A program made the translations under genes and the position numbers. 64,000 nt of DNA, taken from NCBI GenBank assembly GCA_016792845.1, contig JAEUKH010000043.1, forward strand, positions 25,846 through 89,845, in the 5' to 3' direction. Positions 1 to 64,000 of the stretch are shown here, one piece after another. How positions within the stretch are numbered: position 1 is the first letter of the stretch; every line of letters starts with the position of its first letter. Origin of the DNA: Myxococcales bacterium. Lineage in GTDB: Bacteria; Myxococcota_A; Polyangia; Polyangiales; Ga0077539. The notes beneath the pieces were generated by a model. That model made no database searches and was not told the DNA's origin. It saw nothing but the letters and a program-made list of their open reading frames with translations.

Positions 1-237
1 GAGGCCCTCGGGTCGCAGCGGCGCGAGGCTCGCGGCCCACCACGGCGCGGGGATGGGCGTGCCCTCGGGGCTGAACTGCGCGCGGTGATGGCGCCACGCC
101 ACCGGCAGGTACACCCCCGGGTCGGGCGTGCCGTGGTTGTGAAAGTAGACCAGCCGACCGGCCGCGATGGCACCGAGCCGCAGTGTGGTTTTGTAGAGCC
201 CACAGGGCGGCAGCCGGTGCTTCTCGGGGTCGGTCAT
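1..237 (-). CDS. Hypothetical protein (N-terminal 79 aa; continues past the window start). Its ATG overlaps the stop of the upstream SNF2 gene as ATGA.
   Basis: Minus-strand ATG at 235-237 overlaps the TGA (234-236) of the helicase gene. Translation MTDPEKHRLPPCGLYKTTLRLGAIAAGRLVYFHNHGTPDPGVYLPVAWRHHRAQFSPEGTPIPAPWW has mixed, protein-like composition. No recognisable domain. Confidence 0.4.
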   Translation of the reverse strand, partial: MTDPEKHRLPPCGLYKTTLRLGAIAAGRLVYFHNHGTPDPGVYLPVAWRHHRAQFSPEGTPIPAPWWAASLAPLRPEGL

Positions 238-3200
238 GCGGTGGCCTCATCGTCGGCGAGCAGGAGTTCGACGTCGGTCTTGCTGAGACCTTTGGGCACC
301 GAGCCCTCGTCGCCGCCGAGCACCGACGAGACGAGCTCGCGCTTCTTGGCCGAGAGGGCCATGATCTTCTCTTCGATGGTGCCCCGGGCGATAAGCCGGT
401 ACGCCGTCACCACGCGGGTCTGGCCGATGCGGTGGGCGCGGTCGGTGGCCTGGTCTTCGACGGCGGGGTTCCACCAAGGGTCGAAGTGGATGACGGTGTC
501 GGCGCCGGTGAGGTTGAGCCCTGCGCCGCCGGCCTTCAGCGAGATGAGAAACACCGAGACGCTCTCGTCGCTGTTGAAGCGCTCGACCCGCTCTTGCCGG
601 TCACGGGTCGAGCCGTCGAGGTACTCGTACTTCACCTTCTCGGCGTCGAGCACCCGCCGGATCAGCGCCAGCATCTCGGTAAACTGCGAGAACACCAGCG
701 TACGGTGGCCCCCCGCGGTGGCCTCGGCGAGGGTCTCGCGCAGCACCTGGAGCTTGCCCGAGTCGTCGTCGCCGAAGCTCGCGTTCGGGAGCTTGAGCAG
801 CCGCGGGTCGCAGGCCGCCTGCCTGAGCCGCGTGAGCCCCGCCAGAATCTGAATCTGGCTCTTGTTGATGCCCACCCGCTCGATCTCGCCCATGAGGCTC
901 TGCCGCACCTGCGTCAGCACCTGCTGGTAGAGCGCCTTCTGGCTCGCCGGGAGCTCACAATCGCGCTCCATCACGATGCGCTCGGGCAGGTCTTTGGCCA
1001 CCTCGCGCTTGGTGCGCCGCAGCACGAGCGGCCTGATCACCTCGCGCAGGCGCCGCACCGCCTCGGCGTCGCCGCGGTCGATGGGTCGGGCGTAGCGCTC
1101 TTCAAAGGTCGCGAGGTCGCCGAGCAGCCCCGGCGAGAGAAAATCAAAGATCGACCAGATCTCTGAGAGGCGGTTCTCGATGGGCGTGCCCGAGAGGCAG
1201 AGGCGATGCTGCGCGCGGATCTTCTTCGCCGCCCGGGCCGTGGCCGAGAGGGGGTTCTTGATGTTCTGCGCCTCGTCGAGGATGACGTAGGTGAACTCGT
1301 ACTGTTGCAGAAACTCTTCGTCGCGGCGCAAGAGCGCGTAGCTCGTGACCACCACGTCGGCCGAGTCGACCTCGTGGGTGCGCTTCTCGCGGTCGGGCCC
1401 GGCCCAGAGCACCGCGCGCAGCGAGGGCGCGAACTTCTCGATCTCTTTGAGCCAGTTCGAGAGCACCGAGGTGGGCGCCACCACCAACGAGCGGGGCTTC
1501 TTCGCCGCGGCGTCGGCCTGCACGGCGGTGCTCGCCTCGCGGGCGGTGCTGTCGTCGGCCTTCTTGGTCTTCCGCGCGGGCTTCTTCGGCGCGGCCTCGG
1601 CCTCGGGCGCATCGTCGGCCTTCTTGGCCTTGCGCGCGACCTTCTTCGGCGCGGCGGCCTCGGCGGCCTCGGCCCCTTCGCTCACCGGCGCGAGCCCGAG
1701 GGCCTCGTCACGGAGGTACGCGAGGAGCCCCAAGGTCTGGAGCGTCTTGCCGAGACCCATGTCGTCGGCCAAGACCCCGCCGGTCTTCGACTTGTGGAGA
1801 AAGACCAGCCACGAGTAGCCCTCGCGCTGATACGGCCTGAACGAGGCCTGGAGCGACGCCGGGGCGGGCACCAGCGCGACGCGACCGCGGTCTTGCATCG
1901 CCGCCAGGAGGTCTTTCGCCGAGGGCTCGACCCGCGCGCCGGGCACGAGCCGCAAGAGGTCTTGGATACGACCGGCCTGCGAGAGCGGGAGGTTCTGTCG
2001 GCCCTGCGCGAAGAGCTCGGCCATCTGCTGGAGCACCTCTTCGACGCGCTCCTTGCTCACCGGCGCGTAGCTCCCGTCTTCGAGCCGCACGAGGCGACGC
2101 CCTTCGAGGATGGCGCGGCGCAGGTCGTCTTCGTTGACCTTGCTGCCTTCGCTCGAAAACTCGACGTCGAGGGAGAGCCAGTCGACCCCCGACGACACCC
2201 GCGCCTGGGGCGTCACCGGGGTCTCACGGACGTGCAAATCGACCAGGTCGTCGGGGATGAATCGATCCCAGGTGTCGGGCAGCGAGCCGAGGCCTTCGGT
2301 CCAGAACGCGACGGCCTTGTCGCCGTGGGCTTCGAACCACATCGCGTGCGCCTCAGGCAGGCCGAGACCGAGCTCGAAGAGCAGATCTGCGGCGCCGCGC
2401 TCGGCCCCGATGTCGCGCCGGATCACCCGCGGCCGCACGAGGCCGTCGTCGCCCGCGCCCTGCCCCGGGAGGATCGCCAGCGGCGGCGGCAGCTCGGTCG
2501 GCGGCACGTCGAGCTCGGCCTCGCCGTAGCTCGCCCTGAGCATGGCCCGCACCATGGTGACGTCACCCTCGGCGCGCAGCACGAAGGTCGGGTTCGCGTC
2601 GACGAACTCGACCACCGACGAGAGGTCGGGCAAATCAGTGCCGAGCGAGAGCGCCGCACGCGGCACCACGTCGGAGAGCAAGCGCCCGAGCTCTTCGATG
2701 GGGTAGGTGATCGCCGGGGCCCGCGAGAGGCGCTCAAGCCACGCCGGGGTCACGCTGTCAGACACCGTGCGCGCGACCCCCTGGACGGTGTCGACGTGCC
2801 ACGCCGGCGAGCCCTCGAACCACAAACCCTGCGCGCCGGTGAAGCGCCGCCCGTCGCTCTTGCGCTCGAAGACCACCTTCACGCGGATGCTGTTCGACCC
2901 GGCGTGTTCGAGCTCCATGCGCGGCACCAAGGGGTCGTCGACGAAGCGCAGCTCCATCAGCGTAGGCTCGATGAGCACCCGCCGCCCCTTGAGGAGCGAG
3001 AGCACCTCGGCGGCGTCTTCGCCCCGGAGCTCGACCGCGGTGGGCCGGCTGCCTCGCGCCGAACGGGCCAACGCGCGCAAAATAGGGCGATGGGCGCTCA
3101 CAAAGGGCCCGAGCGCGTCGAGCGCGGTCTCAGGCGCCATGGGCGCGCGGGTCTCGGCGTTGTAGGGCGTGATCGCCACGGCCATGGGCCTCACCTGGAG

Positions 3201-4190
3201 GCGATACTCGAAATCGGGCGCCTTCTTCGGGTCGCTCGGCGGGAGCCAGATCTGCCACCCGACCCGCGGCTCGTTGGCGCTCACCACCGTCACGGGGTGC
3301 GCCGTCGCGTGAGACGGGCCGTGGGCGCTCACCACCCGCGGGCCGCTGCGATCGACCACCACCACCTCGCGGGCCGAGGGCTCGACCTCGTGACGGCTGC
3401 GACGGTTGCCGCCGTGGCTCTGACCGCGGGGCTGATGGCGACGGCGCTGCTCTTCTTCGCGGGCGGCCTGCTGGGCCTGTTGGGCGGCGGCCATGGCGGC
3501 CTCGCGCATCGGGCGCATGCGGTCGCGCAGGGCCACCAAGAGGGCCGCGACGTGCTTGCAGTGACGCTCGGGGCCGCGCCAGGCCGGGCAGGTGCAGTTC
3601 GACGAGAAGCTGCCCGTCTCGCTCACCTCGACGCGAACCTGGTACGGCTCGGTGGCGCGACCGTGGACGCGACCCGACGCGAGCCACCCCTCCATCGTGG
3701 CCTCGTGGACGTGCCCGCGGCGCGCGTACCCGCGACCCTTCTGGTACGCGTTCATGCCCACGATGCGGCTGAGCGAGCGCTCGCTCATGCGCGCGATGGC
3801 CAGCGTGGCCGGCGTCTGCGGCAGCGGCGGGAGCTCTTCGTTCGACTTGCCGCTCGAGCTCGGAATCTCGGGCAGTTGATCGTCGTCGTCGTCGTCGCCG
3901 TCACCCTCGGCCGAGGCGTCGAGTTCGCCGTCGAGCTCCGCGCCGAGCGGGCCCCCGTCTGCGCCGTCGCCCTCGCCCTCGCCGTCGAGCGGGTGGGCCT
4001 CGGCCGGCGCGATGGGCGGGAGCGGGCTCTCGTCGTCGAGCAGCCCCACGTCGTCTGCGCCCGTCTGCGCGTCGAGCACTTCAACGACGGGCGTGTGAAG
4101 CGTCTTGCTCTTCGGGGTCGCCTTGCGGCGGGTTCGGGGGGTGCTCGTCGCCTTGGGGCGTCGGGTGCTCTTGGGACCGTCGGTCGTCAC
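234..4190 (-). CDS. SNF2-family (Swi2/Snf2, RapA-like) DNA-dependent ATPase/helicase with N-terminal SWIM zinc finger
   Basis: SWIM CxC..CxH is at NCTCPAWRGPERHCKHVAALL. SNF2_N Walker A is LADDMGLGKTLQ, DEAQNIKN is the DExx box, and helicase-C is LISLKAGGAGLNLTGADTVIHFDPWWNPAVEDQATDRAHRIGQTRVV. A Lys/Ala-rich insertion (APKKVARKAKKADD...PKKPARKTKKADD) sits inside the ATPase core. The N-terminal ~130 aa are low complexity, so the true start may be the internal ATG at about 3788 (MSERSLSRIVGMNAYQKGRGY). Confidence 0.85.
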   Translation of the reverse strand: MTTDGPKSTRRPKATSTPRTRRKATPKSKTLHTPVVEVLDAQTGADDVGLLDDESPLPPIAPAEAHPLDGEGEGDGADGGPLGAELDGELDASAEGDGDDDDDDQLPEIPSSSGKSNEELPPLPQTPATLAIARMSERSLSRIVGMNAYQKGRGYARRGHVHEATMEGWLASGRVHGRATEPYQVRVEVSETGSFSSNCTCPAWRGPERHCKHVAALLVALRDRMRPMREAAMAAAQQAQQAAREEEQRRRHQPRGQSHGGNRRSRHEVEPSAREVVVVDRSGPRVVSAHGPSHATAHPVTVVSANEPRVGWQIWLPPSDPKKAPDFEYRLQVRPMAVAITPYNAETRAPMAPETALDALGPFVSAHRPILRALARSARGSRPTAVELRGEDAAEVLSLLKGRRVLIEPTLMELRFVDDPLVPRMELEHAGSNSIRVKVVFERKSDGRRFTGAQGLWFEGSPAWHVDTVQGVARTVSDSVTPAWLERLSRAPAITYPIEELGRLLSDVVPRAALSLGTDLPDLSSVVEFVDANPTFVLRAEGDVTMVRAMLRASYGEAELDVPPTELPPPLAILPGQGAGDDGLVRPRVIRRDIGAERGAADLLFELGLGLPEAHAMWFEAHGDKAVAFWTEGLGSLPDTWDRFIPDDLVDLHVRETPVTPQARVSSGVDWLSLDVEFSSEGSKVNEDDLRRAILEGRRLVRLEDGSYAPVSKERVEEVLQQMAELFAQGRQNLPLSQAGRIQDLLRLVPGARVEPSAKDLLAAMQDRGRVALVPAPASLQASFRPYQREGYSWLVFLHKSKTGGVLADDMGLGKTLQTLGLLAYLRDEALGLAPVSEGAEAAEAAAPKKVARKAKKADDAPEAEAAPKKPARKTKKADDSTAREASTAVQADAAAKKPRSLVVAPTSVLSNWLKEIEKFAPSLRAVLWAGPDREKRTHEVDSADVVVTSYALLRRDEEFLQQYEFTYVILDEAQNIKNPLSATARAAKKIRAQHRLCLSGTPIENRLSEIWSIFDFLSPGLLGDLATFEERYARPIDRGDAEAVRRLREVIRPLVLRRTKREVAKDLPERIVMERDCELPASQKALYQQVLTQVRQSLMGEIERVGINKSQIQILAGLTRLRQAACDPRLLKLPNASFGDDDSGKLQVLRETLAEATAGGHRTLVFSQFTEMLALIRRVLDAEKVKYEYLDGSTRDRQERVERFNSDESVSVFLISLKAGGAGLNLTGADTVIHFDPWWNPAVEDQATDRAHRIGQTRVVTAYRLIARGTIEEKIMALSAKKRELVSSVLGGDEGSVPKGLSKTDVELLLADDEATA

Positions 4191-4509
4191 CGCTCTTGCG
4201 CTCCGTTCGAATGTGGGCCGCTCACAGGGCCTCAGCGCGGCGCAACTTGCTCAGACCGGCGCATCACGCGCCCGCCCGGCCTCGCCGCGGACTGTCATCG
4301 TGCAGAACCTTCAGAGGGAGACTTCGTTCTCCCAGAGCTTCAAAACCAGTAAACCCGTCGTGCGGATCTGCCTGGGCTCGAAGTGGAGCGGCCGTCTGCG
4401 CCGTCCCGCCACCCTGTTGGGGCTCTGCGCACTGTCAAATCGGCCTTAGCACACCACGCGCCCCGGGTGCACTACCCTCGCAACGCAAATCGCACCCCCG
4501 CCCTCGCAA

Positions 4510-7353
4510 TCACGGTGGCAAACCCTCGTCGGCGCGGTGCCCGGCCGCGGTGAGGGTCACCCCGTCGACGGTGACCACCATCATCGCGCGCGCCTCGGCG
4601 AAGGCGAAGCTCTCGGAGTACAGCACCCTGAGCGTCGGCACCGCGTCGCCCGTGGCGCGGATCACCCAGTTGCCAAGGCGATGGGTGTCGTTGGCCGAGA
4701 AGACCTCGACCGAGGCGGCGCCCGCCGTGGCGCGGGTCACGAACAAATCAGGAAAGCCGTCGCGGCTCGTGTCGGGCGCGAAGGCCATCGAGCCCGCGAA
4801 GCGCGTGCCCGCTTCGAGGTTCGGCGCCACCCGCCGGAGCTCTCTGCCGCTGCGCCCCGAGAGCACCCGCACGGCGCCCTCGTTGACGCTTGCGACGGCC
4901 ACCTCGCCGAGCTCGTCGCCGTCGATGTCGGGCCCCATGGCGAGGCTCTGGGCGCCGAGTGTGTCGAAGCATCGGGCGCCGCTCCACCGGGTGCGACCCG
5001 TGGCGCCCGAGAGCACGCGCACGCAGCGGCGGCCGTTCTCGAGGGTGCCGAAGGCCACGTCGGGTCGGTGGTCGCCGTCGACGTCGCCGCCCACCGAGAG
5101 CCCGAGCTCGGAGGGATCGGCGGGCAAGATCCCGGCGGCGCTGGTCCATCCGACGCGGCCGCTCCGGAGACCGAGGGCTGAGAGCGAAGGGTTGCCGAGG
5201 GCCGGCGCGAGGTACACCACCACCGCGGGCTCGGCGTCGGCGCCGTTGCCCGTCGAGAGCCCCCCCGCGAGGCCGAGCACGCCTTGGAGCGGCGTCGTCC
5301 GCAGCACCCGCCCCGCCCGCGACCCGAGGGTGATCACGGCGCGGCGCGCCGCATCGACCGCGGCCACATCGGGCCGGTGATCGCCGTCGAGGTCAGACAC
5401 CAGCGCGAGGTCGACCCCTTCGCAGCGCACCGGCGCGCGAAAGTCTGTCACCCGCCCGTCGAGCCCGCCGGGGTGCAGAAACACCCGCCCCGGCACACAG
5501 CTCGCAAAGCCTCGCATCTCAGCCGAGAGGCCCGTCGGCGCGACCACGACGTGCCGCACAAAGCGCAACACCTCGTCGGCCGAGAGCCCGCGGGGCATGG
5601 GCACATGGGTCTGCTCGCCCCAACTCACCGGCCGCTGGTTCTCGGTCTCGGGCGCCGCGATCTCGCCCTCGGGGTCGCCCGCGTCAACGGGCGCCGCGAC
5701 CGCCGCGTCGACCCGTGGGTGGGGTGTCGCCGCGAGCTCGTCGGTGCGCCCCGCAGCGGCAGGGAGGTTCGCCCCGGGGAGCTCGGTCTTGATCTTTGTC
5801 CACCCGAGGTACCCGAGGCCGCCGGTGACCGCCAGCATGGCCGCGGCGGCGAGGGGCACGTTGATGCCTCGGGGCTTCTTGGCCCCGCCCCGGTGCACCA
5901 CCTCGACCACACGCCCGTCGAGGCCCGTATGCGTGACGCTCTCTCTCCCGCCCGGAGGCGCCTTCGACGGTGTGTCACCGCCGAGCGACACGCCCTCGGG
6001 CGGAGCCCACCCTTCGAGGGCTCCAAGCGCCGACGGCGCCGCCTTCTCGGGCGTCTTCTCGGGCGTCTTCTCGGGCGTCTTCTCGGGCGTCTTCTCGGGC
6101 GTCTTCTCGGGCGTCTTCTCGGGCGGGCGCTGGGCCTTCCCGGGCGCTTCCGTCGGAGCCCCAAAATCGAGGTCGAAGCCTGCGCCCTGCGCGGCGACGG
6201 GCGACGCTTCGGGGCTCGGACTCGCCGGGTCTTTCGAAGCTTTCGGCGCGGGCTCAACGATTCGCTCGGTGGGCGCGAGCCCCGCGGGGCCCGGCCGCTC
6301 GCTCGGCACAAACGTAGGCGGCGCCTCGGCGTGCATCGATGCCACCAGGGCGTCGAGATCGTTGAGCTCGGCCGGCGCGGCCCCGGCATCAGCGGCGGAG
6401 TTCGGCGCCACCGGAGGCCCCAGAGGGCGCACCACCGCGACGCCACGGCGGATGGGCCGGGTCGGCGTCGGCGCGGGGGCGAGCTCGGGTTCGAGCGCGG
6501 CCCTCAGCGCGAACCGCATCGCGTCGGCGTCAGGCGGACGCGCGCTCGCCCTCACCTCAAGGGCCTGACGCACCACCCGCGCGAGCCCCTCGGGCACCTC
6601 GCTCGGCAACGCGGGCGCCGACCGTGCGGCGCTCACCAGCGTCACCAGCTCAGACGTCGTCGGCGCATCAAAGGGCGGATACCCCGCGAGGGCTTCGTAG
6701 AGGATCGCGCCCACCGACCACACGTCGCTCTCGGGCAGCGCGCGCTCGCCCCGGAGCTGCTCGGGGCTGCGATATGTGGGTTCGAGGAGCTCGATCGCGG
6801 GCGGCGGCACGCTGTGGCGCCCCGGAGCCCCAAGCCTCGCCAAGGTCGGCACCGCCCCGGCCATGTGGAGCTGCGCCCGGAGCCGCCCCTCGTGGTCGAG
6901 GGCCAGCACCACGTCGCTCGGGCTGATGGCGCGGTGAATGACCCCGCGCTGGTGAAGCTCGGTGAGCGCGTCGAGGAGGTCGCTGCCCATCTGAGCGACC
7001 ATCGCGTGCGAGATCGAAGCCCGCCGAATGAAGCGCCCCGCCAAGGTGTCAGTGCCCACCCACGGAAAGGCCGCGTACACCCCGCCGCCGTTCGCCGACG
7101 GCACCGCCCCCACCTCGACCGGAGCCACCAACAGCGGGTGCTCGACCCCCTGCAAGAGCGCGTGCTCGTGATTGAGCGCGTTCACCGCGGTAGGCACCGC
7201 AGCGCCGCCCGAGACCGCCATCAAGAACACTTCGAGGTCGTCGCTGACGCGGTTCGCCTTGAAGCCCTCGTGGAGCCCCAACTGCGCCTCCTCAGCCAAC
7301 CAGAAGCGTTGCGCGAATACCGTCTTTGGGAGCAGCCCCGCGGTGCCTGCCAT
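4510..7353 (-). CDS. Ser/Thr protein-kinase-like protein (predicted pseudokinase) with central (PEKT)x7 repeat linker, a predicted TM segment and C-terminal FG-GAP (integrin-alpha type) beta-propeller repeats
   Basis: N-terminal kinase fold is recognisable (SDVWSVGAILYEALAGYPPF; ...HRAISPSDVVLA...). The catalytic motifs are degenerate: HRD to HRA, no GxGxxG, DFG replaced by HMAGAV. The C-terminus has FG-GAP repeats (GDVDGDHRPDVAFG, LDGDHRPDVAAVD, IDGDELGEVAVAS). Confidence 0.75.
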   Translation of the reverse strand: MAGTAGLLPKTVFAQRFWLAEEAQLGLHEGFKANRVSDDLEVFLMAVSGGAAVPTAVNALNHEHALLQGVEHPLLVAPVEVGAVPSANGGGVYAAFPWVGTDTLAGRFIRRASISHAMVAQMGSDLLDALTELHQRGVIHRAISPSDVVLALDHEGRLRAQLHMAGAVPTLARLGAPGRHSVPPPAIELLEPTYRSPEQLRGERALPESDVWSVGAILYEALAGYPPFDAPTTSELVTLVSAARSAPALPSEVPEGLARVVRQALEVRASARPPDADAMRFALRAALEPELAPAPTPTRPIRRGVAVVRPLGPPVAPNSAADAGAAPAELNDLDALVASMHAEAPPTFVPSERPGPAGLAPTERIVEPAPKASKDPASPSPEASPVAAQGAGFDLDFGAPTEAPGKAQRPPEKTPEKTPEKTPEKTPEKTPEKTPEKAAPSALGALEGWAPPEGVSLGGDTPSKAPPGGRESVTHTGLDGRVVEVVHRGGAKKPRGINVPLAAAAMLAVTGGLGYLGWTKIKTELPGANLPAAAGRTDELAATPHPRVDAAVAAPVDAGDPEGEIAAPETENQRPVSWGEQTHVPMPRGLSADEVLRFVRHVVVAPTGLSAEMRGFASCVPGRVFLHPGGLDGRVTDFRAPVRCEGVDLALVSDLDGDHRPDVAAVDAARRAVITLGSRAGRVLRTTPLQGVLGLAGGLSTGNGADAEPAVVVYLAPALGNPSLSALGLRSGRVGWTSAAGILPADPSELGLSVGGDVDGDHRPDVAFGTLENGRRCVRVLSGATGRTRWSGARCFDTLGAQSLAMGPDIDGDELGEVAVASVNEGAVRVLSGRSGRELRRVAPNLEAGTRFAGSMAFAPDTSRDGFPDLFVTRATAGAASVEVFSANDTHRLGNWVIRATGDAVPTLRVLYSESFAFAEARAMMVVTVDGVTLTAAGHRADEGLPP
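6041..6124. repeat. Perfect 12-bp tandem repeat (gtcttctcgggc) x7 inside the pseudokinase gene, encoding the (PEKT)7 linker
   Basis: Direct reading of 6041-6124 on the + strand gives gccttctcgggc gtcttctcgggc x6. It translates on the minus strand to EKTPEKTPEKTPEKTPEKTPEKTPEK. Confidence 0.9.
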
Positions 7354-7372
7354 CGCCGCAACTGTTACCGAA

Positions 7373-11099
<3,727 letters not shown>

Positions 11100-11124
11100 G
11101 CGACCCCGCAAAGGAAGTCTCAAG

Positions 11125-14100
11125 ATGCCTGCCAAGCTCGGTCGATCGCGCTCCGCTCAGCGGGTGATGGGGCCCCTGGTCGCCTGCCTGGGGCTCTGCA
11201 CCGTGACGCCGCAGGTCTCGGCCCAGGAGTGGCCCATGCTGCGCCACGACCCGCAGCGCTCGGGCCGGGCCGAGGTGGCCCTCGACCTCGCGTCGCCCAC
11301 GGTGCGGTGGCGGCACTACCTCGGCGGCGGCCTCCGCAGCGACCAGTTCGTGGTGGGCGACGTCGACGGCGACCGGGCGCCCGATGTGGTCTTCCTGGCG
11401 GGCTTCAAGCTGCTGGCCAAGCGCTTCGACGACACCCTGCTCTGGGAGACGCCGCCCCTCGAAATCACCGCCATCGTGGGCGCGGTCGACCTCGACGGCG
11501 ACGGCCGCGCCGAGGTGGTGGCCACCGCGGGCCGCGGCAACGTGCTGGTGGTCGACGGCCGACGCGGCGAGGTGCTCTGGGAGATGCCCGTCGACGCCCG
11601 CGGCGGCGGCAGCTACGCCCGCATCGCCGACCTCAACGGCGACCGCCGCGACGACCTCTACGTGGGCGAGTGCCTCGGCGCACCCCACGTCGCCTACGGC
11701 TTCAGCTTCGTGGGCGGCTTCGCGCAGCCGCAGCGGCTCTTCCAGCTCGACGCCCCGCAGGGCGTGTGCGGCACCGACGCCGACGTCGTCGCAGACCTCG
11801 ACGGCGACGGCGCCCGCGAGCTGGTGATGTTCAACGGCGCCTTCGATCAGCTCAGGGTCTTCGACCTCGGCACCGGGGCCCTCCGGAGCACCCTCGCGGC
11901 GCCCCCGAGCGGGGCCTGGGGCTCGTTCTCAACAGCCCTCCCGCGCAACCTCGACGACGACCCCGCGGCCGAGCTCGTGGTCTTCACCAACGGATACGCC
12001 GTCGGCGCCCAACCCTACGGCGCGCGCCGCGTCGCGGTGTACGACCACCGCCAGGGCGGCCTCACCCTCGCCTGGGAGGCCAACGCCCCGGCCGTCGCCG
12101 ACGGCAACGTCACCCTCAGCGGCGAAGGCATCGGCGAGCTCGACGGCGCCCCCGGGGCCGAACTCGTCTTGGGCCTCTACGACCCCAACACCCGGCAGTG
12201 GCAGACCGAGCTCCGCGACGCCCTCACCGGCGCCCTGCGCGGCCGCGCCGACGCCTCCGAGCTCGTCGCCGTGCTGCCGCGCCCGGGCCGCGAGACCCTC
12301 GCCCTCGTCATCGAGAGCGACCGCGCCCTCGTCGGCCTCGCCGTGCGCCCCGAGGGCCTCGTCGCGCGGTGGCGCGTGCCCGCGGTGCGCCCCCTCCTCG
12401 GCAACGACCCCGGCCGCGCGGGGCGCGAGCGCTTCAACACCCGAAGCCTCGTGGTGAGCCTCGGCAGCGACGGGGCCGAGTCGCTCCTGGTGGCCCCCTT
12501 CGACCCCGCGGCGGCGCCCGAGGCGCGGGCCGTGACGAGCCTCCGGGGGCTGCGCCTCGACACCGGCACGCTCGTTGAAAACGTTGTCTTTTCAGCACCT
12601 TCTGACACAACCGTGGTGGCCGCCGGGCAGGGCTCCGCGGTGACGCGGCCCTACGCCCAGGGCCTCGTGGTGACCAGCGACGGGTACATGCTCGTGCTCG
12701 ATCGGAGCCTCGCGAGCACCAACCGCCTCGTGGGCACCGAGTTCACCATCCCCGGCCTGCGGGTGGGCGGATACTACTCGGGCTACGGCGCGCTCGTCCA
12801 AGCGCCCATCGCGGGTCGGGTGAGCGACACCGAGTCTGCGGTCTTTGTGCGCGACAGCCGCCCGGCCCTGGTGCGCCTCGATGCGCGCAACGCCTCGCTC
12901 GCGGCCCCGCCGCGGGTGCGCTTCTCAGCGCCTCGATGGAGCGCCGCGGTGCTCGGCGACTTCGACCACGACGGCGCCCGCGACCTCGCGGCCTTCGACG
13001 GCCGAGACCTCGTGATCGCCGACGCGCGCTCGGGCGCGCTGCGCACCACGGTGACCGACGCCGTAGGTCCCCGCGGCGCGCAAGCGCTCAGCGACATCGT
13101 GCCCTTGCGAAGGGCCGACCGCGGCGCCGACGACCTGGCGTTTCTGCGCCTCGTGCCCGGCATGGGCGGCAACCTCTCGACCTTCGACGCGCGCGGGCAG
13201 CGCCGCTGGGGAGACTTCTTCCGCATCCCTCACTCGGGCTTCGGCCAGCTCGCCGCGGCCGACCTCACCGGCGACATGCACGACGACGTCTTCGTCGCGA
13301 TCAACACCGCGCTCGTCTTCGACGGCCGCGACGGCGCCCTCGCCCACGAGGGGCCCTACGCGCCCTACGGGCTGCCGATCATCGCGCCCTTCCGCGCGAC
13401 CGCGCCCGAGGTCTACCTCGGCGGCATGCTGCCCGATCAGGTGTTCGGCGCTGACCTGACCCTCCGGGGGCGCTTCGAGGCCCCGGGCATCTCGTCGCCG
13501 TGGGGCGCCTTGGTGCGCTGCGAGGGGCGCACCCTCGTCGCGCGATCGCCCGCCTACGGCAGCCGCATCGAGCTCGTCGACCCCGCCGCCCTCGGCCCCG
13601 ACGGGAGCCCGAGCCCCGCGGCCCGTCGCGCGAGCACCCTCCTCGCCGGCGGCCGCGCGTACGGCGCGAGCGAGACCGTCTCGCCGGGGGTGAGGCCGGG
13701 CCTCGTCCACAACCTCACCGCGGTGGCAGACCTCGACGCGACGGGTCGCCCGGCCCTCGTCGCGGGCGCCACCGACGGCTTCCTCTACGCCCTCGACGCG
13801 TGCACGCTGGCCCTGCGATGGGCCTACGATTTCAGGTCTCCGGTGGGCGAAGCGGTGATCGCCGACGCCGACGGCGACGGCCAGAGCGAGCTCATGGTCT
13901 CGGTCGCCGACGGGTACCTCTACGCCTTGGGCCCGCGCACCCTCAGCGCGCCCGGCGCCGTGCGCGACGTCGACCCCAACAGCGACGCCGACCTCACCGA
14001 GCGCGACGAGGTCGAGACCTTCAACACCCTCGCGGTGGCCTTCGACCCGGTGCCCGGCGCGACGCGCTACCAGGTGCGGGTGCTCTCGGCCGGCGGCACG

Positions 14101-14739
14101 CCGCTACAGTTTCCGGAGTACACCGAGGTGACCTCGACCCGGGCGATCTTGCGCGAGCTGCCGCTGCGGTACGGGGCCCGGTACCGGGTCGGCGTGCTGG
14201 CCCTCGACGGCCGCGGTTCGAGCGTCGAACAGACGAGCGACGGCGTCACCGTGGTCGACCAGACTCCGCCGCGCTTCGAGCTCCGCGCCAACCCCGCGCG
14301 GTTTCGGCCCGGCGAGGGCGAGACCACCCGCGTCGAAGCCATCATCGCCGACCGCACCGGCGTCGTCGCGACGCGCACCTCGATCCAGACGCCCACCGGC
14401 GAAATCGTGCGCCTCTTCGAAGACACCCGCCTCGACCTGCCGAGCACCTCGCGCACCGTGCGCGGCGTGTGGGACGGCATCAACGCCGCCGGCACCCGCT
14501 ACGTCGCCGCGGGCGAGTACCGCCTCGTGGTCGAGGCCACCGACGTCGGCGGTCACGTCGCCAGCGCCTCGACGCCCATCACCCTCGACCCGGCGGCGGT
14601 GACCCCCGCGCGAACCCTCACCGAGCTCGGCGGGTGCACCTGCCGCGCAGCCCTCGCCCCGCCGCGCAGCCCGACGCCCTACGCCCTCGCCGCCCTCGCC
14701 CTCGCCCTCGGCGCGCGCCGTCGCCGCCGCGCAATGTGA
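11125..14739 (+). CDS. Secreted FG-GAP repeat beta-propeller protein with C-terminal MYXO-CTERM-like sorting tail
   Basis: Signal peptide is MPAKLGRSRSAQRVMGPLVACLGLCTVTPQVSAQE. There are multiple FG-GAP repeats (GDVDGDRAPDVVF, VDLDGDGRAEVV, ADLNGDRRDDLYVG, ADLDGDGARELVMF, DFDHDGARDLAAF). The C-terminus GGCTCRAALAPP...YALAALALALGARRRRRAM is Cys motif, hydrophobic stretch, then Arg run. The ATG at 11125 is preceded by AAAGGAAG. Confidence 0.75.
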   Translation: MPAKLGRSRSAQRVMGPLVACLGLCTVTPQVSAQEWPMLRHDPQRSGRAEVALDLASPTVRWRHYLGGGLRSDQFVVGDVDGDRAPDVVFLAGFKLLAKRFDDTLLWETPPLEITAIVGAVDLDGDGRAEVVATAGRGNVLVVDGRRGEVLWEMPVDARGGGSYARIADLNGDRRDDLYVGECLGAPHVAYGFSFVGGFAQPQRLFQLDAPQGVCGTDADVVADLDGDGARELVMFNGAFDQLRVFDLGTGALRSTLAAPPSGAWGSFSTALPRNLDDDPAAELVVFTNGYAVGAQPYGARRVAVYDHRQGGLTLAWEANAPAVADGNVTLSGEGIGELDGAPGAELVLGLYDPNTRQWQTELRDALTGALRGRADASELVAVLPRPGRETLALVIESDRALVGLAVRPEGLVARWRVPAVRPLLGNDPGRAGRERFNTRSLVVSLGSDGAESLLVAPFDPAAAPEARAVTSLRGLRLDTGTLVENVVFSAPSDTTVVAAGQGSAVTRPYAQGLVVTSDGYMLVLDRSLASTNRLVGTEFTIPGLRVGGYYSGYGALVQAPIAGRVSDTESAVFVRDSRPALVRLDARNASLAAPPRVRFSAPRWSAAVLGDFDHDGARDLAAFDGRDLVIADARSGALRTTVTDAVGPRGAQALSDIVPLRRADRGADDLAFLRLVPGMGGNLSTFDARGQRRWGDFFRIPHSGFGQLAAADLTGDMHDDVFVAINTALVFDGRDGALAHEGPYAPYGLPIIAPFRATAPEVYLGGMLPDQVFGADLTLRGRFEAPGISSPWGALVRCEGRTLVARSPAYGSRIELVDPAALGPDGSPSPAARRASTLLAGGRAYGASETVSPGVRPGLVHNLTAVADLDATGRPALVAGATDGFLYALDACTLALRWAYDFRSPVGEAVIADADGDGQSELMVSVADGYLYALGPRTLSAPGAVRDVDPNSDADLTERDEVETFNTLAVAFDPVPGATRYQVRVLSAGGTPLQFPEYTEVTSTRAILRELPLRYGARYRVGVLALDGRGSSVEQTSDGVTVVDQTPPRFELRANPARFRPGEGETTRVEAIIADRTGVVATRTSIQTPTGEIVRLFEDTRLDLPSTSRTVRGVWDGINAAGTRYVAAGEYRLVVEATDVGGHVASASTPITLDPAAVTPARTLTELGGCTCRAALAPPRSPTPYALAALALALGARRRRRAM

Positions 14740-14778
14740 ACGCTGTCAACATTGAATGTTGACACTGTCAACTTTGGC

Positions 14779-15657
14779 TCAGCCGCGAGGCACGCTGAGG
14801 TCTGGCAGGCCGTCTCGGGCGCGCAGCGATTTCTCGACTTGCCCGAGGGCGGTGATCTCGTCGCGCACGCGCTCGCTGATGGCCATGAAGGTCTCGTACC
14901 CTGCGGGCTGCGCGTAGTACGCGTCGAGGTCGAGGGGCTCGCCGAAGACCACCGTGACGGGCTGCCCGGTGCCGTCGAAGTTGCTCTTCACCTGCTTGGG
15001 CAGGTCGTTGATGAGCCCGAGGGTGAACACGGGGATGACGATGGGCCGCGCGCCGTGGATGATCGACCCGGTGCCCACCTGCGCGGGCAAGAGGGTGTAG
15101 GGGTCGTCGAGCTTCGAGCGCGTGCCCTCGGGGTGGTAGCCCACCACCACGCCGGGCGATTGGAGGCACTGCTCGATGAAGGCCACCGAGTACTGGTTGA
15201 ACTCCTTGCGGTCGCGGCCGCGCAAGATCGGCGGATACATCGACCAGGCCGACATCACCCCGTTCACGGCGGTGCCGAGGGGGCCGTCGTAGAAGAAGTT
15301 CGACCGCACGGGGAAGTACAGCTTCTTCAGCCACCCGAGCGAGTGATAGAGGTGCGCCGAGATCACATAGAAGTCGAAGAAGCTGCGGTGGTTGCACACG
15401 AAGAAGACGCCGCGGTCGGGCGCGAGGGCGTGCAGCCGCTCGAAGTTGTAAAGGTGCGTCAAACGGCGCGTCGCCGTGCGGACCCAGGTCTGACCCACGG
15501 TGACCTGAAAGGCGTACTGCGCGCGCAACAAGATCGGCACACGGTTCACCGCGTCGGCGATCTCAAACTGAATCCGCTCGTTGAGCGACAAGAGCTTCAA
15601 CTGCGAAGGTGTCGGACGGAGCATGGGCGCGACCATACTCCAACCCGACGCGCTCAC
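14779..15657 (-). CDS. plsC: 1-acyl-sn-glycerol-3-phosphate (lysophospholipid) acyltransferase, PlsC family
   Basis: HX4D motif (NHRSFFDF) and PEGTRS motif (GYHPEGTRS) are present. The GTG start overlaps the upstream gene's stop (GTGA at 15654-15657). Confidence 0.8.
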   Translation of the reverse strand: MSASGWSMVAPMLRPTPSQLKLLSLNERIQFEIADAVNRVPILLRAQYAFQVTVGQTWVRTATRRLTHLYNFERLHALAPDRGVFFVCNHRSFFDFYVISAHLYHSLGWLKKLYFPVRSNFFYDGPLGTAVNGVMSAWSMYPPILRGRDRKEFNQYSVAFIEQCLQSPGVVVGYHPEGTRSKLDDPYTLLPAQVGTGSIIHGARPIVIPVFTLGLINDLPKQVKSNFDGTGQPVTVVFGEPLDLDAYYAQPAGYETFMAISERVRDEITALGQVEKSLRARDGLPDLSVPRG

Positions 15658-17147
15658 GACGGCGCAACAAAGCCCCCGAGGAGCCCGCGGAGGGCGTCAC
15701 GCTGGCTACGCACGGTGCGTTCTAAAACACCGGGGCACAAAGGCAAAAGCCCGACTCCGTCGACAGGATTTCGCCCCCCGAACCACAGCGCCGCGTCGCC
15801 CTCGCTCGGGTGCAGCGCGAAGGCCGCGACGGCGCCCACGATGCCGTCGCGGTAGGCGTGCATCTTGGCGATCTCGTCGCGCGGGCCTTCGCCGCTCGGC
15901 GCGAGGCGACACTTGGCGTCGATGAGCAGCCACCGCCCGCGCGCCGCGACGGCGAGGTCGGGGCGCCACCCGAGCGAGCGCGTCTCAGCGCCCGAGAAGT
16001 TGCGCTGAAACCACAGCGAAACACCTTCGCCGCAGCGCACGGGTTGGCCGCGCAAGAGCTGCGACCGCTGCGGCGCCGAGAGCCCGAGGGCCGCCGCCAC
16101 TTCGAGTGCGCACCACCGCTCGTAGAGCGTCGCCGGGTCGCTGACGGCGATCATCGCGTCGGCCACCGCGTCGGCGCGCACGAGGCCCGCCTCGCGGCTC
16201 GCGCGCCACCCTTCGAGCACCGCCGCGTATGCAGGGTGCGCGTGCCACCGCGCGCTCTCGCGGCCGCTCCACGGGCCCCGCGGCAGGCCCGCCCCGTCGA
16301 GCCTCGCGCGCCACCGCGAGAGCGACCGCCGCGCCGCCTCGACGCGCGACGGGTCGAGCGACGGGTCGCCCGCGTAACCGCTCAGCTGCGCGGCGAACTC
16401 TTCGAGCATCGCGCGCACCCCGCGGTTCTCGTCGGTGTCGAGGTCGAGCGCCGGCCGGGCGCCTCGGGCCTCGACCCGCCCGCGGCCCTGCGACCGAAGC
16501 TGCGCCACCGCCCCCGGGTCGTCGACGCGGTCGGCGCGCAACGCCCCGGTGGCCACGCGCTGCCGGATCGCGCGCTGCGGCGCGGCCGCGATGGCCTCGA
16601 AATGCTGATTCATTTCAGGGTCTTCGAGCACACGGAGGAGGCTCCTCCAGCCCACGAGCCCCGCCCCCGCGCGCCACGCCGAGGGCAAGAGGCACCGCGC
16701 TGCCGCGGCCCCCGCGACGTCGCCCGCAGCCACCAGCGCGTCGACCATCGCGGCCCACCGCGCGGCGTCGACCGCGCCCGCTTCGACGAAGAGGCCCGCC
16801 GAGCGGGTCGCGCCCTCGTCCGCGAGGTGGAGCCAGGCCGGGCCCCCCTCGCCGTGGGCGTGGAGCCACGAGAGGCCCTCGCCGAGCGCCGCGACGCCGA
16901 GCCCCGAGACCGAGAGCGTCGCACCCTCGCAGGCACCGACGAGCGACTGCCCAGGGCGCCACACGGGGCCTTCGAAGGGCGCCGCGTCGCGCCACCCGAG
17001 GGGCGACTGCGGCGGGCCCGCGAGGCCCCACCAGGCGCCGTCGAGCGGCTCCCAGGGCGCCGACCGCGAGGGCCGCGGGCCGGGGGGCCAAAGGGTCAGC
17101 GAGACGCCCTCCGCCGGAGCCCATCGCAGCGCCGCGAAGCGCCTCAC
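15654..17147 (-). CDS. Hypothetical protein with C-terminal PD-(D/E)xK nuclease-like motif (McrC/DUF2357-like)
   Basis: C-terminal GWRPDLAVAARGRWLLIDAKCR...EIAKMHAYRDGI matches the PD...(D/E)xK pattern (PD, IDAK). The N-terminal region is uncharacterised. An in-frame GTG at 17145-17147 overlaps the stop of the upstream FIST gene. The longest ORF extends to 17261. Confidence 0.5.
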   Translation of the reverse strand: MRRFAALRWAPAEGVSLTLWPPGPRPSRSAPWEPLDGAWWGLAGPPQSPLGWRDAAPFEGPVWRPGQSLVGACEGATLSVSGLGVAALGEGLSWLHAHGEGGPAWLHLADEGATRSAGLFVEAGAVDAARWAAMVDALVAAGDVAGAAAARCLLPSAWRAGAGLVGWRSLLRVLEDPEMNQHFEAIAAAPQRAIRQRVATGALRADRVDDPGAVAQLRSQGRGRVEARGARPALDLDTDENRGVRAMLEEFAAQLSGYAGDPSLDPSRVEAARRSLSRWRARLDGAGLPRGPWSGRESARWHAHPAYAAVLEGWRASREAGLVRADAVADAMIAVSDPATLYERWCALEVAAALGLSAPQRSQLLRGQPVRCGEGVSLWFQRNFSGAETRSLGWRPDLAVAARGRWLLIDAKCRLAPSGEGPRDEIAKMHAYRDGIVGAVAAFALHPSEGDAALWFGGRNPVDGVGLLPLCPGVLERTVRSQRDALRGLLGGFVAPS

Positions 17148-18301
17148 GACGGACGGTCGAAGAGCATCACCACCGCGGCGCAGAGCTGCAACGACGCCCC
17201 GCGGCCCTCGACCGGCGAGATCTCGAACAACACATGGGCGCCCGCGAGGGGCACCCGCCACCGCGCCCGCACGGCCCCCGCGTCGACGTCGCGCTGACCG
17301 TAGAAGCCCGAGCCGCGGCCCGCGCAGCTCAGCATCAGCACCGCGGCCGGCGCGTTGCTGCGTCGCGCCCGCAAGAGCCCGTCGAGCTGCGCCGCGAGCT
17401 GCGCCCGAGCGAGCTCGGGGTCGCGGAGCCCCAACGACACCCGCTGCCCGACCCCGATGGGCTCGGCCACCCGCAGCGAGCGCTTCGCGGCGTCGACGCT
17501 GCTCACCGTGCGCACCAGGAGCGTCGCCTCGTCGGGGCCCTCGATCGCCAGGAGCGTCGGCCCGATCGCCGGAGCCGCCACCTCGACCTCGCCCACCACG
17601 TCGAGGGCCGCGCGCCCCTCAAGGCTCGCCACCGCGCCGTCGTCGAGGCCCGTCACCGCGAGCCACGGGGTCTTGCGCAGAAACGACTGGGCCGTGGCCA
17701 CGCTCACCCCGAGCGCCGTCCGCAAGGGCAAGATCACCGCGTCGCACGCGCGCCCCGCGGCGCCCGCGGCGCCGAGCGCGAGGGTCGCGGCCGCAGCGCC
17801 CACCATCGGCAACCCGGCGGTCTCGCGCAGCGCCGCGAGGGCCGCGCCGTGGTGGAGCTTCTTGCCGAGAAAGGCCATCCACCCGCGGGGCCGCCGGGGC
17901 TCGCCGCGCAGCGCCTTCTGCCGCGCATCGCGCAGCGCCGAGAACACCTCGATGGGGTCTTCTGAGGCCATCACCGTCTCGGCCTCGATCTCGAACACCC
18001 CACGCGCGAAGGCCATGAGCGACACCGCCGAGAGGCCCTCGCGGCTCCCCGCGTCGCCCACCACCGAGACGGTCTCGACCACGAGGCGCGCCCCCCCAAC
18101 GGTCTCGCCGAGCACGTCGCAAAGGCCCTCCGCCGCGCCCGCTTCGAGGCCATCGGGGGCCGACACGAACGCGATCACAAACCCCGGCTCGGGCATCGCC
18201 CGCAGCACCGCCCGCCCGGCCTGTCGCATCGCCGCGGGCAGCATGCGCGGGCCCTCGGCATCAATCACCGCCGTCGCGATCGGAGTGGCCCGGTTCGACA
18301 C
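17144..18301 (-). CDS. FIST-domain sensor-like protein
   Basis: C-terminal LMLSCAGRGSGFYGQRDVDAGAVRARW...PLAGAHVLFEISPVEGR resembles a FIST_C domain. The N-terminal FVIAFVSAPDG resembles FIST_N. The first 14 codons of the longest ORF use rare codons (TGT CGT AGA), so the GTG at 18301 or ATG at 18244 is the more likely start. Confidence 0.55.
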   Translation of the reverse strand: MSNRATPIATAVIDAEGPRMLPAAMRQAGRAVLRAMPEPGFVIAFVSAPDGLEAGAAEGLCDVLGETVGGARLVVETVSVVGDAGSREGLSAVSLMAFARGVFEIEAETVMASEDPIEVFSALRDARQKALRGEPRRPRGWMAFLGKKLHHGAALAALRETAGLPMVGAAAATLALGAAGAAGRACDAVILPLRTALGVSVATAQSFLRKTPWLAVTGLDDGAVASLEGRAALDVVGEVEVAAPAIGPTLLAIEGPDEATLLVRTVSSVDAAKRSLRVAEPIGVGQRVSLGLRDPELARAQLAAQLDGLLRARRSNAPAAVLMLSCAGRGSGFYGQRDVDAGAVRARWRVPLAGAHVLFEISPVEGRGASLQLCAAVVMLFDRPS

Positions 18302-18366
18302 TAGGGTGCGGAGTCTACGACAACGCCCTCGAAATGCGCGCACATTGCAGTAGCCTCTCGACCCCT

Positions 18367-18951
18367 ATGGAGCTCGAAGGTGCCGCCATCGCGGTGTTCT
18401 GTGGTTCGTCACCGGGTCACCACCCGTCGTTCATGGCCCTGGCCGCGGCCCTCGGCGAAGCCATCGCGCGACGCGGCGCCTCGGTGGTCTACGGCGGCGC
18501 CTCGGTGGGCCTCATGGGCGCCGTCGCCGACGCGGCGCTCACGGCCGGCGGGCGCGTGGTGGGGGTGATCCCCGAGTCGCTGCGCAACCGCGAGCTCGCG
18601 CACACCGGGCTCAGCGCGCTGCACGTCACCCCTGACATGCACACCCGCAAAGCCCGCATGGCCGCCATGGCCGCGGCCTTCATCGCCCTGCCCGGCGGCT
18701 ACGGCACCTGGGAGGAGGTGCTCGAAATCGCCACCTGGCGACAGATCGGGCTCCACCACCGGCCCATCGTGCTCGTCAACCACCGCGGGTACTACGACCC
18801 GCTCGTCGCCCAGATCGAGACCGCCGCGCGCGAGGGCTTCATGAGCGAGACCCTCCGCAGCTTTCTCTTCGCCGCCACCACCGTCGACGAGGCCCTCGGG
18901 TACCTCGCGGGCTACACCGAGCCCGCGAACGAGCGCGCAAAGTTCGCCTGA
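18367..18951 (+). CDS. LOG-family protein (cytokinin riboside 5'-monophosphate phosphoribohydrolase / TIGR00730 Rossmann-fold nucleotide-binding protein)
   Basis: PGGYGTWEE (PGGxGTxxE) and VVYGGASVGLMG motifs are present. Length 195 aa. Confidence 0.85.
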   Translation: MELEGAAIAVFCGSSPGHHPSFMALAAALGEAIARRGASVVYGGASVGLMGAVADAALTAGGRVVGVIPESLRNRELAHTGLSALHVTPDMHTRKARMAAMAAAFIALPGGYGTWEEVLEIATWRQIGLHHRPIVLVNHRGYYDPLVAQIETAAREGFMSETLRSFLFAATTVDEALGYLAGYTEPANERAKFA

Positions 18952-18972
18952 TTCACCATTAATTTCAACATC

Positions 18973-20223
18973 TTAGGCATTCTCTTTCTGCAAGTCGCTC
19001 AGCCGGTCGAGGCGCCGCAGCGCGGGGAAGAACAGCGCCCACAGCGTCACCACCGCCAGCGTGCCGACGCCCCCGAGGGCCACCGCGCGCACGGGCCCGA
19101 GCCACTCGGCGGTGAGGCCGCTCTCGAACTCCCCGAGCTCGTTCGAGGCGCCGACGAAGATGAGGTTCACCGCGCTCACCCGGCCCCGCATCGCGTCGGG
19201 GGTCGCGACCTGAACGGCGTGCTGCCGAACGATCACGCTCACCATGTCAGACGCGCCCACCACCGCGAGGGCCAGCACCGAGAGCCACGTCGCCGTGCTC
19301 AGCGCGAACACCACCGTCGCGGCGCCGAAGACCGCCACCGAGGCGAACATCCACCGCCCCGCGTGACGCTCAAGCGGGCGGTACGCGAGCAGCACCGCCA
19401 TGAGCGCGGCCCCCGCCGCGGGCGCGCCCCGCAGGAGCCCGAGGCCCCGCGCGTCGGCGTGAAGAATGTCATTGGCGAACACCGGCAAGAGCGCCACCGC
19501 GCCGCCGAGGAGCACCGCGAAGAGGTCGAGGCTGATGGCCCCGAGCACGACCTTCTCGCGCCACACATAGCGAACCCCGCCGAGGAGCGCCTCCCAGGTC
19601 GACTCGCGCCGCGTCGAGGCCACCGCCCGCGGGGCGAGGGTCACGCAGAGTGTTAGCGCGGCGAGGCACATCGCCGTCGCGCAGCCGTACACCACCGCCG
19701 GGTTCGACGCGGCGTCGTAGACGAGCCCGCCGAGGGTGGGCCCCGCGATGGTGGCCACCTGCCAGGTGGTCGAGCCCCAGGCGACGGCGTTGGCGAGGTG
19801 CTCGACGGGCACGAGGTTCGGCACCAGCGCGCTGTTCGCCGGGCCCGCGAAAGACCGCGCCACGCCGAGCAGCACCAGCACCGCGTACACGAGCCGAACG
19901 TCGCGCAGCCCGCCGAGCGAGAGGGCCCCGAGGAGCGCCCACCCGAGCGCCGTCACCGCGTAACAAATCACCACGATTTTACGGCGATCGACCCGGTCGG
20001 CCACCGCCCCGGTCACCAACGACAGGAGCACCTGCGGGAGAAACTGCGCAAGGCCCACATACCCGAGGTCGAGGTACCGATGCGTCGTCGCGTACACCTG
20101 CCAGCCGATCGCCACCGCGCCCATCTGCGTGGCCAGGGTCGAAAGAAATTTCGCGATCTGATACCGGGTGAACTCACGCGACCTGAAGGCCACCCAGGCG
20201 CCCGTCTTGGCAATCTCGCTCAC
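18973..20223 (-). CDS. MFS transporter (EntS/macrolide-efflux-like)
   Basis: About 12 predicted TM helices. The MFS signature region is GAVADRVDRRKIVVICYAV. The long track ORF has a 198-aa Arg-rich junk extension. I place the start at the GTG at 20223 (VSEIAKTGAW..) with an upstream GAGG. Confidence 0.75.
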   Translation of the reverse strand: MSEIAKTGAWVAFRSREFTRYQIAKFLSTLATQMGAVAIGWQVYATTHRYLDLGYVGLAQFLPQVLLSLVTGAVADRVDRRKIVVICYAVTALGWALLGALSLGGLRDVRLVYAVLVLLGVARSFAGPANSALVPNLVPVEHLANAVAWGSTTWQVATIAGPTLGGLVYDAASNPAVVYGCATAMCLAALTLCVTLAPRAVASTRRESTWEALLGGVRYVWREKVVLGAISLDLFAVLLGGAVALLPVFANDILHADARGLGLLRGAPAAGAALMAVLLAYRPLERHAGRWMFASVAVFGAATVVFALSTATWLSVLALAVVGASDMVSVIVRQHAVQVATPDAMRGRVSAVNLIFVGASNELGEFESGLTAEWLGPVRAVALGGVGTLAVVTLWALFFPALRRLDRLSDLQKENA

Positions 20224-20281
20224 GGCGCGACACTGCCTCGCTTCGCCCCGCCGCGGCCATGATCTTCTGACGCGACGCCCA

Positions 20282-21040
20282 ATGCCCCTCGCACGACTCT
20301 TTGACCCGTGGCTCCTCACCCTCACCCTGCTCGTCGTGGCCCTCGCGGCGCTGCGCGGGCACCTCGCCGACACGCCCGCGGCGCGACGACGCTGGCGGGT
20401 CGCCCTCTTCGCGGCGGCCCTCGCGGCGCTCCTCTCGGCGCCAGTCACCGGCATCGCCCTCGTGCGCGGGTGGGAGCTCGCGCCCCCCGACCTGACCGCG
20501 CTGAGACGGGCCATCGACCCCGCGACCACGGCGCTCGTGGTGCTCTCGTCGTCGTCGCTTCTGCCCGTGCCCGGGGTGCCCGCGAGCGAGCGCCTCGACC
20601 CCGTGTGCCTCGCGCGAACCCTCGGCGCCGCGCGGCTCTTTCGCAGCCTCGAACCCGCCGCGGTAATCGTCACCGGCACCGCGGGCGGCGCGCACCCCGA
20701 CGCCACCGTGCGCGCGATGGAGGAGCTCCTGGTGCGCGAGGGCGTACCCCGGGCACGGGTTCTGCGCGAGCCTGAGGCCACCAACACCCGCGAGAACGCG
20801 CGCCGCAGCGTGGCCATGGCAAGGGCCCGGGGCCTCTCTCACCTCGTGGTGGTCACCAGCGGCCTGCACATGCGCCGCGCGCTCTGGGAGTTTCGTCGCA
20901 CCGGCCACGCCGTCAGCGCCGCCTCGGTCGACGTGCTCGGGCCCGTCGCGTGGTCGGTCGCGACCTTCGTGCCCACCAGCGGGGCCCCGGCCCGGGTCGA
21001 CGCCGTCGTGCACGAGGCGCTCGGCTTCTTTCGACCCTGA
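20282..21040 (+). CDS. DUF218 / YdcF(ElyC/SanA)-family protein
   Basis: VVVTSGLHMRRA matches the DUF218 TSxxHMxRA signature. There is an N-terminal TM segment. It is divergent from the MFS gene (59-bp gap). Confidence 0.75.
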   Translation: MPLARLFDPWLLTLTLLVVALAALRGHLADTPAARRRWRVALFAAALAALLSAPVTGIALVRGWELAPPDLTALRRAIDPATTALVVLSSSSLLPVPGVPASERLDPVCLARTLGAARLFRSLEPAAVIVTGTAGGAHPDATVRAMEELLVREGVPRARVLREPEATNTRENARRSVAMARARGLSHLVVVTSGLHMRRALWEFRRTGHAVSAASVDVLGPVAWSVATFVPTSGAPARVDAVVHEALGFFRP

Positions 21041-21176
21041 GGGGCGCAGAGAGCTCCCCCGTGATGCGGGGTCTCGGCGCCACTTTACGGCGAAACACTG
21101 TCAGAAAGTTCAGGTCTTTGTTCAGCGGTGCGAGAGTCCGTTCAGTAGCAACACCGACAAGACCTGGAGGACTCTC

Positions 21177-21365
21177 ATGCACATGCACGACGACCACGAT
21201 GAAGGGCTCACCACCGCCGGTCGCAAGTACCTCATCAGCGACCGCGACCTCGACGCGCTCGCCGAGGCCGAGATGGCCTTCCTGAAGCACCAGCGGGCCC
21301 GGCGTTGGTGGCTCGTAGGCTGCATCGATGGCCAGCGCGAAGACGACGAGGCCGACATCGCCTGA
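21177..21365 (+). CDS. Small acidic hypothetical protein (62 aa)
   Basis: The ATG is preceded by TGGAGGACTCTC. It is followed by a stem-loop terminator. No homology recognised. Confidence 0.35.
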   Translation: MHMHDDHDEGLTTAGRKYLISDRDLDALAEAEMAFLKHQRARRWWLVGCIDGQREDDEADIA

Positions 21366-21388
21366 GCGCCCGCCGCGCCCCAAAACAC

Positions 21389-21432
21389 GAAGGCCACCGT
21401 CTCGCGCGCTGCGAGGCCGTGGCCTTCGGCGT
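21389..21432. terminator. Bidirectional rho-independent-like terminator hairpin between convergent genes
   Basis: gaaggccac...(loop with inner stem ctcgc/gcgag)...gtggccttc forms a 9-bp GC stem. It is flanked by ttttgggg (minus side) and ggcgttt (plus side). Confidence 0.5.
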
Positions 21433-21450
21433 TTGGGCGCCCTAGCGGGC

Positions 21451-23070
21451 TCAGAAGAACAGATGCAGCGCCACAGAGCCCGAGGTCATGCTCGCGGTGT
21501 AGAGACCGCGGTTGATCTGGCAGCCGCCCGCGCCGATCGAGTTGCTCGTCGCGCACGCCGTGGCGGGGTCGAGCTGCGGCGAAGGCACGGTCACCGCGCG
21601 CTGCGCCGTCGCGGCGTTGTTGTCGTTGAAGAAGAAATGGCCGAAGCCGAGCGAGACGCCCACGCGCCGGCCGAAGCGGTACGTCGCGCCCGCGTGCACG
21701 CTCATGCCCGAGTAGGCCGGGAGGTGAATCTGCGCCAGATCGGGCGAGGCCCCGCGCGACTCCATGCTGAAGCCCGCGCGCACCGCGAGGCGCCCCGGCA
21801 CGACGTTGTAGTCGCCACCGATGCGGACGCCGATCACGTCGGCGAGGGCCGAGCGGATGGTGAGCTCGGGCGGCGCCGGCACGGGCATGAGCGAGGTGTT
21901 GATGCTGCCGGTGTTGCGCAGCGAGGTCTCGCTGAGGTTCGAGGTGCGCTCGTAGATGAAGGTCGCTTCGATGTCGAAGACGTCGTCGGTGGCGGCGTCG
22001 TACTGGCCCGTGCCGTCGTTCTGTTGCGGACGCCCCGCGCGCGGCATGTGGTAGCGCGCCGAGGCCCTCACATTCCACGGGAGCGAGACGCGCATCGAGT
22101 CGATGGTGAAGCCGCCGTCGACGGCCGGCGTCGCGCCGGTGCCGTAGGGGTTGAAGCGCGTCGTGGCCTCGCCCGAGGCGTCGACCGGGGCGGTGTACCG
22201 AAGGTTGGCCCCGAAGGTGAGGTTCGGCAGAGGCATCACCTGCACGCCCGCGCTAAACCCGAAGAGGATGCCCGTCGCGTTCAGGCCGATGAAGACGTCT
22301 GACGAGGGCGACTGCGGCGCCGTGCGGTCGGCGTTCGAGTGCAGCCCGAACTGAAAGTTGGCGAAGCCCACGTGCAGCGCCGCGCCCACGCGCAAGAAGC
22401 GGTTCACGTTGAACGAGGCGCCGAAGGTCGGGTAGAGCACCGTGAGCTGCTTGCGAAACAGCAGGTAGCGCGCAGGCGAGGGCGCGTCGAAGCTGTTACC
22501 CATCGAGTCCCGCGCCGTCACCGTGTCAGGGAAGTTCTGCGCCGACCCCTGGGTGCTCGGCGAGAAGATGCCGAACCCGAGGGTGATGCGGTTCGACAGC
22601 CGGTAGCTCCCGAGGATCATCGGCGCGAGGCCCACCCCGGGCTCTTTGCAGATCTGCGGGTACGCCGTCGGCCGCGAATCGAACGCGTACCGGGGCTCCG
22701 AGTTGCCCTCCATCAGGTTCGGGTCGAAGCGCGTGCCGTCGACGTTGACCGTCGCGTTGGCCGTGGTGTCGTAGTTGCCCTGGCGCTGAAAGCAGTGCGT
22801 AAACGACGACAGGTTGCTGCCGATCGAGAGCTGAAGCCCGCGAAGGTCGCCGATGGTGGCGATGTTGTGCATCACCCCCGAGGCGTCACGCGCGGTCGAT
22901 TGCACCGCACCCGCACGACCGAACGCGATGGTGCCGTTCTCAGGCAGCTCGACGCCGTAACCGTAAGCCGCCCCGGTGCGCAGCAGGCTCACCGCCGCCG
23001 CCAAGGGCGCCGCCCATCGACCCATTTTGCGCATCACACGCCTCTCGAACCTGTACCGCATCGGTAGCAT
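21451..23070 (-). CDS. Outer-membrane beta-barrel protein, FadL/OmpP1/TodX-like
   Basis: Signal peptide MRKMGRWAAPLAAAVSLLRTGAAYG. There are alternating amphipathic beta-strands throughout. C-terminal ...SVALHLFF has the terminal aromatic (Phe) of an OMP beta-signal. Start uncertain (23070, 23061 or 23034). Confidence 0.6.
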   Translation of the reverse strand: MLPMRYRFERRVMRKMGRWAAPLAAAVSLLRTGAAYGYGVELPENGTIAFGRAGAVQSTARDASGVMHNIATIGDLRGLQLSIGSNLSSFTHCFQRQGNYDTTANATVNVDGTRFDPNLMEGNSEPRYAFDSRPTAYPQICKEPGVGLAPMILGSYRLSNRITLGFGIFSPSTQGSAQNFPDTVTARDSMGNSFDAPSPARYLLFRKQLTVLYPTFGASFNVNRFLRVGAALHVGFANFQFGLHSNADRTAPQSPSSDVFIGLNATGILFGFSAGVQVMPLPNLTFGANLRYTAPVDASGEATTRFNPYGTGATPAVDGGFTIDSMRVSLPWNVRASARYHMPRAGRPQQNDGTGQYDAATDDVFDIEATFIYERTSNLSETSLRNTGSINTSLMPVPAPPELTIRSALADVIGVRIGGDYNVVPGRLAVRAGFSMESRGASPDLAQIHLPAYSGMSVHAGATYRFGRRVGVSLGFGHFFFNDNNAATAQRAVTVPSPQLDPATACATSNSIGAGGCQINRGLYTASMTSGSVALHLFF

Positions 23071-23137
23071 AACCTCCGGTCGCAACGCATCGCACGGTCG
23101 CCACCCGTCGATCGCCCCCGGAGCCCACAACAACCGC

Positions 23138-23857
23138 ATGGTCCGACTTCGATCTCTCGCTCGCGCGTGGCCCGTACTGGTGATGCTCGCCGCTCCGCCG
23201 GTCGTTCTGCAAGTCCCAATCGTCCGCGCCTTCGTTCTCTCGACCGCTGACGCGTTGCGACACGGGGGCCCTGCGGCCTTGGCGATGTACCTCGGGCTCT
23301 ACATCGTCGGTTCGCTCCTCACCGCGCCGATGGCCTTGCTTTCGGGCCTCGCGGGCTTCGCCTGGGGCTTCTCTTGGGGCCTCGCCGCCGCGCTCCCGAT
23401 CGCGACCATTGGGGCCACGTCGGCCTTCCTCGGGGGGCGACTCTTGTCACGCCTCGGGTGGGTCCGCGCGCGTCTCGGTCACCCCAAGATGCGCCTCATC
23501 GACGCGGTGGTGCGGGCCGACGGCTTCCGCATCGCGGCGCTCCTCCGCTTGAGCCCCGTGATGCCGCAGAACCTCTTGAGCTACGCGCTCGGCACGACGC
23601 CGCTCAAGCTCTGGCAGTTCTCGGCCTCGACCTTCCTCGGCATGGTGCCCGCGACGGTCTTGCACGTCTACGTCGGCTCGGTGGTGCGCGACGCGAGCGA
23701 GCTCATGTCGGGCCGCGGGGGCCCCGGCGGCGCCGCGCGTTGGGCCCTGCCCGTCTTGGGCCTGGTCGCCACGGTGGCCTTCCTCGCGATGGTGATGCGC
23801 CTCGCGAAGCGGCAGATCGCTGAGAGCATGGCCCGGGTCGAGCCGCAAGGGCCCTGA
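23138..23857 (+). CDS. DedA / TVP38-TMEM64 family membrane protein
   Basis: Multi-TM protein with a SNARE-assoc-like core (FRIAALLRLSPVMPQNLLSYALGTTPLKLWQF). Divergent from the OMP gene. Confidence 0.75.
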   Translation: MVRLRSLARAWPVLVMLAAPPVVLQVPIVRAFVLSTADALRHGGPAALAMYLGLYIVGSLLTAPMALLSGLAGFAWGFSWGLAAALPIATIGATSAFLGGRLLSRLGWVRARLGHPKMRLIDAVVRADGFRIAALLRLSPVMPQNLLSYALGTTPLKLWQFSASTFLGMVPATVLHVYVGSVVRDASELMSGRGGPGGAARWALPVLGLVATVAFLAMVMRLAKRQIAESMARVEPQGP

Positions 23858-23866
23858 GCGCCCCGC

Positions 23867-26326
<2,460 letters not shown>

Positions 26327-26471
26327 AGGCTTCCGCCGCGAGTCTAGTCTGCGGCGAGCTCGGCCACCTAGAGATTCAACGCGCCTCGCGCCGCGCGGCC
26401 GTTGCACACCCCGCGCGGGGGAATTCTTTGCGCCCGAGCGTGACAGTGGCGACGCCCACCGAAGGCGGTCT

Positions 26472-28436
<1,965 letters not shown>

Positions 28437-28478
28437 ACGGTTGTCGCTGACAGGGCCTTCGGTGTACTCCCGAGGCCA

Positions 28479-28889
28479 GTGATGGCACGACGCACTCTTC
28501 GACAGTGGGGCCTTCTGCTTGGGGCCCTCGCGCTCGCAACCTCGGCGTGTGACCCGCCGGGGCTCCCGAACCAGGGCTCTACCACCGCGACGACGGCCGC
28601 GCGCCCGAGCACGCCCGGCGGCGAGTCGACGGCGCCTCCGTCGCCCGAGGCGGTGCGCGAAGGCCAGGGCCACTTCGAGCGCGCCTGCGCGCGGTGCCAC
28701 ACCGGCGACGAGCCCTCGGGCGGCCGCTTGAACGACCTCAGGGTGACCGCGGCCCGCATCGACGAGGTGCTCCACGCGGGCAGCGACGACCACCTCGGGT
28801 TGATGCCGGCCCTCGCGCCGGGGCAGCTCACCGAGGCGCAGCTCCCGGCCTTGGTGGCGTACCTCCGCTCGATCGCCGCGGTGCGCTGA
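28479..28889 (+). CDS. Monohaem c-type cytochrome lipoprotein
   Basis: Lipobox LALATSAC followed by CxxCH (CARCH). Confidence 0.7.
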   Translation: MMARRTLRQWGLLLGALALATSACDPPGLPNQGSTTATTAARPSTPGGESTAPPSPEAVREGQGHFERACARCHTGDEPSGGRLNDLRVTAARIDEVLHAGSDDHLGLMPALAPGQLTEAQLPALVAYLRSIAAVR

Positions 28890-28902
28890 GCCCGAGCGGC
28901 CC

Positions 28903-30921
28903 TTACTGGGCCAGGGTCACGCTCGCCATTCGCATGAGAAAATCGAAGTCTGCGTGAGAGTGCTGCACCATCGCGGGGCGGCTTGAGACCACCCGCAAGG
29001 GCCGCGACGGCGCCGCGTCGGTGAGCACACGGAAGCGCTCGCCCCGCGCCAGGGTGCGGGTGCCGAGGGGCGTCGTCGAACCGACCTCGTAGACCACCAC
29101 CCCGGTGCCGTCTTCGTAGGCCAGCACGTCGATGTCGGAGCGCCGCGAGGCGAGGCAGGTGTGCGGCGCGACGTGGGTGCTGAAGCGCCACTCGGTGCCG
29201 AGCAGCGCGCCCTCGACCGAGGGCACGAAATCGCTGTCAGAGAGGGTGCCGTCGCAGCCCTGGGCGGGGTCGGCTTCGAGCCACGCGATCGAGGGCACCG
29301 TGGCCACCGCGCGCATCAGGGTGTCGGGCGCCACGAGGCTCGACGCGAGGGGCAGCGCGCCCGCCATCGCGGCGGGGCTGTCGTTGCCGTTCTGCGTGAA
29401 GGTCACCCGGCCCGCGCCGTCGAGCGATTGCACCACCAGGCGACGCTGACCCGAGGCGCCGGTCGGCTCGGCGTACCGAAACGTCGTACCCACAAAGCCG
29501 CCCGACTCTGCCGGAACATACCCCGCGTGGTTGTACGTCTCGACCAGCGACTGCCCGAAGGCCGTCACCGCGGCGCCCTCGCTCAGCACGCGGTACACCC
29601 CCGCCGCGCCGCCCACCGAGACGATGCGATGCTGCCCCGGGCCGAGGTCGTCGAAGGTCGCGAGGGTCTCGTTCACCCCCGCCGCCATCACGCGCTGAAC
29701 CACCACCCGCGTCGGCGCCATGGGCCCTGTGACCACCGTGACCGCGCTCCGCGCCCAGGTGAGGAGCTGCTGCCCCTGAGGGGCCCCTTCGAGGGTCGTT
29801 GCGGCCTCAAGCTGGTCGGTGTTGCCGTTGTCGTGGAGCCAGGCCACAAACGGCCCCGTGGCCTCAACCTGCACCGTGCCCGGGCGCGTAAACGCGAGGT
29901 CGGCCACGCCCTGAGCGGGCACCGTGAGCGACTGCGTCGAGGCCGCAGACCCGTCGGGCAAAAAGGTCACGCTCAGCACCGTCTCGCGCGGCGCGTGGAA
30001 GTGAACCGACCCGGGGCCCGGCATGAACGCGTAGCCCAGGATGCGCGGCGTCACGCACACCCCGCTCGAACACACCTGACCGCCCACGCACGCCCGGCCG
30101 CAGCCGCCGCAGTGGCTCGCGCTCGCGCGGGTGTCGACCTCGCAGCCCGTGCTCGCCATCTGGTCGCAGTCTGCGAAGTGCATGTTGCACTGCAACAAAC
30201 ATCGCCCCGCCTCGCAGGCCGCCGCGCTGTTGGCCCCCGCGGCGCAGGCCGCGCCGCAGGCCCCGCAGTGCGCGACGGCGCGCGAGAGGTCGACCTCGCA
30301 GCCGTTGTCGGCCCGCCCGTCGCAGTCGCCGAAGCTCGGCCCGCAAGCGAGCGAGCACTGCGCGGCCGCGCACCGCGGGGTCGCGTTGGCCCCCCCGGCG
30401 CAGACCGTGCCGCAAGCCCCGCAGTGGCTCGCCGTCGTGTCGAGGGCGACCTCGCAGCCGTTGCCGGGGTTGTTGTCGCAGTCGGCGAAGCCCGCCGCGC
30501 AGCGAAGGCCGCAGACGCCGCCCGCGCAGGTCGCCGCGGCGTTGCTCGCGCCCGCGCAGACGGTGTCGCAGGCGCCGCAGTGGGCGACGTCGCTGGCGAG
30601 GCGCACGCAGGCCATCGCGCATCGGATCTCGCCCTCGGCGCAAGGCCCGAGATCGGGCGCGACGTCGGCCGCGGCGTCGAGGCTCGCGGCGTCAGCGCCG
30701 GTGTCGACAGGGCCCGCGTCGTCGCGCCCCGCGTCGGAGCCGCCGTCGCCCGCGTCGTCGACGGTCACCGCGTCGAGGCCCGCCCCGTCGCGCGCCGCGA
30801 CATCGTCAGGGAAGGCGCCGAGGTCGCCCACCACCGCGGGGTTGTTGCTGCCCCCGCACGCCCCGACGAGCCCCGCCAGCGCCGCCGCCCATCGAGAAGC
30901 CTTCAAGCTCTTGTCGCGCAT
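28903..30921 (-). CDS. Lipoprotein with four tandem Myxococcus-type cysteine-rich repeats and a C-terminal beta-rich domain
   Basis: Lipobox LAGLVGAC. There are four ~45-aa repeats of HCGACGxxCxxGxNxxxxCxxGxCxLxCxxxFxDCDxxxxNGCEVDL. Confidence 0.7.
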   Translation of the reverse strand: MRDKSLKASRWAAALAGLVGACGGSNNPAVVGDLGAFPDDVAARDGAGLDAVTVDDAGDGGSDAGRDDAGPVDTGADAASLDAAADVAPDLGPCAEGEIRCAMACVRLASDVAHCGACDTVCAGASNAAATCAGGVCGLRCAAGFADCDNNPGNGCEVALDTTASHCGACGTVCAGGANATPRCAAAQCSLACGPSFGDCDGRADNGCEVDLSRAVAHCGACGAACAAGANSAAACEAGRCLLQCNMHFADCDQMASTGCEVDTRASASHCGGCGRACVGGQVCSSGVCVTPRILGYAFMPGPGSVHFHAPRETVLSVTFLPDGSAASTQSLTVPAQGVADLAFTRPGTVQVEATGPFVAWLHDNGNTDQLEAATTLEGAPQGQQLLTWARSAVTVVTGPMAPTRVVVQRVMAAGVNETLATFDDLGPGQHRIVSVGGAAGVYRVLSEGAAVTAFGQSLVETYNHAGYVPAESGGFVGTTFRYAEPTGASGQRRLVVQSLDGAGRVTFTQNGNDSPAAMAGALPLASSLVAPDTLMRAVATVPSIAWLEADPAQGCDGTLSDSDFVPSVEGALLGTEWRFSTHVAPHTCLASRRSDIDVLAYEDGTGVVVYEVGSTTPLGTRTLARGERFRVLTDAAPSRPLRVVSSRPAMVQHSHADFDFLMRMASVTLAQ

Positions 30922-30959
30922 CGCCGCCTAGCTAACGCCAACACCCGCGCGGGCACAAC

Positions 30960-32168
30960 TCAAGGCATCACGCGACCGACGCCCACGGTGCCCGCCCACG
31001 CAGGCAGGGCCCCGACGCGCTCGGCCGGCGGGCATCGCCCCGTGCGCAGCGTCACCGCAAGCCCCGTCACCGCCCAGACGGGTCGCGAGAGCACCACCCG
31101 AACGCGCTCATACTCGCGATCGCACTGGAGCTCGCCCAGCTCGCTCGGAGGCACCAGGATGCCCTGGCAGCCCGCCGCCCCGAGGTGCACGAACGCGTGG
31201 CTGCCCGCGGGCACCGGCCGACGAAACACCGGGTGAAACAAGCCGAAAAAGCGGAGCCTGAGGGTGATCACGTCGCGCGCCTCGATCGCTTCGAGGGCGC
31301 TCAACACCTCGCCGCGCCGCAGCCCGCGCGCGCCGGTCGACTCGGTGACGAGCCGCAGCCCCACATACTCGCCCGCCTCGGCCATCATGATGGGCCGCCG
31401 CGCGTGCTGAATCTCGCGCACCCTGACGGCGCCGAGGCCAGGCACGAAATAGCGCTCTCCGACCCTGAGGCGCCCCTGCTGCACGAAGACCTCGACCACC
31501 GTCGAGGCGCCCTCGCGGCGGTAGGTCTCGACGATCTGGGCCAGGGCCGGAGCGTCGCCGTCCCACGAGACGTCGGGCATGCGCTCGAGCACCTCGGCGA
31601 GGGCGCCCACGGTCGGCTGCCAGCGCGCGTCGTGGCGGCCCTTCAGCGCCGAGCCTCGCACGATGGCCACCTCGTCGCCGTTGTAGCCGCACATCCACAG
31701 CGACTCGCGCACCTCGGCCTCGACCGCGTCGAGCCAGCCCGGCTCCGCCGCCGCATCGCACGCGTTGACGAACACCACCAGCCGAGACTCCGGCACGCCG
31801 CGGAGGTGCATGAGGTGCTCTCGGGTCTGCGCCTCGACCGAGCGCTCGGCGTGCACCACCAAGATCGCCGCGCGGCACTGGCTCACGGCGCGAGAGGCCC
31901 ATCGCAAGAGCGATCGGTCGCCGGGCACGTCGACGAGGGTGTACCGACGCCGCGCCGACACCACCAGGCCCTCGACCACCCGCGGCCCGCGGGCCTCGCG
32001 GTCGACCCGCGGCCCCGCCACCCAGACGCCCCCGGGCTGCCCCGACAGCGCGAGCGACAGCGCCTCAAGGAGCGTGCTCTTGCCGCTCGCCGCGTGCCCC
32101 ACGATGGCCACCGGCAACACGGGTCGATCGCGGTACATCTCTCGTTCGCCGTCTGTGCTCGACGCCAT
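30960..32168 (-). CDS. EF-Tu/SelB-like translational-GTPase-fold protein with degenerate G motifs
   Basis: P-loop GHAASGKST and DVPGD (G3) are present. NKxD is replaced by NACD. Domain II is a beta-barrel (RVGERYFVPGLGAVRVREIQHARRPIMMAEAGEYVGLRL). Confidence 0.65.
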   Translation of the reverse strand: MASSTDGEREMYRDRPVLPVAIVGHAASGKSTLLEALSLALSGQPGGVWVAGPRVDREARGPRVVEGLVVSARRRYTLVDVPGDRSLLRWASRAVSQCRAAILVVHAERSVEAQTREHLMHLRGVPESRLVVFVNACDAAAEPGWLDAVEAEVRESLWMCGYNGDEVAIVRGSALKGRHDARWQPTVGALAEVLERMPDVSWDGDAPALAQIVETYRREGASTVVEVFVQQGRLRVGERYFVPGLGAVRVREIQHARRPIMMAEAGEYVGLRLVTESTGARGLRRGEVLSALEAIEARDVITLRLRFFGLFHPVFRRPVPAGSHAFVHLGAAGCQGILVPPSELGELQCDREYERVRVVLSRPVWAVTGLAVTLRTGRCPPAERVGALPAWAGTVGVGRVMP

Positions 32169-32485
32169 CGCCGCGGCCTCCGTGGGGCGAAGGTACCCTA
32201 TCGCGCGCGCAACCTGCTCCGATTCAGCGGAGGTCGCACGCGCCGCGCGGCGTCTACGGTGTCGGCTGCGACGATGCGCGGCGGGGCCGCCTCACCCCTC
32301 GGGCGCGCGGGCGCAGTTTGCCGCCGAGGCCGTTGAAGCGCCGGGCGCGTCGGTACGTTCGAGCGAACTGACCGCCCGGTGAGGCTCATGCCTTGCGCGG
32401 GCCTTGAACGTGTGGTTCACCCGTTGCCCCGAAAACGCCAAGAGTGGCCCTGGTCGCGGGCACGGCACGAGTGAGGCGCGAGACG

Positions 32486-33706
32486 ATGTTGCACCGCAGC
32501 ACGCCCAAAAGGGCAATTCTTTCAGTCTTTTCAATGATCCTCGCGTGGAGCGTGGGCGGTGATGTTGCAGCGCAGCATCGCCACCGCAACCGGCCCGCGA
32601 GCTGCCCCCCGGCGCAGCACGACTCGGCGGGGCACTGCTGCGGCGCGGGTGAAGAGTGGGTCGAGGCCCGCAACACCTGCGTGTGCCTCGAAGCCAACGG
32701 CTGCGCGGCCCCAGCGCCCCCGCCCGCCCCCGTCGCGACGACGCCCGCGCCGGCGCCTGTGGCCGTGACGCCGGCGCCGACCCCCGCGCAGCCGCCTCCC
32801 ACCGAGCGGCGCTGCCCCGAGGGCATGGTGCTCATCGAGCGCGGCACCTACCAGCGCGGCGCCCCCATCGGCGAGGGCGAGCGCAACGAGACCCCGGCCC
32901 ATCGCGTCGAGCTCTCGCCCTACTGTGTCGACCGCACCGAGGTGACCGTGGGGCGCTACCGCGGGTGTGTGGCCTCGGGCGCGTGCACCGTGCACACGAC
33001 CCTGCAGCTGCCGGGGCTGCCTCCGGCGCAGCTCCCGGCGTGGAATTCGTACTGCAACGGCGGCCGCACCGACCGCGACGAGCACCCGATGAACTGCGTC
33101 GACTGGGCGCAAGCGAGCGCCTACTGCGCCTCACGGAGCGCGCGGCTCCCCACCGAGGCCGAGTGGGAGTTCGCAGCCCGCGGGGTCGAGCCGCGGCGCT
33201 TCCCCTGGGGCGACACGCCGCCGAACCAAGACCGGGTCAACGGCTGCGACGCCGCGTGCCGCGCCGCCCTCCTGCCCGCGGGCATCGCCCCCCAAGGCGC
33301 CTTTCCCCACAACGACAATTTCGCGGGTACCGCGCCGGTGTCGAGCTTCCCCGGCGGGGCCTCGCCGCTCGGCCTCCACGACATGGCCGGCAACGTCATG
33401 GAGTGGACCGCCGACTGGTTCGGCCCCTACGGCTCGATGCCCCAGACCGACCCCACGGGCCCCATGACCGGCACCACCCGCGCGGTGCGCGGCGGTCACT
33501 GGTACTCGTCGCAGCCGGGCGCCCTGCGCACCACCGCGCGGGTCGAGGCCAACCCCACCGTGCGCCTCGCCACCCTCGGGTTTCGCTGCGTGGCCGCCCC
33601 GCAGGTCGTGGCCATCGCGCCGCCGCCGCCGCCCGAGCCCCCGCCCGCCCCGGAGCCCCCGCCCGCGCCCGAACCTTCGCGCCGCGGCCGTCACCGCGAC
33701 CGCTGA
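32486..33706 (+). CDS. Formylglycine-generating-enzyme (FGE)/sulfatase-modifying-factor domain protein, secreted
   Basis: Signal peptide MLHRSTPKRAILSVFSMILAWSVGG. FGE-sulfatase motifs RLPTEAEWEFAARG, MAGNVMEWTADWF, RGGHWYS...LGFRC. Pro-rich N- and C-terminal linkers. Confidence 0.8.
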   Translation: MLHRSTPKRAILSVFSMILAWSVGGDVAAQHRHRNRPASCPPAQHDSAGHCCGAGEEWVEARNTCVCLEANGCAAPAPPPAPVATTPAPAPVAVTPAPTPAQPPPTERRCPEGMVLIERGTYQRGAPIGEGERNETPAHRVELSPYCVDRTEVTVGRYRGCVASGACTVHTTLQLPGLPPAQLPAWNSYCNGGRTDRDEHPMNCVDWAQASAYCASRSARLPTEAEWEFAARGVEPRRFPWGDTPPNQDRVNGCDAACRAALLPAGIAPQGAFPHNDNFAGTAPVSSFPGGASPLGLHDMAGNVMEWTADWFGPYGSMPQTDPTGPMTGTTRAVRGGHWYSSQPGALRTTARVEANPTVRLATLGFRCVAAPQVVAIAPPPPPEPPPAPEPPPAPEPSRRGRHRDR

Positions 33707-33772
33707 GGCTTCGATGTTGCACCGCACAACGGTTGCGGTCGAGGGCCCTGACCGAGCACACTCTCGGCCCTC

Positions 33773-34159
33773 GTGAAGCCCTCCCCCACGCTGCTCCTGG
33801 TCGCCCTCTCGCTCGGGCGCTGCACCATCACGGCCACGCACACGGTGCGCCGCTTCGACGACCGACGCAGCCCCGCGACGGCGCCCTGCGAAGCGCCCGA
33901 GATCCTCACCGACCGCGGCGGCGCGCGACCGCGACAGACCCTCGCCGTGGTCACCGCCGAGTGCGGCCCCGACAAGCGGAGCGAGTGCGAGCGAGAGCTC
34001 CGCGCCGCGGTGTGCGCCGCCTCGGGCGACGCCGTCATCGAAGTGGCCGAGCGACGCGCGACCCGCACCCTCCGCCTCACCGGCATCGCCGTCGCGTGGA
34101 CCGACGACGAGGCCCCGCCCGAGCCCGTTCCGGCCCCCGCCCGCCGCGGGATGCAGTAG
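33773..34159 (+). CDS. Small secreted hypothetical protein
   Basis: N-terminal hydrophobic signal MKPSPTLLLVALSLGRC. No homology recognised. Confidence 0.4.
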   Translation: MKPSPTLLLVALSLGRCTITATHTVRRFDDRRSPATAPCEAPEILTDRGGARPRQTLAVVTAECGPDKRSECERELRAAVCAASGDAVIEVAERRATRTLRLTGIAVAWTDDEAPPEPVPAPARRGMQ

Positions 34160-34164
34160 GCCTC

Positions 34165-36522
34165 TCAGCGCGTCGGGTTCGGCCGCGCGGGCCCCTGGGT
34201 CGGCGCCTCGACGGGCACCCTCACGGGGGTGTATCCGCGCCGCCCCTCGGCGCCCCGCACCCGCGCCAACGCGAGCTCGGCGAAGAGCCGCGCGATCGGC
34301 CGCGCGTCCGACACGTCGCGCTGCCCGAGGGGGTCGTCGGCGGGCACGAGGAGCGCCACCCCGCCCCCCGCCGCGGCGGGCCTCGGCAGCGCCAGGAGCT
34401 CGCCGAATCGAAGCCCCGTGTCGCCGCGGGTGTTGAGCGTCACCGGCACCGCCCGATCGTTGAGGGTGAGCGGGCGAAAGAGCGAGCGACCGTCCCAGTC
34501 GGGCACGCGCTCGACCCCGAACACGTCGAGGAGGGTGGCCGCGCCGTCGAGCCCCGTCACCAGGCTCGCCGCGAGGGCCCGCGGGTCGAGCCCAGGCCCC
34601 GACGCGATGAGCACCGTCGAGCCCGAAGCCCGCAGCGTCAACGCGCCGTCTTGGATCACCCGCGCCTCGCCGAGGGCCGTGCCCCGGTCGCCCGACACCA
34701 CGAACAGGGTCTCGTCGAGCATGCGGGCCTCGCGCAGCCGCTCGATCATCGTCGCGAGGGCCCGATCGACCCCCCGCAACGCCGCGTCGTAGAGGAGCCC
34801 GAGGCGCTCCTGGTCGCGGGCGTCGATGCGGACCTCGCCGCGCCGCACTCGGGTGAGCAGCACCGCCGTCTGCCCGGGCGTCATCGTGCCCTCGTAGGGC
34901 GTCGGGTCGAGGGCGTGAATGTCCTCGTTCGCGGGGCTGAGCGGCAGCAAGCCCGACCGCAACACCAGCACCGAGACGTAGCGCCCGCGCGAGGCCAAAA
35001 GCCCCTCGGTGGCGGGCCCGAACAACGCCTCGGGCGTGCAGCTCTCGGCCTCGTCAGGGCACGGGTGAAAGTTCGCCCCGCGCGCCGCCCCAGAGCTCGC
35101 CCACGCCCGATCGTCTGCCCAAGCCTCGACCGGAATGCCCAACTCGACCAGCGAGGCCAGGGCCCGCGGCGCGTCATCGGCGAGCCGCTCGGTCGACTCG
35201 GTCACCCGGTGAAGGTCTGACGCGAGGCCCGTGCTCACGCTCGTCAACGCGGCGAAATTTCGCGACGCCGGCGAGGCCGCTTCGAGCGCGACGCCGCGTT
35301 GTTGCAGCGCAGCAAAGCCGCCCGCGTTGAGGTGCGGCGAGAGCGTCGGCACGAAGCGATCGGCCCGCGCGCCCCGCACGATCACCCACACCACCCGCTT
35401 GATCTGGGTTGGCGCCCCCTCGCCGCGGTGACCCTGGTCGCGGAGCTCGATGCGCGGCGACGACAGCGCGAGACGCACCTCGGAGCGCGGCGCCTCGACG
35501 CCCCCGTCAGGCAGCTCGGCCTGCGCGTCGTCAGGCGACGGCGCCGGGCTGAGCGCGCTCACCGAGAAGCGAGCCGGGCGCCCCGCGAGGGAGCCGAGGT
35601 CGAGCTCGACCCCCACCCAGGGCTGATTGGGCTGCACGACCACGCGACGCTCAAGGCTCGGCACGCCATCGGCTTCGACCCGCACCCGCGCCGTGAGAGG
35701 CCTCGGCGCCCGGGCCGCGCCGCGGGGAGCCTCGGCCGCCAGGCTCGCACGAAACACCGCCCCGCGCGGGATGACCTCGAACGCAGAGAGCGTCGTCGGC
35801 GGATAGAACGTCAGCGCGCGCCGCGGCGTACGCTCGACGGCCACGTCGTTGAGGAGGTCGACCACCCGGGTCACCGGCGTCGCGCCGCGGGTGAGATGCA
35901 CCCAATCGACCTCGGCCGAAGGCGCCGCGCTCGGCCCCGTCTTGGGCGCCCGCGGGAAGCGCAACTCGACGTCGGCCATCGCGCGGGTGAAACGATCGGC
36001 CGGCACCGACGCGCTCACCACCGTGCTCTGGGCGTAGGGCGCGAGCGCCGCCACCCGCACGAGGAGCCCGTCGACCACCACCGCCACCGAGCGCGCCGTC
36101 GCGTGCCGAACCCGCAGCCGCACCGTGTCGGGCGCAGGCAGCGGCTCGCCCGACAGGTCGCTGAGGCTCCGCGATTCGAGGGGCACCCGCAGCCGCACCC
36201 GCCCCGCCACCGAGGCCCACGAGTCGCCGTTCAAGGTCTCGGCCCTGAGCACCGTGCCCGCCGAGAGGTAGGCCGACGCTTGGGGCTCTCCGAGGTCGAC
36301 CACGGGGCCCGCCACGTCGATGCCGCCTTGGCGAAACGCCTCGGTCAGGTCGATCGCGTTCGGCGGCAGCTCCTCGCCCACCGCAGGCGCGGCGCTGTCT
36401 TGTTGCACCGCAGCATCGCCCCGGGGCGCCGCCGCGCGACGCGACCCGCACCCGAGCGAGACGAGACCCACGGCGACCGCGAGGCTGAGCGCCCGCGCGC
36501 CGCGCACCGCCCCGAGCCTCAT
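34165..36522 (-). CDS. Large hypothetical lipoprotein
   Basis: Lipobox LVSLGCGS. 785 aa of mixed composition. No confident domain assignment. Confidence 0.55.
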   Translation of the reverse strand: MRLGAVRGARALSLAVAVGLVSLGCGSRRAAAPRGDAAVQQDSAAPAVGEELPPNAIDLTEAFRQGGIDVAGPVVDLGEPQASAYLSAGTVLRAETLNGDSWASVAGRVRLRVPLESRSLSDLSGEPLPAPDTVRLRVRHATARSVAVVVDGLLVRVAALAPYAQSTVVSASVPADRFTRAMADVELRFPRAPKTGPSAAPSAEVDWVHLTRGATPVTRVVDLLNDVAVERTPRRALTFYPPTTLSAFEVIPRGAVFRASLAAEAPRGAARAPRPLTARVRVEADGVPSLERRVVVQPNQPWVGVELDLGSLAGRPARFSVSALSPAPSPDDAQAELPDGGVEAPRSEVRLALSSPRIELRDQGHRGEGAPTQIKRVVWVIVRGARADRFVPTLSPHLNAGGFAALQQRGVALEAASPASRNFAALTSVSTGLASDLHRVTESTERLADDAPRALASLVELGIPVEAWADDRAWASSGAARGANFHPCPDEAESCTPEALFGPATEGLLASRGRYVSVLVLRSGLLPLSPANEDIHALDPTPYEGTMTPGQTAVLLTRVRRGEVRIDARDQERLGLLYDAALRGVDRALATMIERLREARMLDETLFVVSGDRGTALGEARVIQDGALTLRASGSTVLIASGPGLDPRALAASLVTGLDGAATLLDVFGVERVPDWDGRSLFRPLTLNDRAVPVTLNTRGDTGLRFGELLALPRPAAAGGGVALLVPADDPLGQRDVSDARPIARLFAELALARVRGAEGRRGYTPVRVPVEAPTQGPARPNPTR

Positions 36523-39500
36523 GGCGCGATCGCGAGGTGCACCACCACCGCACGACCCAAGCGCACCGTCGCGAACTCGAAGCCCGTCACCACGCCCGCC
36601 TGGTAGCGCACCGTGTGCAGGCCCTCGCTCAGCCGAAGCACCGCCGGGGCCGCGCCGACAGGGCGATTGTCGACGTCAAGACGGACCCCCGCCGCCCGGG
36701 TCTCAAGCACCAGGAGGCCCTCGTTGGCCCCGAGGCTCCCGCCATCGAGCCAGGGCCCGGGGTCGAGCCCCTCGGCGCCGCCGTCTGAGCCCGCGGGCGT
36801 CGCAGCCGCCGCCGCGGCCTCGTCGTCGGCCTCGGCCCCCGCGTCGAGGCCCGGAGTTTGTTGCACCGCAACAGGGTCTCGCTGCGCCGCAACATCGGCC
36901 GCGGCGTCGGCCTCGACGGCGGCCCGCGGCGCCCGCGACACCCAAGCGTTCACCGCGAAGTAGCTGAGCGCGAAGGCCACCACGACCCCCAGCAAGAGCG
37001 CCACCGAGCGGCCCCACGGCGACGGCGGCGGAGGCGACTGAAACGCGGTCGGGCGCATCGACGCGGGCGCGCGACGCGGGGCCTCGATCGACGACGCGCT
37101 CGGCGACGACGCGGGCTCAGCAGCCGCGGGCGCCGGAGGCTCTGGTGTCGCTGGCGCCTCTGGCTCGGCGCGGGGCGCTGCGAAGAGCGCCGCGGCGAGG
37201 CTCTGCTCGCTCACCTCATCGATGGCCTGCGGGCGTGGCGCCGGCGGCGGCGGCGGACGCGAGGGCGCGGGCGGCGGGTCGGTGTACGAGAGCTCCGAAG
37301 CCCCCGGCACGCCGCGAGGCGCCTCGGGCGCACCCGGCACCACCGCGGCGGCCATTTGTTGCAGCGCAACATCGTCACGCTGCGGCGCAACCTCGTCGGC
37401 CTCGGCCCCGTCGCCGAGGGCCGCCATCACCCAGCGGCCGCCGTCTTCGTCGGCCTCGCGCACCAGAGGCTCTGCCACCGGCGGCATCGACTCGGTGCCC
37501 GCGGGCGCGAGCTCGGGTCGCGAGGCCCGCACGAGCGCCGCCGCGGTCTCGGGCGCGATCTCGACGGTGACCCGCGCGCCCGCATCGGGCTCGGGCGCCT
37601 CGACCTCACGCGCGGGGCTCTCGCTCAGCGGCGCGGGCGCAACTTTGAAGGCCGTGGCCAGCGCCTCGGGAGCCTTCTTCGTGAGCAACGACACCGGCGC
37701 GGGCTCCGAGGGCCGCGTCGCCTCGACGAGGGGCGTGAGCGCGAGCGCCGACACCCGCGCGGTGGCGTCGGCGTCGACCCGCATCCCCGCAGGCACCTTC
37801 GGCGCCGCAGGAATGCTCGTCAACGGGATGTGCGCCCCGCCCGGCGGCGTCACCGAACGGGTCACGAGATCGCCGAGGTCGGGCAGCGGCACGTCGGGCG
37901 TCGCCAAGAGGGCCACCGGAGGCGGCGAGCGCCGCGGGCTCTCGTTGGGCCGCGTCGCCACGAGCCCCGCGTCGAGCACCACCTCTGACCAGCTCTCTTC
38001 GGCGTTCGGGGCCGTCGCCTGCATGCCCCACATCACCACGTCGGCGAGCGAGGCGAGGCTGTCGACGCCGGCCGACGCGGCCGCCTCGTCGACCTTCACC
38101 TCGACCGGGCTCGACACCGGCTCGGGCGCAGGGGCCGCCGGAGCCAGGGTCTCGCGCGACACCGTCGGCGCACGCGGCGGCGGCGGAAGCGCCGGCATCA
38201 CCCCCACCGGCGCCTCGGGCGCGGGCGGCATGCTCGACGGATTGTGCACCGCAGCAAATCGCGTCTCGACCTCGGGCAAGGGCCCGCTCACCGGCGCGAT
38301 GTTGAAATCGAGGGTCTTCCACCCGGCGCGGGGCGGGTCGGGCGCGAGCTCAGGGCCCACCGCGGCCATCGGAGCCGTCTCGACCCGCGCGCCGCTCGGC
38401 CCCACCACCCGGGTGATCGCGCCGCGCCGCGCCAGCTCGACCAACACGGGCTCGATCTCGGCAGGGCTCACGCCGTCGCGCAAGATCATCTCGCGCGGCG
38501 CGTCGCCCGTCGCGACCCGCTCGACCAACCGACGCATCGGCGCCGGGAGCGAGCGCGCATAGGCCAGGGCCGCCTCGGTGTCGAGCTCGACGCGCACCAC
38601 CTCAAGCAAGGCCGCGCCCGAGACCGACGACTCAAGGGTCACCAGCGCGTCGGCGCTGCGCCGCAAGAGGGCCGAGAGGGGCTCCTGAATGGTCGCCCGC
38701 ACCGCGTGACGCGCGCGGCTCACCGTGAAGCGCGCGGCCGAGGCGCCGAGCACCTGCATGAGCGCCGTCGCGCCGCGGGTCAGGTTGCCGTCGGCGCCCG
38801 TACGCACCGCGTTCACCACCGCGCCGCCGCGGAGGTCGAGCTCGGTCACGCTCACCGAGTCAGAGATCGCCACCGTGGCGTCGCCGAGCGAGACCGCGAC
38901 GGTGGTCAGCAAGGCCACCGCGCCGACGTGCTCGACGCGCCCCCGCACCTCGCCCGCGGTGAGGTCGGCCACCCGACGCAAGAGCCGCACGCGGAGCCGC
39001 AGCGTCGCGCGGATCCGCGCGAGGATGGCCTCGCCCGAAGCCTCTTTGCGGAGGTACCCCTGGGCGCTCGCGCCGAGCTCGCGCATGCGCTGAAGGAGGT
39101 CGTCCTTCCATGAAATCAAGATCACCGGCGTGTGGCGAAGCACCACGTCGCGGCGAAAGGCGCGGCAGAGCCCGAAGCCGTCGAGGCCCGGCATCAGAAT
39201 GTCGCTCACCACCACGTCGGGCTGCGTCTCGCGCGCCCGGGCCAGCGCCGACTCGCCGTCGTAGCAGCCCACCACCCGCATCCCCGCGTCGCGCAAGAGC
39301 GACTCAAACTGCGACACCACCGCGCGGTCGTCGTCGACCACCAGCGCGAGCCGCCCGGGCAAGGGGTCATCGCCGCGCTGCGACTCGAACGCGCCAGGGT
39401 CCTCGCTCAGCGAGAACACATCGGTGCCCGGCAAGCCCCGCGGCGCCGCCGGGAGCTGAAACTTCACGGCCCCCTCGCTCGACCGCTCGATCACCTCACG

Positions 39501-40658
39501 AATCCGCGCGATGGCCTCCCAGGTGGCGGCGAGCACTTCGCTCCCGTGGCCGAGCGCGATGCGTGCGGTGCGCGCCCGCGGCGCCGCGGCGCCCACGATG
39601 CCGCGCTTCAGCTCGTCGGTCAGCGCCGTCACGAGCTCGTCGAGGGTGAGGTCGCCGAGGTCAGACTCGGTAGGCGGCGGCACCGACGCGACGCCGCCCT
39701 TCACCGCGCGCACGATGGCCTTGCGAAGCGTCTCGCCGTCGGCCGCGTCGGGCAAGACGTCGAAGGCCTCGGTGAGCCGAAACCGCACGCTCTCGGTGTC
39801 ATCTCCGGCCGAGGCCAGGAGGATCACCGGTAGAAACTCCGTCACCGGGTCGCTCTTGAGCGCGTCGAGGAGCGCCACCCCGTCGGCGGGCGGGTCGAGC
39901 TCGGCCACGATCACGTCGGGCGCCGTCTCCCGGGCCCGCACCACGGCGTCGTCGTAAACCCGGGTGACCTGCACCTCGACGTCGGTGCCGCACGCTTCGA
40001 GGAGCGAGCTCGCCCGCGCCGTCGAGCCGCAGAGCAGCACCTGGAGGGGCCCCGTCGGCGAGGGCGCCGCCACCGCGCCGCGGGCCGCACCGATGGGCGC
40101 GAAGGGCGCGAGGTCGGCGGTGATCGTGCGCGGCGACCCGGGGCCCCTCGGAGCCTCCGCCGCGGGGCTCTCGGGCGTGCTCACGGCGTCGAGCCCGAGC
40201 GGCAAGGTCGCACCGGGCGGAGGCGGCCCGAACTTCTCACCCGTCGGCCCCAACGCCGGCGGAAAGAGCGTCAACGTGTGGTGCGGGATGTCACTCCGCG
40301 TCCCCTGCGGGAGCGACATCGCCGCGGGCTTGGCCGAGTCTCGGGTGTCGAGCTCGGCCCGCGAAGAGAGCGACGCCACCAGCGCGGCGAGGCGATCGAG
40401 CTGCGGGCGCTGAAGCGCAGGCTGCGACCGCGTCGCGTCGACGAGGTCGATGATGGCCTTGAGCCCCTCGCAGAAGCTAGGCAACCCGTACGAGCGCGCG
40501 AGGGCGTGAACCCCCACCGCGCGGCGCTTGAGCTCATCGCGCATGCGCGTCGAGCGCGGGTCGGCGATGAGCGCCCCGAGGGTCGCCTTGATTTCGACGG
40601 TCTTGCGGGGCAGTCCGCGCAGAAACGCCTGGCGTGGATCTTCACTTTCGTCGCGCAC
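36519..40658 (-). CDS. Multidomain response-regulator-like protein: pseudo-receiver plus canonical REC domain, long Pro/Ala-rich region, TM segment, C-terminal PEGA domain
   Basis: REC domain: ALVVDDDRAVVSQFESLLRDAGMRVVGCYDGESALARARETQPDVVVSDILMPGLDGFGLCRAF...PVILISWKDD. An earlier degenerate REC: QVLLCGSTARASS...DVIVAEL...LPVILLAS. The C-terminal GLLVLETRAAGVRLDVDNRPVGAAPAVLRLSEGLHTVRY resembles PEGA. Confidence 0.75.
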   Translation of the reverse strand: MRDESEDPRQAFLRGLPRKTVEIKATLGALIADPRSTRMRDELKRRAVGVHALARSYGLPSFCEGLKAIIDLVDATRSQPALQRPQLDRLAALVASLSSRAELDTRDSAKPAAMSLPQGTRSDIPHHTLTLFPPALGPTGEKFGPPPPGATLPLGLDAVSTPESPAAEAPRGPGSPRTITADLAPFAPIGAARGAVAAPSPTGPLQVLLCGSTARASSLLEACGTDVEVQVTRVYDDAVVRARETAPDVIVAELDPPADGVALLDALKSDPVTEFLPVILLASAGDDTESVRFRLTEAFDVLPDAADGETLRKAIVRAVKGGVASVPPPTESDLGDLTLDELVTALTDELKRGIVGAAAPRARTARIALGHGSEVLAATWEAIARIREVIERSSEGAVKFQLPAAPRGLPGTDVFSLSEDPGAFESQRGDDPLPGRLALVVDDDRAVVSQFESLLRDAGMRVVGCYDGESALARARETQPDVVVSDILMPGLDGFGLCRAFRRDVVLRHTPVILISWKDDLLQRMRELGASAQGYLRKEASGEAILARIRATLRLRVRLLRRVADLTAGEVRGRVEHVGAVALLTTVAVSLGDATVAISDSVSVTELDLRGGAVVNAVRTGADGNLTRGATALMQVLGASAARFTVSRARHAVRATIQEPLSALLRRSADALVTLESSVSGAALLEVVRVELDTEAALAYARSLPAPMRRLVERVATGDAPREMILRDGVSPAEIEPVLVELARRGAITRVVGPSGARVETAPMAAVGPELAPDPPRAGWKTLDFNIAPVSGPLPEVETRFAAVHNPSSMPPAPEAPVGVMPALPPPPRAPTVSRETLAPAAPAPEPVSSPVEVKVDEAAASAGVDSLASLADVVMWGMQATAPNAEESWSEVVLDAGLVATRPNESPRRSPPPVALLATPDVPLPDLGDLVTRSVTPPGGAHIPLTSIPAAPKVPAGMRVDADATARVSALALTPLVEATRPSEPAPVSLLTKKAPEALATAFKVAPAPLSESPAREVEAPEPDAGARVTVEIAPETAAALVRASRPELAPAGTESMPPVAEPLVREADEDGGRWVMAALGDGAEADEVAPQRDDVALQQMAAAVVPGAPEAPRGVPGASELSYTDPPPAPSRPPPPPAPRPQAIDEVSEQSLAAALFAAPRAEPEAPATPEPPAPAAAEPASSPSASSIEAPRRAPASMRPTAFQSPPPPSPWGRSVALLLGVVVAFALSYFAVNAWVSRAPRAAVEADAAADVAAQRDPVAVQQTPGLDAGAEADDEAAAAAATPAGSDGGAEGLDPGPWLDGGSLGANEGLLVLETRAAGVRLDVDNRPVGAAPAVLRLSEGLHTVRYQAGVVTGFEFATVRLGRAVVVHLAIAP

Positions 40659-40754
40659 GGGCTTCGGGGCTCAGCCGCGGTGCTTGGCACGAAGCGAGGG
40701 GTGAACGCCAGAAATGTACACGCCGAGGGGCTTCGTCGGCCCGCGGGGTGTGCT

Positions 40755-41885
40755 ATGGCGCGCGGCGTGAAGTTCATCGACGAAGTCGAAATCCTTGTAA
40801 GCGCGGGCGATGGCGGCGCGGGCGCGGTCTCCTTCCGCCGCGAATCGCACGTCCCCTTTGGCGGCCCCGACGGCGGCGACGGCGGGCGCGGCGGCGACGT
40901 GCTCCTCGTGGCCGACCCGCAGCTCGGCACCCTGCTCGAGTTTCGCTACAAGTCGAAGTGGGCGGCCCCACGCGGCGAGAGCGGCGGCGGCCGAGACTGC
41001 AACGGCAAGGGCGGCGAGCACCTCGAACTGCGCGTCCCCGTGGGCACCGTGGTCTACGACGCCGAGACCGGCGAGCTCATCGCCGACCTCTCGGCTCGCG
41101 ACGCCCGGGTGACCGCCGCCCAGGGCGGCCGCGGCGGCCTCGGCAACATGAATTTCGCCACCCCGTGGGATCAGGCCCCCCGGCACGCCCAGCCCGGCGA
41201 GAAGGGCACCCAGCGCAAGCTCCGGCTTGAGCTGAAGCTCCTCGCCGACGTGGGCATCCTGGGCTTCCCCAATGCGGGCAAGAGCACCTTTATCGCCGCG
41301 GTCTCGCGGGCCCGCCCCAAGATCGCCAACTACCCCTTCACCACCCTGGTCCCCAACCTCGGCGTGGTCAGGGTCGACGAGTTCCGGAGCTTCCTCATGG
41401 CCGACATCCCCGGGCTCATCCCCGGGGCCGCCAAGGGCGCGGGGCTCGGCATCCGCTTCCTCAAGCACGTCGAGCGCACCCGCGTCTTTCTCCACCTGAT
41501 CACCATCGAGGGCGACGAGATCGACCTCGTGGCCCGCTACGACGCCCTCATGGCCGAGGTGCGCGCCTTCGACGCCGAGCTCGCCGAGCGCCCCCAGATC
41601 GTCGCAGTCTCGCAGCTCGACCTGCCCGACGCCCGCGCCGCTTGGGAGCTCGCCCACCCCACCTTCGAGGCCCGCGGCATCAAGTGCTACGGCGTCAGCG
41701 CCGTCTCGGGCGAAGGCGTCCGCGAGATCGTCTTCGCGCTCGAGAAGCTCCTCCAGACCGCCCCCGAGGTCACCCCTCGCCCCCACGCCCTCGACCGCAA
41801 CGTGGGCCGAAAGAAGCGCGCCGAGGCCCCCGAAGCCGACGACGACGCCGACGACGAGGGCGAGCTCGAAATCCTCCGCGGCTGA
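40755..41885 (+). CDS. obg: GTPase Obg/CgtA
   Basis: Obg fold N-terminus (KFIDEVEILVSAGDGGAGAVSFRRE, GGPDGGDGGRGG). G domain GFPNAGKST, DIPGLI. Acidic C-terminal tail. Confidence 0.9.
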   Translation: MARGVKFIDEVEILVSAGDGGAGAVSFRRESHVPFGGPDGGDGGRGGDVLLVADPQLGTLLEFRYKSKWAAPRGESGGGRDCNGKGGEHLELRVPVGTVVYDAETGELIADLSARDARVTAAQGGRGGLGNMNFATPWDQAPRHAQPGEKGTQRKLRLELKLLADVGILGFPNAGKSTFIAAVSRARPKIANYPFTTLVPNLGVVRVDEFRSFLMADIPGLIPGAAKGAGLGIRFLKHVERTRVFLHLITIEGDEIDLVARYDALMAEVRAFDAELAERPQIVAVSQLDLPDARAAWELAHPTFEARGIKCYGVSAVSGEGVREIVFALEKLLQTAPEVTPRPHALDRNVGRKKRAEAPEADDDADDEGELEILRG

Positions 41886-41958
41886 GCCACACGCCTCTCT
41901 TTTCAGACGCCGTGTCGGCGCAAGAATCAAAACAATCTGTGCGCCCCGCGCGCGAAGC

Positions 41959-43050
41959 TCAACCGCCGCGGTACTCGGTCAAGAGCGCCGCGCGGGCGCG
42001 CTGACGCGCGAGCGCCAGGGTGATCAGCCGGTCGACCAGGGCCGAGAAGCTGAGCCCCGAGGCCTCCCAGAGCTTCGGGTACATGCTGATCGAGGTGAAG
42101 CCCGGCAGCGTGTTGACCTCGTTCACAAACACCGCCTCGGTGCCTCGCTCGACGAAGAAATCGACCCGCGCGAGGCCGCTGAGTTCGAGGGCCGCGAAGC
42201 TCTCGACCGCGAGGCGGCGCAGCCGGGCGTGGGTGGCCTCGTCGAGCGCCGCGGGGATGCTCAGCCGCGCGCCGTCGGCGTCGAGGTATTTGGCCTCGTA
42301 CGAGTAGAACTCATGGGTCGGCGCGATCTCACCCGCCACCGAGGCCTCGGGCGCCTCGTTGCCGAGCACCGCGACCTCGACCTCGCGCACCGCGAGCCCC
42401 TTCTCGACCACGACCTTGGTGTCATACCGAAAGGCGTCGGCCAGGGCTTTCACAAATTCCGAGGCGTTTCGAGCCTTTGAGACCCCGACCGAGCTGCCCA
42501 TGTTCGCCGGCTTCACAAACACCGGCCAGCCGAAGGCCGCCTCCGTCGCCCGCGCCTCGGCCTCAAAATCCGTCACCCCGTGCGCGCGACACACCCGCCA
42601 CGGAACCACCGGCAACCCCGCCGCCGCCAAGAGCTTCTTGGCCACGTCCTTGTCCATCCCCGCGCTCGACCCGAGCACACCGCTGCCCACATACGCCGCC
42701 CCGGCCATCTCAAGCAGCCCCTGCAACGTGCCGTCCTCTCCGTAGGTGCCATGCACGATCGGGAAGAACACATCGACCCCCCGCGCCACCCCGCCCCCCG
42801 TCGGCACGAGCCCCGCGTCGCCCACGGTGACCCTCTCCGATGCCTCAAGCCGCAGGGGCGTCCCCGCAGGGTCGAGCAGCGCCCGCGCGGCGTCTTCGAG
42901 ATGCCACACCCCGGCCCGGTCGATGCCCACGAGCACGGGCTCGTACTTCGTGCGATCGAGCGCATCAAAGATGGCCCGCGCCGACCGCAGCGAGACCTCG
43001 TGTTCGCCCGAACGCCCCCCAAACACAATCGCAACGCGCAGCTTCGTCAT
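41959..43050 (-). CDS. ddl: D-alanine--D-alanine ligase
   Basis: MTKLRVAIVFGGRSGEHEVSLRSA N-terminus. ATP-grasp motifs GSSVGVSKA, EVNTLPGFT. 363 aa. Confidence 0.9.
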   Translation of the reverse strand: MTKLRVAIVFGGRSGEHEVSLRSARAIFDALDRTKYEPVLVGIDRAGVWHLEDAARALLDPAGTPLRLEASERVTVGDAGLVPTGGGVARGVDVFFPIVHGTYGEDGTLQGLLEMAGAAYVGSGVLGSSAGMDKDVAKKLLAAAGLPVVPWRVCRAHGVTDFEAEARATEAAFGWPVFVKPANMGSSVGVSKARNASEFVKALADAFRYDTKVVVEKGLAVREVEVAVLGNEAPEASVAGEIAPTHEFYSYEAKYLDADGARLSIPAALDEATHARLRRLAVESFAALELSGLARVDFFVERGTEAVFVNEVNTLPGFTSISMYPKLWEASGLSFSALVDRLITLALARQRARAALLTEYRGG

Positions 43051-43218
43051 GACAGCTCCAGCGCCTTACCCCAAGCCCCCCGCAACGCGCGAACCTTCAG
43101 CCACCCGATTTGATGTCGCAGCGCTTGGTACAGGGTATGCTTTGAGGTCTCTGGCCTTGGCTGCACCCGGTGGGGGTGGCACAGGCTGGCTCACCCTCGC
43201 AAGGCAGCACCCCTGACC

Positions 43219-44556
43219 ATGGCAGACATCGGCCCCCGCCCTCGCACGTCGCTCCCCATCGCGCCCAAGGCCGCTCCGGCGCGGCGGTTTCTGCCCCTGG
43301 CCGACGCGGTTCGACCCATCGACCAGCGCTGGCAGCCCATCTACGCCGTCTGGGAGATCACCCTCCGCTGCGACCTCGCGTGCCGTCACTGCGGCTCCCG
43401 CGCGGGCAAGACCCGCCCCGACGAGCTCAGCACCGCCGAGTGCCTCGACCTCGTCAAGCAGATGGCCGAGCTCGGCACCCGCGAGGTCACCCTCATCGGC
43501 GGCGAAGCCTATCTCCGCGAAGACTGGACGGAAATCGCCCGCTCGGTGCGCGACCACGGCATGGAGTGCACCATGACCACGGGCGGCCGCGGCCTCACCC
43601 CCGAGCGCGTCAAGGCCGCCAAAGAAGCGGGCATCCGCAGCGTCTCGGTGAGCGTCGACGGGCTCGAAGAGACCCACGACGCGCTGCGCGGGGTCAACGG
43701 CTCGTGGCGCGCCGCCTTCGAGGCCCTGCGCAACCTCCGCGAGGCGGGCGTCCATTGTTCGGCCAACTCGCAGTTCGGCCGGGCGTCGCTCTATGAAATG
43801 CCCGAGGTCTTCGAGCACCTCGTCGCGGCCGGCATTCACTCTTGGCAGACCCAGCTCACCGTCGCCATGGGCCGCGCCGCCGATGAGCCCAAGCTCCTCC
43901 CTGAGCCCTTTCAGATCCTCGAAGTAATGGCCATGCTCGCGCGGCTGAAGAAGCGCGCCGACGCCCACCGCGTGCGCATCTGGCCGGGCAACAACATCGG
44001 GTACTTCGGGCCCTACGAGTCGACCCTGCGCGGCACCCTGCCCCGCGGTCACATGGCCTCGTGCGGGGCCGGGCGCTCGACCCTCGGCATCGAAGCCGAC
44101 GGGAGCATCAAGGGTTGCCCCTCGCTCCCCACCAGCGAGTACACCGGCGGCAACATCCGAGACAACAGCCTCCGCGACATCTGGGAGCGCTCGAAACCCC
44201 TACGGTTCACCCGCGATCGCACCGTCGAAGACCTCTGGGGCTACTGCCGCGACTGCTACTACAACGACACCTGCCGCGCGGGCTGCTCGTGGACGACCCA
44301 CGTCCTCCTCGGCAAGCCCGGCAACAACCCCTACTGTCACCACCGCGCGCTCGAGCTCTTGCGCGAGGGCAAGCGCGAGCGCGTGCGTCGGGTCTCGCCC
44401 GCGCCGGGTGAGCCCTTCGACCACGGCATCTACGAGATCGTCGTCGAAGACTGGCCCGCCGACGAGCTGGCCCGCGCTGAGGCCCTCGCGCGCACCGGCG
44501 AAGGCTGGCTGAGCGACGGCCCCACGCCCCCCGAACCCTTGCCAAACCGCGGCTGA
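43219..44556 (+). CDS. Radical SAM enzyme with C-terminal SPASM domain (peptide/protein-modifying rSAM maturase family)
   Basis: CX3CX2C cluster is WEITLRCDLACRHCGS. SPASM is CGAGRSTLGIEADGSIKGCP plus CRDCYYNDTCRAGCSW. Confidence 0.85.
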   Translation: MADIGPRPRTSLPIAPKAAPARRFLPLADAVRPIDQRWQPIYAVWEITLRCDLACRHCGSRAGKTRPDELSTAECLDLVKQMAELGTREVTLIGGEAYLREDWTEIARSVRDHGMECTMTTGGRGLTPERVKAAKEAGIRSVSVSVDGLEETHDALRGVNGSWRAAFEALRNLREAGVHCSANSQFGRASLYEMPEVFEHLVAAGIHSWQTQLTVAMGRAADEPKLLPEPFQILEVMAMLARLKKRADAHRVRIWPGNNIGYFGPYESTLRGTLPRGHMASCGAGRSTLGIEADGSIKGCPSLPTSEYTGGNIRDNSLRDIWERSKPLRFTRDRTVEDLWGYCRDCYYNDTCRAGCSWTTHVLLGKPGNNPYCHHRALELLREGKRERVRRVSPAPGEPFDHGIYEIVVEDWPADELARAEALARTGEGWLSDGPTPPEPLPNRG

Positions 44557-44601
44557 ATCACCCCCTCAACCGCCACCCCCCCAAAGAGGAAGATCGTTCG
44601 C

Positions 44602-45234
44602 ATGGCCTACAAACCCCTCATCCCCTGTGAAGGCTGTCACCGCCACGTCTTGGCCGCCGAGACGGCGTGCCCCTTCTGCGGCGAAGCCCGCGAAGCCCAG
44701 GTCGTGCGCGCGGTGGCCCCGCCGAAACGCGCGACCCGCGGCGCGCTCTACACCTTCGGCGCGGCCCTCATCATCGCCGGCTGCGGCAGCACCACCGGCG
44801 GCGAGAACAACACCCCCGCCGACGGCGGCGCCTCGCAAGACGTCGCCCGCACCCCGGGCGACAGCAGCGTGAGCGACGCAGGGGCCCGCGACGCCGGGTC
44901 GGGCCAAGACGTGCCCGCCGCCCGCGACGCGTCGGTCGAAGACGTCGGCGGCCCCGTCGCAGCGTACGGCGCCCCGCCCGACCGCGACGCAGGCCCCCGT
45001 GACAGCGGCCCCGACGACGACGGCGGCGCCATGGCCGAGTACGGCGCCCCGCCCGACGACGGCGGCACCAACGCCGACTACGGCGCCCCGCCCGACCGCG
45101 ACGGCGGCGGAATTGCACCGCTTTATGGCTTGCCTCCGAACCATGACGCAGGTCAGGGTACCGGCGATGACGGCGGCGGCGGCGGCGGGGTCATGCCCCT
45201 CTACGGCGCCCCGCCCGACGCGGGTTGGCAGTGA
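44602..45234 (+). CDS. Zinc-ribbon/lipobox protein with five tandem [x]YG[AL]PP[DN] repeats (putative rSAM-SPASM substrate)
   Basis: N-terminal CEGCHRHV...CPFCGE. Hydrophobic segment with lipobox-like ALIIAGCGS. Asp/Gly-rich region with AYGAPPD, EYGAPPD, DYGAPPD, LYGLPPN, LYGAPPD. Starts 45 bp after the rSAM stop. Confidence 0.6.
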   Translation: MAYKPLIPCEGCHRHVLAAETACPFCGEAREAQVVRAVAPPKRATRGALYTFGAALIIAGCGSTTGGENNTPADGGASQDVARTPGDSSVSDAGARDAGSGQDVPAARDASVEDVGGPVAAYGAPPDRDAGPRDSGPDDDGGAMAEYGAPPDDGGTNADYGAPPDRDGGGIAPLYGLPPNHDAGQGTGDDGGGGGGVMPLYGAPPDAGWQ

Positions 45235-45262
45235 ATCCGAACAGCTGAGAGGTAGTACTGTG

Positions 45263-45793
45263 ATGAAATCCTTGGTTCCTTGTCCGTCGTGCGGTCGCCA
45301 CGTCAGGGTCAGCGAGGCGGCCTGCCCGTTCTGCGCGACGGCGCTCCCGACCGACCTCGCGGCCCGCGCGATCCCCTCGTCGTCGGGGCGCTTGAAGCGC
45401 GCCGCGGCCTTCGCGTTTACCGCCACCCTCACCCTCGCCGGGTGCAGCGACGACCCCACCCCCGCGGCCGACTCGGGCGCCGTGGTCGACGCAGGCGGCA
45501 GCGACGCGGGCTCACAAACGACCGACAGCGGCGTCCGTGACGCAGGCCCCGGCGACGACGGCGGCGCCATGGCCCTCTACGGCGGCCCTCCCGTCGACGC
45601 GGGCTCAGCCGACGCCGGGCCCCGTGACGACGGCGGCGCCATGGCCCTCTACGGCGGCCCTCCCGTCGACGCAGGCCCCAGCGACGCAGGCCCCGACGAC
45701 GACGGCGGCTCGGCGGCCCTCTACGGCGCCCCCGCCGACGCAGGCCCCGGCGTCCGTTACGGCGCGCCCCCGCCCCCCGACAGCGGCGTCTGA
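45263..45793 (+). CDS. Paralogous zinc-ribbon/lipobox protein with four LYGGPPVD-type repeats
   Basis: CPSCGRHV...CPFCAT zinc ribbon. LTLAGCSD lipobox. Repeats LYGGPPVD x2, LYGAPADAG, RYGAPPPPD. The ATG at 45263 is preceded by GAGAGG. The track's longer N-terminal extension is junk. Confidence 0.6.
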   Translation: MKSLVPCPSCGRHVRVSEAACPFCATALPTDLAARAIPSSSGRLKRAAAFAFTATLTLAGCSDDPTPAADSGAVVDAGGSDAGSQTTDSGVRDAGPGDDGGAMALYGGPPVDAGSADAGPRDDGGAMALYGGPPVDAGPSDAGPDDDGGSAALYGAPADAGPGVRYGAPPPPDSGV

Positions 45794-45840
45794 TCCCCTC
45801 GGCCGCCCCTCGCGCGGCCACACCAAACCCTCGCTTACGA

Positions 45841-46401
45841 TCACCGCAAGTACGGCGCAATCGCATGGAGCACCCGCTGCCCCACGGGGTCGCCCACGCA
45901 CGCCACCGCCACCTGGCAGAGGGTCGACGCGATGGCGTAGTGCAGCGGCGCCTCGCGCGGGTTCGGCGACCACGCCGAGAAGCGCGACACGGTCTGCCCG
46001 ACCTTGGCCTCGTAGGCGATCCAAACACCGTCGCGCCCGCGCACCGGCACCGAGTGGAGCGGCAGGTTCGGCATCGCGGCCAGCGCGGCGTCGCTCATGG
46101 CGGCCTTCACCGTGGCCTCCCACACGCCAGGCGCGGCGGGCGGCGTCGACACCGGCGGGCGCATCCCGGCGGCGGCCAAAGTCGCCTCGCGGAGCGACAG
46201 GTCGGCCGCACGCACCTCCACCCACCCCCCGACGCCGATGTCGCTCAAGGTCACCGCCACGACGTCATGAAACGCCGGAAAGAACACCGCCCGCCACACC
46301 GCATCGACGCGCTCGAAGCGCGAGTGTTCGAGCGCGACGAGGCCCATCGCCTCGCACAAAAGCGCCCGGCTCCGGGCCATCGGGTCAGTCGGGGCGTGCA
46401 T
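45841..46401 (-). CDS. Hypothetical protein
   Basis: Protein-like composition (F/H/W/Y present), unlike the overlapping Arg-rich plus frame. No domain recognised. Confidence 0.35.
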   Translation of the reverse strand: MHAPTDPMARSRALLCEAMGLVALEHSRFERVDAVWRAVFFPAFHDVVAVTLSDIGVGGWVEVRAADLSLREATLAAAGMRPPVSTPPAAPGVWEATVKAAMSDAALAAMPNLPLHSVPVRGRDGVWIAYEAKVGQTVSRFSAWSPNPREAPLHYAIASTLCQVAVACVGDPVGQRVLHAIAPYLR

Positions 46402-46507
46402 CGGTTGGTCGGCCGAGAGGTGTACCGCAACGGCGGGCCGGTGCCGAGCCCGAGCGCGCCGAAGGGCGTCGTGCGGGGCGCGAAGTGGGTGTACCCTCGG
46501 GGGCTGA

Positions 46508-48014
46508 GATGGGCCCGATGACGCACCGTGGTTGGCTCCTAGGGGCCGCGATTTGTCTTCTCTCGACCGCCGCCCAGGCCGACGACCTCTGGGTCGCCAC
46601 CACCGGCCGGAGCGGCAACCCCGGCACCCGCGCCCAACCCATCGACACGATGCAGAACGCCCTGCGGCGTGCGCGCCCGGGCGACCGCGTGCTCGTGAGC
46701 GCCGGCGTCTACCCCGGCGGCGGCTGGATCGACGCCCGCGGCACCGCCGAGGCGCCCATCACCGTGGTGTCAGCACACGGCCTGCACCGCGCCGTGCTGG
46801 AAGGCGGCCGCGAGGGCCTGCGCATCGGAGACGGCGGCGCCTACTTGGTCTTCGAGGGCCTTGAGGTGCGCAACACCACCGACAACGTGGTGCACATCGA
46901 CGGCGACAGCCACCACATCACCCTGCGCCATCTCTACGCCCACGACGCGGGCACCGAGGGCGACGTGCTCAAGGTCAACCAGGCCCACCACATCGTGGTC
47001 GAGCGCTCAGAGTTCGCGCGCCCCGGGCGACGCCTCCCGCCGAACGAAAACCCCTACCAGGAGTGCATCGATTTCGTCGCCACCGACGAGGTGATCGTGC
47101 GCGACAGCTACATCCACGACGGGGGCGGCAATTTGCTCTACGCCAAGGGCGGCTCGCAGGGGGTGGTCTTCGAGCGCAACGTCATCGCCGACCAGCGCGC
47201 GGGCGCCGCCGACCCGATGGTGGGCCTCGGCGCCGTCACCGACCGCAACCTCATCGCCCACGGCGGCAGCTTCGAAATCTACGACGTGGTGTTTCGCAAC
47301 AACATCGTCGTGTCGGGGCGCCACGGCGCGCTCGCCATCTACGACGGCCGCAACGTCAACATCGCCAACAACCTCTTCGTCGACAACGACCGGGTGCTCG
47401 TCGAGTTTCGGGCCGGCAACGGTTCGGCCGCGCGGAGCGAAGGGGTGCGCCTGGTCAACAACGTGTTCGTCGACACCCGCGGGAGCATGCCCGGGCCCCT
47501 CGTGCGGCAGTCGCACGGGGTCGAGGGGCTCTTTCTCTCGCACAACGCGTACTACAACCGCGGCCAGGCCGTGCCCACGAGCGCGCTCAGCGAGCTCGCG
47601 GCCCAAGACGGATACCTCAGCGAAGACCCGCGCATCGCCCTCGCGACGGGCGACCGCAGGGTGCTCATGCGGGCCTTGAGACCCGCCGAGGGCTCACCCC
47701 TCGCGGCCTCGGGCTTCGACAGCGCCGCAGAGCCCTACGAGGTCACCCGCGACATCTCAAACCTCACCCGAGACGGCCGCCGCGACCGCGGCCCGTGGAA
47801 CCTCGGCGTCGCCCTCCCCCCGCCCGAGACCGACCCCGCGCCCCTCTTCGCCGAGAACGAAGCCCCCGACGCCGGCCCCCCGCAGATCGGCCCCGTCGCC
47901 GACGAGGGCGGATGCCACGCCCGCCCGGGCCCAGCGCCTCGCCGAGGCCCCGCCGCGCCCCTCGTAGGCCTCGTCGCGCTCGCTTGGCACAGCCTCCGCC
48001 GTCGACGCCGCTAG
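46508..48014 (+). CDS. Secreted right-handed parallel beta-helix (pectate-lyase-fold) protein with MYXO-CTERM-like tail
   Basis: Signal peptide MTHRGWLLGAAICLLSTAAQA. Repeated N-x-x-x-x-N/asparagine-ladder segments (VRNTTDNVVHIDGD, FRNNIVVSG, IANNLFVDN, LVNNVFVDT). The C-terminus GGCHARPGPAPRRGPAAPLVGLVALAWHSLRRRRR is Cys motif, hydrophobic stretch, then Arg run. Confidence 0.7.
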
Positions 48015-48691
48015 GGCCCCTCTGGAGCCCCCCGGCTGGCCTTCTCGACGAGCCCCGAGACCCCCGCCCGGCCCGCCAGCGCGGTCTGAACCGCCTGCCA
48101 CCCGAGCCCCCGGCTCACCAACCCCACCATCACATGGAACACCAGATCTGCCGCCTCGGAGACCACCCGCGCGTCGCCCTCATCGCGCAGGGCCCTCACA
48201 AACTCCTCGGCCTCTTCGGTGACCTTCGCGCCGATGCGAGGCGCCCCGCCCGCCAACAGGCTCCTGGTGTACGAGGGCGCCCCGTCGGGCGCGTCTCGAC
48301 GAGCTCGCAGCACCCGCTCGAGCGACGCCACCGCGTCGGCCGCCTCGGCGTCGACACCTTCGCCCGGCGCGTCGAGCCTGCGAAAGAAGCACGACGGCGC
48401 CCCGGTGTGACAGCTCGGCCCCGCCGGGTCGACCCGATACACGAGGGTGTCGCTGTCGCAATCTACCCAAATTTCGCGAACATAGAGCACATTGCCGCTC
48501 GACTCGCCCTTGCGCCACAGGCGGCCCCGGGAGCGCGAATAGAAGCACCCCACCCCCCGCGCGAGGGTCTCTTCGAGGGCCTCTCGGTCGGCCCAGGCCA
48601 CCATCCGCAGGGCCCCGTCGAGCCGCGACTGAACCACCACCGGCAAGAGCCCATCGGGCCCAAACTTCAGCCCGTCGAAGCGCGCGTCCAT
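48011..48691 (-). CDS. hisIE: Bifunctional phosphoribosyl-AMP cyclohydrolase / phosphoribosyl-ATP pyrophosphatase
   Basis: HisI motif WRKGESSGNVLYVREIWVDCDSDTL. HisE C-terminus EEAEEFVRAL...EAADLVFHVMV. Confidence 0.85.
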   Translation of the reverse strand: MDARFDGLKFGPDGLLPVVVQSRLDGALRMVAWADREALEETLARGVGCFYSRSRGRLWRKGESSGNVLYVREIWVDCDSDTLVYRVDPAGPSCHTGAPSCFFRRLDAPGEGVDAEAADAVASLERVLRARRDAPDGAPSYTRSLLAGGAPRIGAKVTEEAEEFVRALRDEGDARVVSEAADLVFHVMVGLVSRGLGWQAVQTALAGRAGVSGLVEKASRGAPEGP

Positions 48692-48765
48692 GACGGCGGG
48701 TTTTACCGCGACGGCGGCCGCGCGCTCAACGCCGTCGAGGGCTGTGGTAGCGTGGCGCCCACGAC

Positions 48766-49467
48766 ATGAAAGCCGCGATGCTCTTCTCGGCGGTGGCGCT
48801 GATGGTGCTGCCGATCTTTGTCACCGCGCGGGTGCGCGCACGGCTGAAGTTCTCGCGCAGCCTCGTGGCCCTCGGGGCGGCGAGCTTCGTGCTCTCGCAG
48901 GTGGTCCACGTCCCGCTCCTTGTGAAGCTCCAGCCTGGCCTCTTGCGGCCCTTCTGGCTCGCCGCCGCGGTGTTGGGGCTCCTCGCCGGGCTCTGCGAGG
49001 AGCTCACCCGTTACCTCGCCCTCCGCGCCCTGAAGAAGACCGACGTGGCCGACGGCGTGGGCTTCGGGCTCGGGCACGGGGGCGTCGAGGCCTTCCTCCT
49101 CGGGCTTGTGATCTTCCTCGCGCTGGTGTTCAGGCTCCCGGTGGCGTCGCCGACGCTCTCCAGCGTGGCCCTCCAGGCGCAGCTCCCGGGCTGGGTGCCC
49201 CAGGCCGTCTTGCCCGTCGCCGAGCGGGCCATGGTGCTCACCCTCCACGTCGCCTTCACGCTCCTGGTCCAACAGAGCGTTCGGGCCCGCCGCCTCCGCT
49301 GGCTCGCCCTCGCGGTGCTCGCCCACGGCCTCGTCGACGCCGCGGTGCTCTACCTCTTCGTCAACGTCGGGCCCCTCTCGGCCGAAGCCGCCCTCGGCCT
49401 CGCGACCCTCACCGCGGTGCCCATCATCCAGCACTTTCTCGCCCACCGCGACCCGCCCCAAGGCTGA
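48766..49467 (+). CDS. Polytopic membrane protein, YhfC-family intramembrane metalloprotease-like
   Basis: Seven or so TM helices. Motifs CEELTRY and GFGLGHGGVEAF resemble the YhfC/DUF2324 EExxR and GHGGxE signatures. Confidence 0.5.
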   Translation: MKAAMLFSAVALMVLPIFVTARVRARLKFSRSLVALGAASFVLSQVVHVPLLVKLQPGLLRPFWLAAAVLGLLAGLCEELTRYLALRALKKTDVADGVGFGLGHGGVEAFLLGLVIFLALVFRLPVASPTLSSVALQAQLPGWVPQAVLPVAERAMVLTLHVAFTLLVQQSVRARRLRWLALAVLAHGLVDAAVLYLFVNVGPLSAEAALGLATLTAVPIIQHFLAHRDPPQG

Positions 49468-49609
49468 ACCCCCTCCGACACCCGACGCCTCCTCGACCCC
49501 GTCGCCGGTGTCGCACCTTTCGGCGGGTGTACGCGCAAAACGGCCTGCGTTGCGTGCAGAGAGTGGCTTGACGCAACGGGGGTTGGCTCGATACCGTTCG
49601 TCACTCACG

Positions 49610-50539
49610 ATGTCGTCGGCCAAAGAGCCCCCAGACGCAGAGGCCGAGCCAAACTGGCAGGCGCGTACGCAGGTCACGCGCCTCCCCGAGCTGCCACGCT
49701 CGGGGGGCTCTGATTGCTTGGTGGTGATCTACACCCGCGAGGGCCGCGGCCCCATCGGCAAGCGCGTGCCCCTCGACGGGCCCATCGGCGAGCTCTCGCT
49801 GGGCCGCGACGTGCAGAACAACCTCGTGCTCGACTACGAGTCGGTGTCGCGTCGGCACGCCAAGCTCGTGCGCCGCGATGCCGTGTGGTGGGTGGTCGAC
49901 AACAACAGCACCAACGGCACCTACGTCAACGACCAGCCGACACGCGAGTCGCCGCTCCGCAACGGCGACCGCATCAAGATCGGCGACGTGATCTTGAAGT
50001 ACCTCTCGGCGGGCGACCTCGAAGCCGAGTTCATGTCGACCATCTCGCAGATGATGGTGACCGACGGGCTCACCCAGGCCGCCAACAAGCGCTACCTCGT
50101 CGAGCAGATCAACAACGAGCTCAAGCGCTCGATGCGCCACGGTCGGCCCCTCGGGCTCATCATGTTTGACATCGATCACTTCAAGCACGTCAACGACACC
50201 TACGGCCACGTCGCGGGTGACTTCGTGCTGAAAGAGGTGGCCGAGATCGTGCGCGGGCGCATCCGTAACAACGAAGTGTTCGGCCGCTACGGCGGCGAAG
50301 AGTTCGCGCTGCTGTTGCCCGAGACGACCTTGCAGGGCGCGTACAGCCTCGCCCAAGACCTCCGCGAGCTCGTGCAGGCGCGGCCCTTCGTGTTCGACAG
50401 CTATCAGATCCCGGTCACGGTGTCGCTCGGGGTGGCCGAGTGGGCGCCCAACATCAAGACCTCTGATGAGTTCATCCGCGTGGCCGACGACAAGCTGTAT
50501 CAGGCGAAGCGCGGCGGGCGAAACCGCGTCGTCGGCTGA
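49610..50539 (+). CDS. FHA-domain-containing diguanylate cyclase (GGDEF)
   Basis: FHA: LSLGRDVQNNLVLDYESVSRRHAKLVRRDAVWWVVDNNSTNGTYVN. GGDEF: RYGGEEFALLLP, with upstream FDIDHFKHVND. Confidence 0.85.
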   Translation: MSSAKEPPDAEAEPNWQARTQVTRLPELPRSGGSDCLVVIYTREGRGPIGKRVPLDGPIGELSLGRDVQNNLVLDYESVSRRHAKLVRRDAVWWVVDNNSTNGTYVNDQPTRESPLRNGDRIKIGDVILKYLSAGDLEAEFMSTISQMMVTDGLTQAANKRYLVEQINNELKRSMRHGRPLGLIMFDIDHFKHVNDTYGHVAGDFVLKEVAEIVRGRIRNNEVFGRYGGEEFALLLPETTLQGAYSLAQDLRELVQARPFVFDSYQIPVTVSLGVAEWAPNIKTSDEFIRVADDKLYQAKRGGRNRVVG

Positions 50540-50577
50540 GGCCCGCGGCCCTCGCGCGCCGGGGCCTCGCCCTGAGG

Positions 50578-50997
50578 TCAGGCCTTGTCTGAGAAGCGAC
50601 GGCCGCCGAAGGTGGCCTTGAGCTTGTCGTCGAGGTGATCGGCCACCACCGCGAGGATGCCCACCGACGCGATCAGCTCTTCGTTGTCGAGCCGGTCGCC
50701 GAGGAGGTTATGGGCCAGCCACACCTCGTCGTTGCGCCAGTACGCCTTGCCGAAATACAGCTTCTCGTTCTGCGTGTTGAGCTGTTCGAGCAGGCCCTGC
50801 GACACCGCCACCCCCTGAAGCACCGGGGCCACGAGCTCGACGATGGTGTACCGCTCTTGCCACTGGTGGGCTGAGATGAACACCGCCGTCGAGCCGTACG
50901 ACACGCGGCAGCGGCCCTCTTCGACGGTGAACGGGTACCCCGCCGCGGCGAGGATCTCTTCAATTCGCTTCTGAACTTCGGCTGTACGATCAGGCAT
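50578..50997 (-). CDS. YbjN-domain (putative sensory transduction regulator / T3SS-chaperone-like) protein
   Basis: 139-aa alpha/beta protein, called YbjN-like from memory of the family's general sequence character (quoted segment: ...YTIVELVAPVLQGV...); family consensus not verified here. Confidence 0.5.
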   Translation of the reverse strand: MPDRTAEVQKRIEEILAAAGYPFTVEEGRCRVSYGSTAVFISAHQWQERYTIVELVAPVLQGVAVSQGLLEQLNTQNEKLYFGKAYWRNDEVWLAHNLLGDRLDNEELIASVGILAVVADHLDDKLKATFGGRRFSDKA

Positions 50998-51083
50998 CGG
51001 CGGCTCCTTCGCGAAACGCTTTCTCTAGGCGCGCGAAGCTAATGGCCGAGGGGGCCTCGGCGCAACCTTCACGCGCACGACGC

Positions 51084-53669
51084 TCACTGCGGGCTCGGCG
51101 CTGCGGCCGCGGCCGGGCGTCGCGCTTCGAGCCGAGTCACCGGGTTGGGCGCCGCCCCCGTGAGCACAAAGAGCGTGGTCGAAGGGTAGGCGTCTCGCAA
51201 GGTCTCGGCGCCGCGCCAGTGGGTCTCGCGGTTCGGCGTCGCGCGGGTCAAGGCCACCGCGTCGCGGGCCCCGAGCTCGGCGAGGAGGGCGTCGAGCGCC
51301 TCGCGCCCCAACCGGCCCTCGATGCGAAACACACGCCCTGGCGCCAGGGCCCACACCGTGCGCGCATCGTCGTCGGGGTCGCGGGCGACCGGCTGACCCT
51401 GCCGTCGCACGACCCGCGCCTGCACCCCGCTCGTCACCTCAGGGCCCATCGCGCCCTCGCCCATCACCAGACGCCCCGACGCGACCCCGAGGTAGCCCTC
51501 GACGCCGCCCCCTGCGGGCATCAAGGTCGCGCCGTTGACCCGCAAGCCCCGAGGCACCGAGGGGCTCCGCGCCGTGCCGAGCTCGAAGGCCCCCAAGAGC
51601 TGCGACGCGCGCTCCCGCGGGAGCGTCGTGAGGGCCTCCCAGGTCGCGCCGCCCCCGACCGAGAGCGCCGGCTCTGAGCGCCCTCCGCGGAGGTCGAAGC
51701 TCAGCCGTTCGGGCTGCATCGCCACCACCTCGACGGCCTCCTGGTCGACGCTCAGCGTGAGCCGATGCAAGCTCGGCAGCCAGCGCGGCGCGGGCTCAGG
51801 CAAGGCCTCGGTGCGCCACGCGACGCCCCGCAACGGCGGCGGCGCCACCGGGCGGAGCGCCAGGTAGAAGAAGTCTTTGAGGGTGTAATAGAGAAAGCGG
51901 TCGCCGTGCGACTGCATCCCGTGCAAGAGCGGCTGATACTGAAACTGACGGCGCGCGACGTCTTCGACCCTGAGAAAATGAAAGGCGGCGTGGGTCGGGT
52001 TCATGTCGAGGTGGAGGCCGTAATCGCAGCCCACCATGCGCATCGTGCGCGCGAGGAGGCGCCCCGTGGTCTCTTCGCCCCAGAAGTAGAAGAGGTGCCC
52101 GTGGCGGTCGCCGCAGAGGCCCGAGCGCACCGTCGGCATCGACTCGATGCCCCCGAGCACGAAGCCCCAAAGCGCACGCCGGGTGGGGTTCTCGACGCCG
52201 TCGGCCACCAAGGGGTCGAGGTTCTGACGCAGCGACACCAGGCCCTCGGGGAGCCCCGTGTCGGGCCCCCAAGAGCCCAAGGCCACCGTGCCGTCGTCGA
52301 AGCTCGCCACCGTGGCGGCCCGCGGGCGAGGCGGCAAGAGCACGCGCCCCGAGACCACCATGCCGTAGCCCCCGTGCTCGGTCTTGAACGCCCCGTTGAA
52401 GGCCCCCACCACCCGCGGCATGAGGGCAGGGTCGCGCGGAATTCTGCCGTCTCCCCGCGGGCCCACGAGGGGCACCGGGTCTTCGACGCCGGCTTGCATC
52501 CCGAGCTCGATCTGCCGCGCGTCGATGGCCAGCACCTCGACCCGCGCGTAGGGGCGCTCTCGGTCGAGCCGCAGAAAGCTGCGGTAAAAGGCCGGGGGCG
52601 CGCCCTCTAGGCGGCGCAGCCACGACGGCGACGCGGGCACCCACTGACCCTCGCCCCGCTCGGCGTCTCCCAAGGGCGGCGGCACCGTCGGCGGCGGCCA
52701 GTGCACGTCGTCAGGGTCGACCAGCGCCTCGGTGGCCACCGACTGGCCCTCGCGCGGCGCCTCTTCGACGGCCTCGCTCGCGGCCTGCGAGGGGCGCACC
52801 CCGAGGTAGCGGAAGGCCACCCGACGCCAGCGGTCGCGCACCCCGAACACCGTCTCTTCGAGCCACGCGATGGGCGCAGGGCCCACGAAGGGCAAGGCCC
52901 TCACCGTGTCGACGGCCCAGATGAGCGCGGGCTTCTCGATCTCCTGGGCCCGCACCAGGGTGAGGCCGTCGACCGGCGTCACCCGCTCGCCGTCGAGCGA
53001 CACCTGCCAGCGCGACGCGCCCGCCGCCACGCGCACCGCGGCGCCCGCCCCGAGCTCGAGCTGGGTCGAGGCGGCGGGGTGATCGAGGCGAAGATCCCAG
53101 CGACGGTCGGGACCGAACGAGGCCCGCTCAGACCAGCGCGTGAGGCGACGGGTGAGCGGCACCGGGCCGTCGTCGCCGCGGTTCGGGTCGAGCACCGTCA
53201 CGCTGCCCACCTGACCGAAGGCCCGGGTCGCGAAGCCCCACCGACGGAGCCGCGACGGCGCCACCTCGCGCTCGACCACCAGCGGGCCGTCGTCGCCCAG
53301 GGGCGAGCGCGTGAGGTTGGCCAGAGACACCACCGAGAGCACCGCGCCCGAGGCCGTAAAGCGCACCCGGGCCCGAAACACGTCGCGGAGCCCCGCCCGA
53401 CCCACCGGCGCCGTGAACAGCACCGAGCGCCCCCAGAGCGCGTCGCCGAGACCGATCGGAGCGCCCGACTCGAACACCATCGAGCCCGCATCGACCGCGA
53501 GCCCCGAGCGCGCCGAGAGCGCCGACACCATCCGCGCCCGCGGCCCCGCAGCGACCGCCGCGCCCGACGCCCCCCCGCGCGCGAGCTCCGCCGCCGTCGT
53601 CACAACACACAACAAGGCCAACGCACGGAGCGAGGCTCGCAATGGGTTCTTCGCCGCGCGCATCACCAC
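51084..53669 (-). CDS. Large secreted hypothetical protein with possible C-terminal phosphodiester-glycosidase (DUF2233/NAGPA-like) domain
   Basis: Signal peptide LRALALLCVVTTAAELARG. The C-terminal region FNGAFKTEHGGYGMVVSGRVLLPP...GFVLGGIESMPTVRSG...MRMVGCDYGLHLDMNPTHAAF loosely resembles DUF2233. Confidence 0.45.
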   Translation of the reverse strand: MVMRAAKNPLRASLRALALLCVVTTAAELARGGASGAAVAAGPRARMVSALSARSGLAVDAGSMVFESGAPIGLGDALWGRSVLFTAPVGRAGLRDVFRARVRFTASGAVLSVVSLANLTRSPLGDDGPLVVEREVAPSRLRRWGFATRAFGQVGSVTVLDPNRGDDGPVPLTRRLTRWSERASFGPDRRWDLRLDHPAASTQLELGAGAAVRVAAGASRWQVSLDGERVTPVDGLTLVRAQEIEKPALIWAVDTVRALPFVGPAPIAWLEETVFGVRDRWRRVAFRYLGVRPSQAASEAVEEAPREGQSVATEALVDPDDVHWPPPTVPPPLGDAERGEGQWVPASPSWLRRLEGAPPAFYRSFLRLDRERPYARVEVLAIDARQIELGMQAGVEDPVPLVGPRGDGRIPRDPALMPRVVGAFNGAFKTEHGGYGMVVSGRVLLPPRPRAATVASFDDGTVALGSWGPDTGLPEGLVSLRQNLDPLVADGVENPTRRALWGFVLGGIESMPTVRSGLCGDRHGHLFYFWGEETTGRLLARTMRMVGCDYGLHLDMNPTHAAFHFLRVEDVARRQFQYQPLLHGMQSHGDRFLYYTLKDFFYLALRPVAPPPLRGVAWRTEALPEPAPRWLPSLHRLTLSVDQEAVEVVAMQPERLSFDLRGGRSEPALSVGGGATWEALTTLPRERASQLLGAFELGTARSPSVPRGLRVNGATLMPAGGGVEGYLGVASGRLVMGEGAMGPEVTSGVQARVVRRQGQPVARDPDDDARTVWALAPGRVFRIEGRLGREALDALLAELGARDAVALTRATPNRETHWRGAETLRDAYPSTTLFVLTGAAPNPVTRLEARRPAAAAAPSPQ

Positions 53670-53747
53670 AAGGCCACGGGCGGTACCTCCGGCACGCGGC
53701 CCGCGTCAAGACGCTCAGCGCCGAGATGTGTTAGGCCCCTCGCCGCG

Positions 53748-54206
53748 ATGCCTCTCGGGTCACCCACGGCGCTGGTCAAGCTCGCGCTGCTCTCGCACGC
53801 CCTCGCGGCCACGGTGCTCACCGGCGCGGTCACCCACCTCGCCGTGGTCGTCTGGGCCGCTCGGCGCGGGCGGGCCAACCCGCGGCTCATGAAGCTCTAC
53901 CCCGCCGTGGCCCTCGTCGCCTTCGGGCTCACCTTTGCGCTCGGCGCGCTCACCTACCCCATCTACCGCGTCTCGGTGCGGGCCGCCTTCCTCGACCAGC
54001 ACGCGGTCTGGGCGAGCGTGCTCTTCGACCTGAAAGAGAACCTCGCCGTGCTCGTGGCGCCGCTCCTCGTCGGAGCCTTCGCCCTCACCCGCTCGGCCCC
54101 CCGACGACCCGACCCGATGCTGGCGCTCTGCGCTTGGGGCGCCGCCGCGGCGGTGTGGTTCAACCTGCTCGCGGGGCTCCTCGTGGTGAGCGTTCGGAGC
54201 GTATGA
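53748..54206 (+). CDS. Small polytopic membrane protein
   Basis: Four hydrophobic helices. Divergent from the large secreted protein. Confidence 0.5.
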   Translation: MPLGSPTALVKLALLSHALAATVLTGAVTHLAVVVWAARRGRANPRLMKLYPAVALVAFGLTFALGALTYPIYRVSVRAAFLDQHAVWASVLFDLKENLAVLVAPLLVGAFALTRSAPRRPDPMLALCAWGAAAAVWFNLLAGLLVVSVRSV

Positions 54207-54544
54207 ACCCCGACGCCGCCCGCCTCGCCACAGCCCTCGGCGCCCTCTCGCTCGGGCTCACCTACCTCGCCACCACCGCGGGCAAGCTGGGGCTGTTCTA
54301 CTACCTCCCGACCGCCCACCGCTGGACCCTCGCCCCCCCGACGGCCCTCATCGCGATGGACTGGTTCGCCCGCGCCCTCTGGAGTCTCGTCGCCTTGGCC
54401 CTCGGGTTCGGCTCCGGCCTCGCCCTCGCGCGCCGCTGGCCGACCCGCGCCGCGACGCTCACCCGCGCCCTCTGGAGCCTCGCGGTGGTCGCCCTCAGCT
54501 GGTCTGCGGTCTTCACCGCGATGTGGCTCGTCTACGGTCGCTAG
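54203..54544 (+). CDS. Small polytopic membrane protein (translationally coupled, ATGA overlap)
   Basis: The ATG at 54203 overlaps the TGA of the upstream gene. Three to four TM helices. Confidence 0.5.
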   Translation: MNPDAARLATALGALSLGLTYLATTAGKLGLFYYLPTAHRWTLAPPTALIAMDWFARALWSLVALALGFGSGLALARRWPTRAATLTRALWSLAVVALSWSAVFTAMWLVYGR

Positions 54545-54594
54545 CCGCCTGCGCCGACGCGCTTCGCCTTGTCGCGCCGCGCGCTTCGCAGTTT

Positions 54595-54800
54595 GTCGTC
54601 GCGGCGTTGCAGGCCCTGCACGCCCCCGCCCGCGCTGTCGTCGCGGCGTCGCAAGCCCCGCACCCGCCCGCCCGCACTGTCGTCGCGGCGCTGCAAGCCC
54701 CGCACGCCCTCGCCCGCGCTGTCGTCGCGGCGTCGCAAGGCCCGTACGCGCCCGCCGGCACCGTCGTCGCGGCGTCGCAAGCCCCGCGCCGCGCTCGGGC
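54595..54800. repeat. Intergenic tandem array, ~4.9 copies of a 42-bp unit (gtcgtcgcggcgtcgcaagccccgcacccgcccgcccgcact consensus)
   Basis: Direct reading: units at 54595, 54637, 54679, 54721, 54763 with a few substitutions each. Located 70 bp upstream of the small zinc-ribbon gene. Confidence 0.85.
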
Positions 54801-54871
54801 TGGAATCTTCGCCCGAGCGGGCTACACTCGGCCCGCGCGTCGAACCCTTTGACCGTTGAGGAGCGAGCACG

Positions 54872-55123
54872 ATGCTGATGGGTGGTCTTGCGTGTGAGAG
54901 TTGTGGGCGTCCGATGGCGTCGCAGGCTGATCGGGCCGGGGGCCTGGCCGACGCGCGGTACTGCGCCCAGTGCGGCGACCGGCGCGGGCAGCTTCGCCCC
55001 TTCGAGGCCGTGCTCGAAGCGCTGATCGTGAACGACTACATGGGCCGCAACGGGCTCGACCGCGGGGCCGCCGAGATCGCAGCCCGCAACGCCCTCGCGC
55101 GCCAGCCCGCCTGGCGTAAGTAA
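54872..55123 (+). CDS. Small zinc-ribbon protein (83 aa)
   Basis: CESCGRP...YCAQCGD (CxxC-x17-CxxC). The ATG is preceded by GAGGAGCGAGCACG. Confidence 0.5.
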   Translation: MLMGGLACESCGRPMASQADRAGGLADARYCAQCGDRRGQLRPFEAVLEALIVNDYMGRNGLDRGAAEIAARNALARQPAWRK

Positions 55124-55276
55124 CGCACCCCCATTCACAGAACACCCGCGGGAGCCGCCTCGCGGCTCAGCCCCAAACACAGAGGGCCCGCGGGGGCCGC
55201 GTCGCGACACACCCGAAGGCCCTCGGTGCAGGCGCCGCCCCGATGCCGAGGCGAGGCGCCGGTCAGGGTCGACCGC

Positions 55277-56290
<1,014 letters not shown>

Positions 56291-56529
56291 GGTTTTTAGT
56301 CTCCAGCGCCCGATGCCAACCAACTGGTTCTTGCAGGCGCAATCGGCGACCTAGCACGGCCCGACGCGGGGCGACAATCCCCACCCGGTGTCAGAACGGT
56401 GCCCCCGCGGTGTCGCGCCCGCACAATCGAAAGCGCCGCCGCGGCTTGAGCTTTGGCGTCGAGGGCCCTTAGGCTCGGCGCGCCCGTCGGGCGCTCGGCG
56501 CGACGGCCACCACACGGAGCATCTTCGCC

Positions 56530-57204
56530 ATGGTCACCCGGGTCTACGTCGACGTCGACACCCAACACGACTTCTGTTCACCCGACGGGGCGCTCTTTGT
56601 GCGCGGAGCTCCCGCGACCATGGGGCCCATCGCGGCGCTCCTCGGGGCCGCGCGGCGCGACGGCTCTCCCATCGTCGGGAGCGTCGACAGTCACAGCCAC
56701 GACGCCTGGGAGTTCGCCACCAACGACCGGCGCGGCCCTGGGGGTGAGAAGCCGAACTTTCCGCCGCACTGTGTGAAGGGCACGGCGGGGTGGTTGAAGC
56801 TCACCGAGACGCTCCCTTCGCGTTTTTATTTCGTGCCGATGGCGCCCGACGTCGACGCGGCGGGGCGCATCCCCGCGGGCACCGAGGCGGTGTACTTCGA
56901 GAAGGAGGTCTACTCGCTCTTTGCGAACCCCAACGCCGAGGCCGTGCTCGACGCGTTCTGCCCTCCGGGGCCGGTCGAGTTCGTGGTCTTCGGCGTGGCC
57001 ACCGACTACTGCGTTGCGGCCGCGGCCCGGGGCCTGGTCGGGTGGGTCGCTGCCCGCTCCGCCCGCGCTGGGAGCCGCGTTCGGCTCGCGGTCGATGCGG
57101 TGGCGGCGGTCGACCCTGCGCAGGGCGAGCGCACGCTCCGGGCGCTGGCCGAAGAGGGCGTCGCCCTCGACACGACGGCGTCGATTCTGGCGCCCACAGG
57201 CTGA
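56530..57204 (+). CDS. pncA: Nicotinamidase/pyrazinamidase (isochorismatase superfamily)
   Basis: DVDTQHDF matches the PncA DxQxDF motif, PPHCVKGTAGWLKL matches HCVxGTxG, and ATDYCV carries the catalytic Cys. Confidence 0.75.
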   Translation: MVTRVYVDVDTQHDFCSPDGALFVRGAPATMGPIAALLGAARRDGSPIVGSVDSHSHDAWEFATNDRRGPGGEKPNFPPHCVKGTAGWLKLTETLPSRFYFVPMAPDVDAAGRIPAGTEAVYFEKEVYSLFANPNAEAVLDAFCPPGPVEFVVFGVATDYCVAAAARGLVGWVAARSARAGSRVRLAVDAVAAVDPAQGERTLRALAEEGVALDTTASILAPTG

Positions 57205-57403
57205 CCGGAGCTGAGCGGCGGGCCCGGCCCTTGCGCTTTGGGGTGAGGTCACACCGGGGGAGACGTCAGCCGCGCGCGAGTCTCGCCACAGCTGCGCATT
57301 GTGCGCCCCACAGCGATGAGGTCACGCCCCCGCCGCCGCCCGCCCCGGGGAGCCCCGCACGGGGTTGACGCCCGGGCGCGGAAGCGGCACACACCGCAGC
57401 GGA

Positions 57404-58708
57404 ATGTTGCTGCAATTTGCGGTAGAAAACTACCTCTCCGTGCGCGAGCAGGCGGTGCTCTCGATGCTGAAGCCGCCAGGCGCTCGGGTCGATCCGCGGC
57501 ACGTCGTACGGGTCGGCGACACCTGGGAGGTGCTGCGCTGCGCGGCCCTCTACGGCGCCAACGCATCGGGCAAGTCCAACCTCGTCAGGGCGCTCGGCAC
57601 CTTCCGACGCCTGGTCACCCACGGCGTGCGTCCCGACGAGACGCTCCCCGCGCAGCCCTTCTTGCTCGACGGGGCCCATGAATCAGCGCCTACGCGCTTC
57701 GAGCTTGAACTACTCCTCGATGGGCAACACCACGCCTACGGCATCGTGTTCACCCGTGAACGGGTGGTGCAAGAGTGGCTCTACCGCGTGCACGGCGCGC
57801 GCGAAGAGATGCTCTTCGAGCGCAAGCTTGACCCGGCGGGCGAGGCCGCGGTCATCACCCTCGGCGAGACCGTCACGGCCGACCCGACGCGGCGACAGTT
57901 TCTGAGCTTTGTGGCGACGGGCACCCGCGACAACCAGCCCTTTCTCACCGAGTGCGGCGAGCGCAAGGCCCATGAGCTCACCCCGGTGCTGGCGTGGTGC
58001 CGTGAGACGCCGACGATCATTCGGCCCGAAGCGCAGCACCTTGCGCTCACGGGCTTCCTCGCCGATGCGTCAAACCGCAGTTGGGTCGAGGCGAAGCTCC
58101 ACGGCTGGGGCACGGGGGTCGCGGGCATCGAGATTCAGAAGCGACCCGTCGACGGCCCGATTCCCCTCGTCAACGACGAGCCTCACGGGCTCCAGCGAGA
58201 CGAAGCGGGCCTGTGGCAACGGAGCGTGAGGTTCAGGCACGGGCCCGAAGGCTCGCCCACGCTGCCCTGGTCAGACGAGTCTGATGGCACGCGTCGGCTG
58301 ATGCACCTCTTGCCCGCGCTGCGGCGCGCGACAGAGCACGGCAAGGGCCCGTCGCTCCTCGTCATCGACGAGCTCGATCGAAGCCTGCACACCGCGCTCA
58401 CGCGACAGTTCGTTGAGACCTTTCTCGACGGGTGTGCTGCCGATGGCTCTCAAACGCAGCTGATCTTCACGACCCACGACACCAACCTGCTCAACGGCAA
58501 GTTGCTACCGCCCGCCAGCATCTGGTTCGTTGAGAAGGACCGCCACGGCGCGTCTCAGCTGTACGCGCTCGCTGAGTTTCCCGACGCCCAGGTCGATCAG
58601 CTGCTCGAACACCTCGAAGACGGCTATCTCCAGGGCCGCTTTGGCGCCATTCCCTTCATCGCCTCTCGCGACCAGCTCGCGTGGCGGCCCCCTCGCGGCG
58701 CGGCATGA
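57404..58708 (+). CDS. AAA_21-type ABC-like ATPase (AbiLi/RloA-like; putative defence-system ATPase)
   Basis: N-terminal MLLQFAVENYLSVRE. Walker A GANASGKSNLVRAL. Walker B/D-loop SLLVIDELDRSLHTAL. H-loop LIFTTHDTNLL. The track start (TTG 57365) is less likely than the ATG at 57404. Confidence 0.75.
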   Translation: MLLQFAVENYLSVREQAVLSMLKPPGARVDPRHVVRVGDTWEVLRCAALYGANASGKSNLVRALGTFRRLVTHGVRPDETLPAQPFLLDGAHESAPTRFELELLLDGQHHAYGIVFTRERVVQEWLYRVHGAREEMLFERKLDPAGEAAVITLGETVTADPTRRQFLSFVATGTRDNQPFLTECGERKAHELTPVLAWCRETPTIIRPEAQHLALTGFLADASNRSWVEAKLHGWGTGVAGIEIQKRPVDGPIPLVNDEPHGLQRDEAGLWQRSVRFRHGPEGSPTLPWSDESDGTRRLMHLLPALRRATEHGKGPSLLVIDELDRSLHTALTRQFVETFLDGCAADGSQTQLIFTTHDTNLLNGKLLPPASIWFVEKDRHGASQLYALAEFPDAQVDQLLEHLEDGYLQGRFGAIPFIASRDQLAWRPPRGAA

Positions 58709-59331
58709 GCCTGCGAGACCGAACCAGACTGCTCCAACGCAACGTCCAGCTCCGCGACGCCCGGCTCTTTGTTGTCGCCACAGAAGGGGCCGAGACCGAG
58801 CCGAGGTACTTCGAGGCCCTTCAAACCCACGGCCTCGTGCCGCGCTCTCGCATCAAGCTGCACCTCCTGCCCACCACCGACGGACGTTCGGCGCCGCAAC
58901 ACCTCATCGAGCGGGTCGAGACCTTCCTGTCGCAGTATCGCCTTCTCTCCGACGACGCGGTCTGGCTTGTGCTCGACACCGATCTCAAGTCTGGAAACCG
59001 GTGCGCGCAGCTCTCCGAACTCACCACGCTCTGCCGCCAAAAGGGTTGGCAGGTCGCCATCAGTCACCCCTGCTTCGAGCTTTGGCTGCTGCTCCACGTC
59101 TGCGACGCCCCCGCGGGGCTTTCCGACTGCGCCAGCGTGCAGAGCGCCTTGCGCAACGAACTTGGGGCCTACCAGAAGGCCACGACCCCTGCGCTTTGCT
59201 GTGAGCCTTCGGCGCTCGAAGACGCCGTCAAGCGCGCCCGATCGCTCGACCCCGCGTCGGCCGAGTGGCCCGCGAGCCTCGGAACGGGCGTCTACCGCTT
59301 GCTCGAAGCGCTCAGGGCTTCGATGCCCTGA
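58705..59331 (+). CDS. RloB-like protein (AbiLii-like partner of the AAA_21 ATPase)
   Basis: N-terminal RLFVVATEGAETEPRYFEAL matches the RloB signature (iLIVcEGekTEpnYF). A downstream acidic VLDTDLKSG is present. The ATG overlaps the upstream TGA (ATGA at 58705-58708). Confidence 0.7.
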   Translation: MSLRDRTRLLQRNVQLRDARLFVVATEGAETEPRYFEALQTHGLVPRSRIKLHLLPTTDGRSAPQHLIERVETFLSQYRLLSDDAVWLVLDTDLKSGNRCAQLSELTTLCRQKGWQVAISHPCFELWLLLHVCDAPAGLSDCASVQSALRNELGAYQKATTPALCCEPSALEDAVKRARSLDPASAEWPASLGTGVYRLLEALRASMP

Positions 59332-59547
59332 GGGTTCACCTCACGCGAGCTCACCCCTCGCCGCCGCCCGCGACTGAATTGACCGACCGGTGAAAGAAAA
59401 TGGGAGCCGACGACGTACGAGCGGCGCCTTGGGGTCTTTTCGGTCGAATGCGAAGGCGGTAAAAGCCCCGACGGGGTCTGCAACCGGGTGGCGTTTCGGC
59501 GTCCGAGGGTGGGCAAAGCCCTGCGAAACGCGGTGAGGAGAATGGCA

Positions 59548-60255
59548 ATGCGAATGGTGAATGCACGTTCGATGGTGTGTGTCGGCGCAACCTGTGTGCT
59601 CGGCGCCTTGGCGCTCGGCGGCTGTGTGGTGGGGGGCACCGGCACCGTTCGATCGAACGGCTCGATTCAGGTTCGCCCCACCGTGGCGACCTCGGTCGCT
59701 GTCGCGCCCGCGCAGACGACGGTCTACGCCCAGCCCCAGCCGGTCTATCAGCAACCCCAGCCGGTCTATCAACAGCCCACCACCACCACGGTGGTCGTCG
59801 GGGCCGGGGCCGGGGGCGTCTACGCGGCGCCGCCTGCGGTGGGCTTCCAGCCGGTGACCCAGTCGTGGGTGACCACGGGATACGCCGAGAACGATTATGT
59901 CGCCTACCACATGAGCCTCAGGGCGCGTCAGTTCGCGGGCGGCTACTTCCCCATTACGCAGCTTTACCGCGGGCAGATGTACCAGGGGCAGCGGCAGTAC
60001 GTGAGCGTCGACGCTCAGCCGGGGCGCTGCTACCGCATCATCGGCGTGGGCGGCGAGGGCGTGCGCGACCTCGACCTGCGGCTCCTCGACATGCAGGGCA
60101 ACGTGATCGACCAAGACGTGGCCACCGACAACTTTCCGGTCTTGGGGCTCCAGCGTCAGCTCTGCCTGAACTGGCAGGGGAGCTTCCGCGTCGAGGTCAT
60201 CATGTACTCGGGCGGCGGCACCTTCGGCATCCAAGCCTTCGCCACGGGCGGCTGA
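59548..60255 (+). CDS. Hypothetical lipoprotein
   Basis: Lipobox LGALALGGC. GAGGAG is 8 nt before the ATG at 59548. It contains a QPQPVYQQPQPVYQQP repeat. Confidence 0.55.
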   Translation: MRMVNARSMVCVGATCVLGALALGGCVVGGTGTVRSNGSIQVRPTVATSVAVAPAQTTVYAQPQPVYQQPQPVYQQPTTTTVVVGAGAGGVYAAPPAVGFQPVTQSWVTTGYAENDYVAYHMSLRARQFAGGYFPITQLYRGQMYQGQRQYVSVDAQPGRCYRIIGVGGEGVRDLDLRLLDMQGNVIDQDVATDNFPVLGLQRQLCLNWQGSFRVEVIMYSGGGTFGIQAFATGG

Positions 60256-60319
60256 GCCCGCGCGCACCGGGGCCCCTCGGCCCCGAACACCCTGCCTTCC
60301 AGTAGGCATTCTCTCCGCT

Positions 60320-60910
60320 CCTCCTCCGACCACCCCCGACGCGGCGTGACCTGCACCCCCGGGGGCGTACGGCCTTGCGTCTGGCGCGACCTCACCCCCT
60401 GAAGGGCGCACGGCCCCGCGTCTGGCGTGACCTCACCCCCTGGGGGGCGTACGGCCCCGCGTCTGGCGTGACCTCACCCCCCGGGGGGATGCCCGGCCCT
60501 CGCGCCCCCTCTCCCTACCAGGAGAGGGGCAAATATAGACAAACTCAACCACCAGACAAAACAATAAGACTGTTAACTCGACATATCATTGCTATAATAA
60601 TAAAGAATCATCTTACGCTTGTCGTGTTTTGCCCCTCTCCTGACAGGGAGAGGGGGCACGAGGGCCGTACGCCCCCAAGGGGGTGAGGTCACGCCAGGTG
60701 CGGGGCCGTACGCCCCCAAGGGGGTGAGGTCACGCCAGGTGCGGAGCCGTACCCCCCCAGTGGTTGGGGTCACGTCGGGGGCCGATCGGCGCGCAGGCTC
60801 GCAAACACAAGGAAGTTCCGCAGGTAAACCTCAGCCTGACAGGGTGAGGTCACGCACGCCTCGAACCGCCCCGCCCCCTCGGCCCCTCAGCCCCTCCTCC
60901 GACCACCCCC
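60320..60910. mobile_element. Composite intergenic repeat element (MITE-like or iteron/origin-like): 18-bp terminal direct repeats, inverted arrays of a ~41-bp repeat, two identical hairpins, ~100-bp AT-rich core
   Basis: The 18-bp direct repeat cctcctccgaccaccccc is at 60320-60337 and 60893-60910. Three or so copies of gggggcgtacggccccgcgtctggcgtgacctcaccccct lie at 60361-60486, and their reverse complement x3 at 60656-60790. Hairpins cccctctcc-N5/6-ggagagggg are at 60506-60529 and 60632-60655. The core 60530-60630 is ~32% GC in a ~72% GC background. Confidence 0.6.
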
Positions 60911-61062
60911 CAGCGCGTGGGGCGTACCCCTGACGCTTCGTTGTTTCGACGCTTGAGCCTCGGGGCGCTGTAGCACTAGGCTCGTCGCCGACTGCGGCGC
61001 ATCGGGGTACCGCTGGGGTGCTCGGGGTTCGCGCTGCGTCTGCCACGCGGGGGTCGCGCGCC

Positions 61063-61794
61063 ATGCCAACCGTCTATGTCACCGAAATCGAACGCTACCA
61101 TCGGGCCCTCTCAGGCGCCGCCGCCAACCTGCTGACCCGGGTGCAAGAGGGCGTCGACGCGCGACGCAGCGCCCGCGGGCACGCGCCGCCCGTCGCCATC
61201 GGGGCGGTGCTCGAATTCGCCCTGCTCGAAGCCGCCGCCGCGGTCGAACAGCTCGCCGCAGCCGAACAACGCCTCGACCTCGAAATCGCCGACGACGCCG
61301 AACCCAGGGCGCGACGCGATCTTCTGAGAGAGTCGCTCCGGGGGCTCGTCATCGAGGCCCGCGAGGCCATCGCAGGCGCCTACGGCGAGGCCGCCCTCAC
61401 CACCCTCGGCATCGTGGGCGGCACCGAGTCAGATGCCACCACGCTCTTGCGTCAAGCGCGGCTCCTCGCGCAAGCCAGCGAGCGGCTCGAGAGGCTCAAG
61501 GCGCGGCGCGGCGTGCGGCTCAACCTCGACGACCTCGCCTCGGAGCTCGAACCCCTGGCCTCGCAGCTCGACGCCTCGCTCCGAGACGTGGCCCGCGAAG
61601 AGGCCGAGCTCAAAGACGCCAGGGTGAACCGTGACGGGGCCGCGACCCGGGCCGAGCGTGCGCTCTCGGCGCTCCTGTCGACCGTCCATGCGGCCCTGCG
61701 CCTCGCGGGGCTGTCTGACGAGATCGCGCGTCTGCCCGCCCGCACCACCGCGCGAAGCTCGGGCCCGAGCGAGGGCGCTCCGCCGACGGCCTGA
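61063..61794 (+). CDS. Hypothetical alpha-helical protein
   Basis: Ala/Leu/Glu/Arg-rich, predicted coiled-coil-like. No domain recognised. Confidence 0.45.
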   Translation: MPTVYVTEIERYHRALSGAAANLLTRVQEGVDARRSARGHAPPVAIGAVLEFALLEAAAAVEQLAAAEQRLDLEIADDAEPRARRDLLRESLRGLVIEAREAIAGAYGEAALTTLGIVGGTESDATTLLRQARLLAQASERLERLKARRGVRLNLDDLASELEPLASQLDASLRDVAREEAELKDARVNRDGAATRAERALSALLSTVHAALRLAGLSDEIARLPARTTARSSGPSEGAPPTA

Positions 61795-61829
61795 GCCTCG
61801 CCCCGCCCGGCGTCTTCCCGCGGCCCGCG

Positions 61830-61952
61830 CCTTCCGGGCGCCTCAGAACGCCTCTCCCACCCTGGTACCGCCCTTCCGAGCGCCTCGGAACGCCTCTACC
61901 ACCCTGGTACCGCCCTTCCGAGCGCCTCGGAACGCCTCTACCACCCTGGTAC
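61830..61952. repeat. Intergenic tandem array, three copies of a 42-bp unit (ccttccgagcgcctcggaacgcctctaccaccctggtaccgc)
   Basis: Direct reading: units start at 61830, 61872, 61914. The third copy degenerates after ggtac. Confidence 0.85.
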
Positions 61953-62109
61953 GAGCGTTTTGCACACCTTGACCTACATCACCCAGGCTTCGAGGGCCGC
62001 CCCGAGGCGACCGGAGACACCTCGACAGAGATGAAACAAAGTTGATGCAAAGGTCATCGAAGGCGAGCCGGGGCCCGCTGTGGGTTTTGCGTCCGGCGTG
62101 GAGTCTGCC

Positions 62110-63519
62110 ATGCGTGTTGAATGGGCTTCGTGGGCCTTGGCGGTGCTTGCCCTCGGAGGCTGCGGTGACCCGACGCCCGCCGCGAACGATGCGGCCCTAG
62201 GGGCCGACGCCGCCGAGGCCGGAGGCGCCGCCGTCGAGGCCCGGTGCGTGTACGTCAACGCCTTCTCGCGCGCCGAAGAGTGCCGCGAATACCCCGACCC
62301 CAGGTGGACCCCCGAAGGCGTCGCCCGCGATTGCGCCAACGCCATGGGCGCCCTCACCCTCGGCGCCCGCTGCGCCAGCACGGGGCTCCTCGGGCAGTGC
62401 ACCGTCCGAAGGGTCGGGAGCAATGACACCCGCATCAGCTTTCCGGGCAGCGACGCTGGGCAGTGTGAGGCGACGGCGCGGGGCTGCACGGTGTTCGCCC
62501 GGGGCAGCTTTCAGCCCATGGGCCCGTGCGCGACGACGACCCCGGCAGACGGCGGCGTGGCCCCGACGGGCGCGGGGGTGTACCTCCCGGCCGATCGGGT
62601 CTGCCGGGCCCCGCGTGAGGGAGAGCCTCCGGGCCGCGGCCCGGGCGGGCAGGTTTGCACCTGGTCGGCCATCGCGGGCGCCACCGAAGAGGGACGCCGC
62701 TTCGACGACTACGCCTCGTGCGAGCGGGTGCGCACCCAGCGCCCCTACTACCCCGCCCGCCCCGGAGCGCCCCGCGGCGACGACCCCCGGATGCGCGACC
62801 CGGCCTACCAGCGCGAGCTCGCCTGGGTTCGGAGCCAGATCGAAGCGAGCGCGTGTGTGTGCTGCCACGCGACCCGTACGGCGCCCGGCGGCCCGAGCAA
62901 CTGGTACCTCGAAGCGCCGGGCAACTTCGTCGATTCGTTCTTTGACTCGGGCCTCGCCCTGGGGGCCGGGTGGGTCGATTCGCGGGCCCTGGGGGCGTAC
63001 CCCCCGGCCGAGAACAACGGGTTCGACCGGGTGAACTCGGGCGTTCCGAGCACCGACCCGGCGAGGATGCGGGCTTTCTTCGAGGCCGAGCTTCGTCACC
63101 GGGGTCGCACCCGCGAGGAGTTCGCCCAGGCGACGCCCTTCGGAGGCCCCATCTACGACCAGCTGGTGTACCGCCCGGGGCCGTGCGGTGCGGGGCAGGG
63201 TCAGGGCCCCGACGGCGCCCTCGTGTGGACGGGCGGCGCCGCGCGGTACCTCTACGTGTTGGAGGCCGAGAGCGCGAGCCCGGGGGTTCCGCCCAACCTG
63301 GATGTTCCGACGGGGACGCGGTGGTTGGCCGAGGTGCCTCCGACGGCGTCTCCGTTCGGCTCGGGGCTGCGGTACGGGGTGTTGCCGACCGGCGCCACGC
63401 AGCGGGTGCCCGCGATGGGCGCTCCGGCCCCGCTCGCGCCGGGTGCGACGTACTACCTGGCCGTGCTGGCCGATGTGGGCGTCCCGGTGACCCGGTGTTT
63501 GTTTACGACGCCCCGCTGA
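62110..63519 (+). CDS. Hypothetical Cys-rich lipoprotein
   Basis: Lipobox LALGGCG. Multiple Cys pairs. No domain recognised. Confidence 0.55.
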   Translation: MRVEWASWALAVLALGGCGDPTPAANDAALGADAAEAGGAAVEARCVYVNAFSRAEECREYPDPRWTPEGVARDCANAMGALTLGARCASTGLLGQCTVRRVGSNDTRISFPGSDAGQCEATARGCTVFARGSFQPMGPCATTTPADGGVAPTGAGVYLPADRVCRAPREGEPPGRGPGGQVCTWSAIAGATEEGRRFDDYASCERVRTQRPYYPARPGAPRGDDPRMRDPAYQRELAWVRSQIEASACVCCHATRTAPGGPSNWYLEAPGNFVDSFFDSGLALGAGWVDSRALGAYPPAENNGFDRVNSGVPSTDPARMRAFFEAELRHRGRTREEFAQATPFGGPIYDQLVYRPGPCGAGQGQGPDGALVWTGGAARYLYVLEAESASPGVPPNLDVPTGTRWLAEVPPTASPFGSGLRYGVLPTGATQRVPAMGAPAPLAPGATYYLAVLADVGVPVTRCLFTTPR

Positions 63520-63554
63520 GGGGCGCGGAGGGTGGGGCGAGCCGGGCGGGTGCG

Positions 63555-64000
63555 CTACTCGTCGCGGATGCCCACGAGCATCGCCTCGCCGTCGGGCGCC
63601 GTCACGAACAAGAGCGACTGACCGAACTGGCCGACGGTGAAGCGCAACCGTCGCTGCCGCTCGACCACATCGAAGGCGCCGCCCTGCTCGACGAGGTCGG
63701 CGAACCACGTCGCGCTGCGATGCGTACGGAGCTCCTCGAACGGGCTCCCTGGGCACGCCCGATCGATCGCGTCGGCCGCGGTGGTGATGCGCCCGCGCCG
63801 ATAGCGCGCGGAGGTCTCACCGTTGCGATCGCGCGTGCGCATGGGCACCCGCAGATGGGCCGTCGCCCAGGTCGCATCGGCGGCCTGCCCGAGCCCGCAC
63901 GCGCGTTCGAGCCACCGCGCGACCGCGGCCTGCTCGGGGAGCCCCGCCCCCGCGGGCGCAGGCTGCCCGTGCGCCAGAAACGAAACCGCCGACAACCCAA
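63555..64000 (-). CDS. Hypothetical protein (may extend past the window end)
   Basis: ORF of at least 146 aa ending ...LLFVTAPDGEAMLVGIRDE. No domain recognised. Confidence 0.35.
   Translation of the reverse strand, partial: GLSAVSFLAHGQPAPAGAGLPEQAAVARWLERACGLGQAADATWATAHLRVPMRTRDRNGETSARYRRGRITTAADAIDRACPGSPFEELRTHRSATWFADLVEQGGAFDVVERQRRLRFTVGQFGQSLLFVTAPDGEAMLVGIRDE

Follow-up and report, generated by a model that had tools for sequence, protein, structure and literature searches.

The window, the whole 64,000-nucleotide stretch of Myxococcales DNA analyzed here, carries on its minus strand a gene whose product resembles elongation factor Tu (EF-Tu) and has an aspartate at the position of the catalytic histidine. 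The question raised by this locus is what such a protein does: whether it still serves translation, has been put to another use with or without GTP hydrolysis, or is the remnant of a duplicated tuf gene. The first-pass annotation had taken it for a repurposed GTPase, possibly nonhydrolyzing or of altered nucleotide preference, encoded by a stand-alone gene.

An intact gene under purifying selection

The open reading frame (ORF) at 30960..32168 (minus strand, as are all features of this gene given below) runs without interruption over 402 codons plus a stop codon and was recognized from the ORF list and from matches to PF00009 and TIGR00485. The GC content at its three codon positions is 0.77, 0.54, and 0.89 (GC3 of 0.89), and a Shine-Dalgarno-like GGAGG (32177..32181), read from the sequence, lies 8 nt before the ATG at 32168. 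Strain variants of the gene differ at nine polymorphic sites, seven synonymous and two nonsynonymous, with a dN/dS of about 0.11 (P = 0.002 versus neutrality). The gene is live and intact and is still under purifying selection.

The gene evolves faster than its surroundings. Its identity to the syntenic orthologue (P0121) is about 39 to 42%, a value that varies with the aligner, whereas the syntenic neighbors are 53 to 61% identical to their own orthologues. The window protein also forms the longest terminal branch within its own subclade of a neighbor-joining (NJ) tree. Judged by its sequence, none of the members seen of the family described below is more degenerate or faster evolving than the window copy, and an identity of about 39% against 53 to 61% for the neighbors is compatible with relaxed constraint as well.

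Relation to EF-Tu, SelB, and CysN

The window protein matches PF00009 (E = 8.5e-21). It scores 112.5 bits against the EF-Tu model TIGR00485 (cut-off of 522.4) and 109 to 111 bits against the subfamily models (cut-offs of 449 to 479), compared with 71.9 bits for SelB (TIGR00475; cut-off of 242) and 32.4 bits for CysN/NodQ (TIGR02034; cut-off of 336). In the NJ tree, the EF-Tu-like sequences together exclude SelB and CysN in 98.5% of bootstraps. Phylogeny and model scores (112, 72, and 32 bits for the three families) both set the protein apart from SelB and CysN, with which the first-pass annotation had allowed that it might cluster. The protein stops after domain III at 402 amino acids, without domain IV of SelB, the C-terminal winged helix that recognizes SECIS (E. 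coli SelB has 614). It has the three-domain fold of EF-Tu, a G domain and two β-barrels, and departs from bona fide EF-Tu in its score below the cut-off and in the absence of His84 and the hydrophobic gate, of RGITI and NKxD, and of the aminoacyl/CCA pocket. The window protein is neither SelB nor CysN nor a bona fide EF-Tu. SelB and CysN of E. coli keep the histidine after DxPG.

Membership in a defense system was rejected because PADLOC gave no significant match. Its anti-phage defense models returned only P-loop-level noise (E ≥ 7.6e-5 over 25 to 50 residues), and the family members P0125 and P0148 gave no match whatever.

The nucleotide-binding site

The motifs were placed by a HMMER alignment to solved EF-Tu structures (E = 7e-31), in which GHAASGKST, DVPGD, NACD, and GSALK of the window protein pair with GHIDHGKTT, DCPGH, NKCD, and GSALK of EF-Tu. 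Since this alignment puts each motif on its EF-Tu counterpart, the earlier reading of GHAASGKST, DVPGD, and NACD is correct and not an alignment artefact. The G1 motif or P-loop (GHAASGKST, residues 24 to 32, 32073..32099) has an intact GxxxxGK[ST] core, within which the equivalents of Val20, Asp21, and His22 are Ala, Ala, and Ser. A switch I remnant, RGPRV (residues 60 to 64, 31977..31991), replaces RGITI according to the alignment, the site table, and the AlphaFold model. Switch I offers no Thr or Ser for the coordination of Mg2+ and the γ-phosphate (Thr61 is lost), and the residue matched to Ile60 (Pro or Arg) differs between aligners. In G3 (DVPGDR, residues 80 to 85, 31914..31931), the catalytic His84 is replaced by Asp, which is followed by the Arg85 typical of the family. 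The helix C motif QTREH (residues 114 to 118, 31815..31829) is common to canonical EF-Tu and the family. In G4 (NACD, residues 135 to 138, 31755..31766), Lys136 is replaced by Ala, with Cys137 and Asp138 kept, and G5 (GSAL, residues 172 to 175, 31644..31655) is intact in both the alignment and the site table.

Guanine specificity in the NKxD motif is set by the aspartate. The lysine that had been reported as a lost specificity residue is indeed gone, but this aspartate, Asp138, is kept. With Asp138 and the SAL motif retained, guanine remains the expected base, which speaks against the altered nucleotide suggested earlier.

Fold and tRNA-contacting surfaces

The AlphaFold model of the window protein has a pLDDT of 88.8 and a pTM of 0.90. 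In Foldseek, it superimposes with a TM score of 0.82 on GTP-form EF-Tu (1EXM) and of 0.81 on 1TTT chain A; the closed GTP forms are the best structural matches (TM of about 0.8), and GDP forms reach about 0.48. TIGR00485 covers residues 11 to 296, and mitochondrial EF-Tu aligns over residues 6 to 378. These alignments, together with the predicted fold and its structural matches, show that the three domains G, II, and III recognized at first sight are real. At residues 57 to 60 in switch I, where pLDDT falls below 50, the model is ill-defined.

Domain II is a β-barrel of approximately residues 207 to 296 (31281..31550; AlphaFold secondary structure and site table) that carries the substitutions E215V, D216E, F218Y, I220R, T228E, N273Y, and L277R. 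Over the whole pocket, H66, E215, D216, F218, T228, N273, I220, and L277 thereby become E, V, E, Y, E, Y, R, and R. All of these residues, the six of the aminoacyl pocket included, are 97 to 100% conserved among 37 sampled canonical EF-Tu sequences.

The β-barrel of domain III (approximately residues 297 to 402, 30963..31280) is delimited by AlphaFold and Foldseek and is covered to residue 378 by the alignment to mitochondrial EF-Tu. Within it, PVFRRP (residues 313 to 318, 31215..31232; alignment and site table) replaces GGRHTP, a motif that is nearly 100% conserved in canonical EF-Tu and whose first three residues are kept by 91 to 94% of the family. The last hairpin, RTGRCPPAERVGALPAWAGTVGVG (residues 375 to 398, 30975..31046; alignments and AlphaFold), is remodelled in a family-specific manner. 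Where EF-Tu has REGGRTVGAG, the family carries the motif RDGxDG-x(8-13)-WGGTxGxG, of which the window sequence is a degenerate version; the insertion has the right length and the Trp and GT.G.G residues are kept, with RDGxDG lost. Model confidence is lower in this region, with a block-mean pLDDT of 80 for residues 371 to 380, 55 for 381 to 390, and 88 for 391 to 400.

A family of EF-Tu-derived paralogues in Myxococcota

An exhaustive HMMER search with the window protein retrieved dozens of full-length relatives that score above canonical EF-Tu, which reaches at most 113 bits. These relatives, led by P0121 (238 bits), P0122 (198), P0123 (169), and P0124 (155) and continuing to P0132 (127), are the best nonself matches of the window protein. 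Clustering at 50% identity divides the family to which they belong into at least 35 groups, and every named source is a member of the Myxococcota (Polyangiales, Polyangiaceae, Polyangia, Nannocystaceae, Nannocystis punicea, Myxococcaceae, and Myxococcales). With a syntenic orthologue and at least 35 clusters found in Myxococcota, the gene is not the one-off that its first description might have implied. On EF-Tu models, family members score 182 to 366 bits, always below the cut-off and always far above their SelB and CysN scores, and no model of the family itself was found in NCBIfam or Pfam.

Other searches were less telling. A word-indexed search with the single protein returned only itself and canonical EF-Tu (about 32% identity), which wrongly pointed to an orphan, so that the exhaustive HMMER search was needed to reveal the family. 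In the word-indexed search with the family profile A2, canonical EF-Tu dominated at about 420 to 450 bits and two family members surfaced; the profile of domain III only (A3, 85 residues) found nothing at E = 1e-5 in 5.8 billion sequences. A scan of the genome collection gave no match with the window protein alone and, with alignment A4, one pattern at one locus of a Polyangia genome (L005).

The family keeps G18, H19, G23, K24, T/S25, D80, P82, G83, Q114 to H118, C137, D138, and GGR at 316 to 318 and loses H84, V20, D21, I60, H66, E215, D216, T228, N273, I220, and L277. Position 84 is hypervariable (R, L, A, H, S, K, M, Y, D, and others), with Arg in 40% of the family and His in 9%. Position 85, in contrast, is Arg in 77% of the family versus Ala in 97% of canonical EF-Tu. 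C137 is present in 100% and D138 in 94% of the family, and 80% have the switch I Thr/Ser. Altogether, the family has lost 99 of the positions at which canonical EF-Tu is at least 90% conserved; 70 positions are conserved in both, and 15 conserved positions, R85 included, are new and family specific. An insertion of about 13 residues in the domain III hairpin is common to the family members. The window protein fits this signature with D84, R85, C137, and D138, and beyond the losses of the family it has also lost the switch I Thr, Lys136, and GGRHTP.

The family is monophyletic in the NJ point estimate but in only 36% of bootstraps, and its putative monophyly rests mainly on the shared insertion; the window protein and P0121 pair in 63.5% of bootstraps. 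A literature search for a described myxobacterial EF-Tu-like family retrieved nothing relevant. From these sequences, the family is one of EF-Tu-derived paralogues restricted to Myxococcota and, as far as we found, previously undescribed. Database entries name its proteins "elongation factor Tu" at JGI and "GTP-binding protein" at NCBI, and one of them, WP_269041178.1, comes from the cultured Nannocystis punicea, which has a complete genome.

Gene neighborhood

The gene had been described as monocistronic, but a same-strand gene (28903..30921, minus strand) starts 38 nt past its stop codon, and the search of this gap for a terminator-like site gave none. The two genes may be cotranscribed. The downstream gene encodes a lipoprotein-like protein of 672 amino acids with Cys-rich repeats (58.7 bits against NF041328, cut-off of 100). 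It is not a conserved partner, since the orthologous locus has a 2OG-Fe(II) oxygenase in its place.

On the other side, the divergent FGE-sulfatase-domain gene noted earlier is present at 32444..33706 (plus strand; PF03781, E = 3.4e-55). Its arrangement is syntenic at the orthologous locus (L003/L007), and its product is 61% identical to the orthologue. A 785-amino-acid protein with a weak Sulfatase match is encoded at 34165-36522. In agreement with the first-pass annotation, no tuf, selB, or cysN neighbor occurs within about 6 kb of the gene. No cysD-like gene was found among the eight genes examined between 23.9 and 40.7 kb, and no second EF-Tu-like copy was found in the window.

Across 10 independent contexts of the family, no neighbor gene is conserved. 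Comparison of neighbors with neighbors by tblastn gave a single weak recurrence, between a 255-amino-acid protein at L011 and a 280-amino-acid protein at L004 (28% identity). A tRNA-mimic partner of the eRF1, Pelota, or Balon-like type was sought near the family genes and not found. In five of nine contexts (L005 and L019 counted as one locus, L020 left out), a Ser/Thr kinase is encoded no more than about 8 kb away. The kinase background in such genomes is, by our own estimate, about 1 per 40 kb, and against it this proximity was judged not significant. In two lineages, genes for a PARG and for an AlkB-like 2OG oxygenase overlap the ORF of the family member.

Proposed function and alternatives

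The best explanation, which we regard as fairly probable on the sequence evidence, is that the protein is a repurposed, nontranslational, and probably nonhydrolyzing guanine-nucleotide-binding derivative of EF-Tu, belonging to a Myxococcota family. Both the repurposing and the possible lack of hydrolysis proposed in the first-pass annotation gain from the comparison: His84 and the Val20/Ile60 gate are lost family-wide, as are all six aminoacyl-pocket residues.

From the residues of the window protein, we infer that it would bind nucleotide, would not hydrolyze it, and would not bind tRNA. The guanine-nucleotide site appears largely retained (the P-loop GxxxxGK[ST], DxPG, the Asp of NxCD, and SAL), so that binding of GTP or GDP would still be expected. 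In the window copy, the loss of Lys136 and the switch I Thr would probably lead to weak affinity and no proper sensing of Mg2+ and the γ-phosphate. By the known mechanism of EF-Tu, GTP hydrolysis triggered by the ribosome would be absent, with His84 replaced by Asp and the gate gone. Aminoacyl-tRNA would presumably not be carried either, since every residue of the aminoacyl/CCA pocket is replaced. The domain III hairpin that would contact the T stem carries the insertion of about 13 residues in the family and, in the window copy, is also accompanied by the loss of GGRHTP. The protein would most likely work in a pseudo-GTPase mode, as a slow or nonhydrolyzing, nucleotide-bound binding protein, and its output would be the binding of a partner through the remodelled surfaces of switch II and domain III. 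Most family members keep basic residues at position 89 and part of the 5′-end site; together with the retained GGRHTP, these make some RNA binding possible in the family, and this is less likely for the window copy.

The proposed absence of hydrolysis may be wrong, because Arg85, conserved at 77% among family members, could take over as a catalytic residue. The protein would then be an active, ribosome-independent GTPase switch, in which Arg85 (DxPGxR), or Asp84 in the window copy, replaces His84 by positioning or activating the water or by stabilizing the transition state, and GTP/GDP cycling regulates a nontranslational target, much as in G proteins that draw catalytic residues from noncanonical positions. 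Besides Arg85, which is present in the window protein, the conservation of the P-loop, DxPG, NxCD, and the switch I Thr/Ser in most family members suggests that selection acts on nucleotide chemistry and not just on folding, and the authors of the work on archaeal aSelBL consider this possibility for their His-less family as well (PMC3037878). Against this, the window copy lacks the switch I Thr and has Ala for Lys136, changes that normally cripple Mg2+/γ-phosphate coordination and affinity, the hypervariable position 84 holds no single substitute catalytic residue, and no GAP-like or GEF-like partner is conserved near the family genes in the contexts examined. We consider an active switch possible, though unlikely.

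A further proposal, which we hold just as tentatively, is that of a new class of bacterial pseudo-translational GTPase, derived in myxobacteria from a duplicated EF-Tu, that is nucleotide bound, neither delivers aminoacyl-tRNA nor is triggered by the ribosome, and still recognizes an interactor of EF-Tu, as a regulator or decoy. Candidate interactors would be the factor-binding site or L7/L12 stalk of the ribosome, EF-Ts, a Ser/Thr kinase, or a toxin, antibiotic, or modifying enzyme that targets EF-Tu, and the protein might, for example, damp translation during development or soak up EF-Tu-targeting agents. The scattered and nonconserved contexts of the family, the PARG and AlkB-like overlaps included, would be in keeping with a function exerted in trans.

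It seems improbable that the gene is the relic of a tuf duplication, decaying into a pseudogene without a function of its own. The losses of Thr61, Lys136, GGRHTP, and RDGxDG, some or all of which the orthologue P0121 keeps, the low identity to that orthologue relative to the neighbors, and the long terminal branch would all be expected of a relic, but the uninterrupted ORF with its high GC3 and good ribosome-binding site, the high-confidence predicted fold, and the excess of synonymous strain changes would not. The position and orientation of the gene are, moreover, kept between genomes whose other proteins are only 53 to 61% identical.

Still less probable is a specialized elongation factor, either one for stress or antibiotic self-resistance, as Streptomyces Tuf3/actEF-Tu, or a carrier of a special tRNA, as SelB. 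EF-Tu is the closest of all families and has the same closed three-domain fold, GGRHTP and QTREH persist in most members of the myxobacterial family, and myxobacteria are prolific producers of antibiotics. However, His84 is absent, and neither the aminoacyl pocket (H66, E215, D216, T228, and N273) nor the A76 pocket (I220 and L277) is conserved in the family, every one of these residues being substituted in the window protein. SelB domain IV is missing, there is no selA/selD or tuf-operon context, and the only clearly distinct EF-Tu-like subfamily in the survey of Atkinson 2015 is actEF-Tu of actinomycetes (PMC4342817).

Finally, a CysN/NodQ-like GTPase of sulfur metabolism, prompted by the syntenic FGE-sulfatase neighbor and the weak Sulfatase match of the 785-amino-acid protein, was rejected as scarcely credible in view of the CysN model score, the exclusion of CysN by the tree, the lack of a cysD-like neighbor, the histidine kept after DxPG in E. 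coli CysN, and the absence of FGE or sulfatase genes from all other family contexts examined.

Comparison with known systems

The window protein shares with EF-Tu (TufA; equivalog models TIGR00485/NF000766) the three domains in a closed fold, the P-loop core, DxPG, QTREH, the Asp of NKxD, SAL, and the acidic and Arg residues of helix D. It differs in the change of His84 to Asp, the loss of Thr61, and the change of Lys136 to Ala; the hydrophobic gate, the aminoacyl/CCA pocket, the sequence of the switch II helix, and the GRGTV motif are not conserved, and in the myxobacterial family the insertion interrupts the REGGRT hairpin. SelB and CysN/NodQ belong to the same superfamily and have the same G, II, and III domains, and CysN provides a precedent for nontranslational use of this fold, but the window protein has no SelB domain IV and no cysD partner, and the tree places it elsewhere.

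Like the myxobacterial family, actEF-Tu/Streptomyces Tuf3 is a lineage-restricted, clearly divergent paralogue of EF-Tu that stands beside the canonical factor. It is a condition-specific translation factor of actinomycetes (PMC4342817), whereas the family described here is myxobacterial and lacks the catalytic His and the aminoacyl-tRNA pocket, and for this reason is not expected to translate. The archaeal aSelBL is likewise a lineage-restricted paralogue of a tRNA-carrier GTPase without a conserved G3 His, for which hydrolysis of the ribosomal type was judged unlikely; its G motifs are poorly conserved and its domains II and III well conserved (PMC3037878), and the title of PMC4329189 describes MM1309 ("EF-Pyl," an aSelBL) as binding Cys-tRNACys. 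This pattern is reversed in the myxobacterial family, which mostly keeps the nucleotide motifs and has lost the aminoacyl-tRNA pocket of domain II.

Ski7, a paralogue within the EF1A/EF-Tu superfamily, has Ser in place of the G3 His; it adopts an "active" conformation with bound GTP and does not hydrolyze it on 80S ribosomes (PMC4933942). With its substituted G3 His, as in the window protein, it is the best functional analogy for a nucleotide-bound, nonhydrolyzing factor. Ski7 differs in being eukaryotic and derived from Hbs1, in its N-terminal region that binds the exosome and the Ski complex, and in its place in the non-stop decay pathway. Its homology to the window protein is at the superfamily level only, and no sign of an association with ribosomes or RNA decay emerged for the window protein.

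Implications

EF-Tu is among the most conserved and most studied proteins. The labels "elongation factor Tu" and "GTP-binding protein" overstate or hide the nature of the family proteins. The presence of the family in the cultured Nannocystis punicea makes it experimentally testable, and the window copy, as its most eroded member, would be the least informative starting point. If the favored reading of a repurposed, probably nonhydrolyzing EF-Tu derivative is true, this would be a second lineage-specific EF-Tu-like family and one different in kind, in which the nucleotide site is kept and the catalytic His, the gate, and the aminoacyl-tRNA pocket are discarded. The family would then be to bacteria what Ski7 is to eukaryotes and aSelBL to archaea, and it would offer a natural experiment for assigning the interactions of EF-Tu to its parts.

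An EF-Tu-like protein with substituted G motifs

The 402-codon ORF at 30960-32168 on the minus strand is preceded by GGAGG 8 nt upstream of its ATG, and its GC content by codon position (0.77, 0.54, and 0.89) follows the pattern of a real gene in a window of 72% GC. Its product matches the EF-Tu GTP-binding domain of Pfam (E = 8.5e-21) and aligns with solved EF-Tu structures with an E value of 7e-31, GHAASGKST, DVPGD, NACD, and GSALK corresponding to GHIDHGKTT, DCPGH, NKCD, and GSALK of EF-Tu, respectively. Since these motifs line up exactly with those of EF-Tu, the substitutions in G1, G3, and G4 noticed in the first-pass annotation are genuine and do not stem from misalignment. NKxD has lost its Lys, as had been stated, but this Lys is not the specificity residue. 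Guanine is read by the Asp of this motif, which the window protein retains, so that the proposed change of nucleotide is not supported; the original observation was real and slightly misdescribed. Changes that had gone unremarked are the absence of the switch-I Thr (RGPRV replaces RGITI), the replacement of GGRHTP by PVFRRP in domain III, and an insertion in the last hairpin of that domain.

The AlphaFold model of the window protein, built on a 30-sequence family alignment, is confident (pLDDT 88.8; pTM 0.90) and presents a G domain and two beta-barrels. Its closest structures are closed GTP-form EF-Tu (1EXM, TM 0.82; 1TTT, TM 0.81), and GDP-form structures give a TM of ∼0.48. The protein descends from EF-Tu, with an intact fold and a retained nucleotide-site core.

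Placement among translational GTPases

The window protein scores 112 bits on the EF-Tu model TIGR00485 (curated cut-off, 522), 85 and 67 bits on the EF-1alpha models NF008969 and TIGR00483 (502 and 540), 72 bits on SelB (242), and 32 bits on CysN (336); judged by its sequence, it is not a bona fide EF-Tu. PADLOC returned only P-loop noise. A neighbor-joining tree (394 trimmed columns, 200 bootstraps) comprised the window protein, 32 family members, 19 sampled canonical EF-Tu proteins, E. coli TufA, seven other divergent EF-Tu-like proteins, and SelB and CysN of E. coli. The last two fell outside all EF-Tu-like sequences in 98.5% of bootstraps, and the window protein clustered with neither; a CysN-like identity is contradicted by this exclusion and by the low CysN score.

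A family of EF-Tu paralogues in Myxococcota

A word-indexed search with the window protein returned only itself and canonical EF-Tu at ∼32% identity. HMMER, run exhaustively against 1.84 billion cluster representatives, retrieved P0121, its syntenic orthologue, over the full length (238 bits; ∼39 to 42% identity, depending on the aligner), and dozens more full-length relatives of 400 to 460 amino acids that outscore every canonical EF-Tu. The window protein is not an orphan. The derived feature common to the aligned family is RDGxDG-x(8-13)-WGGTxGxG in place of the EF-Tu hairpin REGGRTVGAG, an insertion carried by at least 35 clusters at 50% identity. All organism-named members are from Myxococcota (Polyangiales, Polyangiaceae, Polyangia, Nannocystaceae, Myxococcaceae and Myxococcales metagenome-assembled genomes, and Nannocystis punicea, with WP_269041178.1 in a complete genome), labeled “GTP-binding protein” or “elongation factor Tu.” On EF-Tu models, typical members reach 182 to 366 bits, always below the cut-off yet always far above SelB or CysN, which indicates that bacterial EF-Tu is the ancestor of the family. 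A 2015 survey of translational GTPases recognizes a single clearly distinct EF-Tu-like subfamily, actEF-Tu (PMC4342817), and a literature search for a described myxobacterial EF-Tu-like family found no description.

Metagenomes hold many more degenerate EF-Tu-like proteins without the C-terminal insertion (P0136, P0147, P0154, P0182, P0212, P0265, and others), several also without His84 (e.g., DCPGL and DCPGN) or with a changed G4 (e.g., NACD in P0265); EF-Tu paralogues may thus have eroded more widely than in this myxobacterial family alone. One family member, the 551-residue P0138, whose record starts inside the G domain and hence lacks the P-loop, carries fused pentapeptide repeats and a Cys-rich zinc-ribbon-like tail at the C terminus, which may hint at the family's partners.

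Residues retained and lost

Compared position by position with 37 sampled canonical EF-Tu proteins (E. coli numbering; 35 members compared), the family retains G18, H19, G23, K24, and T/S25 of the P-loop, D80, P82, and G83, QTREH at positions 114 to 118, N/S135, C137 (100%), and D138 (94%) of G4, G[AS]A of G5, and the acidic and Arg residues of helix D. Position 61 is Thr or Ser in 80%, and GGR316-318 is kept in 91 to 94%. Position 84 is Arg in 40% and His in only 9%, the remainder having L, A, S, K, M, Y, D, and others. Further losses are Val20 and Ile60 of the gate, Asp21, the helix sequence of switch II, GRGTV in domain II, and two pockets in full: H66, E215, D216, T228, and N273 for the aminoacyl group, and I220 and L277 for A76, each of these pocket residues being 97 to 100% conserved in canonical EF-Tu. 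Altogether, the family has lost 99 positions whose conservation in EF-Tu is at least 90% and has gained 15 positions of its own, among them Arg85 (77%) and, within the insertion, Gly and Trp. In the EF-Tu/tRNA complex, the remodeled hairpin (E378-T382) is part of the face that touches the tRNA T-stem. Archaeal aSelBL presents the opposite pattern, with decayed G motifs and conserved domains II and III (PMC3037878).

The window protein belongs to a subclade with P0121, P0122, and P0123 that also lacks the switch-I Thr and reads NACD, NACD, SHCD, and NRCD at G4, respectively. Only the window copy has, in addition, lost GGRHTP and RDGxDG; it is the least typical member of the family. Its predicted sequence lacks His84, the gate, Thr61, Lys136, and the aminoacyl-tRNA pocket.

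Selection on the window gene

The syntenic orthologue occurs in GCA_963853115.1 and in JGI metagenomes, in the order FGE-sulfatase gene (divergent), EF-Tu-like gene, one variable gene, cytochrome c, and Ser/Thr kinase. Between the two syntenic genomes the neighbors are 53 to 61% identical and the EF-Tu-like protein only 39%, showing that this gene evolves faster than its surroundings. Two metagenomic contigs, 99.4 to 99.5% identical to the window, differ at nine sites within the ORF, seven synonymous and two nonsynonymous (I295T and V364L). The dN/dS ratio of ∼0.11 departs from the neutral expectation of 73% nonsynonymous changes (P = 0.002); the gene is under purifying selection, which contradicts a pseudogene.

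Genomic context

The gene had been called monocistronic, which is not supported: a same-strand gene (28903-30921, minus strand) begins 38 nt past its stop codon, and no terminator-like site was found between them. The 672-residue product of this downstream gene has the N terminus of a lipoprotein (…LVGAC) and contains four repeats rich in Cys; it has no Pfam hit and only weakly matches the MXAN_6577-like cysteine-rich family (58.7 bits against a cut-off of 100). At the orthologous locus (L003/L007) this gene is missing, and an AlkB-like 2OG-Fe(II) oxygenase gene (11242-11853) instead overlaps the EF-Tu-like gene (10001-11245) by 4 nt downstream. No gene common to ten independent family contexts was found, so the 38-nt linkage is probably incidental, and the family likely functions in trans.

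In Nannocystis punicea (CP114040.1, locus L010), a microbial-type PARG gene (7183-8004) overlaps the family gene (8001-9254) by 4 nt upstream. Modification-related enzyme genes thus overlap a family member in two lineages, a pairing not conserved elsewhere; the EF-Tu-like protein could be modified by, or work with, enzymes of the PARG or 2OG oxygenase type. Other members have EVE and CYTH genes upstream (L011), a DUF58/VWA gene downstream (L006), or a dNK-like kinase gene 8 nt upstream (L016), or are effectively solitary among metabolic genes (L004, L012, L017, L019/L005, and L020). No tRNA-mimic partner was found in the contexts examined. Ser/Thr kinase genes are often nearby, by our own estimate no more than expected in kinase-rich genomes. 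Unannotated proteins of 255 to 280 residues at L011 (10004-10771) and L004 (7067-7909) share 28% identity over 218 residues (E = 3e-12), the sole neighbor-to-neighbor similarity found.

In the window, the divergent FGE-sulfatase-domain gene (32444-33706, plus strand), with Pro/Ala-rich linkers, is syntenic with L003/L007, as are two Ser/Thr kinase genes (23867-26617, minus strand; 26472-28436, plus strand), one fused to RCC1 repeats and the other with an N-terminal zinc ribbon. The longest ORFs of the two kinase genes share ∼145 nt in divergent orientation, so that at least one of them probably starts further in. Adjoining the FGE-sulfatase gene is a gene (34165-36522, minus strand) whose 785-residue product matches Sulfatase only weakly, at its C terminus (E = 5e-6). 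A 1,383-residue protein (36519-40670, minus strand) has a response-regulator receiver (residues 443 to 554) as its only recognizable domain.

Proposed function

The window protein would bind guanine nucleotide, probably weakly in this copy, would not undergo the activation by the sarcin-ricin loop known from EF-Tu, and would carry no aminoacyl-tRNA. A specialized elongation factor is contradicted by the missing His84 and aminoacyl-tRNA pocket residues. The main rival, a ribosome-independent switch in which the conserved Arg85 opens another route to catalysis, is unlikely, and suits most family members better than the window copy. We favor a pseudo-GTPase that would bind a partner through the remodeled switch II and domain III surfaces. 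Its best-characterized analogue is Ski7, a paralogue in the superfamily whose G3 His is likewise replaced, by Ser, and which binds GTP without hydrolyzing it with the 80S ribosome (PMC4933942). The first reading of the gene as repurposed and possibly nonhydrolyzing is supported and extends to the whole family, which appears from its residues to be a lineage-specific translational GTPase paralogue that has lost its translation function. The family would be of considerably greater interest were it shown to act as a decoy or regulator.

Follow-up and report, generated by a model that had tools for sequence, protein, structure and literature searches.

Within the window, a stretch of 64,000 nucleotides of Myxococcales DNA (contig JAEUKH010000043.1), one operon is formed by three genes of the + strand: a radical SAM/SPASM (rSAM/SPASM) gene at 43219-44556, gene A at 44602-45234 and gene B at 45263-45793. 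Gene A starts 45 bp past the rSAM stop codon, and the gap between genes A and B is 28 bp by their coordinates, not the 29 bp given in a preliminary description of this DNA, whose features were all found in place by translation and a coordinate check. The enzyme has 445 aa and is predicted to be a tyramine splicease from its Pfam and NCBIfam matches, its identity to a Nostoc protein and its AF2 model (pLDDT 84.5). Its CX3CX2C radical SAM cluster, CDLACRHC, is located at aa 51-58 (43369-43392, +), and the three Cys are invariant in an alignment of 59 rSAM sequences. The SPASM auxiliary-cluster region covers aa 282-356 (44062-44286, +) and includes the cysteine clusters CGAGRSTLGIEADGSIKGC (aa 282-300) and CRDCYYNDTCRAGC (aa 343-356). 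These motifs, together with Pfam matches to Radical_SAM (E=5e-27) and SPASM (aa 282-347, E=7e-9), bear out the earlier identification of an rSAM with a complete SPASM twin-cluster. An N-terminal extension of ~40 aa (43219-43338, +) is specific to enzymes of the Polyangia clade, as judged by residues invariant within it (R7, P8, L12, P13, A15, A18, L25, P26, L27, R32 and D35). The Nostoc enzyme lacks it, and the alignment of the two begins at aa 42 of the window enzyme and aa 8 of that of Nostoc. AF2 models the extension as coil, and it possibly docks the leader of the substrate.

Genes A (210 aa) and B (176 aa) encode predicted splicease substrates of one architecture, in which a zinc ribbon and a lipobox are followed by an Asp/Gly/Pro-rich tail with five xYGxPP repeats in A and four xYGxP repeats in B. 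The zinc ribbon is CEGC-x10-CPFC in A (aa 9-26, 44626-44679, +), as in the family consensus, and CPSC-x10-CPFC in B (aa 7-24, 45281-45334, +), where AF2 models aa 1-30 with a pLDDT of 90-95. The ribbon had been described as CxxC-x12-15-CxxC; its presence in both genes stands and its spacing is corrected to x10, which is found in 107 of 115 relatives. A signal-peptide-like hydrophobic segment comes next, KRATRGALYTFGAALIIAGC in A (44725-44784, +; recognized by sequence pattern only) and RLKRAAAFAFTATLTLAGC in B (45386-45445, +; by pattern and AF2). The lipobox-like AGC that had been noticed here is IAGC in A and LAGC in B, with the Cys at residue 61 in both. In the AF2 model of B, a single helix spans aa 40-59 and the tail is disordered. 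The gene A product has no Pfam or NCBIfam match, that of gene B has only sub-threshold zinc-ribbon and zinc-finger matches in the same databases, and all homologues of the repeat proteins are annotated as 'hypothetical' or 'zinc ribbon', in keeping with the first impression of an unrecognized repeat family.

Both frames are real and coding. GC3 is 0.906 for the rSAM gene, 0.872 for gene A and 0.887 for gene B; an antisense ORF of 334 aa (44566-45570) lies below genes A and B at 0.785. GAGG-type Shine-Dalgarno sites, recognized in the sequence, are located 10-12 nt ahead of both ATGs: AAGAGGAAG for gene A (44584-44592, +) and GAGAGG for gene B (45247-45252, +). A deposited NCBI protein, JNK72_22435, has exactly the sequence translated from gene B, and orthologues of gene A occupy the same position in loci L001, L005 and others. 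Repeats are also detected in the DNA by Tandem Repeats Finder, with a period of 72 in three copies (85% match) in gene B and periods of 39 and 57 in gene A. The GC3 values, Shine-Dalgarno-like sites, deposited protein and DNA repeats rule out that the repeat frames are GC artefacts.

The repeats first reported as four to five YG[A/G]PP-type copies were recovered unchanged in both genes, and the family logo agrees with those of A. In gene A (44962-45207, +) they read AYGAPPD, EYGAPPD, DYGAPPD, LYGLPPN and LYGAPPD, giving five predicted splice sites: A-Y-G at 44962-44970, E-Y-G at 45037-45045, D-Y-G at 45076-45084, and L-Y-G at 45121-45129 and 45199-45207. In gene B (45575-45763, +) they read LYGGPPVD twice, LYGAPADAG and RYGAPPPPD, with four predicted sites: L-Y-G at 45575-45583, 45647-45655 and 45719-45727, and R-Y-G at 45755-45763. 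The last repeat, RYGAPPPPD, is the majority consensus in an alignment of 48 sequences. Beyond Cys61, A and B have nine Tyr, each followed by Gly, and among 100 relatives 308 of 317 tail Tyr precede Gly, against 69 expected from composition, an enrichment far past chance; Pro stands at +3/+4 in 301 of the 308. Across 366 sites from 115 relatives, Tyr and Gly are present in 100%, with Pro or Ala at -2, Leu, Ala or Met at -1 and Pro at +3 in 85%. The unit can be written DDGG-x2-[PA]-[LAM]-Y-G-[AG]-P-P and recurs two to five times per protein, so that the variation in repeat number suggested as a check on the family does exist. The logo matches peptides adjoining sister enzymes, CPRPLYGVPPETS and CPRPLYGVPTGVPM, as well as the splice tag of PlpA2, PIRPLYGLPI (PMC10533398).

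The association of enzyme and repeat genes is widely conserved. A genome scan matched more than 583 relatives, and 76 Polyangia loci were examined, across which enzyme identity is 64-91%. When the count is limited to the 61 related Polyangia loci with both flanks (up to 6-8 kb per side), one or more repeat genes are found beside the rSAM orthologue, on the same strand, in 54, or in 58 if variant motifs are included. There are one to five paralogues per locus; all repeat-gene matches (113/113) are on the strand of the rSAM gene and within about 3.2 kb of it, and none occurs elsewhere in those flanks. The repeat gene can be placed up- or downstream of the rSAM gene, in neighbourhoods that are otherwise unrelated. 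Across 79 loci only these two families are kept: no third conserved gene family was found, and no protease, transporter, PCAT transporter, RRE or small Y gene is conserved near the module. In the reverse direction, two of three repeat-protein homologues adjoin an rSAM gene, and one homologue, P0214, has none within 3.5 kb. Such linkage, named at the outset as a means of checking the module, bears out its enzyme-substrate-like character.

The chemistry expected of the enzyme can be approached through its family. In a profile search, 68 NCBIfam families matched at E<=0.01. The best match is TIGR04103 (513 bits, E=4.8e-154; curated cut-off 725), the second TIGR03913 (493.5 bits, E=4.8e-148; cut-off 591.75) and the third TIGR04133 'rSAM_w_lipo', with 172 bits far under its cut-off of 425. 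The enzyme is also 56% identical over 376 aa to a Nostoc edaphicum protein that NCBI names, after TIGR04103, 'nif11-class peptide radical SAM maturase 3'. By these scores it belongs to a sister clade of TIGR04103 and not to the equivalog. TIGR04103 is taken here to be the same family as IPR026482, and hence to hold the splicease PlpX. The assignment of PlpX to IPR026482 is published (PMC11002830). In the Nostoc edaphicum locus, a Nif11 precursor with three QP[LM]YG[VI] sites, the rSAM gene and a 54-aa ORF directly downstream reproduce the published plp layout (PMC5995677). A TIGR03913 member, P0242 (771 bits), is followed by two DUF1843 proteins with three and five LYGV motifs. In total, four sampled branches of the enzyme clade adjoin X-Tyr-Gly substrates, the cyanobacterial branch of published splicease type included, and tyramine splicing has X-Y-G as its hallmark (PMC11414181). 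Known spliceases remove tyramine at XYG, tolerate varied X residues, act at several sites per substrate and accept proteins (PMC11414181, PMC9811515, PMC10373908), and binary systems that operate without a Y protein have been described (PMC11414181).

Taken with the conserved pairing, these matches make it fairly likely that the operon encodes a two-component ('binary') splicease system in which the rSAM acts on A and B, which would probably become envelope proteins with several reactive beta-amino acid (ketoamide) residues. The chemistry may have diverged, because the enzyme belongs to a sister clade under both the TIGR04103 and the TIGR03913 cut-offs. X is Asp, Glu, Pro or Arg at some sites, and RcsA has a DYG site that its own enzyme leaves unspliced (PMC11626197), so not all xYG sites here need be used.

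The preliminary description had likened the system to triceptide (3-CyFE) and GRRM pathways and had read the Tyr as sitting in a cross-link context. According to such a reading, the enzyme would cross-link each Tyr (as a 3-residue cyclophane or another C-C/C-O bond, ~-2 Da per repeat) and leave the backbone unspliced. Aromatic residues are indeed the targets of many rSAM/SPASM RiPP maturases, triceptide and GRRM enzymes likewise stand beside substrates with repeated short aromatic-centred motifs, the repeats provide a regularly spaced aromatic-x-x context, and an enzyme under the splicease-type cut-offs could have altered its chemistry. However, the placement among rSAM subfamilies that had been suggested as a check came out TIGR04103/TIGR03913-like (513 and 493 bits, the next 172), with no triceptide or GRRM model among the best 25 of the 68 matches. 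Moreover, Gly follows Tyr at every one of the 366 sites, and the residue two after Tyr is itself Gly in 22% of them, including both LYGGPP of gene B, so that no C-beta is available there for a triceptide cross-link. With the X-Y-G substrates of the four branches also against it, cross-linking is quite unlikely. The invariant Tyr that had been singled out remains the likely target.

It could also be argued that the repeat proteins are not substrates at all, and are instead membrane-anchored zinc-ribbon regulators or scaffolds, the rSAM having its true substrate elsewhere or acting on a small molecule. Regulatory proteins commonly combine a zinc ribbon with a transmembrane segment, P0214 has no rSAM nearby, and the enzyme is conserved to a degree unusual among RiPP maturases. 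Yet such a role fails to explain why 97% of tail Tyr are in Y-G-x-P, why the same motif occurs in substrates beside three other branches of the enzyme clade, and why adjacency on the same strand is near-obligate; this explanation is accordingly very improbable.

Among known systems, the type I PlpA/PlpX/PlpY system of Pleurocapsa sp. PCC 7319 has an rSAM/SPASM of the same clade, and the Nostoc TIGR04103 locus, with its plp layout, has adjacent substrates with several P-[LM]-Y-G sites. The window system differs in that its enzyme falls under the TIGR04103 cut-off (513 against 725), its substrates are zinc-ribbon proteins of 170-210 aa with a lipoprotein-like signal and without a Nif11/NHLP leader, and the module is devoid of a small Y (RRE-like) gene; type I systems are cyanobacterial, whereas those of the window type are found in Polyangia. 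The binary type II systems of Rheinheimera (RhaX/RhaA, RcsX/RcsA and RasX/RasA) are similar in having two components without a Y protein and a precursor that itself supplies recognition (PMC11414181, PMC11626197). They have a short helical leader and a core with one or two sites, whereas in systems of the window type a zinc ribbon and then a signal peptide make up the putative leader, and the core repeats its unit two to five times; the comparison was drawn at the level of published descriptions. Systems of the TIGR03913 GDL motif peptide-associated rSAM/SPASM maturase likewise place paralogous partners of protein size, with multiple YG motifs, in a single operon (PMC10994174, PMC12114271), but A and B have neither a DUF1843 (PF08898) match nor a GDL tripeptide, and the DUF1843 partners are helical and cytoplasmic-looking, in contrast to the signal-bearing disordered repeats of the A and B tails. 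TIGR04133 may offer a precedent for an rSAM-lipoprotein pairing, as a lead only. This family is named for its co-occurrence with a predicted lipoprotein.

In the proposed mechanism, the cytoplasmic rSAM/SPASM would remove a tyramine equivalent (C8H9NO, -135.07 Da) at each x-Tyr-Gly, of which A has five and B four, leaving alpha-keto-beta-amino acids. The CxxC-x10-CxxC zinc ribbon would remain in the cytoplasm, where its probable role is to guide the enzyme as a leader or docking element, or to hold back export while the protein is being modified. The n-region, the ~14-residue h-region and the lipobox L/I-A-G-C would together form a lipoprotein-type signal unusually far from the N-terminus, and the acidic, disordered core of ~100-150 aa, rich in Gly, Ala, Pro and Asp and with two to five self-contained units, would leave via Sec after modification. 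Signal peptidase II would then cut at Cys61, removing the leader much as a RiPP leader protease does, and a lipid would anchor the core in the envelope. Being electrophilic, the ketoamides would most plausibly act as multivalent warheads against Ser/Cys proteases, with the side chain x that is kept at each site (Leu, Ala, Met, Arg and others) setting the specificity of inhibition, a role extrapolated from unrelated spliceotides. A point against this explanation is that rSAM modification has to outrun Sec export.

The signal itself is only partly of classical type. A lipobox-like Cys is present in 100 of 115 relatives by the pattern [LVIAMFTG][ASTVIGL][GAS]C, which is looser than the canonical lipobox, [LVI][ASTVI][GAS]C, that IAGC and LAGC fit; the h-region has a median of 14 aa, the n-region a net charge of +2, and residue +2 is Gly or Ser. 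As in classical lipoproteins (Lgt/Lsp/Lnt), a positive n-region and a short h-region lead to [LIV]-[AS]-[GA]-C with a small +2 residue; unlike them, ~45 residues of folded zinc ribbon and linker precede the signal. The Cys at ~61 in A and B (family median 62, range 40-70) is far outside the usual window of 15-35, so lipidation is uncertain, and the hydrophobic segment could be a signal anchor instead. These features also bear on a version of splicing in which A and B are multi-core precursors, cut between their repeats into several small diffusible ketoamide peptides, and the 'lipobox' is only an export signal or anchor. The two to five units per protein and one to five paralogues per locus, each unit with its own conserved DDGG...YGxPP context, resemble multi-core RiPP precursors, and known spliceotides are peptides, some of them exported by a PCAT transporter (compare locus L083). 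Against it, the 79 loci share neither a protease nor a PCAT transporter next to the module, a conserved cleavage motif between units is not evident, and the lipobox-like Cys of the 100 proteins follows an h-region of signal-peptide length; release as small peptides is unlikely.

The system had been called undescribed, which does not hold for the kind of enzyme and its chemistry. The zinc-ribbon/lipoprotein repeat substrates form an unannotated family that appears to be undescribed in the literature examined, Scott et al. 2022 aside. Spliceases are, to our knowledge, alone in giving access to ribosomal alpha-keto-beta-amino acids. Their roles in biology are deduced for the most part from protease-inhibition tests on synthetic representatives. 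According to a 2022 review, the mature natural products of spliceases 'remain elusive' in the native hosts (PMC9811515). It is tentatively proposed that widely conserved envelope lipoproteins of Polyangia (Myxococcota) are spliced at two to five Tyr-Gly sites before export and lose their leader to the lipoprotein signal peptidase. If so, a native, protein-sized and cell-anchored product of tyramine splicing would exist, in which RiPP logic is merged with the lipoprotein pathway, and spliceases would have a physiological role, for example in a surface-tethered, multivalent protease shield. As a group, the Myxococcota are known as predators and as heavy secretors of proteases. The 64-91% identity of the enzyme, the one to five paralogues, the lack of other dedicated genes and the exported-lipoprotein appearance point to a putative housekeeping function in the envelope, not to a sporadic secondary metabolite. 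The module would be a tractable place for asking about the in vivo role of ketoamide residues, and its natural leader-plus-repeat, multi-site substrate with the compact unit DDGGxx[PA][LAM]YG[AG]PP could serve protein engineering with spliceases.

The rSAM/SPASM gene (43219-44556, +; 445 aa), gene A (44602-45234, +; 210 aa) and gene B (45263-45793, +; 176 aa) lie tightly spaced on one strand, with gaps of 45 bp and 28 bp. Translation, GC3 and motif positions confirm, with small corrections, that the radical SAM gene is followed by two same-strand repeat genes, as had been proposed in the preliminary description. The G+C content of the region is about 70-75%, and GC3 is 0.91 for the rSAM gene, 0.87 for gene A and 0.89 for gene B, versus 0.785 in a long antisense ORF overlapping A and B. 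Both this 334-aa ORF (44566-45570, -) and an upstream extension of the gene B frame (264 aa from 44999; 44999-45262, +, overlapping gene A) were rejected as high-GC artefacts on the basis of GC3, the starts of the orthologues and the deposited 176-aa protein, which agree with the start at 45263. GAGG-type ribosome-binding sites precede both A and B, and gene B is identical to a hypothetical protein deposited at NCBI from a Myxococcales MAG. An exact look-up of the rSAM in the assembly index returned no record, and a promoter and terminator scan gave no signal above shuffled expectation.

Proteins A and B are built alike. Each has a CxxC-x10-CxxC zinc ribbon, a basic stretch and then a short hydrophobic one that ends with IAGC in A and LAGC in B (Cys61 in both), and an acidic tail rich in Gly, Pro, Ala and Asp that carries the xYGxP(P) units, five in A and four in B; the repeats are also visible as tandem repeats in the DNA. 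The N-terminal ribbon described earlier is thus present in both proteins, with a spacing of x10 rather than x12-15, and x10 is also found in 107 of 115 repeat proteins. The N-terminal consensus of these 115 proteins is M.sLvPCPsC.RHVR..E.ACPFC, followed some 20 residues on by RL.RAA.FAF.A.L..[AG]C, and a lipobox-like tetrapeptide occurs in 100 of them. Across the family the uncharged stretch preceding the Cys is typically 14 residues long (median; range 10-19), which is the length of a signal peptide and not of a transmembrane segment; the residues before it carry a net positive charge, and Gly or Ser occupies the +2 position after the lipobox Cys. AlphaFold models a zinc-ribbon hairpin pair at aa 1-30 (pLDDT 90-95), a helix at aa 40-59 and a disordered tail. 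A role of the ribbon as an anti-sigma factor or regulator was considered and found no family support in Pfam and NCBIfam scans.

The logo of 366 Y-G sites reads D-D-G-G-x-x-[PA]-[LAM]-Y-G-[AG]-P-P, with Y and G invariant and Pro at +3 in 85% of sites. Of the 317 tyrosines located past the lipobox Cys, 308 fall within Y-G, versus 69 expected from composition. The residue X before Y-G is Leu in 37%, Ala in 15%, Met in 12% and Arg in 8% of the 366 sites, and it is conserved by position, the last B-type unit RYGAPPPPD being the majority consensus in a 48-sequence alignment; such position-specific conservation suggests that the X side chain is relevant to the product. Variant repeat proteins (L045:7314-7892, L054:7098-7733, L069:5301-5684 and L070:3-674 in the fetched loci) have the same zinc ribbon and lipobox and carry the diverged sites FYGIANP, FYGSPG, VYGAPPF and AYGTPYP, so that Pro at +3 is not obligatory.

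Relatives of the rSAM at 64-91% identity occur throughout Polyangia. Three repeat genes come after the enzyme in the nearest relative, while in Labilithrix and another lineage one repeat gene lies directly upstream of the enzyme and the other surrounding genes are unrelated. A fixed criterion, namely a zinc ribbon with two or more YGxP or YGxxP motifs after it, was applied to 79 loci; of the 61 in which both flanks extend 700 bp or more, 54 contain one to five repeat genes, and four of the loci lacking a match have variant motifs such as FYGIANP. All 113 matches share the strand of the enzyme and lie no more than about 3.2 kb from it, most often under 100 bp away; in the 79 loci, neither the rest of the flanks, which reach up to 6-8 kb on either side, nor the opposite strand gave a match. 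The co-occurrence of the two genes, which the preliminary description had put forward for checking, is found across Polyangia. Clustering of all plausible genes in the fetched loci and the window, a set with 84 rSAM genes in 68 loci, returned two conserved families only, the rSAM and that of the repeat protein, the next family, Ddl, being common to just 12 closely related loci. The rSAM and repeat gene form a conserved two-gene module. A reverse check from the repeat protein covered three homologues on long contigs: two adjoin an rSAM/SPASM gene, and the third, an orphan zinc-ribbon/YG protein (P0214, L087/L088:3501-3962), has no rSAM within 3.5 kb and presumably depends on one acting in trans. 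Two modules occur together in some MAGs or contigs (loci L012 and L041; L027 and L036; proteins P0012 and P0120 on one contig).

The rSAM has CDLACRHC at aa 51-58, two SPASM Cys clusters and the Pfam domains Radical_SAM and SPASM. Among NCBIfam models it falls between TIGR04103 and TIGR03913, the next family scoring just 172 bits, and at curated thresholds it is a member of neither; for TIGR04103 ('nif11-class peptide radical SAM maturase 3') it scores 513 bits against a cut-off of 725, and for TIGR03913 493 bits against 592. The earlier comparison with triceptide or GRRM maturases is not supported, as no such model is among the 25 families listed for the enzyme, of which TIGR04103 is the top. 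The InterPro entry IPR026482 is presumably built on TIGR04103. PlpX, a tyramine splicease, is a member of IPR026482 (PMC11002830), and the comparison with PlpX was made by proxy, through a Nostoc edaphicum enzyme and other proteins given the TIGR04103 name by NCBI. The Nostoc enzyme is 56% identical to the window's rSAM over 376 residues, and its locus has the published PlpA-PlpX-PlpY layout (PMC5995677), with a precursor of the Nif11 type, bearing three QP[LM]YG[VI] sites, before the rSAM gene and a 54-aa ORF after it. A PDB sequence search returned distant rSAM/SPASM enzymes only, among them SkfB and PqqE, and no splicease of solved structure; the names of the 50%-identity cluster representatives were uninformative, and a literature search by accession found no mention of TIGR04103 or TIGR03913. 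A Pro/Arg-rich N-terminal extension of about 40 residues (43219-43338, aa 1-40), with 11 invariant residues, is specific to the Polyangia clade; it is absent from the Nostoc enzyme and is coil in the AF2 model. It could be a docking site, and may take the place of the contact that other spliceases are described to make with a Y protein or a leader helix. At L001 and L086, the two loci most closely related to the window's, the three repeat genes are followed by a paralogous second rSAM/SPASM gene and then by a Rieske protein (second rSAM at L001:11346-12545, TIGR04103 464 bits; L086:4591-5910); the window has no second rSAM, and a minus-strand ORF comes after gene B.

Two chemistries have been weighed for the xYG sites: the triceptide-type cross-link at Tyr suggested earlier, and excision of a tyramine equivalent at X-Tyr-Gly. 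All four sampled branches of the rSAM clade (cyanobacterial TIGR04103, a peptide-type branch, TIGR03913 and the window's clade) adjoin X-Y-G-bearing partners. The peptide-type enzyme, 48% identical to the window's and found in 11-12 Mb genomes, with other branch members annotated as Myxococcota or Acidobacteriota, is preceded by classical leader-core peptides of 58-61 aa ending CPRPLYGVPPETS or CPRPLYGVPTGVPM; these peptides (L082:3760-3936 and L083:3734-3919), with the ending CPRPLYGVP..., lie upstream of the sister rSAM. One of these loci has a C39 peptidase/ABC exporter nearby, and together they represent a second, peptide-type splicease-like system. A true TIGR03913 member (771 bits) is followed by two DUF1843 proteins (L084:2902-3713) with three and five LYGV(V/P)IQDA...GDL units, which may be unrecognised splicease substrates; the DUF1842/DUF1843 crystallography paper treats self-assembly, and the word 'radical' occurs in it 0 times (PMC10994174). 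The local context of the repeat family, [PA]-[LAM]-Y-G-x-P, matches the PlpA2 splice tag used experimentally, PIRPLYGLPI (PMC10533398). In addition, 22% of the 366 sites have Gly two residues past Tyr and so lack the C-beta needed for a triceptide link. Mainly because of the X-Y-G partners across branches and the match to the PlpA2 tag, and also because of these Gly sites, we prefer splicing to cross-linking as the likely chemistry.

Beyond the observed architecture, linkage, homology and motif identity, we infer a mechanism in which the cytoplasmic enzyme would bind the substrate via the zinc ribbon and linker, or via each self-contained DDGG...YGxPP unit, and a tyramine equivalent would be excised at every xYG. 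The unfolded acidic tail would then be exported through Sec, and signal peptidase II would cut at Cys61, removing ribbon and signal as a leader protease would, with lipidation of the Cys; the envelope-anchored tail would finally show two to five ketoamides. Known spliceases act at several sites per substrate, accept varied X and can have proteins as substrates (PMC11414181; PMC9811515; PMC10373908; PMC11626197), and the known property of spliceotide ketoamides is inhibition of Ser/Cys proteases (PMC11414181; PMC9811515). Weak points for splicing are the score of the rSAM below the family cut-offs and the acidic or Pro residues at some X positions, a DYG site in RcsA having been left unspliced (PMC11626197). 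Lipidation is weakened by the distance of the lipobox from the N-terminus, and the mechanism as a whole by the need for modification ahead of export.

The system is predicted to work like a binary splicease system; such systems have no Y protein (PMC11414181), and neither has the module here. Unlike the PlpA/PlpX/PlpY type, it lacks Nif11/NHLP leaders as well as the Y protein, and unlike TIGR03913 systems it lacks DUF1843 partners. Having paralogous partners of protein size with YG motifs does not set it apart, as DUF1842/DUF1843 operons adjoin TIGR03913 enzymes too. What defines the predicted substrate family is the combination of a zinc ribbon, a lipoprotein-type signal and a disordered multi-YG repeat; its members are annotated merely as hypothetical or 'zinc ribbon'. 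The idea of an undescribed system may hold for this family, which has no Pfam or NCBIfam model, and less so for its workings, which resemble those of known binary splicease systems. Scott et al. (Chem 2022, 8:2659) reportedly catalogue splicease systems, 27 of them characterised and 939 predicted, with YG richness beside rSAM/SPASM genes as the basis of the prediction, and the zinc-ribbon substrate type may already be in that catalogue.

Gene clustering of the loci found none of the four neighbours at 45841-50539 conserved beside the module in other genomes. These are a 186-aa protein of no family (45841-46401, -), a right-handed beta-helix protein (46530-48014, +), a YhfC-type intramembrane metalloprotease (48766-49467, +) and a candidate GGEEF (diguanylate cyclase-like) protein whose motif was seen by eye (49508-50539, +). 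Elsewhere in the window, a 1379-aa Pro/Ala-rich protein (36519-40658, -) combines a single receiver domain of the response-regulator type (aa 439-550) with a membrane segment at its C-terminus and is otherwise unannotated.

Follow-up and report, generated by a model that had tools for sequence, protein, structure and literature searches.

Organization of the locus

The window, by which we mean the whole 64-kb stretch of DNA that was analysed, contains two adjacent genes on the forward strand, listed here with the preceding spacer and the junction between them:

57205..57403, + strand, spacer 5' of gene 1, 199 nt, presumed promoter, with two diverged copies of a repeat unit
57404..58708, + strand, gene 1, abiLi-like, coding for a 434-aa ABC (Rad50/SMC-like, AAA_21) ATPase
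58705..58708, + strand, ATGA junction, where the gene 2 start codon overlaps the gene 1 stop codon (read from the sequence)
58705..59331, + strand, gene 2, abiLii-like, coding for a 208-aa RloB-family protein

The original prediction had described the two open reading frames by a number of peptide strings, all of which are present, namely GANASGKSNL (residues 51-60), LLVIDELDRSLH (residues 318-329) and TTHD (residues 356-359) in the gene 1 product and FVVATEGAETEPRYFEAL (residues 21-38) in the gene 2 product. Its start site for gene 1, position 57365, has to be revised, as the TTG found there is no more than the earliest codon at which the open frame could be initiated. Homologues of gene 1 all begin with MLLQF in our alignments, with M1 and L2 being nearly invariant, and a database entry that matches the product at 100% identity, and that is attributed to a Myxococcales MAG record of NCBI, is 434 aa long; gene 1 therefore most likely starts with the ATG at 57404 and extends to 58708. 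The gene 2 product is 100% identical to a database protein of 208 aa, and the GC contents at the three codon positions are coding-like for both genes (0.72/0.47/0.83 for gene 1 and 0.68/0.49/0.82 for gene 2). The overlap of start and stop codon, which had also been pointed out originally, exists as described, with the gene 2 ATG at positions 58705-58707 and the gene 1 TGA at positions 58706-58708. At the sequence level, this arrangement implies that the two genes are translationally coupled. A promoter scan detected no sigma-70-like site in the spacer, a result that is uninformative for this phylum, and a terminator scan gave a single terminator-like match, which is located inside the gene upstream of the pair. 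Nothing was found with Rfam between positions 56300 and 61200.

Family assignment and features of the ATPase

The gene 1 product matches the Pfam family AAA_21 (PF13304) with 1.8e-35 and 124 bits (cut-off 27), and the gene 2 product matches RloB (PF13707) with 2e-32 and 113 bits (cut-off 31.5); with these scores, both matches are far above chance. The best PADLOC matches are AbiLi for gene 1 (PDLC02335, 2.6e-79, 264.6 bits, top of 55 matches) and AbiLii for gene 2 (PDLC02337, 4.8e-22, the sole match), which bears out the AbiL-like combination of an AAA_21 ATPase and an RloB protein that had been proposed. The following features were assigned in the gene 1 product:

G51-N59, Walker A, invariant in alignments A2 and A3
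E292-S-D-G-T296, ABC signature, invariant in alignments A2 and A3
D322-E323...H329, Walker B and D-loop, invariant in alignments A2 and A3
H358, H-loop, invariant in alignments A2 and A3
G407-F418, conserved C-terminal tail

The invariant residues are G51, N53, G56, K57, S293, G295, T296, D322, E323, H329 and H358. In a Foldseek search, the AF2 model of the protein (pLDDT 88) matched Rad50 (4.5e-11), PtuA (5.5e-10) and OLD (9.1e-10), and SMC was also matched. Based on these motifs and the modelled head fold, gene 1 encodes an ABC ATPase of the Rad50/SMC-like AAA_15/21 group.

An ABC ATPase paired with a Toprim protein is also what makes up RecF/RecR. This parallel, together with a weak match of gene 1 to SMC_N that covers the Walker A region only (21.7 bits, cut-off 40), could indicate that the pair is a housekeeping DNA repair system composed of an SMC/RecF-like ATPase and a RecR-like Toprim protein. 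However, the pair has no NCBIfam match to RecF, RecN, RecR or SbcC, the sole NCBIfam match of gene 1 being a sub-threshold ModF fragment (21.5 bits vs 459), and the occurrence of relatives on phages, on plasmids and in differing contexts is unlike that of a core gene. RecF, RecN and SbcC were rejected as candidates for lack of a curated equivalog match and on the sub-threshold SMC_N score, and the ATPase was accordingly not assigned to a housekeeping clade, which would have spoken against the original prediction. A decayed, non-functional remnant would be another explanation, but the window pair has two open reading frames and a full set of intact catalytic motifs, and ATPase genes with a frameshift or a truncation were only seen at other loci (L025, L028, L061 and L031). 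We regard a housekeeping function or a decayed remnant as extremely improbable.

The RloB-family protein

Gene 2 has no other Pfam family match, even at E<=10, and its assignment to RloB rather than to a different family consequently stands. Conserved residues in the protein are E26, D84, D91, D93, S120, P122, F124, W127 and H131; D84, D91, D93 and H131 are invariant in the RloB alignment, in which position 26, as read by eye, is acidic (E or D) in all sequences. In the structural model, a strand formed by residues 20-26 ends at E26, and a second strand, residues 85-91, ends at D91 and is followed by D93. The sequence and the model together suggest that the protein has a Toprim-like core with an intact acidic triad, in which E26 ends strand 1 and D91 and D93 follow strand 3. 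The best structural matches of the RloB model are OLD and GajA (6p74, 6nk8, 8u7i), and with the model as query, Foldseek found nothing in the PDB beyond generic alpha/beta folds. Sequence searches of PDB chains with both proteins and with the RloB profile revealed no RloB relative and no solved RloB structure, and an hhalign comparison of the RloB profile with a single P2 Old sequence was negative. When 25 RloB members were scanned with Pfam at E<=10 for weak Toprim or DUF4435 similarity, one Toprim_3 match was obtained, which at 0.051 does not count as evidence, and searching for homologues of the presumed Toprim region at the C-terminus of P2 Old yielded 4 fragments only and no usable profile.

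Relatives of the gene pair

The gene pair is kept as a unit across many bacterial phyla, phages and plasmids. An AbiLi-like ATPase gene is located directly upstream and on the same strand in 78 of 80 species-representative GTDB loci; of the two unpaired loci, one lies at a contig edge and one is a truncated remnant. The same 4-nt NTGA overlap is present at 37 of 76 junctions of related loci, and an overlap of at least 1 nt at 67 of the 76, as counted by a nearest-start-codon heuristic. Judged from these comparisons, the pairing of the ATPase with RloB across phyla appears to be essentially obligate and translationally coupled. The wider value of our analysis lies at this level, that is, in an obligate, coupled pairing across the phyla in a family of 11,731 clusters at 50% identity.

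The contexts of the relatives are diverse. In a P2-like Klebsiella phage, a related pair is flanked by the replication gene and the portal gene, presumably the location that old and tin occupy on the circular P2 map. Other related pairs are located in a Lactococcus prophage, downstream of its lysin gene, next to CBASS-type genes on an Agrobacterium plasmid and near IS66 genes on a Sorangium chromosome. Several pairs are found within BREX operons, in the order PglX, AbiLi, AbiLii, PglZ, and one pair (L086) adjoins a type I hsdR gene, on its upstream side. Among 126 immediate neighbours of related pairs, we found 4 matches to PglZ, 4 to PglX-type models and 2 to EcoEI_R_C (type I R subunits). 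These neighbours, and the fact that RloB was named from type I R-M loci of Campylobacter (PMC10802264, PMC10440598), would be consistent with the pair being an RloAB-type accessory of R-M or BREX systems, which fires when a phage inhibits that system and depends on it as a partner. On the other hand, most related loci are without R-M or BREX neighbours, and the flanking proteins tested, which lie between about 43 and 64 kb of the window, include no methyltransferase, Hsd or Pgl protein. Such a partner-dependent function is in our opinion highly unlikely. Campylobacter RloA/RloB resemble the window pair in the RloB family and the ATPase partner but are part of type I R-M loci, whereas the window copy lies outside any R-M locus; RloAB within an R-M locus was rejected as an assignment, as no R-M family was detected among the flanking proteins scanned.

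Genomic setting

None of the flanking proteins tested has a match in PADLOC. The window copy is thus without neighbouring defence genes and gains no support from a defence-island context, and the original description of the locus as a small defence islet holds. The upstream gene had been called pncA; its product belongs to the isochorismatase family (PF00857, 2.8e-13) but reaches only 34 bits with the PncA equivalog, compared to a cut-off of 174. The designation of the downstream gene as a lipoprotein gene is less secure, as a lipobox-like LALGGC can be read by eye but the protein has no family match.

The GC3 of the pair is 0.82-0.83, which is unusually low compared to the 0.90 +/- 0.017 of 15 long window genes and therefore argues for a horizontal origin. 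Repeats surround the pair and belong to families D4, D6 and D7 and to the inverted pairs I7, I12, I15 and I16. A 13-nt motif occurs 8 times in the 64-kb window, compared to an expectation of 0.32, and all copies flank the pair, on both sides. Two diverged copies of a repeat unit of about 41 nt lie 5' of gene 1, at about 57221-57258 and 57301-57328, and the same unit also makes up a composite element downstream of the pair, at 60342-60860, where 3 inverted and 3 or 4 direct copies are arranged about an AT-rich core. When metagenomes were scanned for the flanking motif, 36 scattered matches were obtained, each a single copy and probably due to chance, and no repeat arrays were seen. Among the related loci, the motif is present only in contigs of the same organism. 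No tRNA gene that could act as an integration site was found near the pair.

The atypical GC3 and the position between repeat units are also what might be expected if the pair were mainly a toxin-antitoxin addiction module, composed of an RloB toxin and an ATPase antitoxin, that stabilises the small mobile segment carrying it and is not dedicated to phage defence. RloB relatives are frequent on small mobilizable plasmids of Klebsiella and E. coli of approximately 5 kb, and pairs of an AAA antitoxin and a TOPRIM_OLD toxin have been validated as toxin-antitoxin systems in toxicity-neutralisation assays (PMC10440598). In contrast, phage resistance was the trait by which the AbiL prototype of Lactococcus was defined, according to the citation of Deng et al. 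1999 in PMC13064643, and immunity is what the positions of relatives in a P2-like phage, within BREX operons and next to genes of the CBASS type point to. Moreover, one role does not preclude the other, as PARIS is both an immunity system and a toxin-antitoxin system (PMC10802264). We consider a predominant addiction function to be quite unlikely.

Discussion

The closest known system is AbiL, described on the L. lactis plasmid pND861 and represented by the PADLOC models, with which the window pair shares the gene order, the orientation and the succession of an AAA_21 ATPase followed by an RloB protein of about 200 aa. For a direct comparison, we used a prophage homologue in place of the pND861 sequence, namely ORF55/56 of the Lactococcus prophage proPhi7 (L008), which are annotated as abortive phage resistance proteins and score 254 and 64 bits in PADLOC; the scores of the window pair are equal to or exceed these values. 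Between the ATPases, identity is 26% across their full length (435 alignment columns, E 8e-29), and the RloB proteins share 22% identity (E 9e-5). In contrast to the lactococcal type, which is found on a plasmid or in a prophage, the window pair is located on the chromosome of a high-GC myxobacterium. Considering the AbiLi match, the AbiLii/RloB match, the adjacent, same-strand arrangement with the ATPase gene first and the homology to the lactococcal proteins, the pair is predicted to be a member of AbiL. It is an intact, ordinary copy of this widespread system, and its architecture is not unusual. We therefore think that the window pair is quite likely a chromosomal AbiL-family anti-phage module, which was probably acquired horizontally.

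[quoted passage not shown] Similar to the window pair, PARIS is a two-gene operon for an ABC ATPase sensor, AriA, and a separate small presumed Toprim nuclease effector, AriB. Gene 1 matches the generic AriA/AAA_21 model with 1.7e-35, and AriA is a marginal PDB match to the gene 1 profile (E 0.0046). However, AriB belongs to DUF4435 and the gene 2 product to RloB (PF13707), and PARIS was rejected as an assignment, as gene 2 has no DUF4435 or AriB match in Pfam (E<=10) or PADLOC. P2 Old, the class 1/2 OLD nucleases and GajA of Gabija share the ATPase fold with gene 1, but OLD and GajA each carry their ATPase and Toprim domains on a single fused polypeptide, whereas the window pair codes for two proteins. 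Gabija also needs the GajB helicase, and no helicase was found among the neighbours in the window; Gabija was rejected for these two reasons and because matches to the GajA models are weak (1e-4). PtuA of Septu is the closest solved relative of gene 1 by profile (8ee4, 3.5e-07) and is among its top Foldseek matches. Its effector PtuB is an HNH nuclease, which is absent from the window pair, and Septu was rejected, since gene 2 matches RloB only.

PARIS is likely to be a template for how the window pair works, with the gene 1 product as the presumed infection sensor and regulator and the gene 2 product as the presumed Toprim-type nuclease effector. The following steps are proposed by analogy with PARIS, with P2 OLD and with the tested pairs of an AAA antitoxin and a TOPRIM_OLD toxin. 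In uninfected cells, an oligomer of the ATPase would keep the nuclease inactive. A phage-derived cue might then lead to a conformational change in the ATPase, by which the nuclease would be freed or activated. The nuclease would cut host or phage nucleic acid, with tRNA being the leading candidate, as AriB is a tRNase (PMC12409363) and P2 OLD has been reported to be one (bioRxiv 10.64898/2026.07.10.737580); DNA, the target of GajA, is the alternative. Such cleavage could halt phage growth at the expense of the infected cell. More speculatively, the C-terminal tail of the ATPase, GYLQGRFGAIPF, which is nearly invariant and predicted to be disordered in the monomer model, may be a peptide through which the nuclease or an adjacent protomer docks. 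AbiL and RloAB have been described as structurally distinct from PARIS (Deep et al., PMC10802264), and the sequestration model may therefore not transfer to the window pair. According to two reviews (PMC13064643, PMC10802264), the trigger, target and stoichiometry of AbiL are not yet established, and for these questions the window locus is no better entry point than the copies in cultivable hosts. With the window pair, the defence repertoire of an uncultured myxobacterium gains an AbiL-type system that is well supported. To our knowledge, the phage defences of myxobacteria have been little studied.

One might go further and propose that the AbiL pair and the lipoprotein-like gene are the cargo of a new, small mobile element bounded by arrays of the 41-nt repeat unit and, separately, that the invariant, predicted-disordered C-terminal tail of AbiLi (GYLxGRFGAIPF) is a latch that tethers RloB throughout the family, a proposal that we judge to be unlikely. 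If true, the latch would be a mode of control unlike the coiled-coil sequestration of PARIS.

The gene pair and its family assignment

Two long open reading frames (ORFs) lie on the + strand within 57365-59331, where the original prediction had placed an AbiL-like module of two genes, and all the peptide strings quoted in that prediction are found in them. The start of the module has to be moved, as 57365 is the TTG at which the mechanical ORF of gene 1 opens, but the most likely start codon is ATG 57404, because family homologues start with MLLQF, with hardly any variation at M1 and L2 in the alignment of ATPase homologues, and because a database protein of 434 aa, assigned to an NCBI 'MAG: Myxococcales bacterium' record, is 100% identical to the product. 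The 208-aa product of gene 2 is also 100% identical to a database protein. The proposed start/stop overlap is seen directly in the sequence as an ATGA junction, shared by the start codon of gene 2 (ATG, 58705-58707) and the stop codon of gene 1 (TGA, 58706-58708). Gene 1 has a GC content of 0.72/0.47/0.83 at the three codon positions and gene 2 one of 0.68/0.49/0.82, as expected for real genes in a 72% GC genome.

56530-57204: isochorismatase-family gene upstream of the pair (PF00857, 2.8e-13)
57404-58708, + strand: gene 1, AbiLi-like ATPase
58705-59331, + strand: gene 2, AbiLii-like RloB protein, from ATG 58705 to TGA 59329-59331

Gene 1 covers the entire Pfam AAA_21 profile (PF13304, 1.8e-35), and its best PADLOC match is AbiLi (2.6e-79), followed by the generic AriA/AAA_21 model (1.7e-35) and, far lower, by many candidate ATPase models. 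RloB (PF13707, 2e-32) is the only Pfam match of gene 2 and AbiLii (4.8e-22) its only PADLOC match. Both searches had been suggested as checks in the original prediction, and they support its AbiL pairing. Since gene 2 has these two assignments only and gene 1 has no NCBIfam match to RecF, RecN or SbcC, neither finding that was to speak against the module, a non-RloB family for gene 2 or a housekeeping RecF/SbcC identity for gene 1, was made. On the AbiLi and AbiLii PADLOC models, the pair scores 265 and 77 bits, compared with 254 and 64 bits for ORF55/56 of the Lactococcus prophage proPhi7, which are annotated as 'abortive phage resistance protein'. The two ATPases align end to end with 26% identity over 435 alignment columns (E 8e-29), and the RloB proteins align with an E-value of 9e-5. 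The architecture of the pair matches the family consensus in the alignment, except that the variable insertion separating the two ATPase lobes is somewhat shorter.

Several related systems were considered and ruled out: PARIS, as there is no DUF4435; Septu, as there is no HNH nuclease; Gabija, whose GajA protein cuts DNA, as the ATPase and Toprim domains are unfused and a helicase is absent; and an RloAB pair embedded in a restriction-modification locus, as the window contains no such locus. Judged by its sequence, the pair has everything that identifies AbiL, and the module appears to be an ordinary, cleanly intact AbiL-type defence islet, an already known kind of system.

Pairing, spread and genomic context of the family

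When one genome per GTDB species was scanned with a single peptide pattern, at least 543 confirmed RloB relatives were found; among their phyla are Myxococcota, Planctomycetota, Verrucomicrobiota, Acidobacteriota, Bacteroidota, Chloroflexota and Pseudomonadota. Searching 1.84 billion cluster representatives with a profile gave 11,731 RloB-family clusters at E<=1e-3; nearly all of the best 150 are stand-alone proteins of about 200-220 aa. An AbiLi-like ATPase gene is located immediately upstream of the RloB gene on the same strand in 78 of the 80 loci kept. One of the two exceptions (L029) begins at a contig edge, and in the other (L031) the RloB gene is intact and the ATPase is reduced to its C-terminal tail (1400-1480), fused to an unrelated coding sequence, which by eye is gyrase/topoisomerase IV-like. 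L031 is a decayed copy, as are L025, L028 and L061, in which the ATPase gene is broken over two frames. With RloB start codons assigned by a nearest-start heuristic, 67 of 76 junctions show an overlap between the ATPase stop and the RloB start, 37 of them with the same 4 nt, NTGA. The two genes are one unit.

Related pairs are found in a variety of genomic contexts. In the P2-like Klebsiella phage ST13-OXA48phi12.1 (L009, 2501-4487), the pair is flanked by the replication endonuclease region and the portal gene; the linear map of phage P2 has tin and old at its right end, following gene A, and we take the position of the Klebsiella phage pair to be the slot of old and tin on the circular P2 map. 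The pair is located downstream of the lysin gene in a Lactococcus prophage, near IS66 genes on a Sorangium chromosome, and beside genes for a DncV-like cyclase and a ThiF-family protein, a CBASS-type context, on an Agrobacterium plasmid. RloB relatives are also carried by small (about 5 kb) mobilizable plasmids of enterobacteria. The 126 immediate neighbours of related pairs include four PglZ, four PglX-type and two EcoEI_R_C matches, the last being a domain of type I R subunits, as well as two integrase domains and one TrwC relaxase; the remainder are mostly unrelated single hits. In all four loci with pglZ (L044, L056, L063 and L064), the pair lies directly upstream of this gene on the same strand. 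The pair of L056 is embedded in a BREX operon, because the complete order PglX, AbiLi, AbiLii, PglZ is confirmed there on one strand (975-9094). In L086, a type I hsdR gene directly follows the pair.

Conserved residues and predicted folds

Alignments of 24-28 ATPase homologues revealed invariant residues in the Walker A motif (G51, N53, G56 and K57), the ABC signature (S293, G295 and T296), the Walker B motif and D-loop (D322, E323 and H329) and the H-loop (H358). The AF2 model of the ATPase (pLDDT 88, pTM 0.88) resembles Rad50 heads, SMC heads, Septu PtuA and the Thermus OLD nuclease (E 1e-9 to 1e-11). By sequence profile, PtuA is the nearest solved relative (3.5e-07) and AriA is marginal (0.0046). 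The C-terminal segment G407-F418 (GYLQGRFGAIPF; window 58622-58657) is nearly invariant in AbiLi-like ATPases of many phyla and falls in residues 409-434, the only part of the model with a pLDDT below 50. One might speculate that GYLQGRFGAIPF is a docking peptide, serving either to bind RloB or to form oligomers.

The RloB alignment shows no variation at Y35, D84, D91, D93, P122, F124, W127 and H131, and every sequence has E or D at position 26. The AF2 model (pLDDT 89.6) has a beta-alpha-beta core, in which E26 is the last residue of strand 20-26 and D91 that of strand 85-91; D93 lies two positions further on. As modelled, the placement of E26 and D91/D93 corresponds to the classical Toprim layout, which has a Glu after strand 1 and, following strand 3, a DxD motif (Aravind et al. 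1998, cited in PMC11464382). Likeness to solved Toprim nucleases is less clear than this layout: Foldseek gave nothing significant for the model, a profile search of the PDB found no relative, and hhalign of the RloB profile against a single P2 Old sequence was negative. A scan of 25 RloB family members at E<=10 gave no match to DUF4435 and no meaningful match to another Toprim family.

A possible mode of action

In PARIS, the AriA hexamer sequesters the Toprim nuclease AriB until a phage protein binds, and the released AriB cleaves tRNA (PMC11464382, PMC10802264, PMC12409363). A recent report describes P2 OLD as an abortive tRNase (bioRxiv 10.64898/2026.07.10.737580), AAA antitoxins paired with TOPRIM_OLD toxins act as toxin-antitoxin modules (PMC10440598), and GajA of Gabija is called an endonuclease in a title cited in PMC11464382. 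For AbiL, the record consists of phage resistance in Lactococcus, acting after transcription (review PMC13064643), and a PARIS-like working has explicitly been left open (PMC10802264, PMC13064643). By analogy, we propose that the ATPase could act as sensor and antitoxin at once and RloB as a metal-dependent nuclease and toxin, with the ratio of the two possibly set by translational coupling. Upon infection, the nuclease would be released or activated, and the infected cell would no longer support phage growth. We infer that a tRNA target is somewhat more likely than DNA.

Neighbourhood, origin and flanking repeats

The upstream neighbour had been named pncA; it belongs to the isochorismatase family, but its score against the PncA equivalog model (34 bits, cut-off 174) does not allow the more specific name. 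A gene for a Cys-rich repeat protein lies farther upstream, a lipoprotein-like ORF without a family match lies downstream of the pair, and GGDEF, YhfC and chaperone-like genes are more distant. In agreement with the predicted small, solitary islet with unrelated neighbours, the flanking proteins tested had no PADLOC match apart from a weak one to pVip (prokaryotic viperin; best 2.9e-12, about 110 residues) in a 445-aa protein 13 kb from the pair (43219-44553), where we suspect a general radical-SAM resemblance rather than a defence gene. No tRNA gene is present near the pair in the window. GC3 is 0.83 and 0.82 in genes 1 and 2, 4-5 SD lower than in 15 long window genes (0.90 +/- 0.017), and the overall GC of 57404-59331 is 0.67 compared with 0.73, which suggests horizontal acquisition. 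The homologue nearest to the pair among those of other Myxococcales MAGs shows 53% and 60% identity and has entirely different neighbours.

The 13-nt motif GGTGAGGTCACRC (at most one mismatch) occurs eight times in the 64-kb window, compared with 0.32 copies expected, and all copies flank the pair and the lipoprotein-like ORF, two upstream and six downstream.

57221-57328: two diverged repeat units with GGTGAGGTCACRC, in the spacer upstream of gene 1
60342-60860: composite inverted-repeat (palindromic) element with six copies of GGTGAGGTCACRC, 41-nt units around an AT-rich core
60356-60488: three 41-nt units of this element in tandem
60506-60529 and 60632-60655: small hairpins on either side of the core
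about 60530-60620: AT-rich core of about 90 nt
60662-60743, plus 60843: inverted copies of the unit

Rfam gave no match for the flanking repeat element, and GGTGAGGTCACRC had no informative matches in related loci or in a metagenome scan. The composite element is also the end of two Logan contigs from the same organism, one as seen directly (L001) and one by coordinate arithmetic (L002), as expected if the assembly breaks at a repeat. The units could be the boundary of an island or mobile element, a genome-wide REP-like repeat, or operator sites.

Two further repeats were observed in the window. A 42-nt unit is present three times in tandem at 61830-61955 (86-100% identical), just 3' of a 258-aa ORF (61018-61794). 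At 54500-54870, short periodic repeats in the translations of ORFs in several frames (e.g. RRRDDSAGGRV and ATTARAGACGA) indicate that the DNA is repeated in tandem there, with a period of roughly 33 nt, within a very GC-rich stretch.

Follow-up and report, generated by a model that had tools for sequence, protein, structure and literature searches.

Structure of the element in the window

Between two same-strand genes of the window, by which we mean the whole 64-kb stretch of DNA that was analysed, lies a symmetric repeat of approximately 590 bp. It consists of an outer module, U, which reads (GG)GTGACCTCACCCC, and of a hairpin, H, in the order U(n)-H-slot-H-U'(n) with inverted symmetry. All the features that a sequence-only reading of this DNA had listed in the repeat were found in place, far above chance expectation. 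They are given below together with the further features that we identified.

57239-57255 and 57312-57328, minus strand: two solo degenerate U' units, intergenic, upstream of AbiLi
60273-60337, plus strand: duplicated left flank segment, ending in the exact 18-bp repeat (60320-60337); at its start, just 3' of the stop codon of the gene 59548-60255, a hairpin GGGGCC-CCTC-GGCCCC
60343-60487, plus strand: left array, 3.6 copies of the 41-bp unit, 86% matches
60343 (degenerate), 60383, 60424 and 60465: U motif GGCG(T/C)GACCTCACCCCC in the left array, one per unit
60343-60359: degenerate outermost unit, an addition to the earlier list
60506-60529, plus strand: left H hairpin, CCCCTCTCC-ctacca-GGAGAGGGG, arms as in the family consensus
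60530-60631, no strand: AT-rich core, 102 nt, non-coding, fills the cargo slot of the family
60632-60655, plus strand: right H hairpin, CCCCTCTCC-tgacag-GGAGAGGGG
60662 to about 60774-60783, minus strand: right array, 2.8 reverse-complement copies of the 41-bp unit, 91% matches
60679 and 60720: U' GGGGGTGAGGTCACGCC in the right array; the third copy is degenerate
60784-60892, no strand: right segment that varies between strains; contigs of allele B do not have it
60835-60856: hybrid relic CCTGACAGGGTGAGGTCACGC, the loop of an H hairpin joined to a U' unit
60840-60856: solo unit, a second addition to the earlier list
From about 60875, inside the strain-variable right segment: start of the duplicated flank
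60893-60910, plus strand: right copy of the 18-bp repeat; the strain alleles converge at 60910

The element is a single long inverted repeat, halves of which are 82% identical, with inner units identical in approximately 95%. The terminal 18-bp direct repeat, CCTCCTCCGACCACCCCC, was exact at both ends (60320-60337 and 60893-60910) and extended, in a gapped form of approximately 45 bp, to about 60273 on the left and 60875 on the right. The arrays, read earlier as about three direct and three reverse-complement copies of a 41-bp repeat, had 3.6 copies on the left and 2.8 on the right. Within 60343-60856 we counted 4 exact and 3 near U/U' copies, and GTGACCTCAC was detected 6 times in the window (0.16 expected). 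The twin hairpins inside the arrays were confirmed as identical in their arms, and the pattern CCCCTCTCC-N6-GGAGAGGGG was present at these two places only in the 64 kb (0.01 expected). Folded as single-stranded DNA, the element reached -180 kcal/mol (z = -16). The inverted symmetry penetrated the core by 13 nt and then ended. The core, described earlier as a segment of approximately 100 bp and 32% GC, measured 102 nt and 32.4% GC. The two solo U' units at 57239-57328 are possibly the remains of another element.

Genomic neighbourhood and strain variation

The AbiL-like pair reported in the sequence-only reading was indeed located 1.0 kb upstream of the element and matched AbiLi (57404-58708, E 2.6e-79) and AbiLii (58705-59331, E 4.8e-22). 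The other neighbours code for a lipoprotein-like protein and for proteins without known homologues, and the wider context is that of a housekeeping chromosomal region (Ddl, Obg, GGDEF proteins). The AbiL islet beside the element has a lower GC content. For the downstream gene (61063-61794), which starts 430 bp away, we detected no homologue beyond its own cluster.

A search for a Rep or integrase gene nearby and an Rfam scan had been suggested for this locus, and neither of them gave a candidate. We observed no initiator, integrase or transposase among the genes tested in the 36-64 kb part of the window, and Rfam at the gathering threshold gave 0 matches in the window. With relaxed thresholds, applied to the window and to 8 family loci, the Rfam search returned chance-level matches to miRNA-type hairpins and nothing more. 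There was no DnaA box near the element, no inflection of GC skew at the element, and no tRNA in the region examined. No terminator-like sites were detected, as neither hairpin was followed by a T-tract. Comparison of the element with plasmid and phage collections (blastn) did not give any match.

Further, we compared contigs of close strains, flanks of which were 98.9-100% identical, and observed two alleles of the right end, which establishes that the element is polymorphic between strains. The contigs of alleles A and B came from samples such as SRR12425364, DRR438526 and SRR29844867. Allele B had the right hairpin and a right U' unit, which was the full reach of these contigs, and did not have the right 18-bp copy. 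The 18-bp repeat had been called target-site-duplication-like. Its exactness stands, and the reading as a duplication is weakened by close strains that lack the right copy. No target duplication was evident at other copies of the family described below, and neither an empty site nor an empty/filled pair was recovered for any copy.

The U-H repeat family

The modules of the element, U (GGCGTGACCTCACCCCC) and the hairpin H (CCCCTCTCC-loop-GGAGAGGGG), were detected in many other genomes. In a scan of species-representative genomes with U alone, U was followed by H in Ktedonobacterales, Anaerolineae, Chloroflexia and Gemmatimonadetes among the matches listed. Over 120 metagenome contigs, and at least 100 viral contigs of IMG/VR, had the U+H pair; these counts are lower bounds, and the taxonomy was sampled, not exhaustive. 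The GC content of the loci ranged from 28 to 73%. The layout U-H-spacer-H-U' recurred in at least 27 cases. Tandem U arrays were also present in loci L008, L109, L359, L364, L365 and L374, and the full order U(n)-H-slot-H-U'(n) also in loci L008, L016, L088, L109, L156, L178 and L191. Many 19-mer matches coding WRDLTP, obtained in the genome scan, were set aside as a codon-level coincidence.

A family profile was built from 136 U-H instances. In the window it matched just two places (60468-60532, plus strand, E 4.3e-6; 60692-60629, minus strand, E 4.2e-7), and the remaining units gave partial matches. In the 64-kb window there was 1 composite U-H copy, beside three solo units. The arms of the hairpin H were near-invariant across the family, so there is no covariation to show that the structure, and not the sequence, matters. 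Some copies were located in-frame inside genes, namely in the linker of a sigma-54 activator and in phage portal genes. In many cases the gene upstream of a copy uses the TGA of GTGACC as its stop codon. The common modules and their order, the spread across phyla and phages and the in-frame insertions are established. Judged by its sequence, the region in the window appears to be a composite copy of a widespread family that is distributed across many bacterial phyla and phages.

We clustered 4163 ORFs from 238 loci and obtained phage structural genes and common protein families. There was no recurrent transposase beside the repeats in this set, and genes of DUF559 alone were positionally tied to the modules. 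We also considered other cargo in the viral contigs and rejected it, as the long intervals between hairpins were ordinary phage genes punctuated by hairpins. In the literature that we searched, we found no published description of the U-H family or of its link with DUF559.

DUF559 endonuclease genes between the hairpins

In all 15 complete cassettes the slot was occupied by a DUF559 endonuclease gene. Nine of these genes, from two phyla, were picked by protein similarity alone. The gene codes for approximately 130 aa of the DUF559 family (Vsr-like, PD-(D/E)xK), and its 3' end runs into the right hairpin. In Pfam, the DUF559 ORFs of the motif-selected loci matched with E values from 1e-30 to 1e-39. 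Among known structures, the cassette nuclease had relatives in PDB 3HRL (E 2e-14) and in I-Bth0305I, a homing endonuclease (PDB 3R3P, E 5e-3).

In the loci selected by motif (1.65 Mb), each of the 6 DUF559 ORFs adjoined the modules, and 5 of them were placed exactly between two hairpins. Only 6 of 238 such loci had a DUF559 gene, and gene-less copies are therefore far commoner. A selection by protein similarity alone led to the same arrangement: the modules bracketed 6 of 6 genes of Gemmatimonadota-type contigs, which represent 5 different neighbourhoods, and 3 of 3 genes of Bacteroidota, each of them placed between trpB and trpA (genome GC 41%). The association of DUF559 with the modules is established by these observations.

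The cassette proteins were just 35-76% identical and the brackets kept the same sequence, so the brackets are more conserved than their cargo. In most cassettes the GC content of the cargo was lower than that of the host. Several of the cassettes were located at sites that are conserved and apparently inherited vertically (Mg-chelatase/CsaA in Gemmatimonadota, trpB/trpA in Chitinophagaceae), and this speaks for a low mobility of copies that carry the gene.

The AT-rich core

The place of the gene is taken in the window by the core (60530-60631), 102 nt of about 32.4-34% GC in a window that runs at 65-78% GC. It starts and ends with 13-nt sequences that are imperfect inverted repeats of each other (CAAATATAGACAA and TTGTCGTGTTTTG). 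It holds 4 promoter-like sites (0.0 expected), among them TGCTATAAT at 60590-60598, which resembles an extended -10 element. The GC content of the core is an outlier in the family, as other spacers track the GC of their hosts and centres elsewhere are not AT-rich.

We searched for relatives of the core in several ways. Its exact 23-mers had no match in the JGI metagenomes or in IMG/VR, and comparison with all fetched loci (blastn-short) gave just chance matches of 13-18 nt. Contigs spanning the core, sought through spurious ORFs across it, were not found in the collection searched. Analysed as a relic DUF559 gene, the core gave no signal by tblastn or by hmmsearch with a purpose-built HMM. The other 91 gene-less spacers of the family gave no DUF559 signal by tblastn, and there was no DUF559 similarity anywhere in the 64-kb window. 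Since the slot is filled with 102 nt of non-coding DNA and the window has no DUF559 gene, this copy is classed with the gene-less ones of the family. The AT-rich filler may be foreign DNA or a remnant of cargo.

The repeat next to ycjD of E. coli

In E. coli, the stop codon of the DUF559 gene ycjD lies within an H-like hairpin, and YcjD ends in RRSPSP, as do the cassette proteins of the Gemmatimonadota type. The H-like and U+H-like modules were present on the 3' side of ycjD alone, and the 5' side had a different hairpin of 17 bp. The repeat at fabI/ycjD resembles the family in that a U-like CCTCACCC is followed by an H-like CCCTCTCCCC-aga-GGGGCGAGGGG. It differs in that it matched the family profile weakly (E 0.06) and, at the one locus that was examined, had neither the 41-bp arrays nor the AT-rich core of the window element. 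In 5426 E. coli genomes, the U+H-like repeat that stands beside ycjD was found in a median of 19 places per genome. We take this repeat to be the 'Box C' repeat of the surveys from the 1990s. To our knowledge it has neither a known function nor a described link to ycjD.

Comparison with known systems

The closest likeness is to the REP/BIME/REPIN-RAYT systems of Enterobacteria and Pseudomonas. These also consist of short GC-rich intergenic palindromes, found as single units, inverted doublets or mosaic clusters, with many gene-less copies, with one or few nuclease genes bracketed by inverted repeats, and with a cluster structure that differs between strains. An inverted doublet of GC-rich palindromes with a spacer is present in the window element. 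The differences are in the gene, as the one that was seen to recur between the U-H repeats codes for a PD-(D/E)xK Vsr-like DUF559 protein and not for an HUH Y1 transposase, and in the consensus. REP palindromes have a conserved GTAG or CGTC head (PMC3733652), which the U-H consensus lacks; CGTC of the left 41-bp units is unmatched in the right units, which have GCACC and not GCGTC. REPIN-RAYT systems are reported to be lineage-specific and inherited vertically (bioRxiv 10.1101/2022.05.22.493013, 10.1101/2021.07.10.451892); unlike them, the U-H modules recur with the same sequence across phyla and phages, and some copies are in-frame inside genes.

MITEs, Rickettsia palindromic elements and Correia elements are, like the window element, small, non-coding and bounded by inverted repeats, and their longer relatives carry a gene. 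The window element has the terminal inverted repeats, the small size and the absence of coding capacity of a MITE. Rickettsia palindromic elements make in-frame insertions in protein-coding genes, and so does the U-H family. The family differs from these elements in that it has no consistent target-site duplication, that its associated gene is no known transposase, and that its structure is a nested, multi-layer palindrome with the outer layer in tandem arrays. The sequence-only reading had offered 'MITE or IS remnant' as one of its alternatives. This was close: the evidence points to a copy without a gene, from a family that carries DUF559 in its complete members.

The cargo protein belongs to the same clade as the Vsr-like (EDxHD) homing endonucleases, for example I-Bth0305I (PMC3239194, PMC2677866), and the Vsr/DUF559 clade includes a proven mobile-intron endonuclease (PMC3424549 Table 1). 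Unlike these, the U-H genes are free-standing between palindromic brackets and not placed in introns or inteins, and the copy in the window has no such gene at all.

Alternative explanations

The main competitor of a gene-less derivative is a model in which the U-H palindromes are an independent family and DUF559 is a free-standing homing gene that inserts between their hairpins, the window element being an unoccupied or vacated site. The excess of gene-less over gene-bearing copies (6 of 238 motif-selected loci with the gene), the relationship of DUF559 to a proven homing endonuclease (PMC3239194) and the cargo GC below that of the host agree with it. However, in Gemmatimonadota-type cassettes as in E. 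coli, the DUF559 frame continues into the right hairpin and gives a common C-terminal RRSPSP, which suggests that gene and hairpin form one unit and that the hairpin was not already there as a target. The lack of a gene remnant in the gene-less spacers is neutral between the two models, and there was no empty/filled pair among the copies recovered. We regard homing as unlikely, though it is the strongest of the alternatives. Less probable still is an exapted repeat with a cis-regulatory or small-RNA role, in which a promoter in the core would drive a transcript bounded or stabilised by the hairpins, or the hairpins would insulate the same-strand genes on both sides. The 4 promoter-like sites (0.0 expected), including TGCTATAAT, the position between two such genes and the strong hairpins (z of the fold about -10 to -16) speak for such a role, but promoter-like hexamers arise by chance in AT-rich DNA, the core was conserved nowhere among the collections searched, and the gene downstream is 430 bp off and has no homologues. 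The small-RNA locus proposed earlier loses further ground by the lack of Rfam matches and of terminator-like sites.

Two more readings start from the ends and from the layout of the element. The exact 18-bp repeat, which continues with a gap as an approximately 45-bp duplicate of left-flank sequence, could be taken as attL and attR cores left by site-specific recombination beside the AbiL islet, which is adjacent and of lower GC. Against such a scar, close strains of allele B keep the right hairpin and the right U' without the right repeat, no integrase was present among the neighbours tested and no tRNA in the region examined, and the interval between the repeats is filled by dispersed family modules and not by island genes. 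We find this att region, also named in the sequence-only reading, very improbable. The same reading had compared the locus with a plasmid or phage replication origin, and for an origin, chromosomal ones included, the inverted iterons would serve as initiator-binding sites on both sides of an AT-rich unwinding element. The likeness to lambda, R6K and the inverted ORB of archaeal oriC is superficial and is limited to the layout, with inverted 41-bp arrays around a centre of 32% GC. There is no initiator or Rep gene among the neighbours tested, no DnaA box, no skew inflection and no similarity to plasmids or phages, and the context is a housekeeping chromosomal one. Moreover, the 'iterons' are a dispersed repeat of hundreds of unrelated loci, some of them inside genes, and the AT-rich centre is missing from other members of the family. 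An origin is hardly credible at this locus, and the least probable of all the readings.

Interpretation and significance

The element in the window is probably a gene-less, MITE- or REPIN-like derivative of the U-H family, complete members of which carry DUF559. As such it would be non-autonomous, and the pair of element and DUF559 cassette would correspond to that of MITE and insertion sequence, or of REPIN and RAYT gene. The DUF559 nuclease would recognise or nick the U and H modules, so that copies spread or persist in trans. We give this action of the nuclease, and the spread or upkeep of copies in trans, a little less than an even chance. Slippage or unequal recombination may add U units to the tandem arrays and remove them. 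The element probably does little for the host locally. Were it to insulate the same-strand genes on either side of it, or to act on them from a promoter in the core, this would be incidental.

A bolder version of the derivative model, which we put forward tentatively and think more doubtful than true, extends it to the DUF559 proteins as a family. These, including YcjD, would be the dedicated nucleases of a nested palindromic repeat family of bacteria at large and of phages, to which the E. coli fabI/ycjD repeat would also belong. The partnership would be like that of REP and RAYT, built on a Vsr-like PD-(D/E)xK fold and not on HUH. The window element would then be a non-autonomous offspring, and its AT-rich slot the remnant of cargo from a donor of low GC.

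The window element is an entry point to a repeat family that crosses phyla and has a consistent gene association. Two short GC-rich modules are the same in myxobacteria, Chloroflexota, Gemmatimonadota, Bacteroidota and phages, in genomes of 28-73% GC, and E. coli holds a weaker, related version of the repeat. U-H repeats also have practical consequences, as they break short-read assemblies and leave gene calls with peptide tails of the type 'SPSP..GEG..GEV', which are either spurious or in-frame. Since E. coli has both ycjD and about 20 copies of the repeat, the idea that the nuclease acts on the modules is directly testable in a model organism. If it does so, the huge and uncharacterised DUF559 family would gain a testable function, a long-known orphan repeat of E. 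coli would be explained, and genome-resident repeat systems of the REP/RAYT type would have a second class of enzyme.

Architecture and setting of the element

We analyzed the symmetric repeat of ~590 bp at 60320-60910, hereafter the element. Its layout is U(n)-H-slot-H-U'(n), where U is an outer GC-rich module, U' its reverse complement, H an inner hairpin and the slot the space between the two hairpins. The following features were located:

60320-60337 and 60893-60910, exact 18-bp direct repeat CCTCCTCCGACCACCCCC
60343-60487, left array, 3.6 copies of a 41-bp unit, 86% matches (Tandem Repeats Finder)
60506-60529 and 60632-60655, twin H hairpins CCCCTCTCC-N6-GGAGAGGGG
60530-60631, AT-rich core occupying the slot
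60662-60774, right array, 2.8 copies of the reverse-complement 41-bp unit, 91% matches (Tandem Repeats Finder)
57239-57255, 57312-57328 and 60840-60856, additional solo units

The sequence-only reading had described this architecture correctly, namely the 18-bp repeat at both ends, the inverted arrays of about three copies each, the identical hairpin inside each array and a core of ~100 bp at ~32% GC. We counted six occurrences of GTGACCTCAC in the window (0.16 expected) and exactly two of the hairpin in 64 kb (0.01 expected). The core was 102 nt long with 32.4-34% GC, against a window range of 65-78%. Alignment of both halves gave 82% identity, rising to ~95% for the inner units, and the inverted symmetry reached 13 nt into the core before it ended. 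Folded as single-stranded DNA, 60338-60790 was predicted to form one giant hairpin (-180 kcal/mol, z = -16). There were no annotated genes inside the element (annotated proteins of the region, MBL8604714-18). Upstream of it, an isochorismatase-family gene comes first, followed by the AbiL-like pair already suspected there, which PADLOC identified, and one further gene:

57404-58708, AbiLi (E 2.6e-79)
58705-59331, AbiLii (E 4.8e-22)
59548-60255, lipoprotein-like gene, function unassigned

Two of the solo units, GGGGTGAGGTCACACC (57239-57255) and GATGAGGTCACGCC (57312-57328), are degenerate, intergenic U' copies immediately upstream of AbiLi, and the AbiLi-AbiLii-lipoprotein trio therefore has family modules on both sides. 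These modules point outward (U' left, U right), and the region of the trio has 66-68% GC, below its surroundings.

Downstream, 61063-61794 encodes a protein of 243 aa without a Pfam domain. A comparison with 5.8 billion proteins gave no homologue beyond the 90% cluster to which it belongs, yet its sequence was the same in at least 7 sequencing runs. Directly after this gene there is an unrelated second tandem repeat (61825-61952, 3.0 copies of the 42-bp unit CCGCCCTTCCGAGCGCCTCGGAACGCCTCTACCACCCTGGTA, 95% matches), whose unit carries an internal TTCCGAG-CGC-CTCGGAA hairpin and where Logan contigs break too. The wider surroundings are ordinary chromosome with Ddl, Obg, radical-SAM, GGDEF and response-regulator proteins. 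On the minus strand, 55277-56323 encodes a Cys-rich repeat protein with ~6 copies of a C..DG.DNDC(D/N)G..DC.D..C motif and a weak MopE-like metal-binding match, typical of myxobacteria.

The layout had also been taken for a replication origin. We rejected this reading, since the search for a nearby initiator or integrase gene found neither Rep nor integrase in the set of proteins tested between 36 and 64 kb, and there was no DnaA box near the element and no skew inflection. Those proteins included no transposase, and no tRNA was found in the window region.

Variation between close strains

Short Logan contigs, with flanking genes at 98.9-100% identity, reproduced the left junction exactly and broke within the left array. 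At the right end we observed two alleles. Allele A is that of the window. In allele B the right hairpin is joined to a single variant unit (...GACAGGGAGAGGGGG-cgcgaggctcgtgcgtcctcca-GGGGGTGAGGTCACGCCAG), which directly abuts window position 60910. The segment 60784-60909 is therefore missing from allele B, and with it the right 18-bp copy. The element is structurally unstable, and the 18-bp repeat, which had been called target-site-duplication-like, is not a constant target duplication. A hybrid relic, CCTGACAGGGTGAGGTCACGC (60835-60856), persists in the window and looks like a collapsed right end of allele B type. The differences in array length are compatible with slippage or unequal recombination. 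In allele A the 18-bp repeat extends, with a gap, into a longer left-flank duplication (~60273 and ~60875), for which simple transposition does not account.

The U-H family beyond the window

We scanned species-representative genomes for the 19-mer CTGGCGYGACCTCACCCCC; many matches were coding (WRDLTP) and were excluded. Among the matches listed, CTGGCGYGACCTCACCCCC was intergenic in Ktedonobacterales, Anaerolineae, Chloroflexia and one Gemmatimonadetes MAG, with the hairpin of the element, CCCCTCTCC-loop-GGAGAGGGG, no more than a few bases beyond it. The loci, taken from other genomes, metagenomes and viral contigs, included a compact form (L016, unit-hairpin-8 nt-hairpin-inverted unit), hairpin pairs flanked on either side by 3-5 tandem units (L008, L109) and a form with a centre of 57 nt (L088). 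The combined U+H pattern was detected on at least 120 metagenome contigs and at least 100 IMG/VR contigs, at loci of 28% to 73% GC. The basic element of the family is an extended hairpin (U, few nt, H, few nt, U'); the two-hairpin form U-H-spacer-H-U' was found in 27 cases with spacers of 9-342 nt. With a profile of 136 distinct U-H instances, window matches were confined to the two arms of the element (E 4e-6, 4e-7) and its other units. The Rfam scan returned no family for the element or the U-H repeat, and no description of the repeat family was found in the literature searched. The arms of H are almost invariant, and therefore there are no compensatory changes to part selection on structure from selection on sequence.

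In a Planctomycetota MAG (JBLHKW01; L009, L011, L027, L030, L079, L087, L098) the 19-mer lies within a ~140-nt stretch, near-identical on at least 7 contigs. Since the 19-mer has no hairpin after it, the stretch is likely to be a gene or insertion sequence in several copies, outside the U-H family.

Some family copies lie in-frame within genes. Four related contigs carry a U-H-degenerate U' element in the linker of a sigma-54-dependent activator, between the AAA+ and DNA-binding domains, where it adds ~20 residues (...ADF-GPRP(P/L/V)SPSPQRGEGERGGEV-TLR...):

L166, 6021-6083
L189, ~1300-1360
L193, 1699-1760
L222, ~2900-2960

One to three in-frame elements also lie in phage proteins, among them portal and terminase-associated ones, e.g. 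...DLTPRPPLRNGEGEQEGEEK... (L285, L329, L300, L308 and other IMG/VR loci). The peptide tails arising from in-frame copies read, for example, SPSP..GEG..GEV or DLTP. On several viral contigs H hairpins punctuate runs of ordinary phage genes, between successive small genes.

A DUF559 gene in the slot of complete family members

Clustering of all ORFs of 238 motif-bearing loci gave a sole family positionally tied to the modules, with ORFs of ~130-145 aa adjoining them. Five of the six lay exactly between both hairpins (L167, L168, L179, L195, L201) and one was without the right bracket (L244). All six were DUF559 (PF04480, E 1e-30 to 1e-39). With an HMM built from them, neither the 1.65 Mb of sampled sequence nor the window yielded a further DUF559 ORF.

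For the reverse tests, DUF559 genes were picked by protein similarity alone. Genes for relatives of the L168 protein, sharing 54-76% identity with it and drawn from Gemmatimonadota-type contigs with five distinct neighbourhoods, were bracketed in 6/6 cases, with U-H ~100 nt upstream of the gene and H-U' across the stop codon. For the L195 protein, the same brackets were present around 3/3 related genes, which encode proteins of 72-78% identity, come from Bacteroidota with 41% GC (Chitinophagaceae and others) and lie in the trpB-trpA gap. In L373, L374 and L375 (gene at 1201-1596), as in L195, the bracketed gene has this position within the tryptophan operon; L374 also carries a further three tandem U-H-U' elements, repeated every 163 bp. 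In L195 the TGA of GTGACC is the apparent trpB stop codon. Cassette proteins are 35-76% identical to one another, while the bracket sequence is kept the same, and cargo GC is mostly lower than host GC.

The cassette protein matched PDB 3HRL (E 2e-14) and the catalytic domain of the homing endonuclease I-Bth0305I (PDB 3R3P, E 5e-3), in agreement with published work that groups Vsr, DUF559 and I-Bth0305I together (PMC3424549; PMC3239194). The cross-phylum link of DUF559 endonuclease genes with a conserved pair of palindromic modules is apparently undescribed.

The AT-rich core

We found no relatives of the core in plasmids, phages, JGI metagenomes, IMG/VR or the fetched loci, and within it neither a DUF559 remnant nor a plausible ORF. 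Its GC against the 72% of the host makes it an outlier among family spacers, as the remaining ones track host GC. The core has promoter-like sites, TGCTATAAT among them, of the sort that AT-rich DNA gives rise to by chance. Neither H hairpin of the element is followed by a terminator-like site. A reasonable guess is that the core is leftover cargo from a low-GC donor.

E. coli ycjD and its repeat

The K-12 gene ycjD (L372, NC_000913.3 1351200-1351830) is a DUF559 gene. Its product ends ...NRRSPSP*, and the stop codon is part of a hairpin loop; this hairpin is H-like and reads CCCTCTCCC-tgaaag-AGCGAGGG on the coding strand. The RRSPSP tail is also encoded by the right hairpin of the Gemmatimonadota-type metagenomic cassettes. 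U plus H is present ~160 nt off, towards fabI, as CCCCTCACCC-taa-CCCTCTCCCC-aga-GGGGCGAGGGGA. The modules of ycjD are on the 3' side only; the 5' side has a different, perfect 17-bp hairpin, TCACCTCATTCTGACAA / TTGTCAGAATGAGGTGA, just before the start. Each of 5426 complete E. coli genomes contained the 55-nt U+H-like element, with a median of 19 sites per genome. The element matched the family profile weakly (E 0.06) and is unannotated in K-12 and in the records listed. It is probably the 'Box C' repeat that appears in E. coli surveys from the 1990s, a repeat first found close to envM/fabI.

Interpretation

The element shows the modules, order and symmetry of the family, with the slot empty of a gene, and belongs to a known kind, the palindromic repeat cluster. 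On the simplest reading, it derives from a DUF559 cassette as a non-autonomous form that lacks the gene, comparable to a MITE or REPIN. The MITE-like alternative of the sequence-only reading was broadly right. Alternatively, DUF559 may be a homing gene that enters pre-existing palindromes, and the window copy would then be an unoccupied site. The reading frame enters the right hairpin in E. coli and in Gemmatimonadota-type cassettes, which slightly favours derivation from a cassette.

The family as a whole resembles REP-RAYT systems, with many gene-less copies and few copies in which inverted repeats bracket a nuclease gene, here DUF559. The RAYT hypothesis for REPs grew out of the same signature (PMC3116915, PMC3337134). 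Because of this analogy, we propose DUF559 as a candidate enzyme that may move or maintain U-H repeats. The link between DUF559 and the modules is testable in E. coli.
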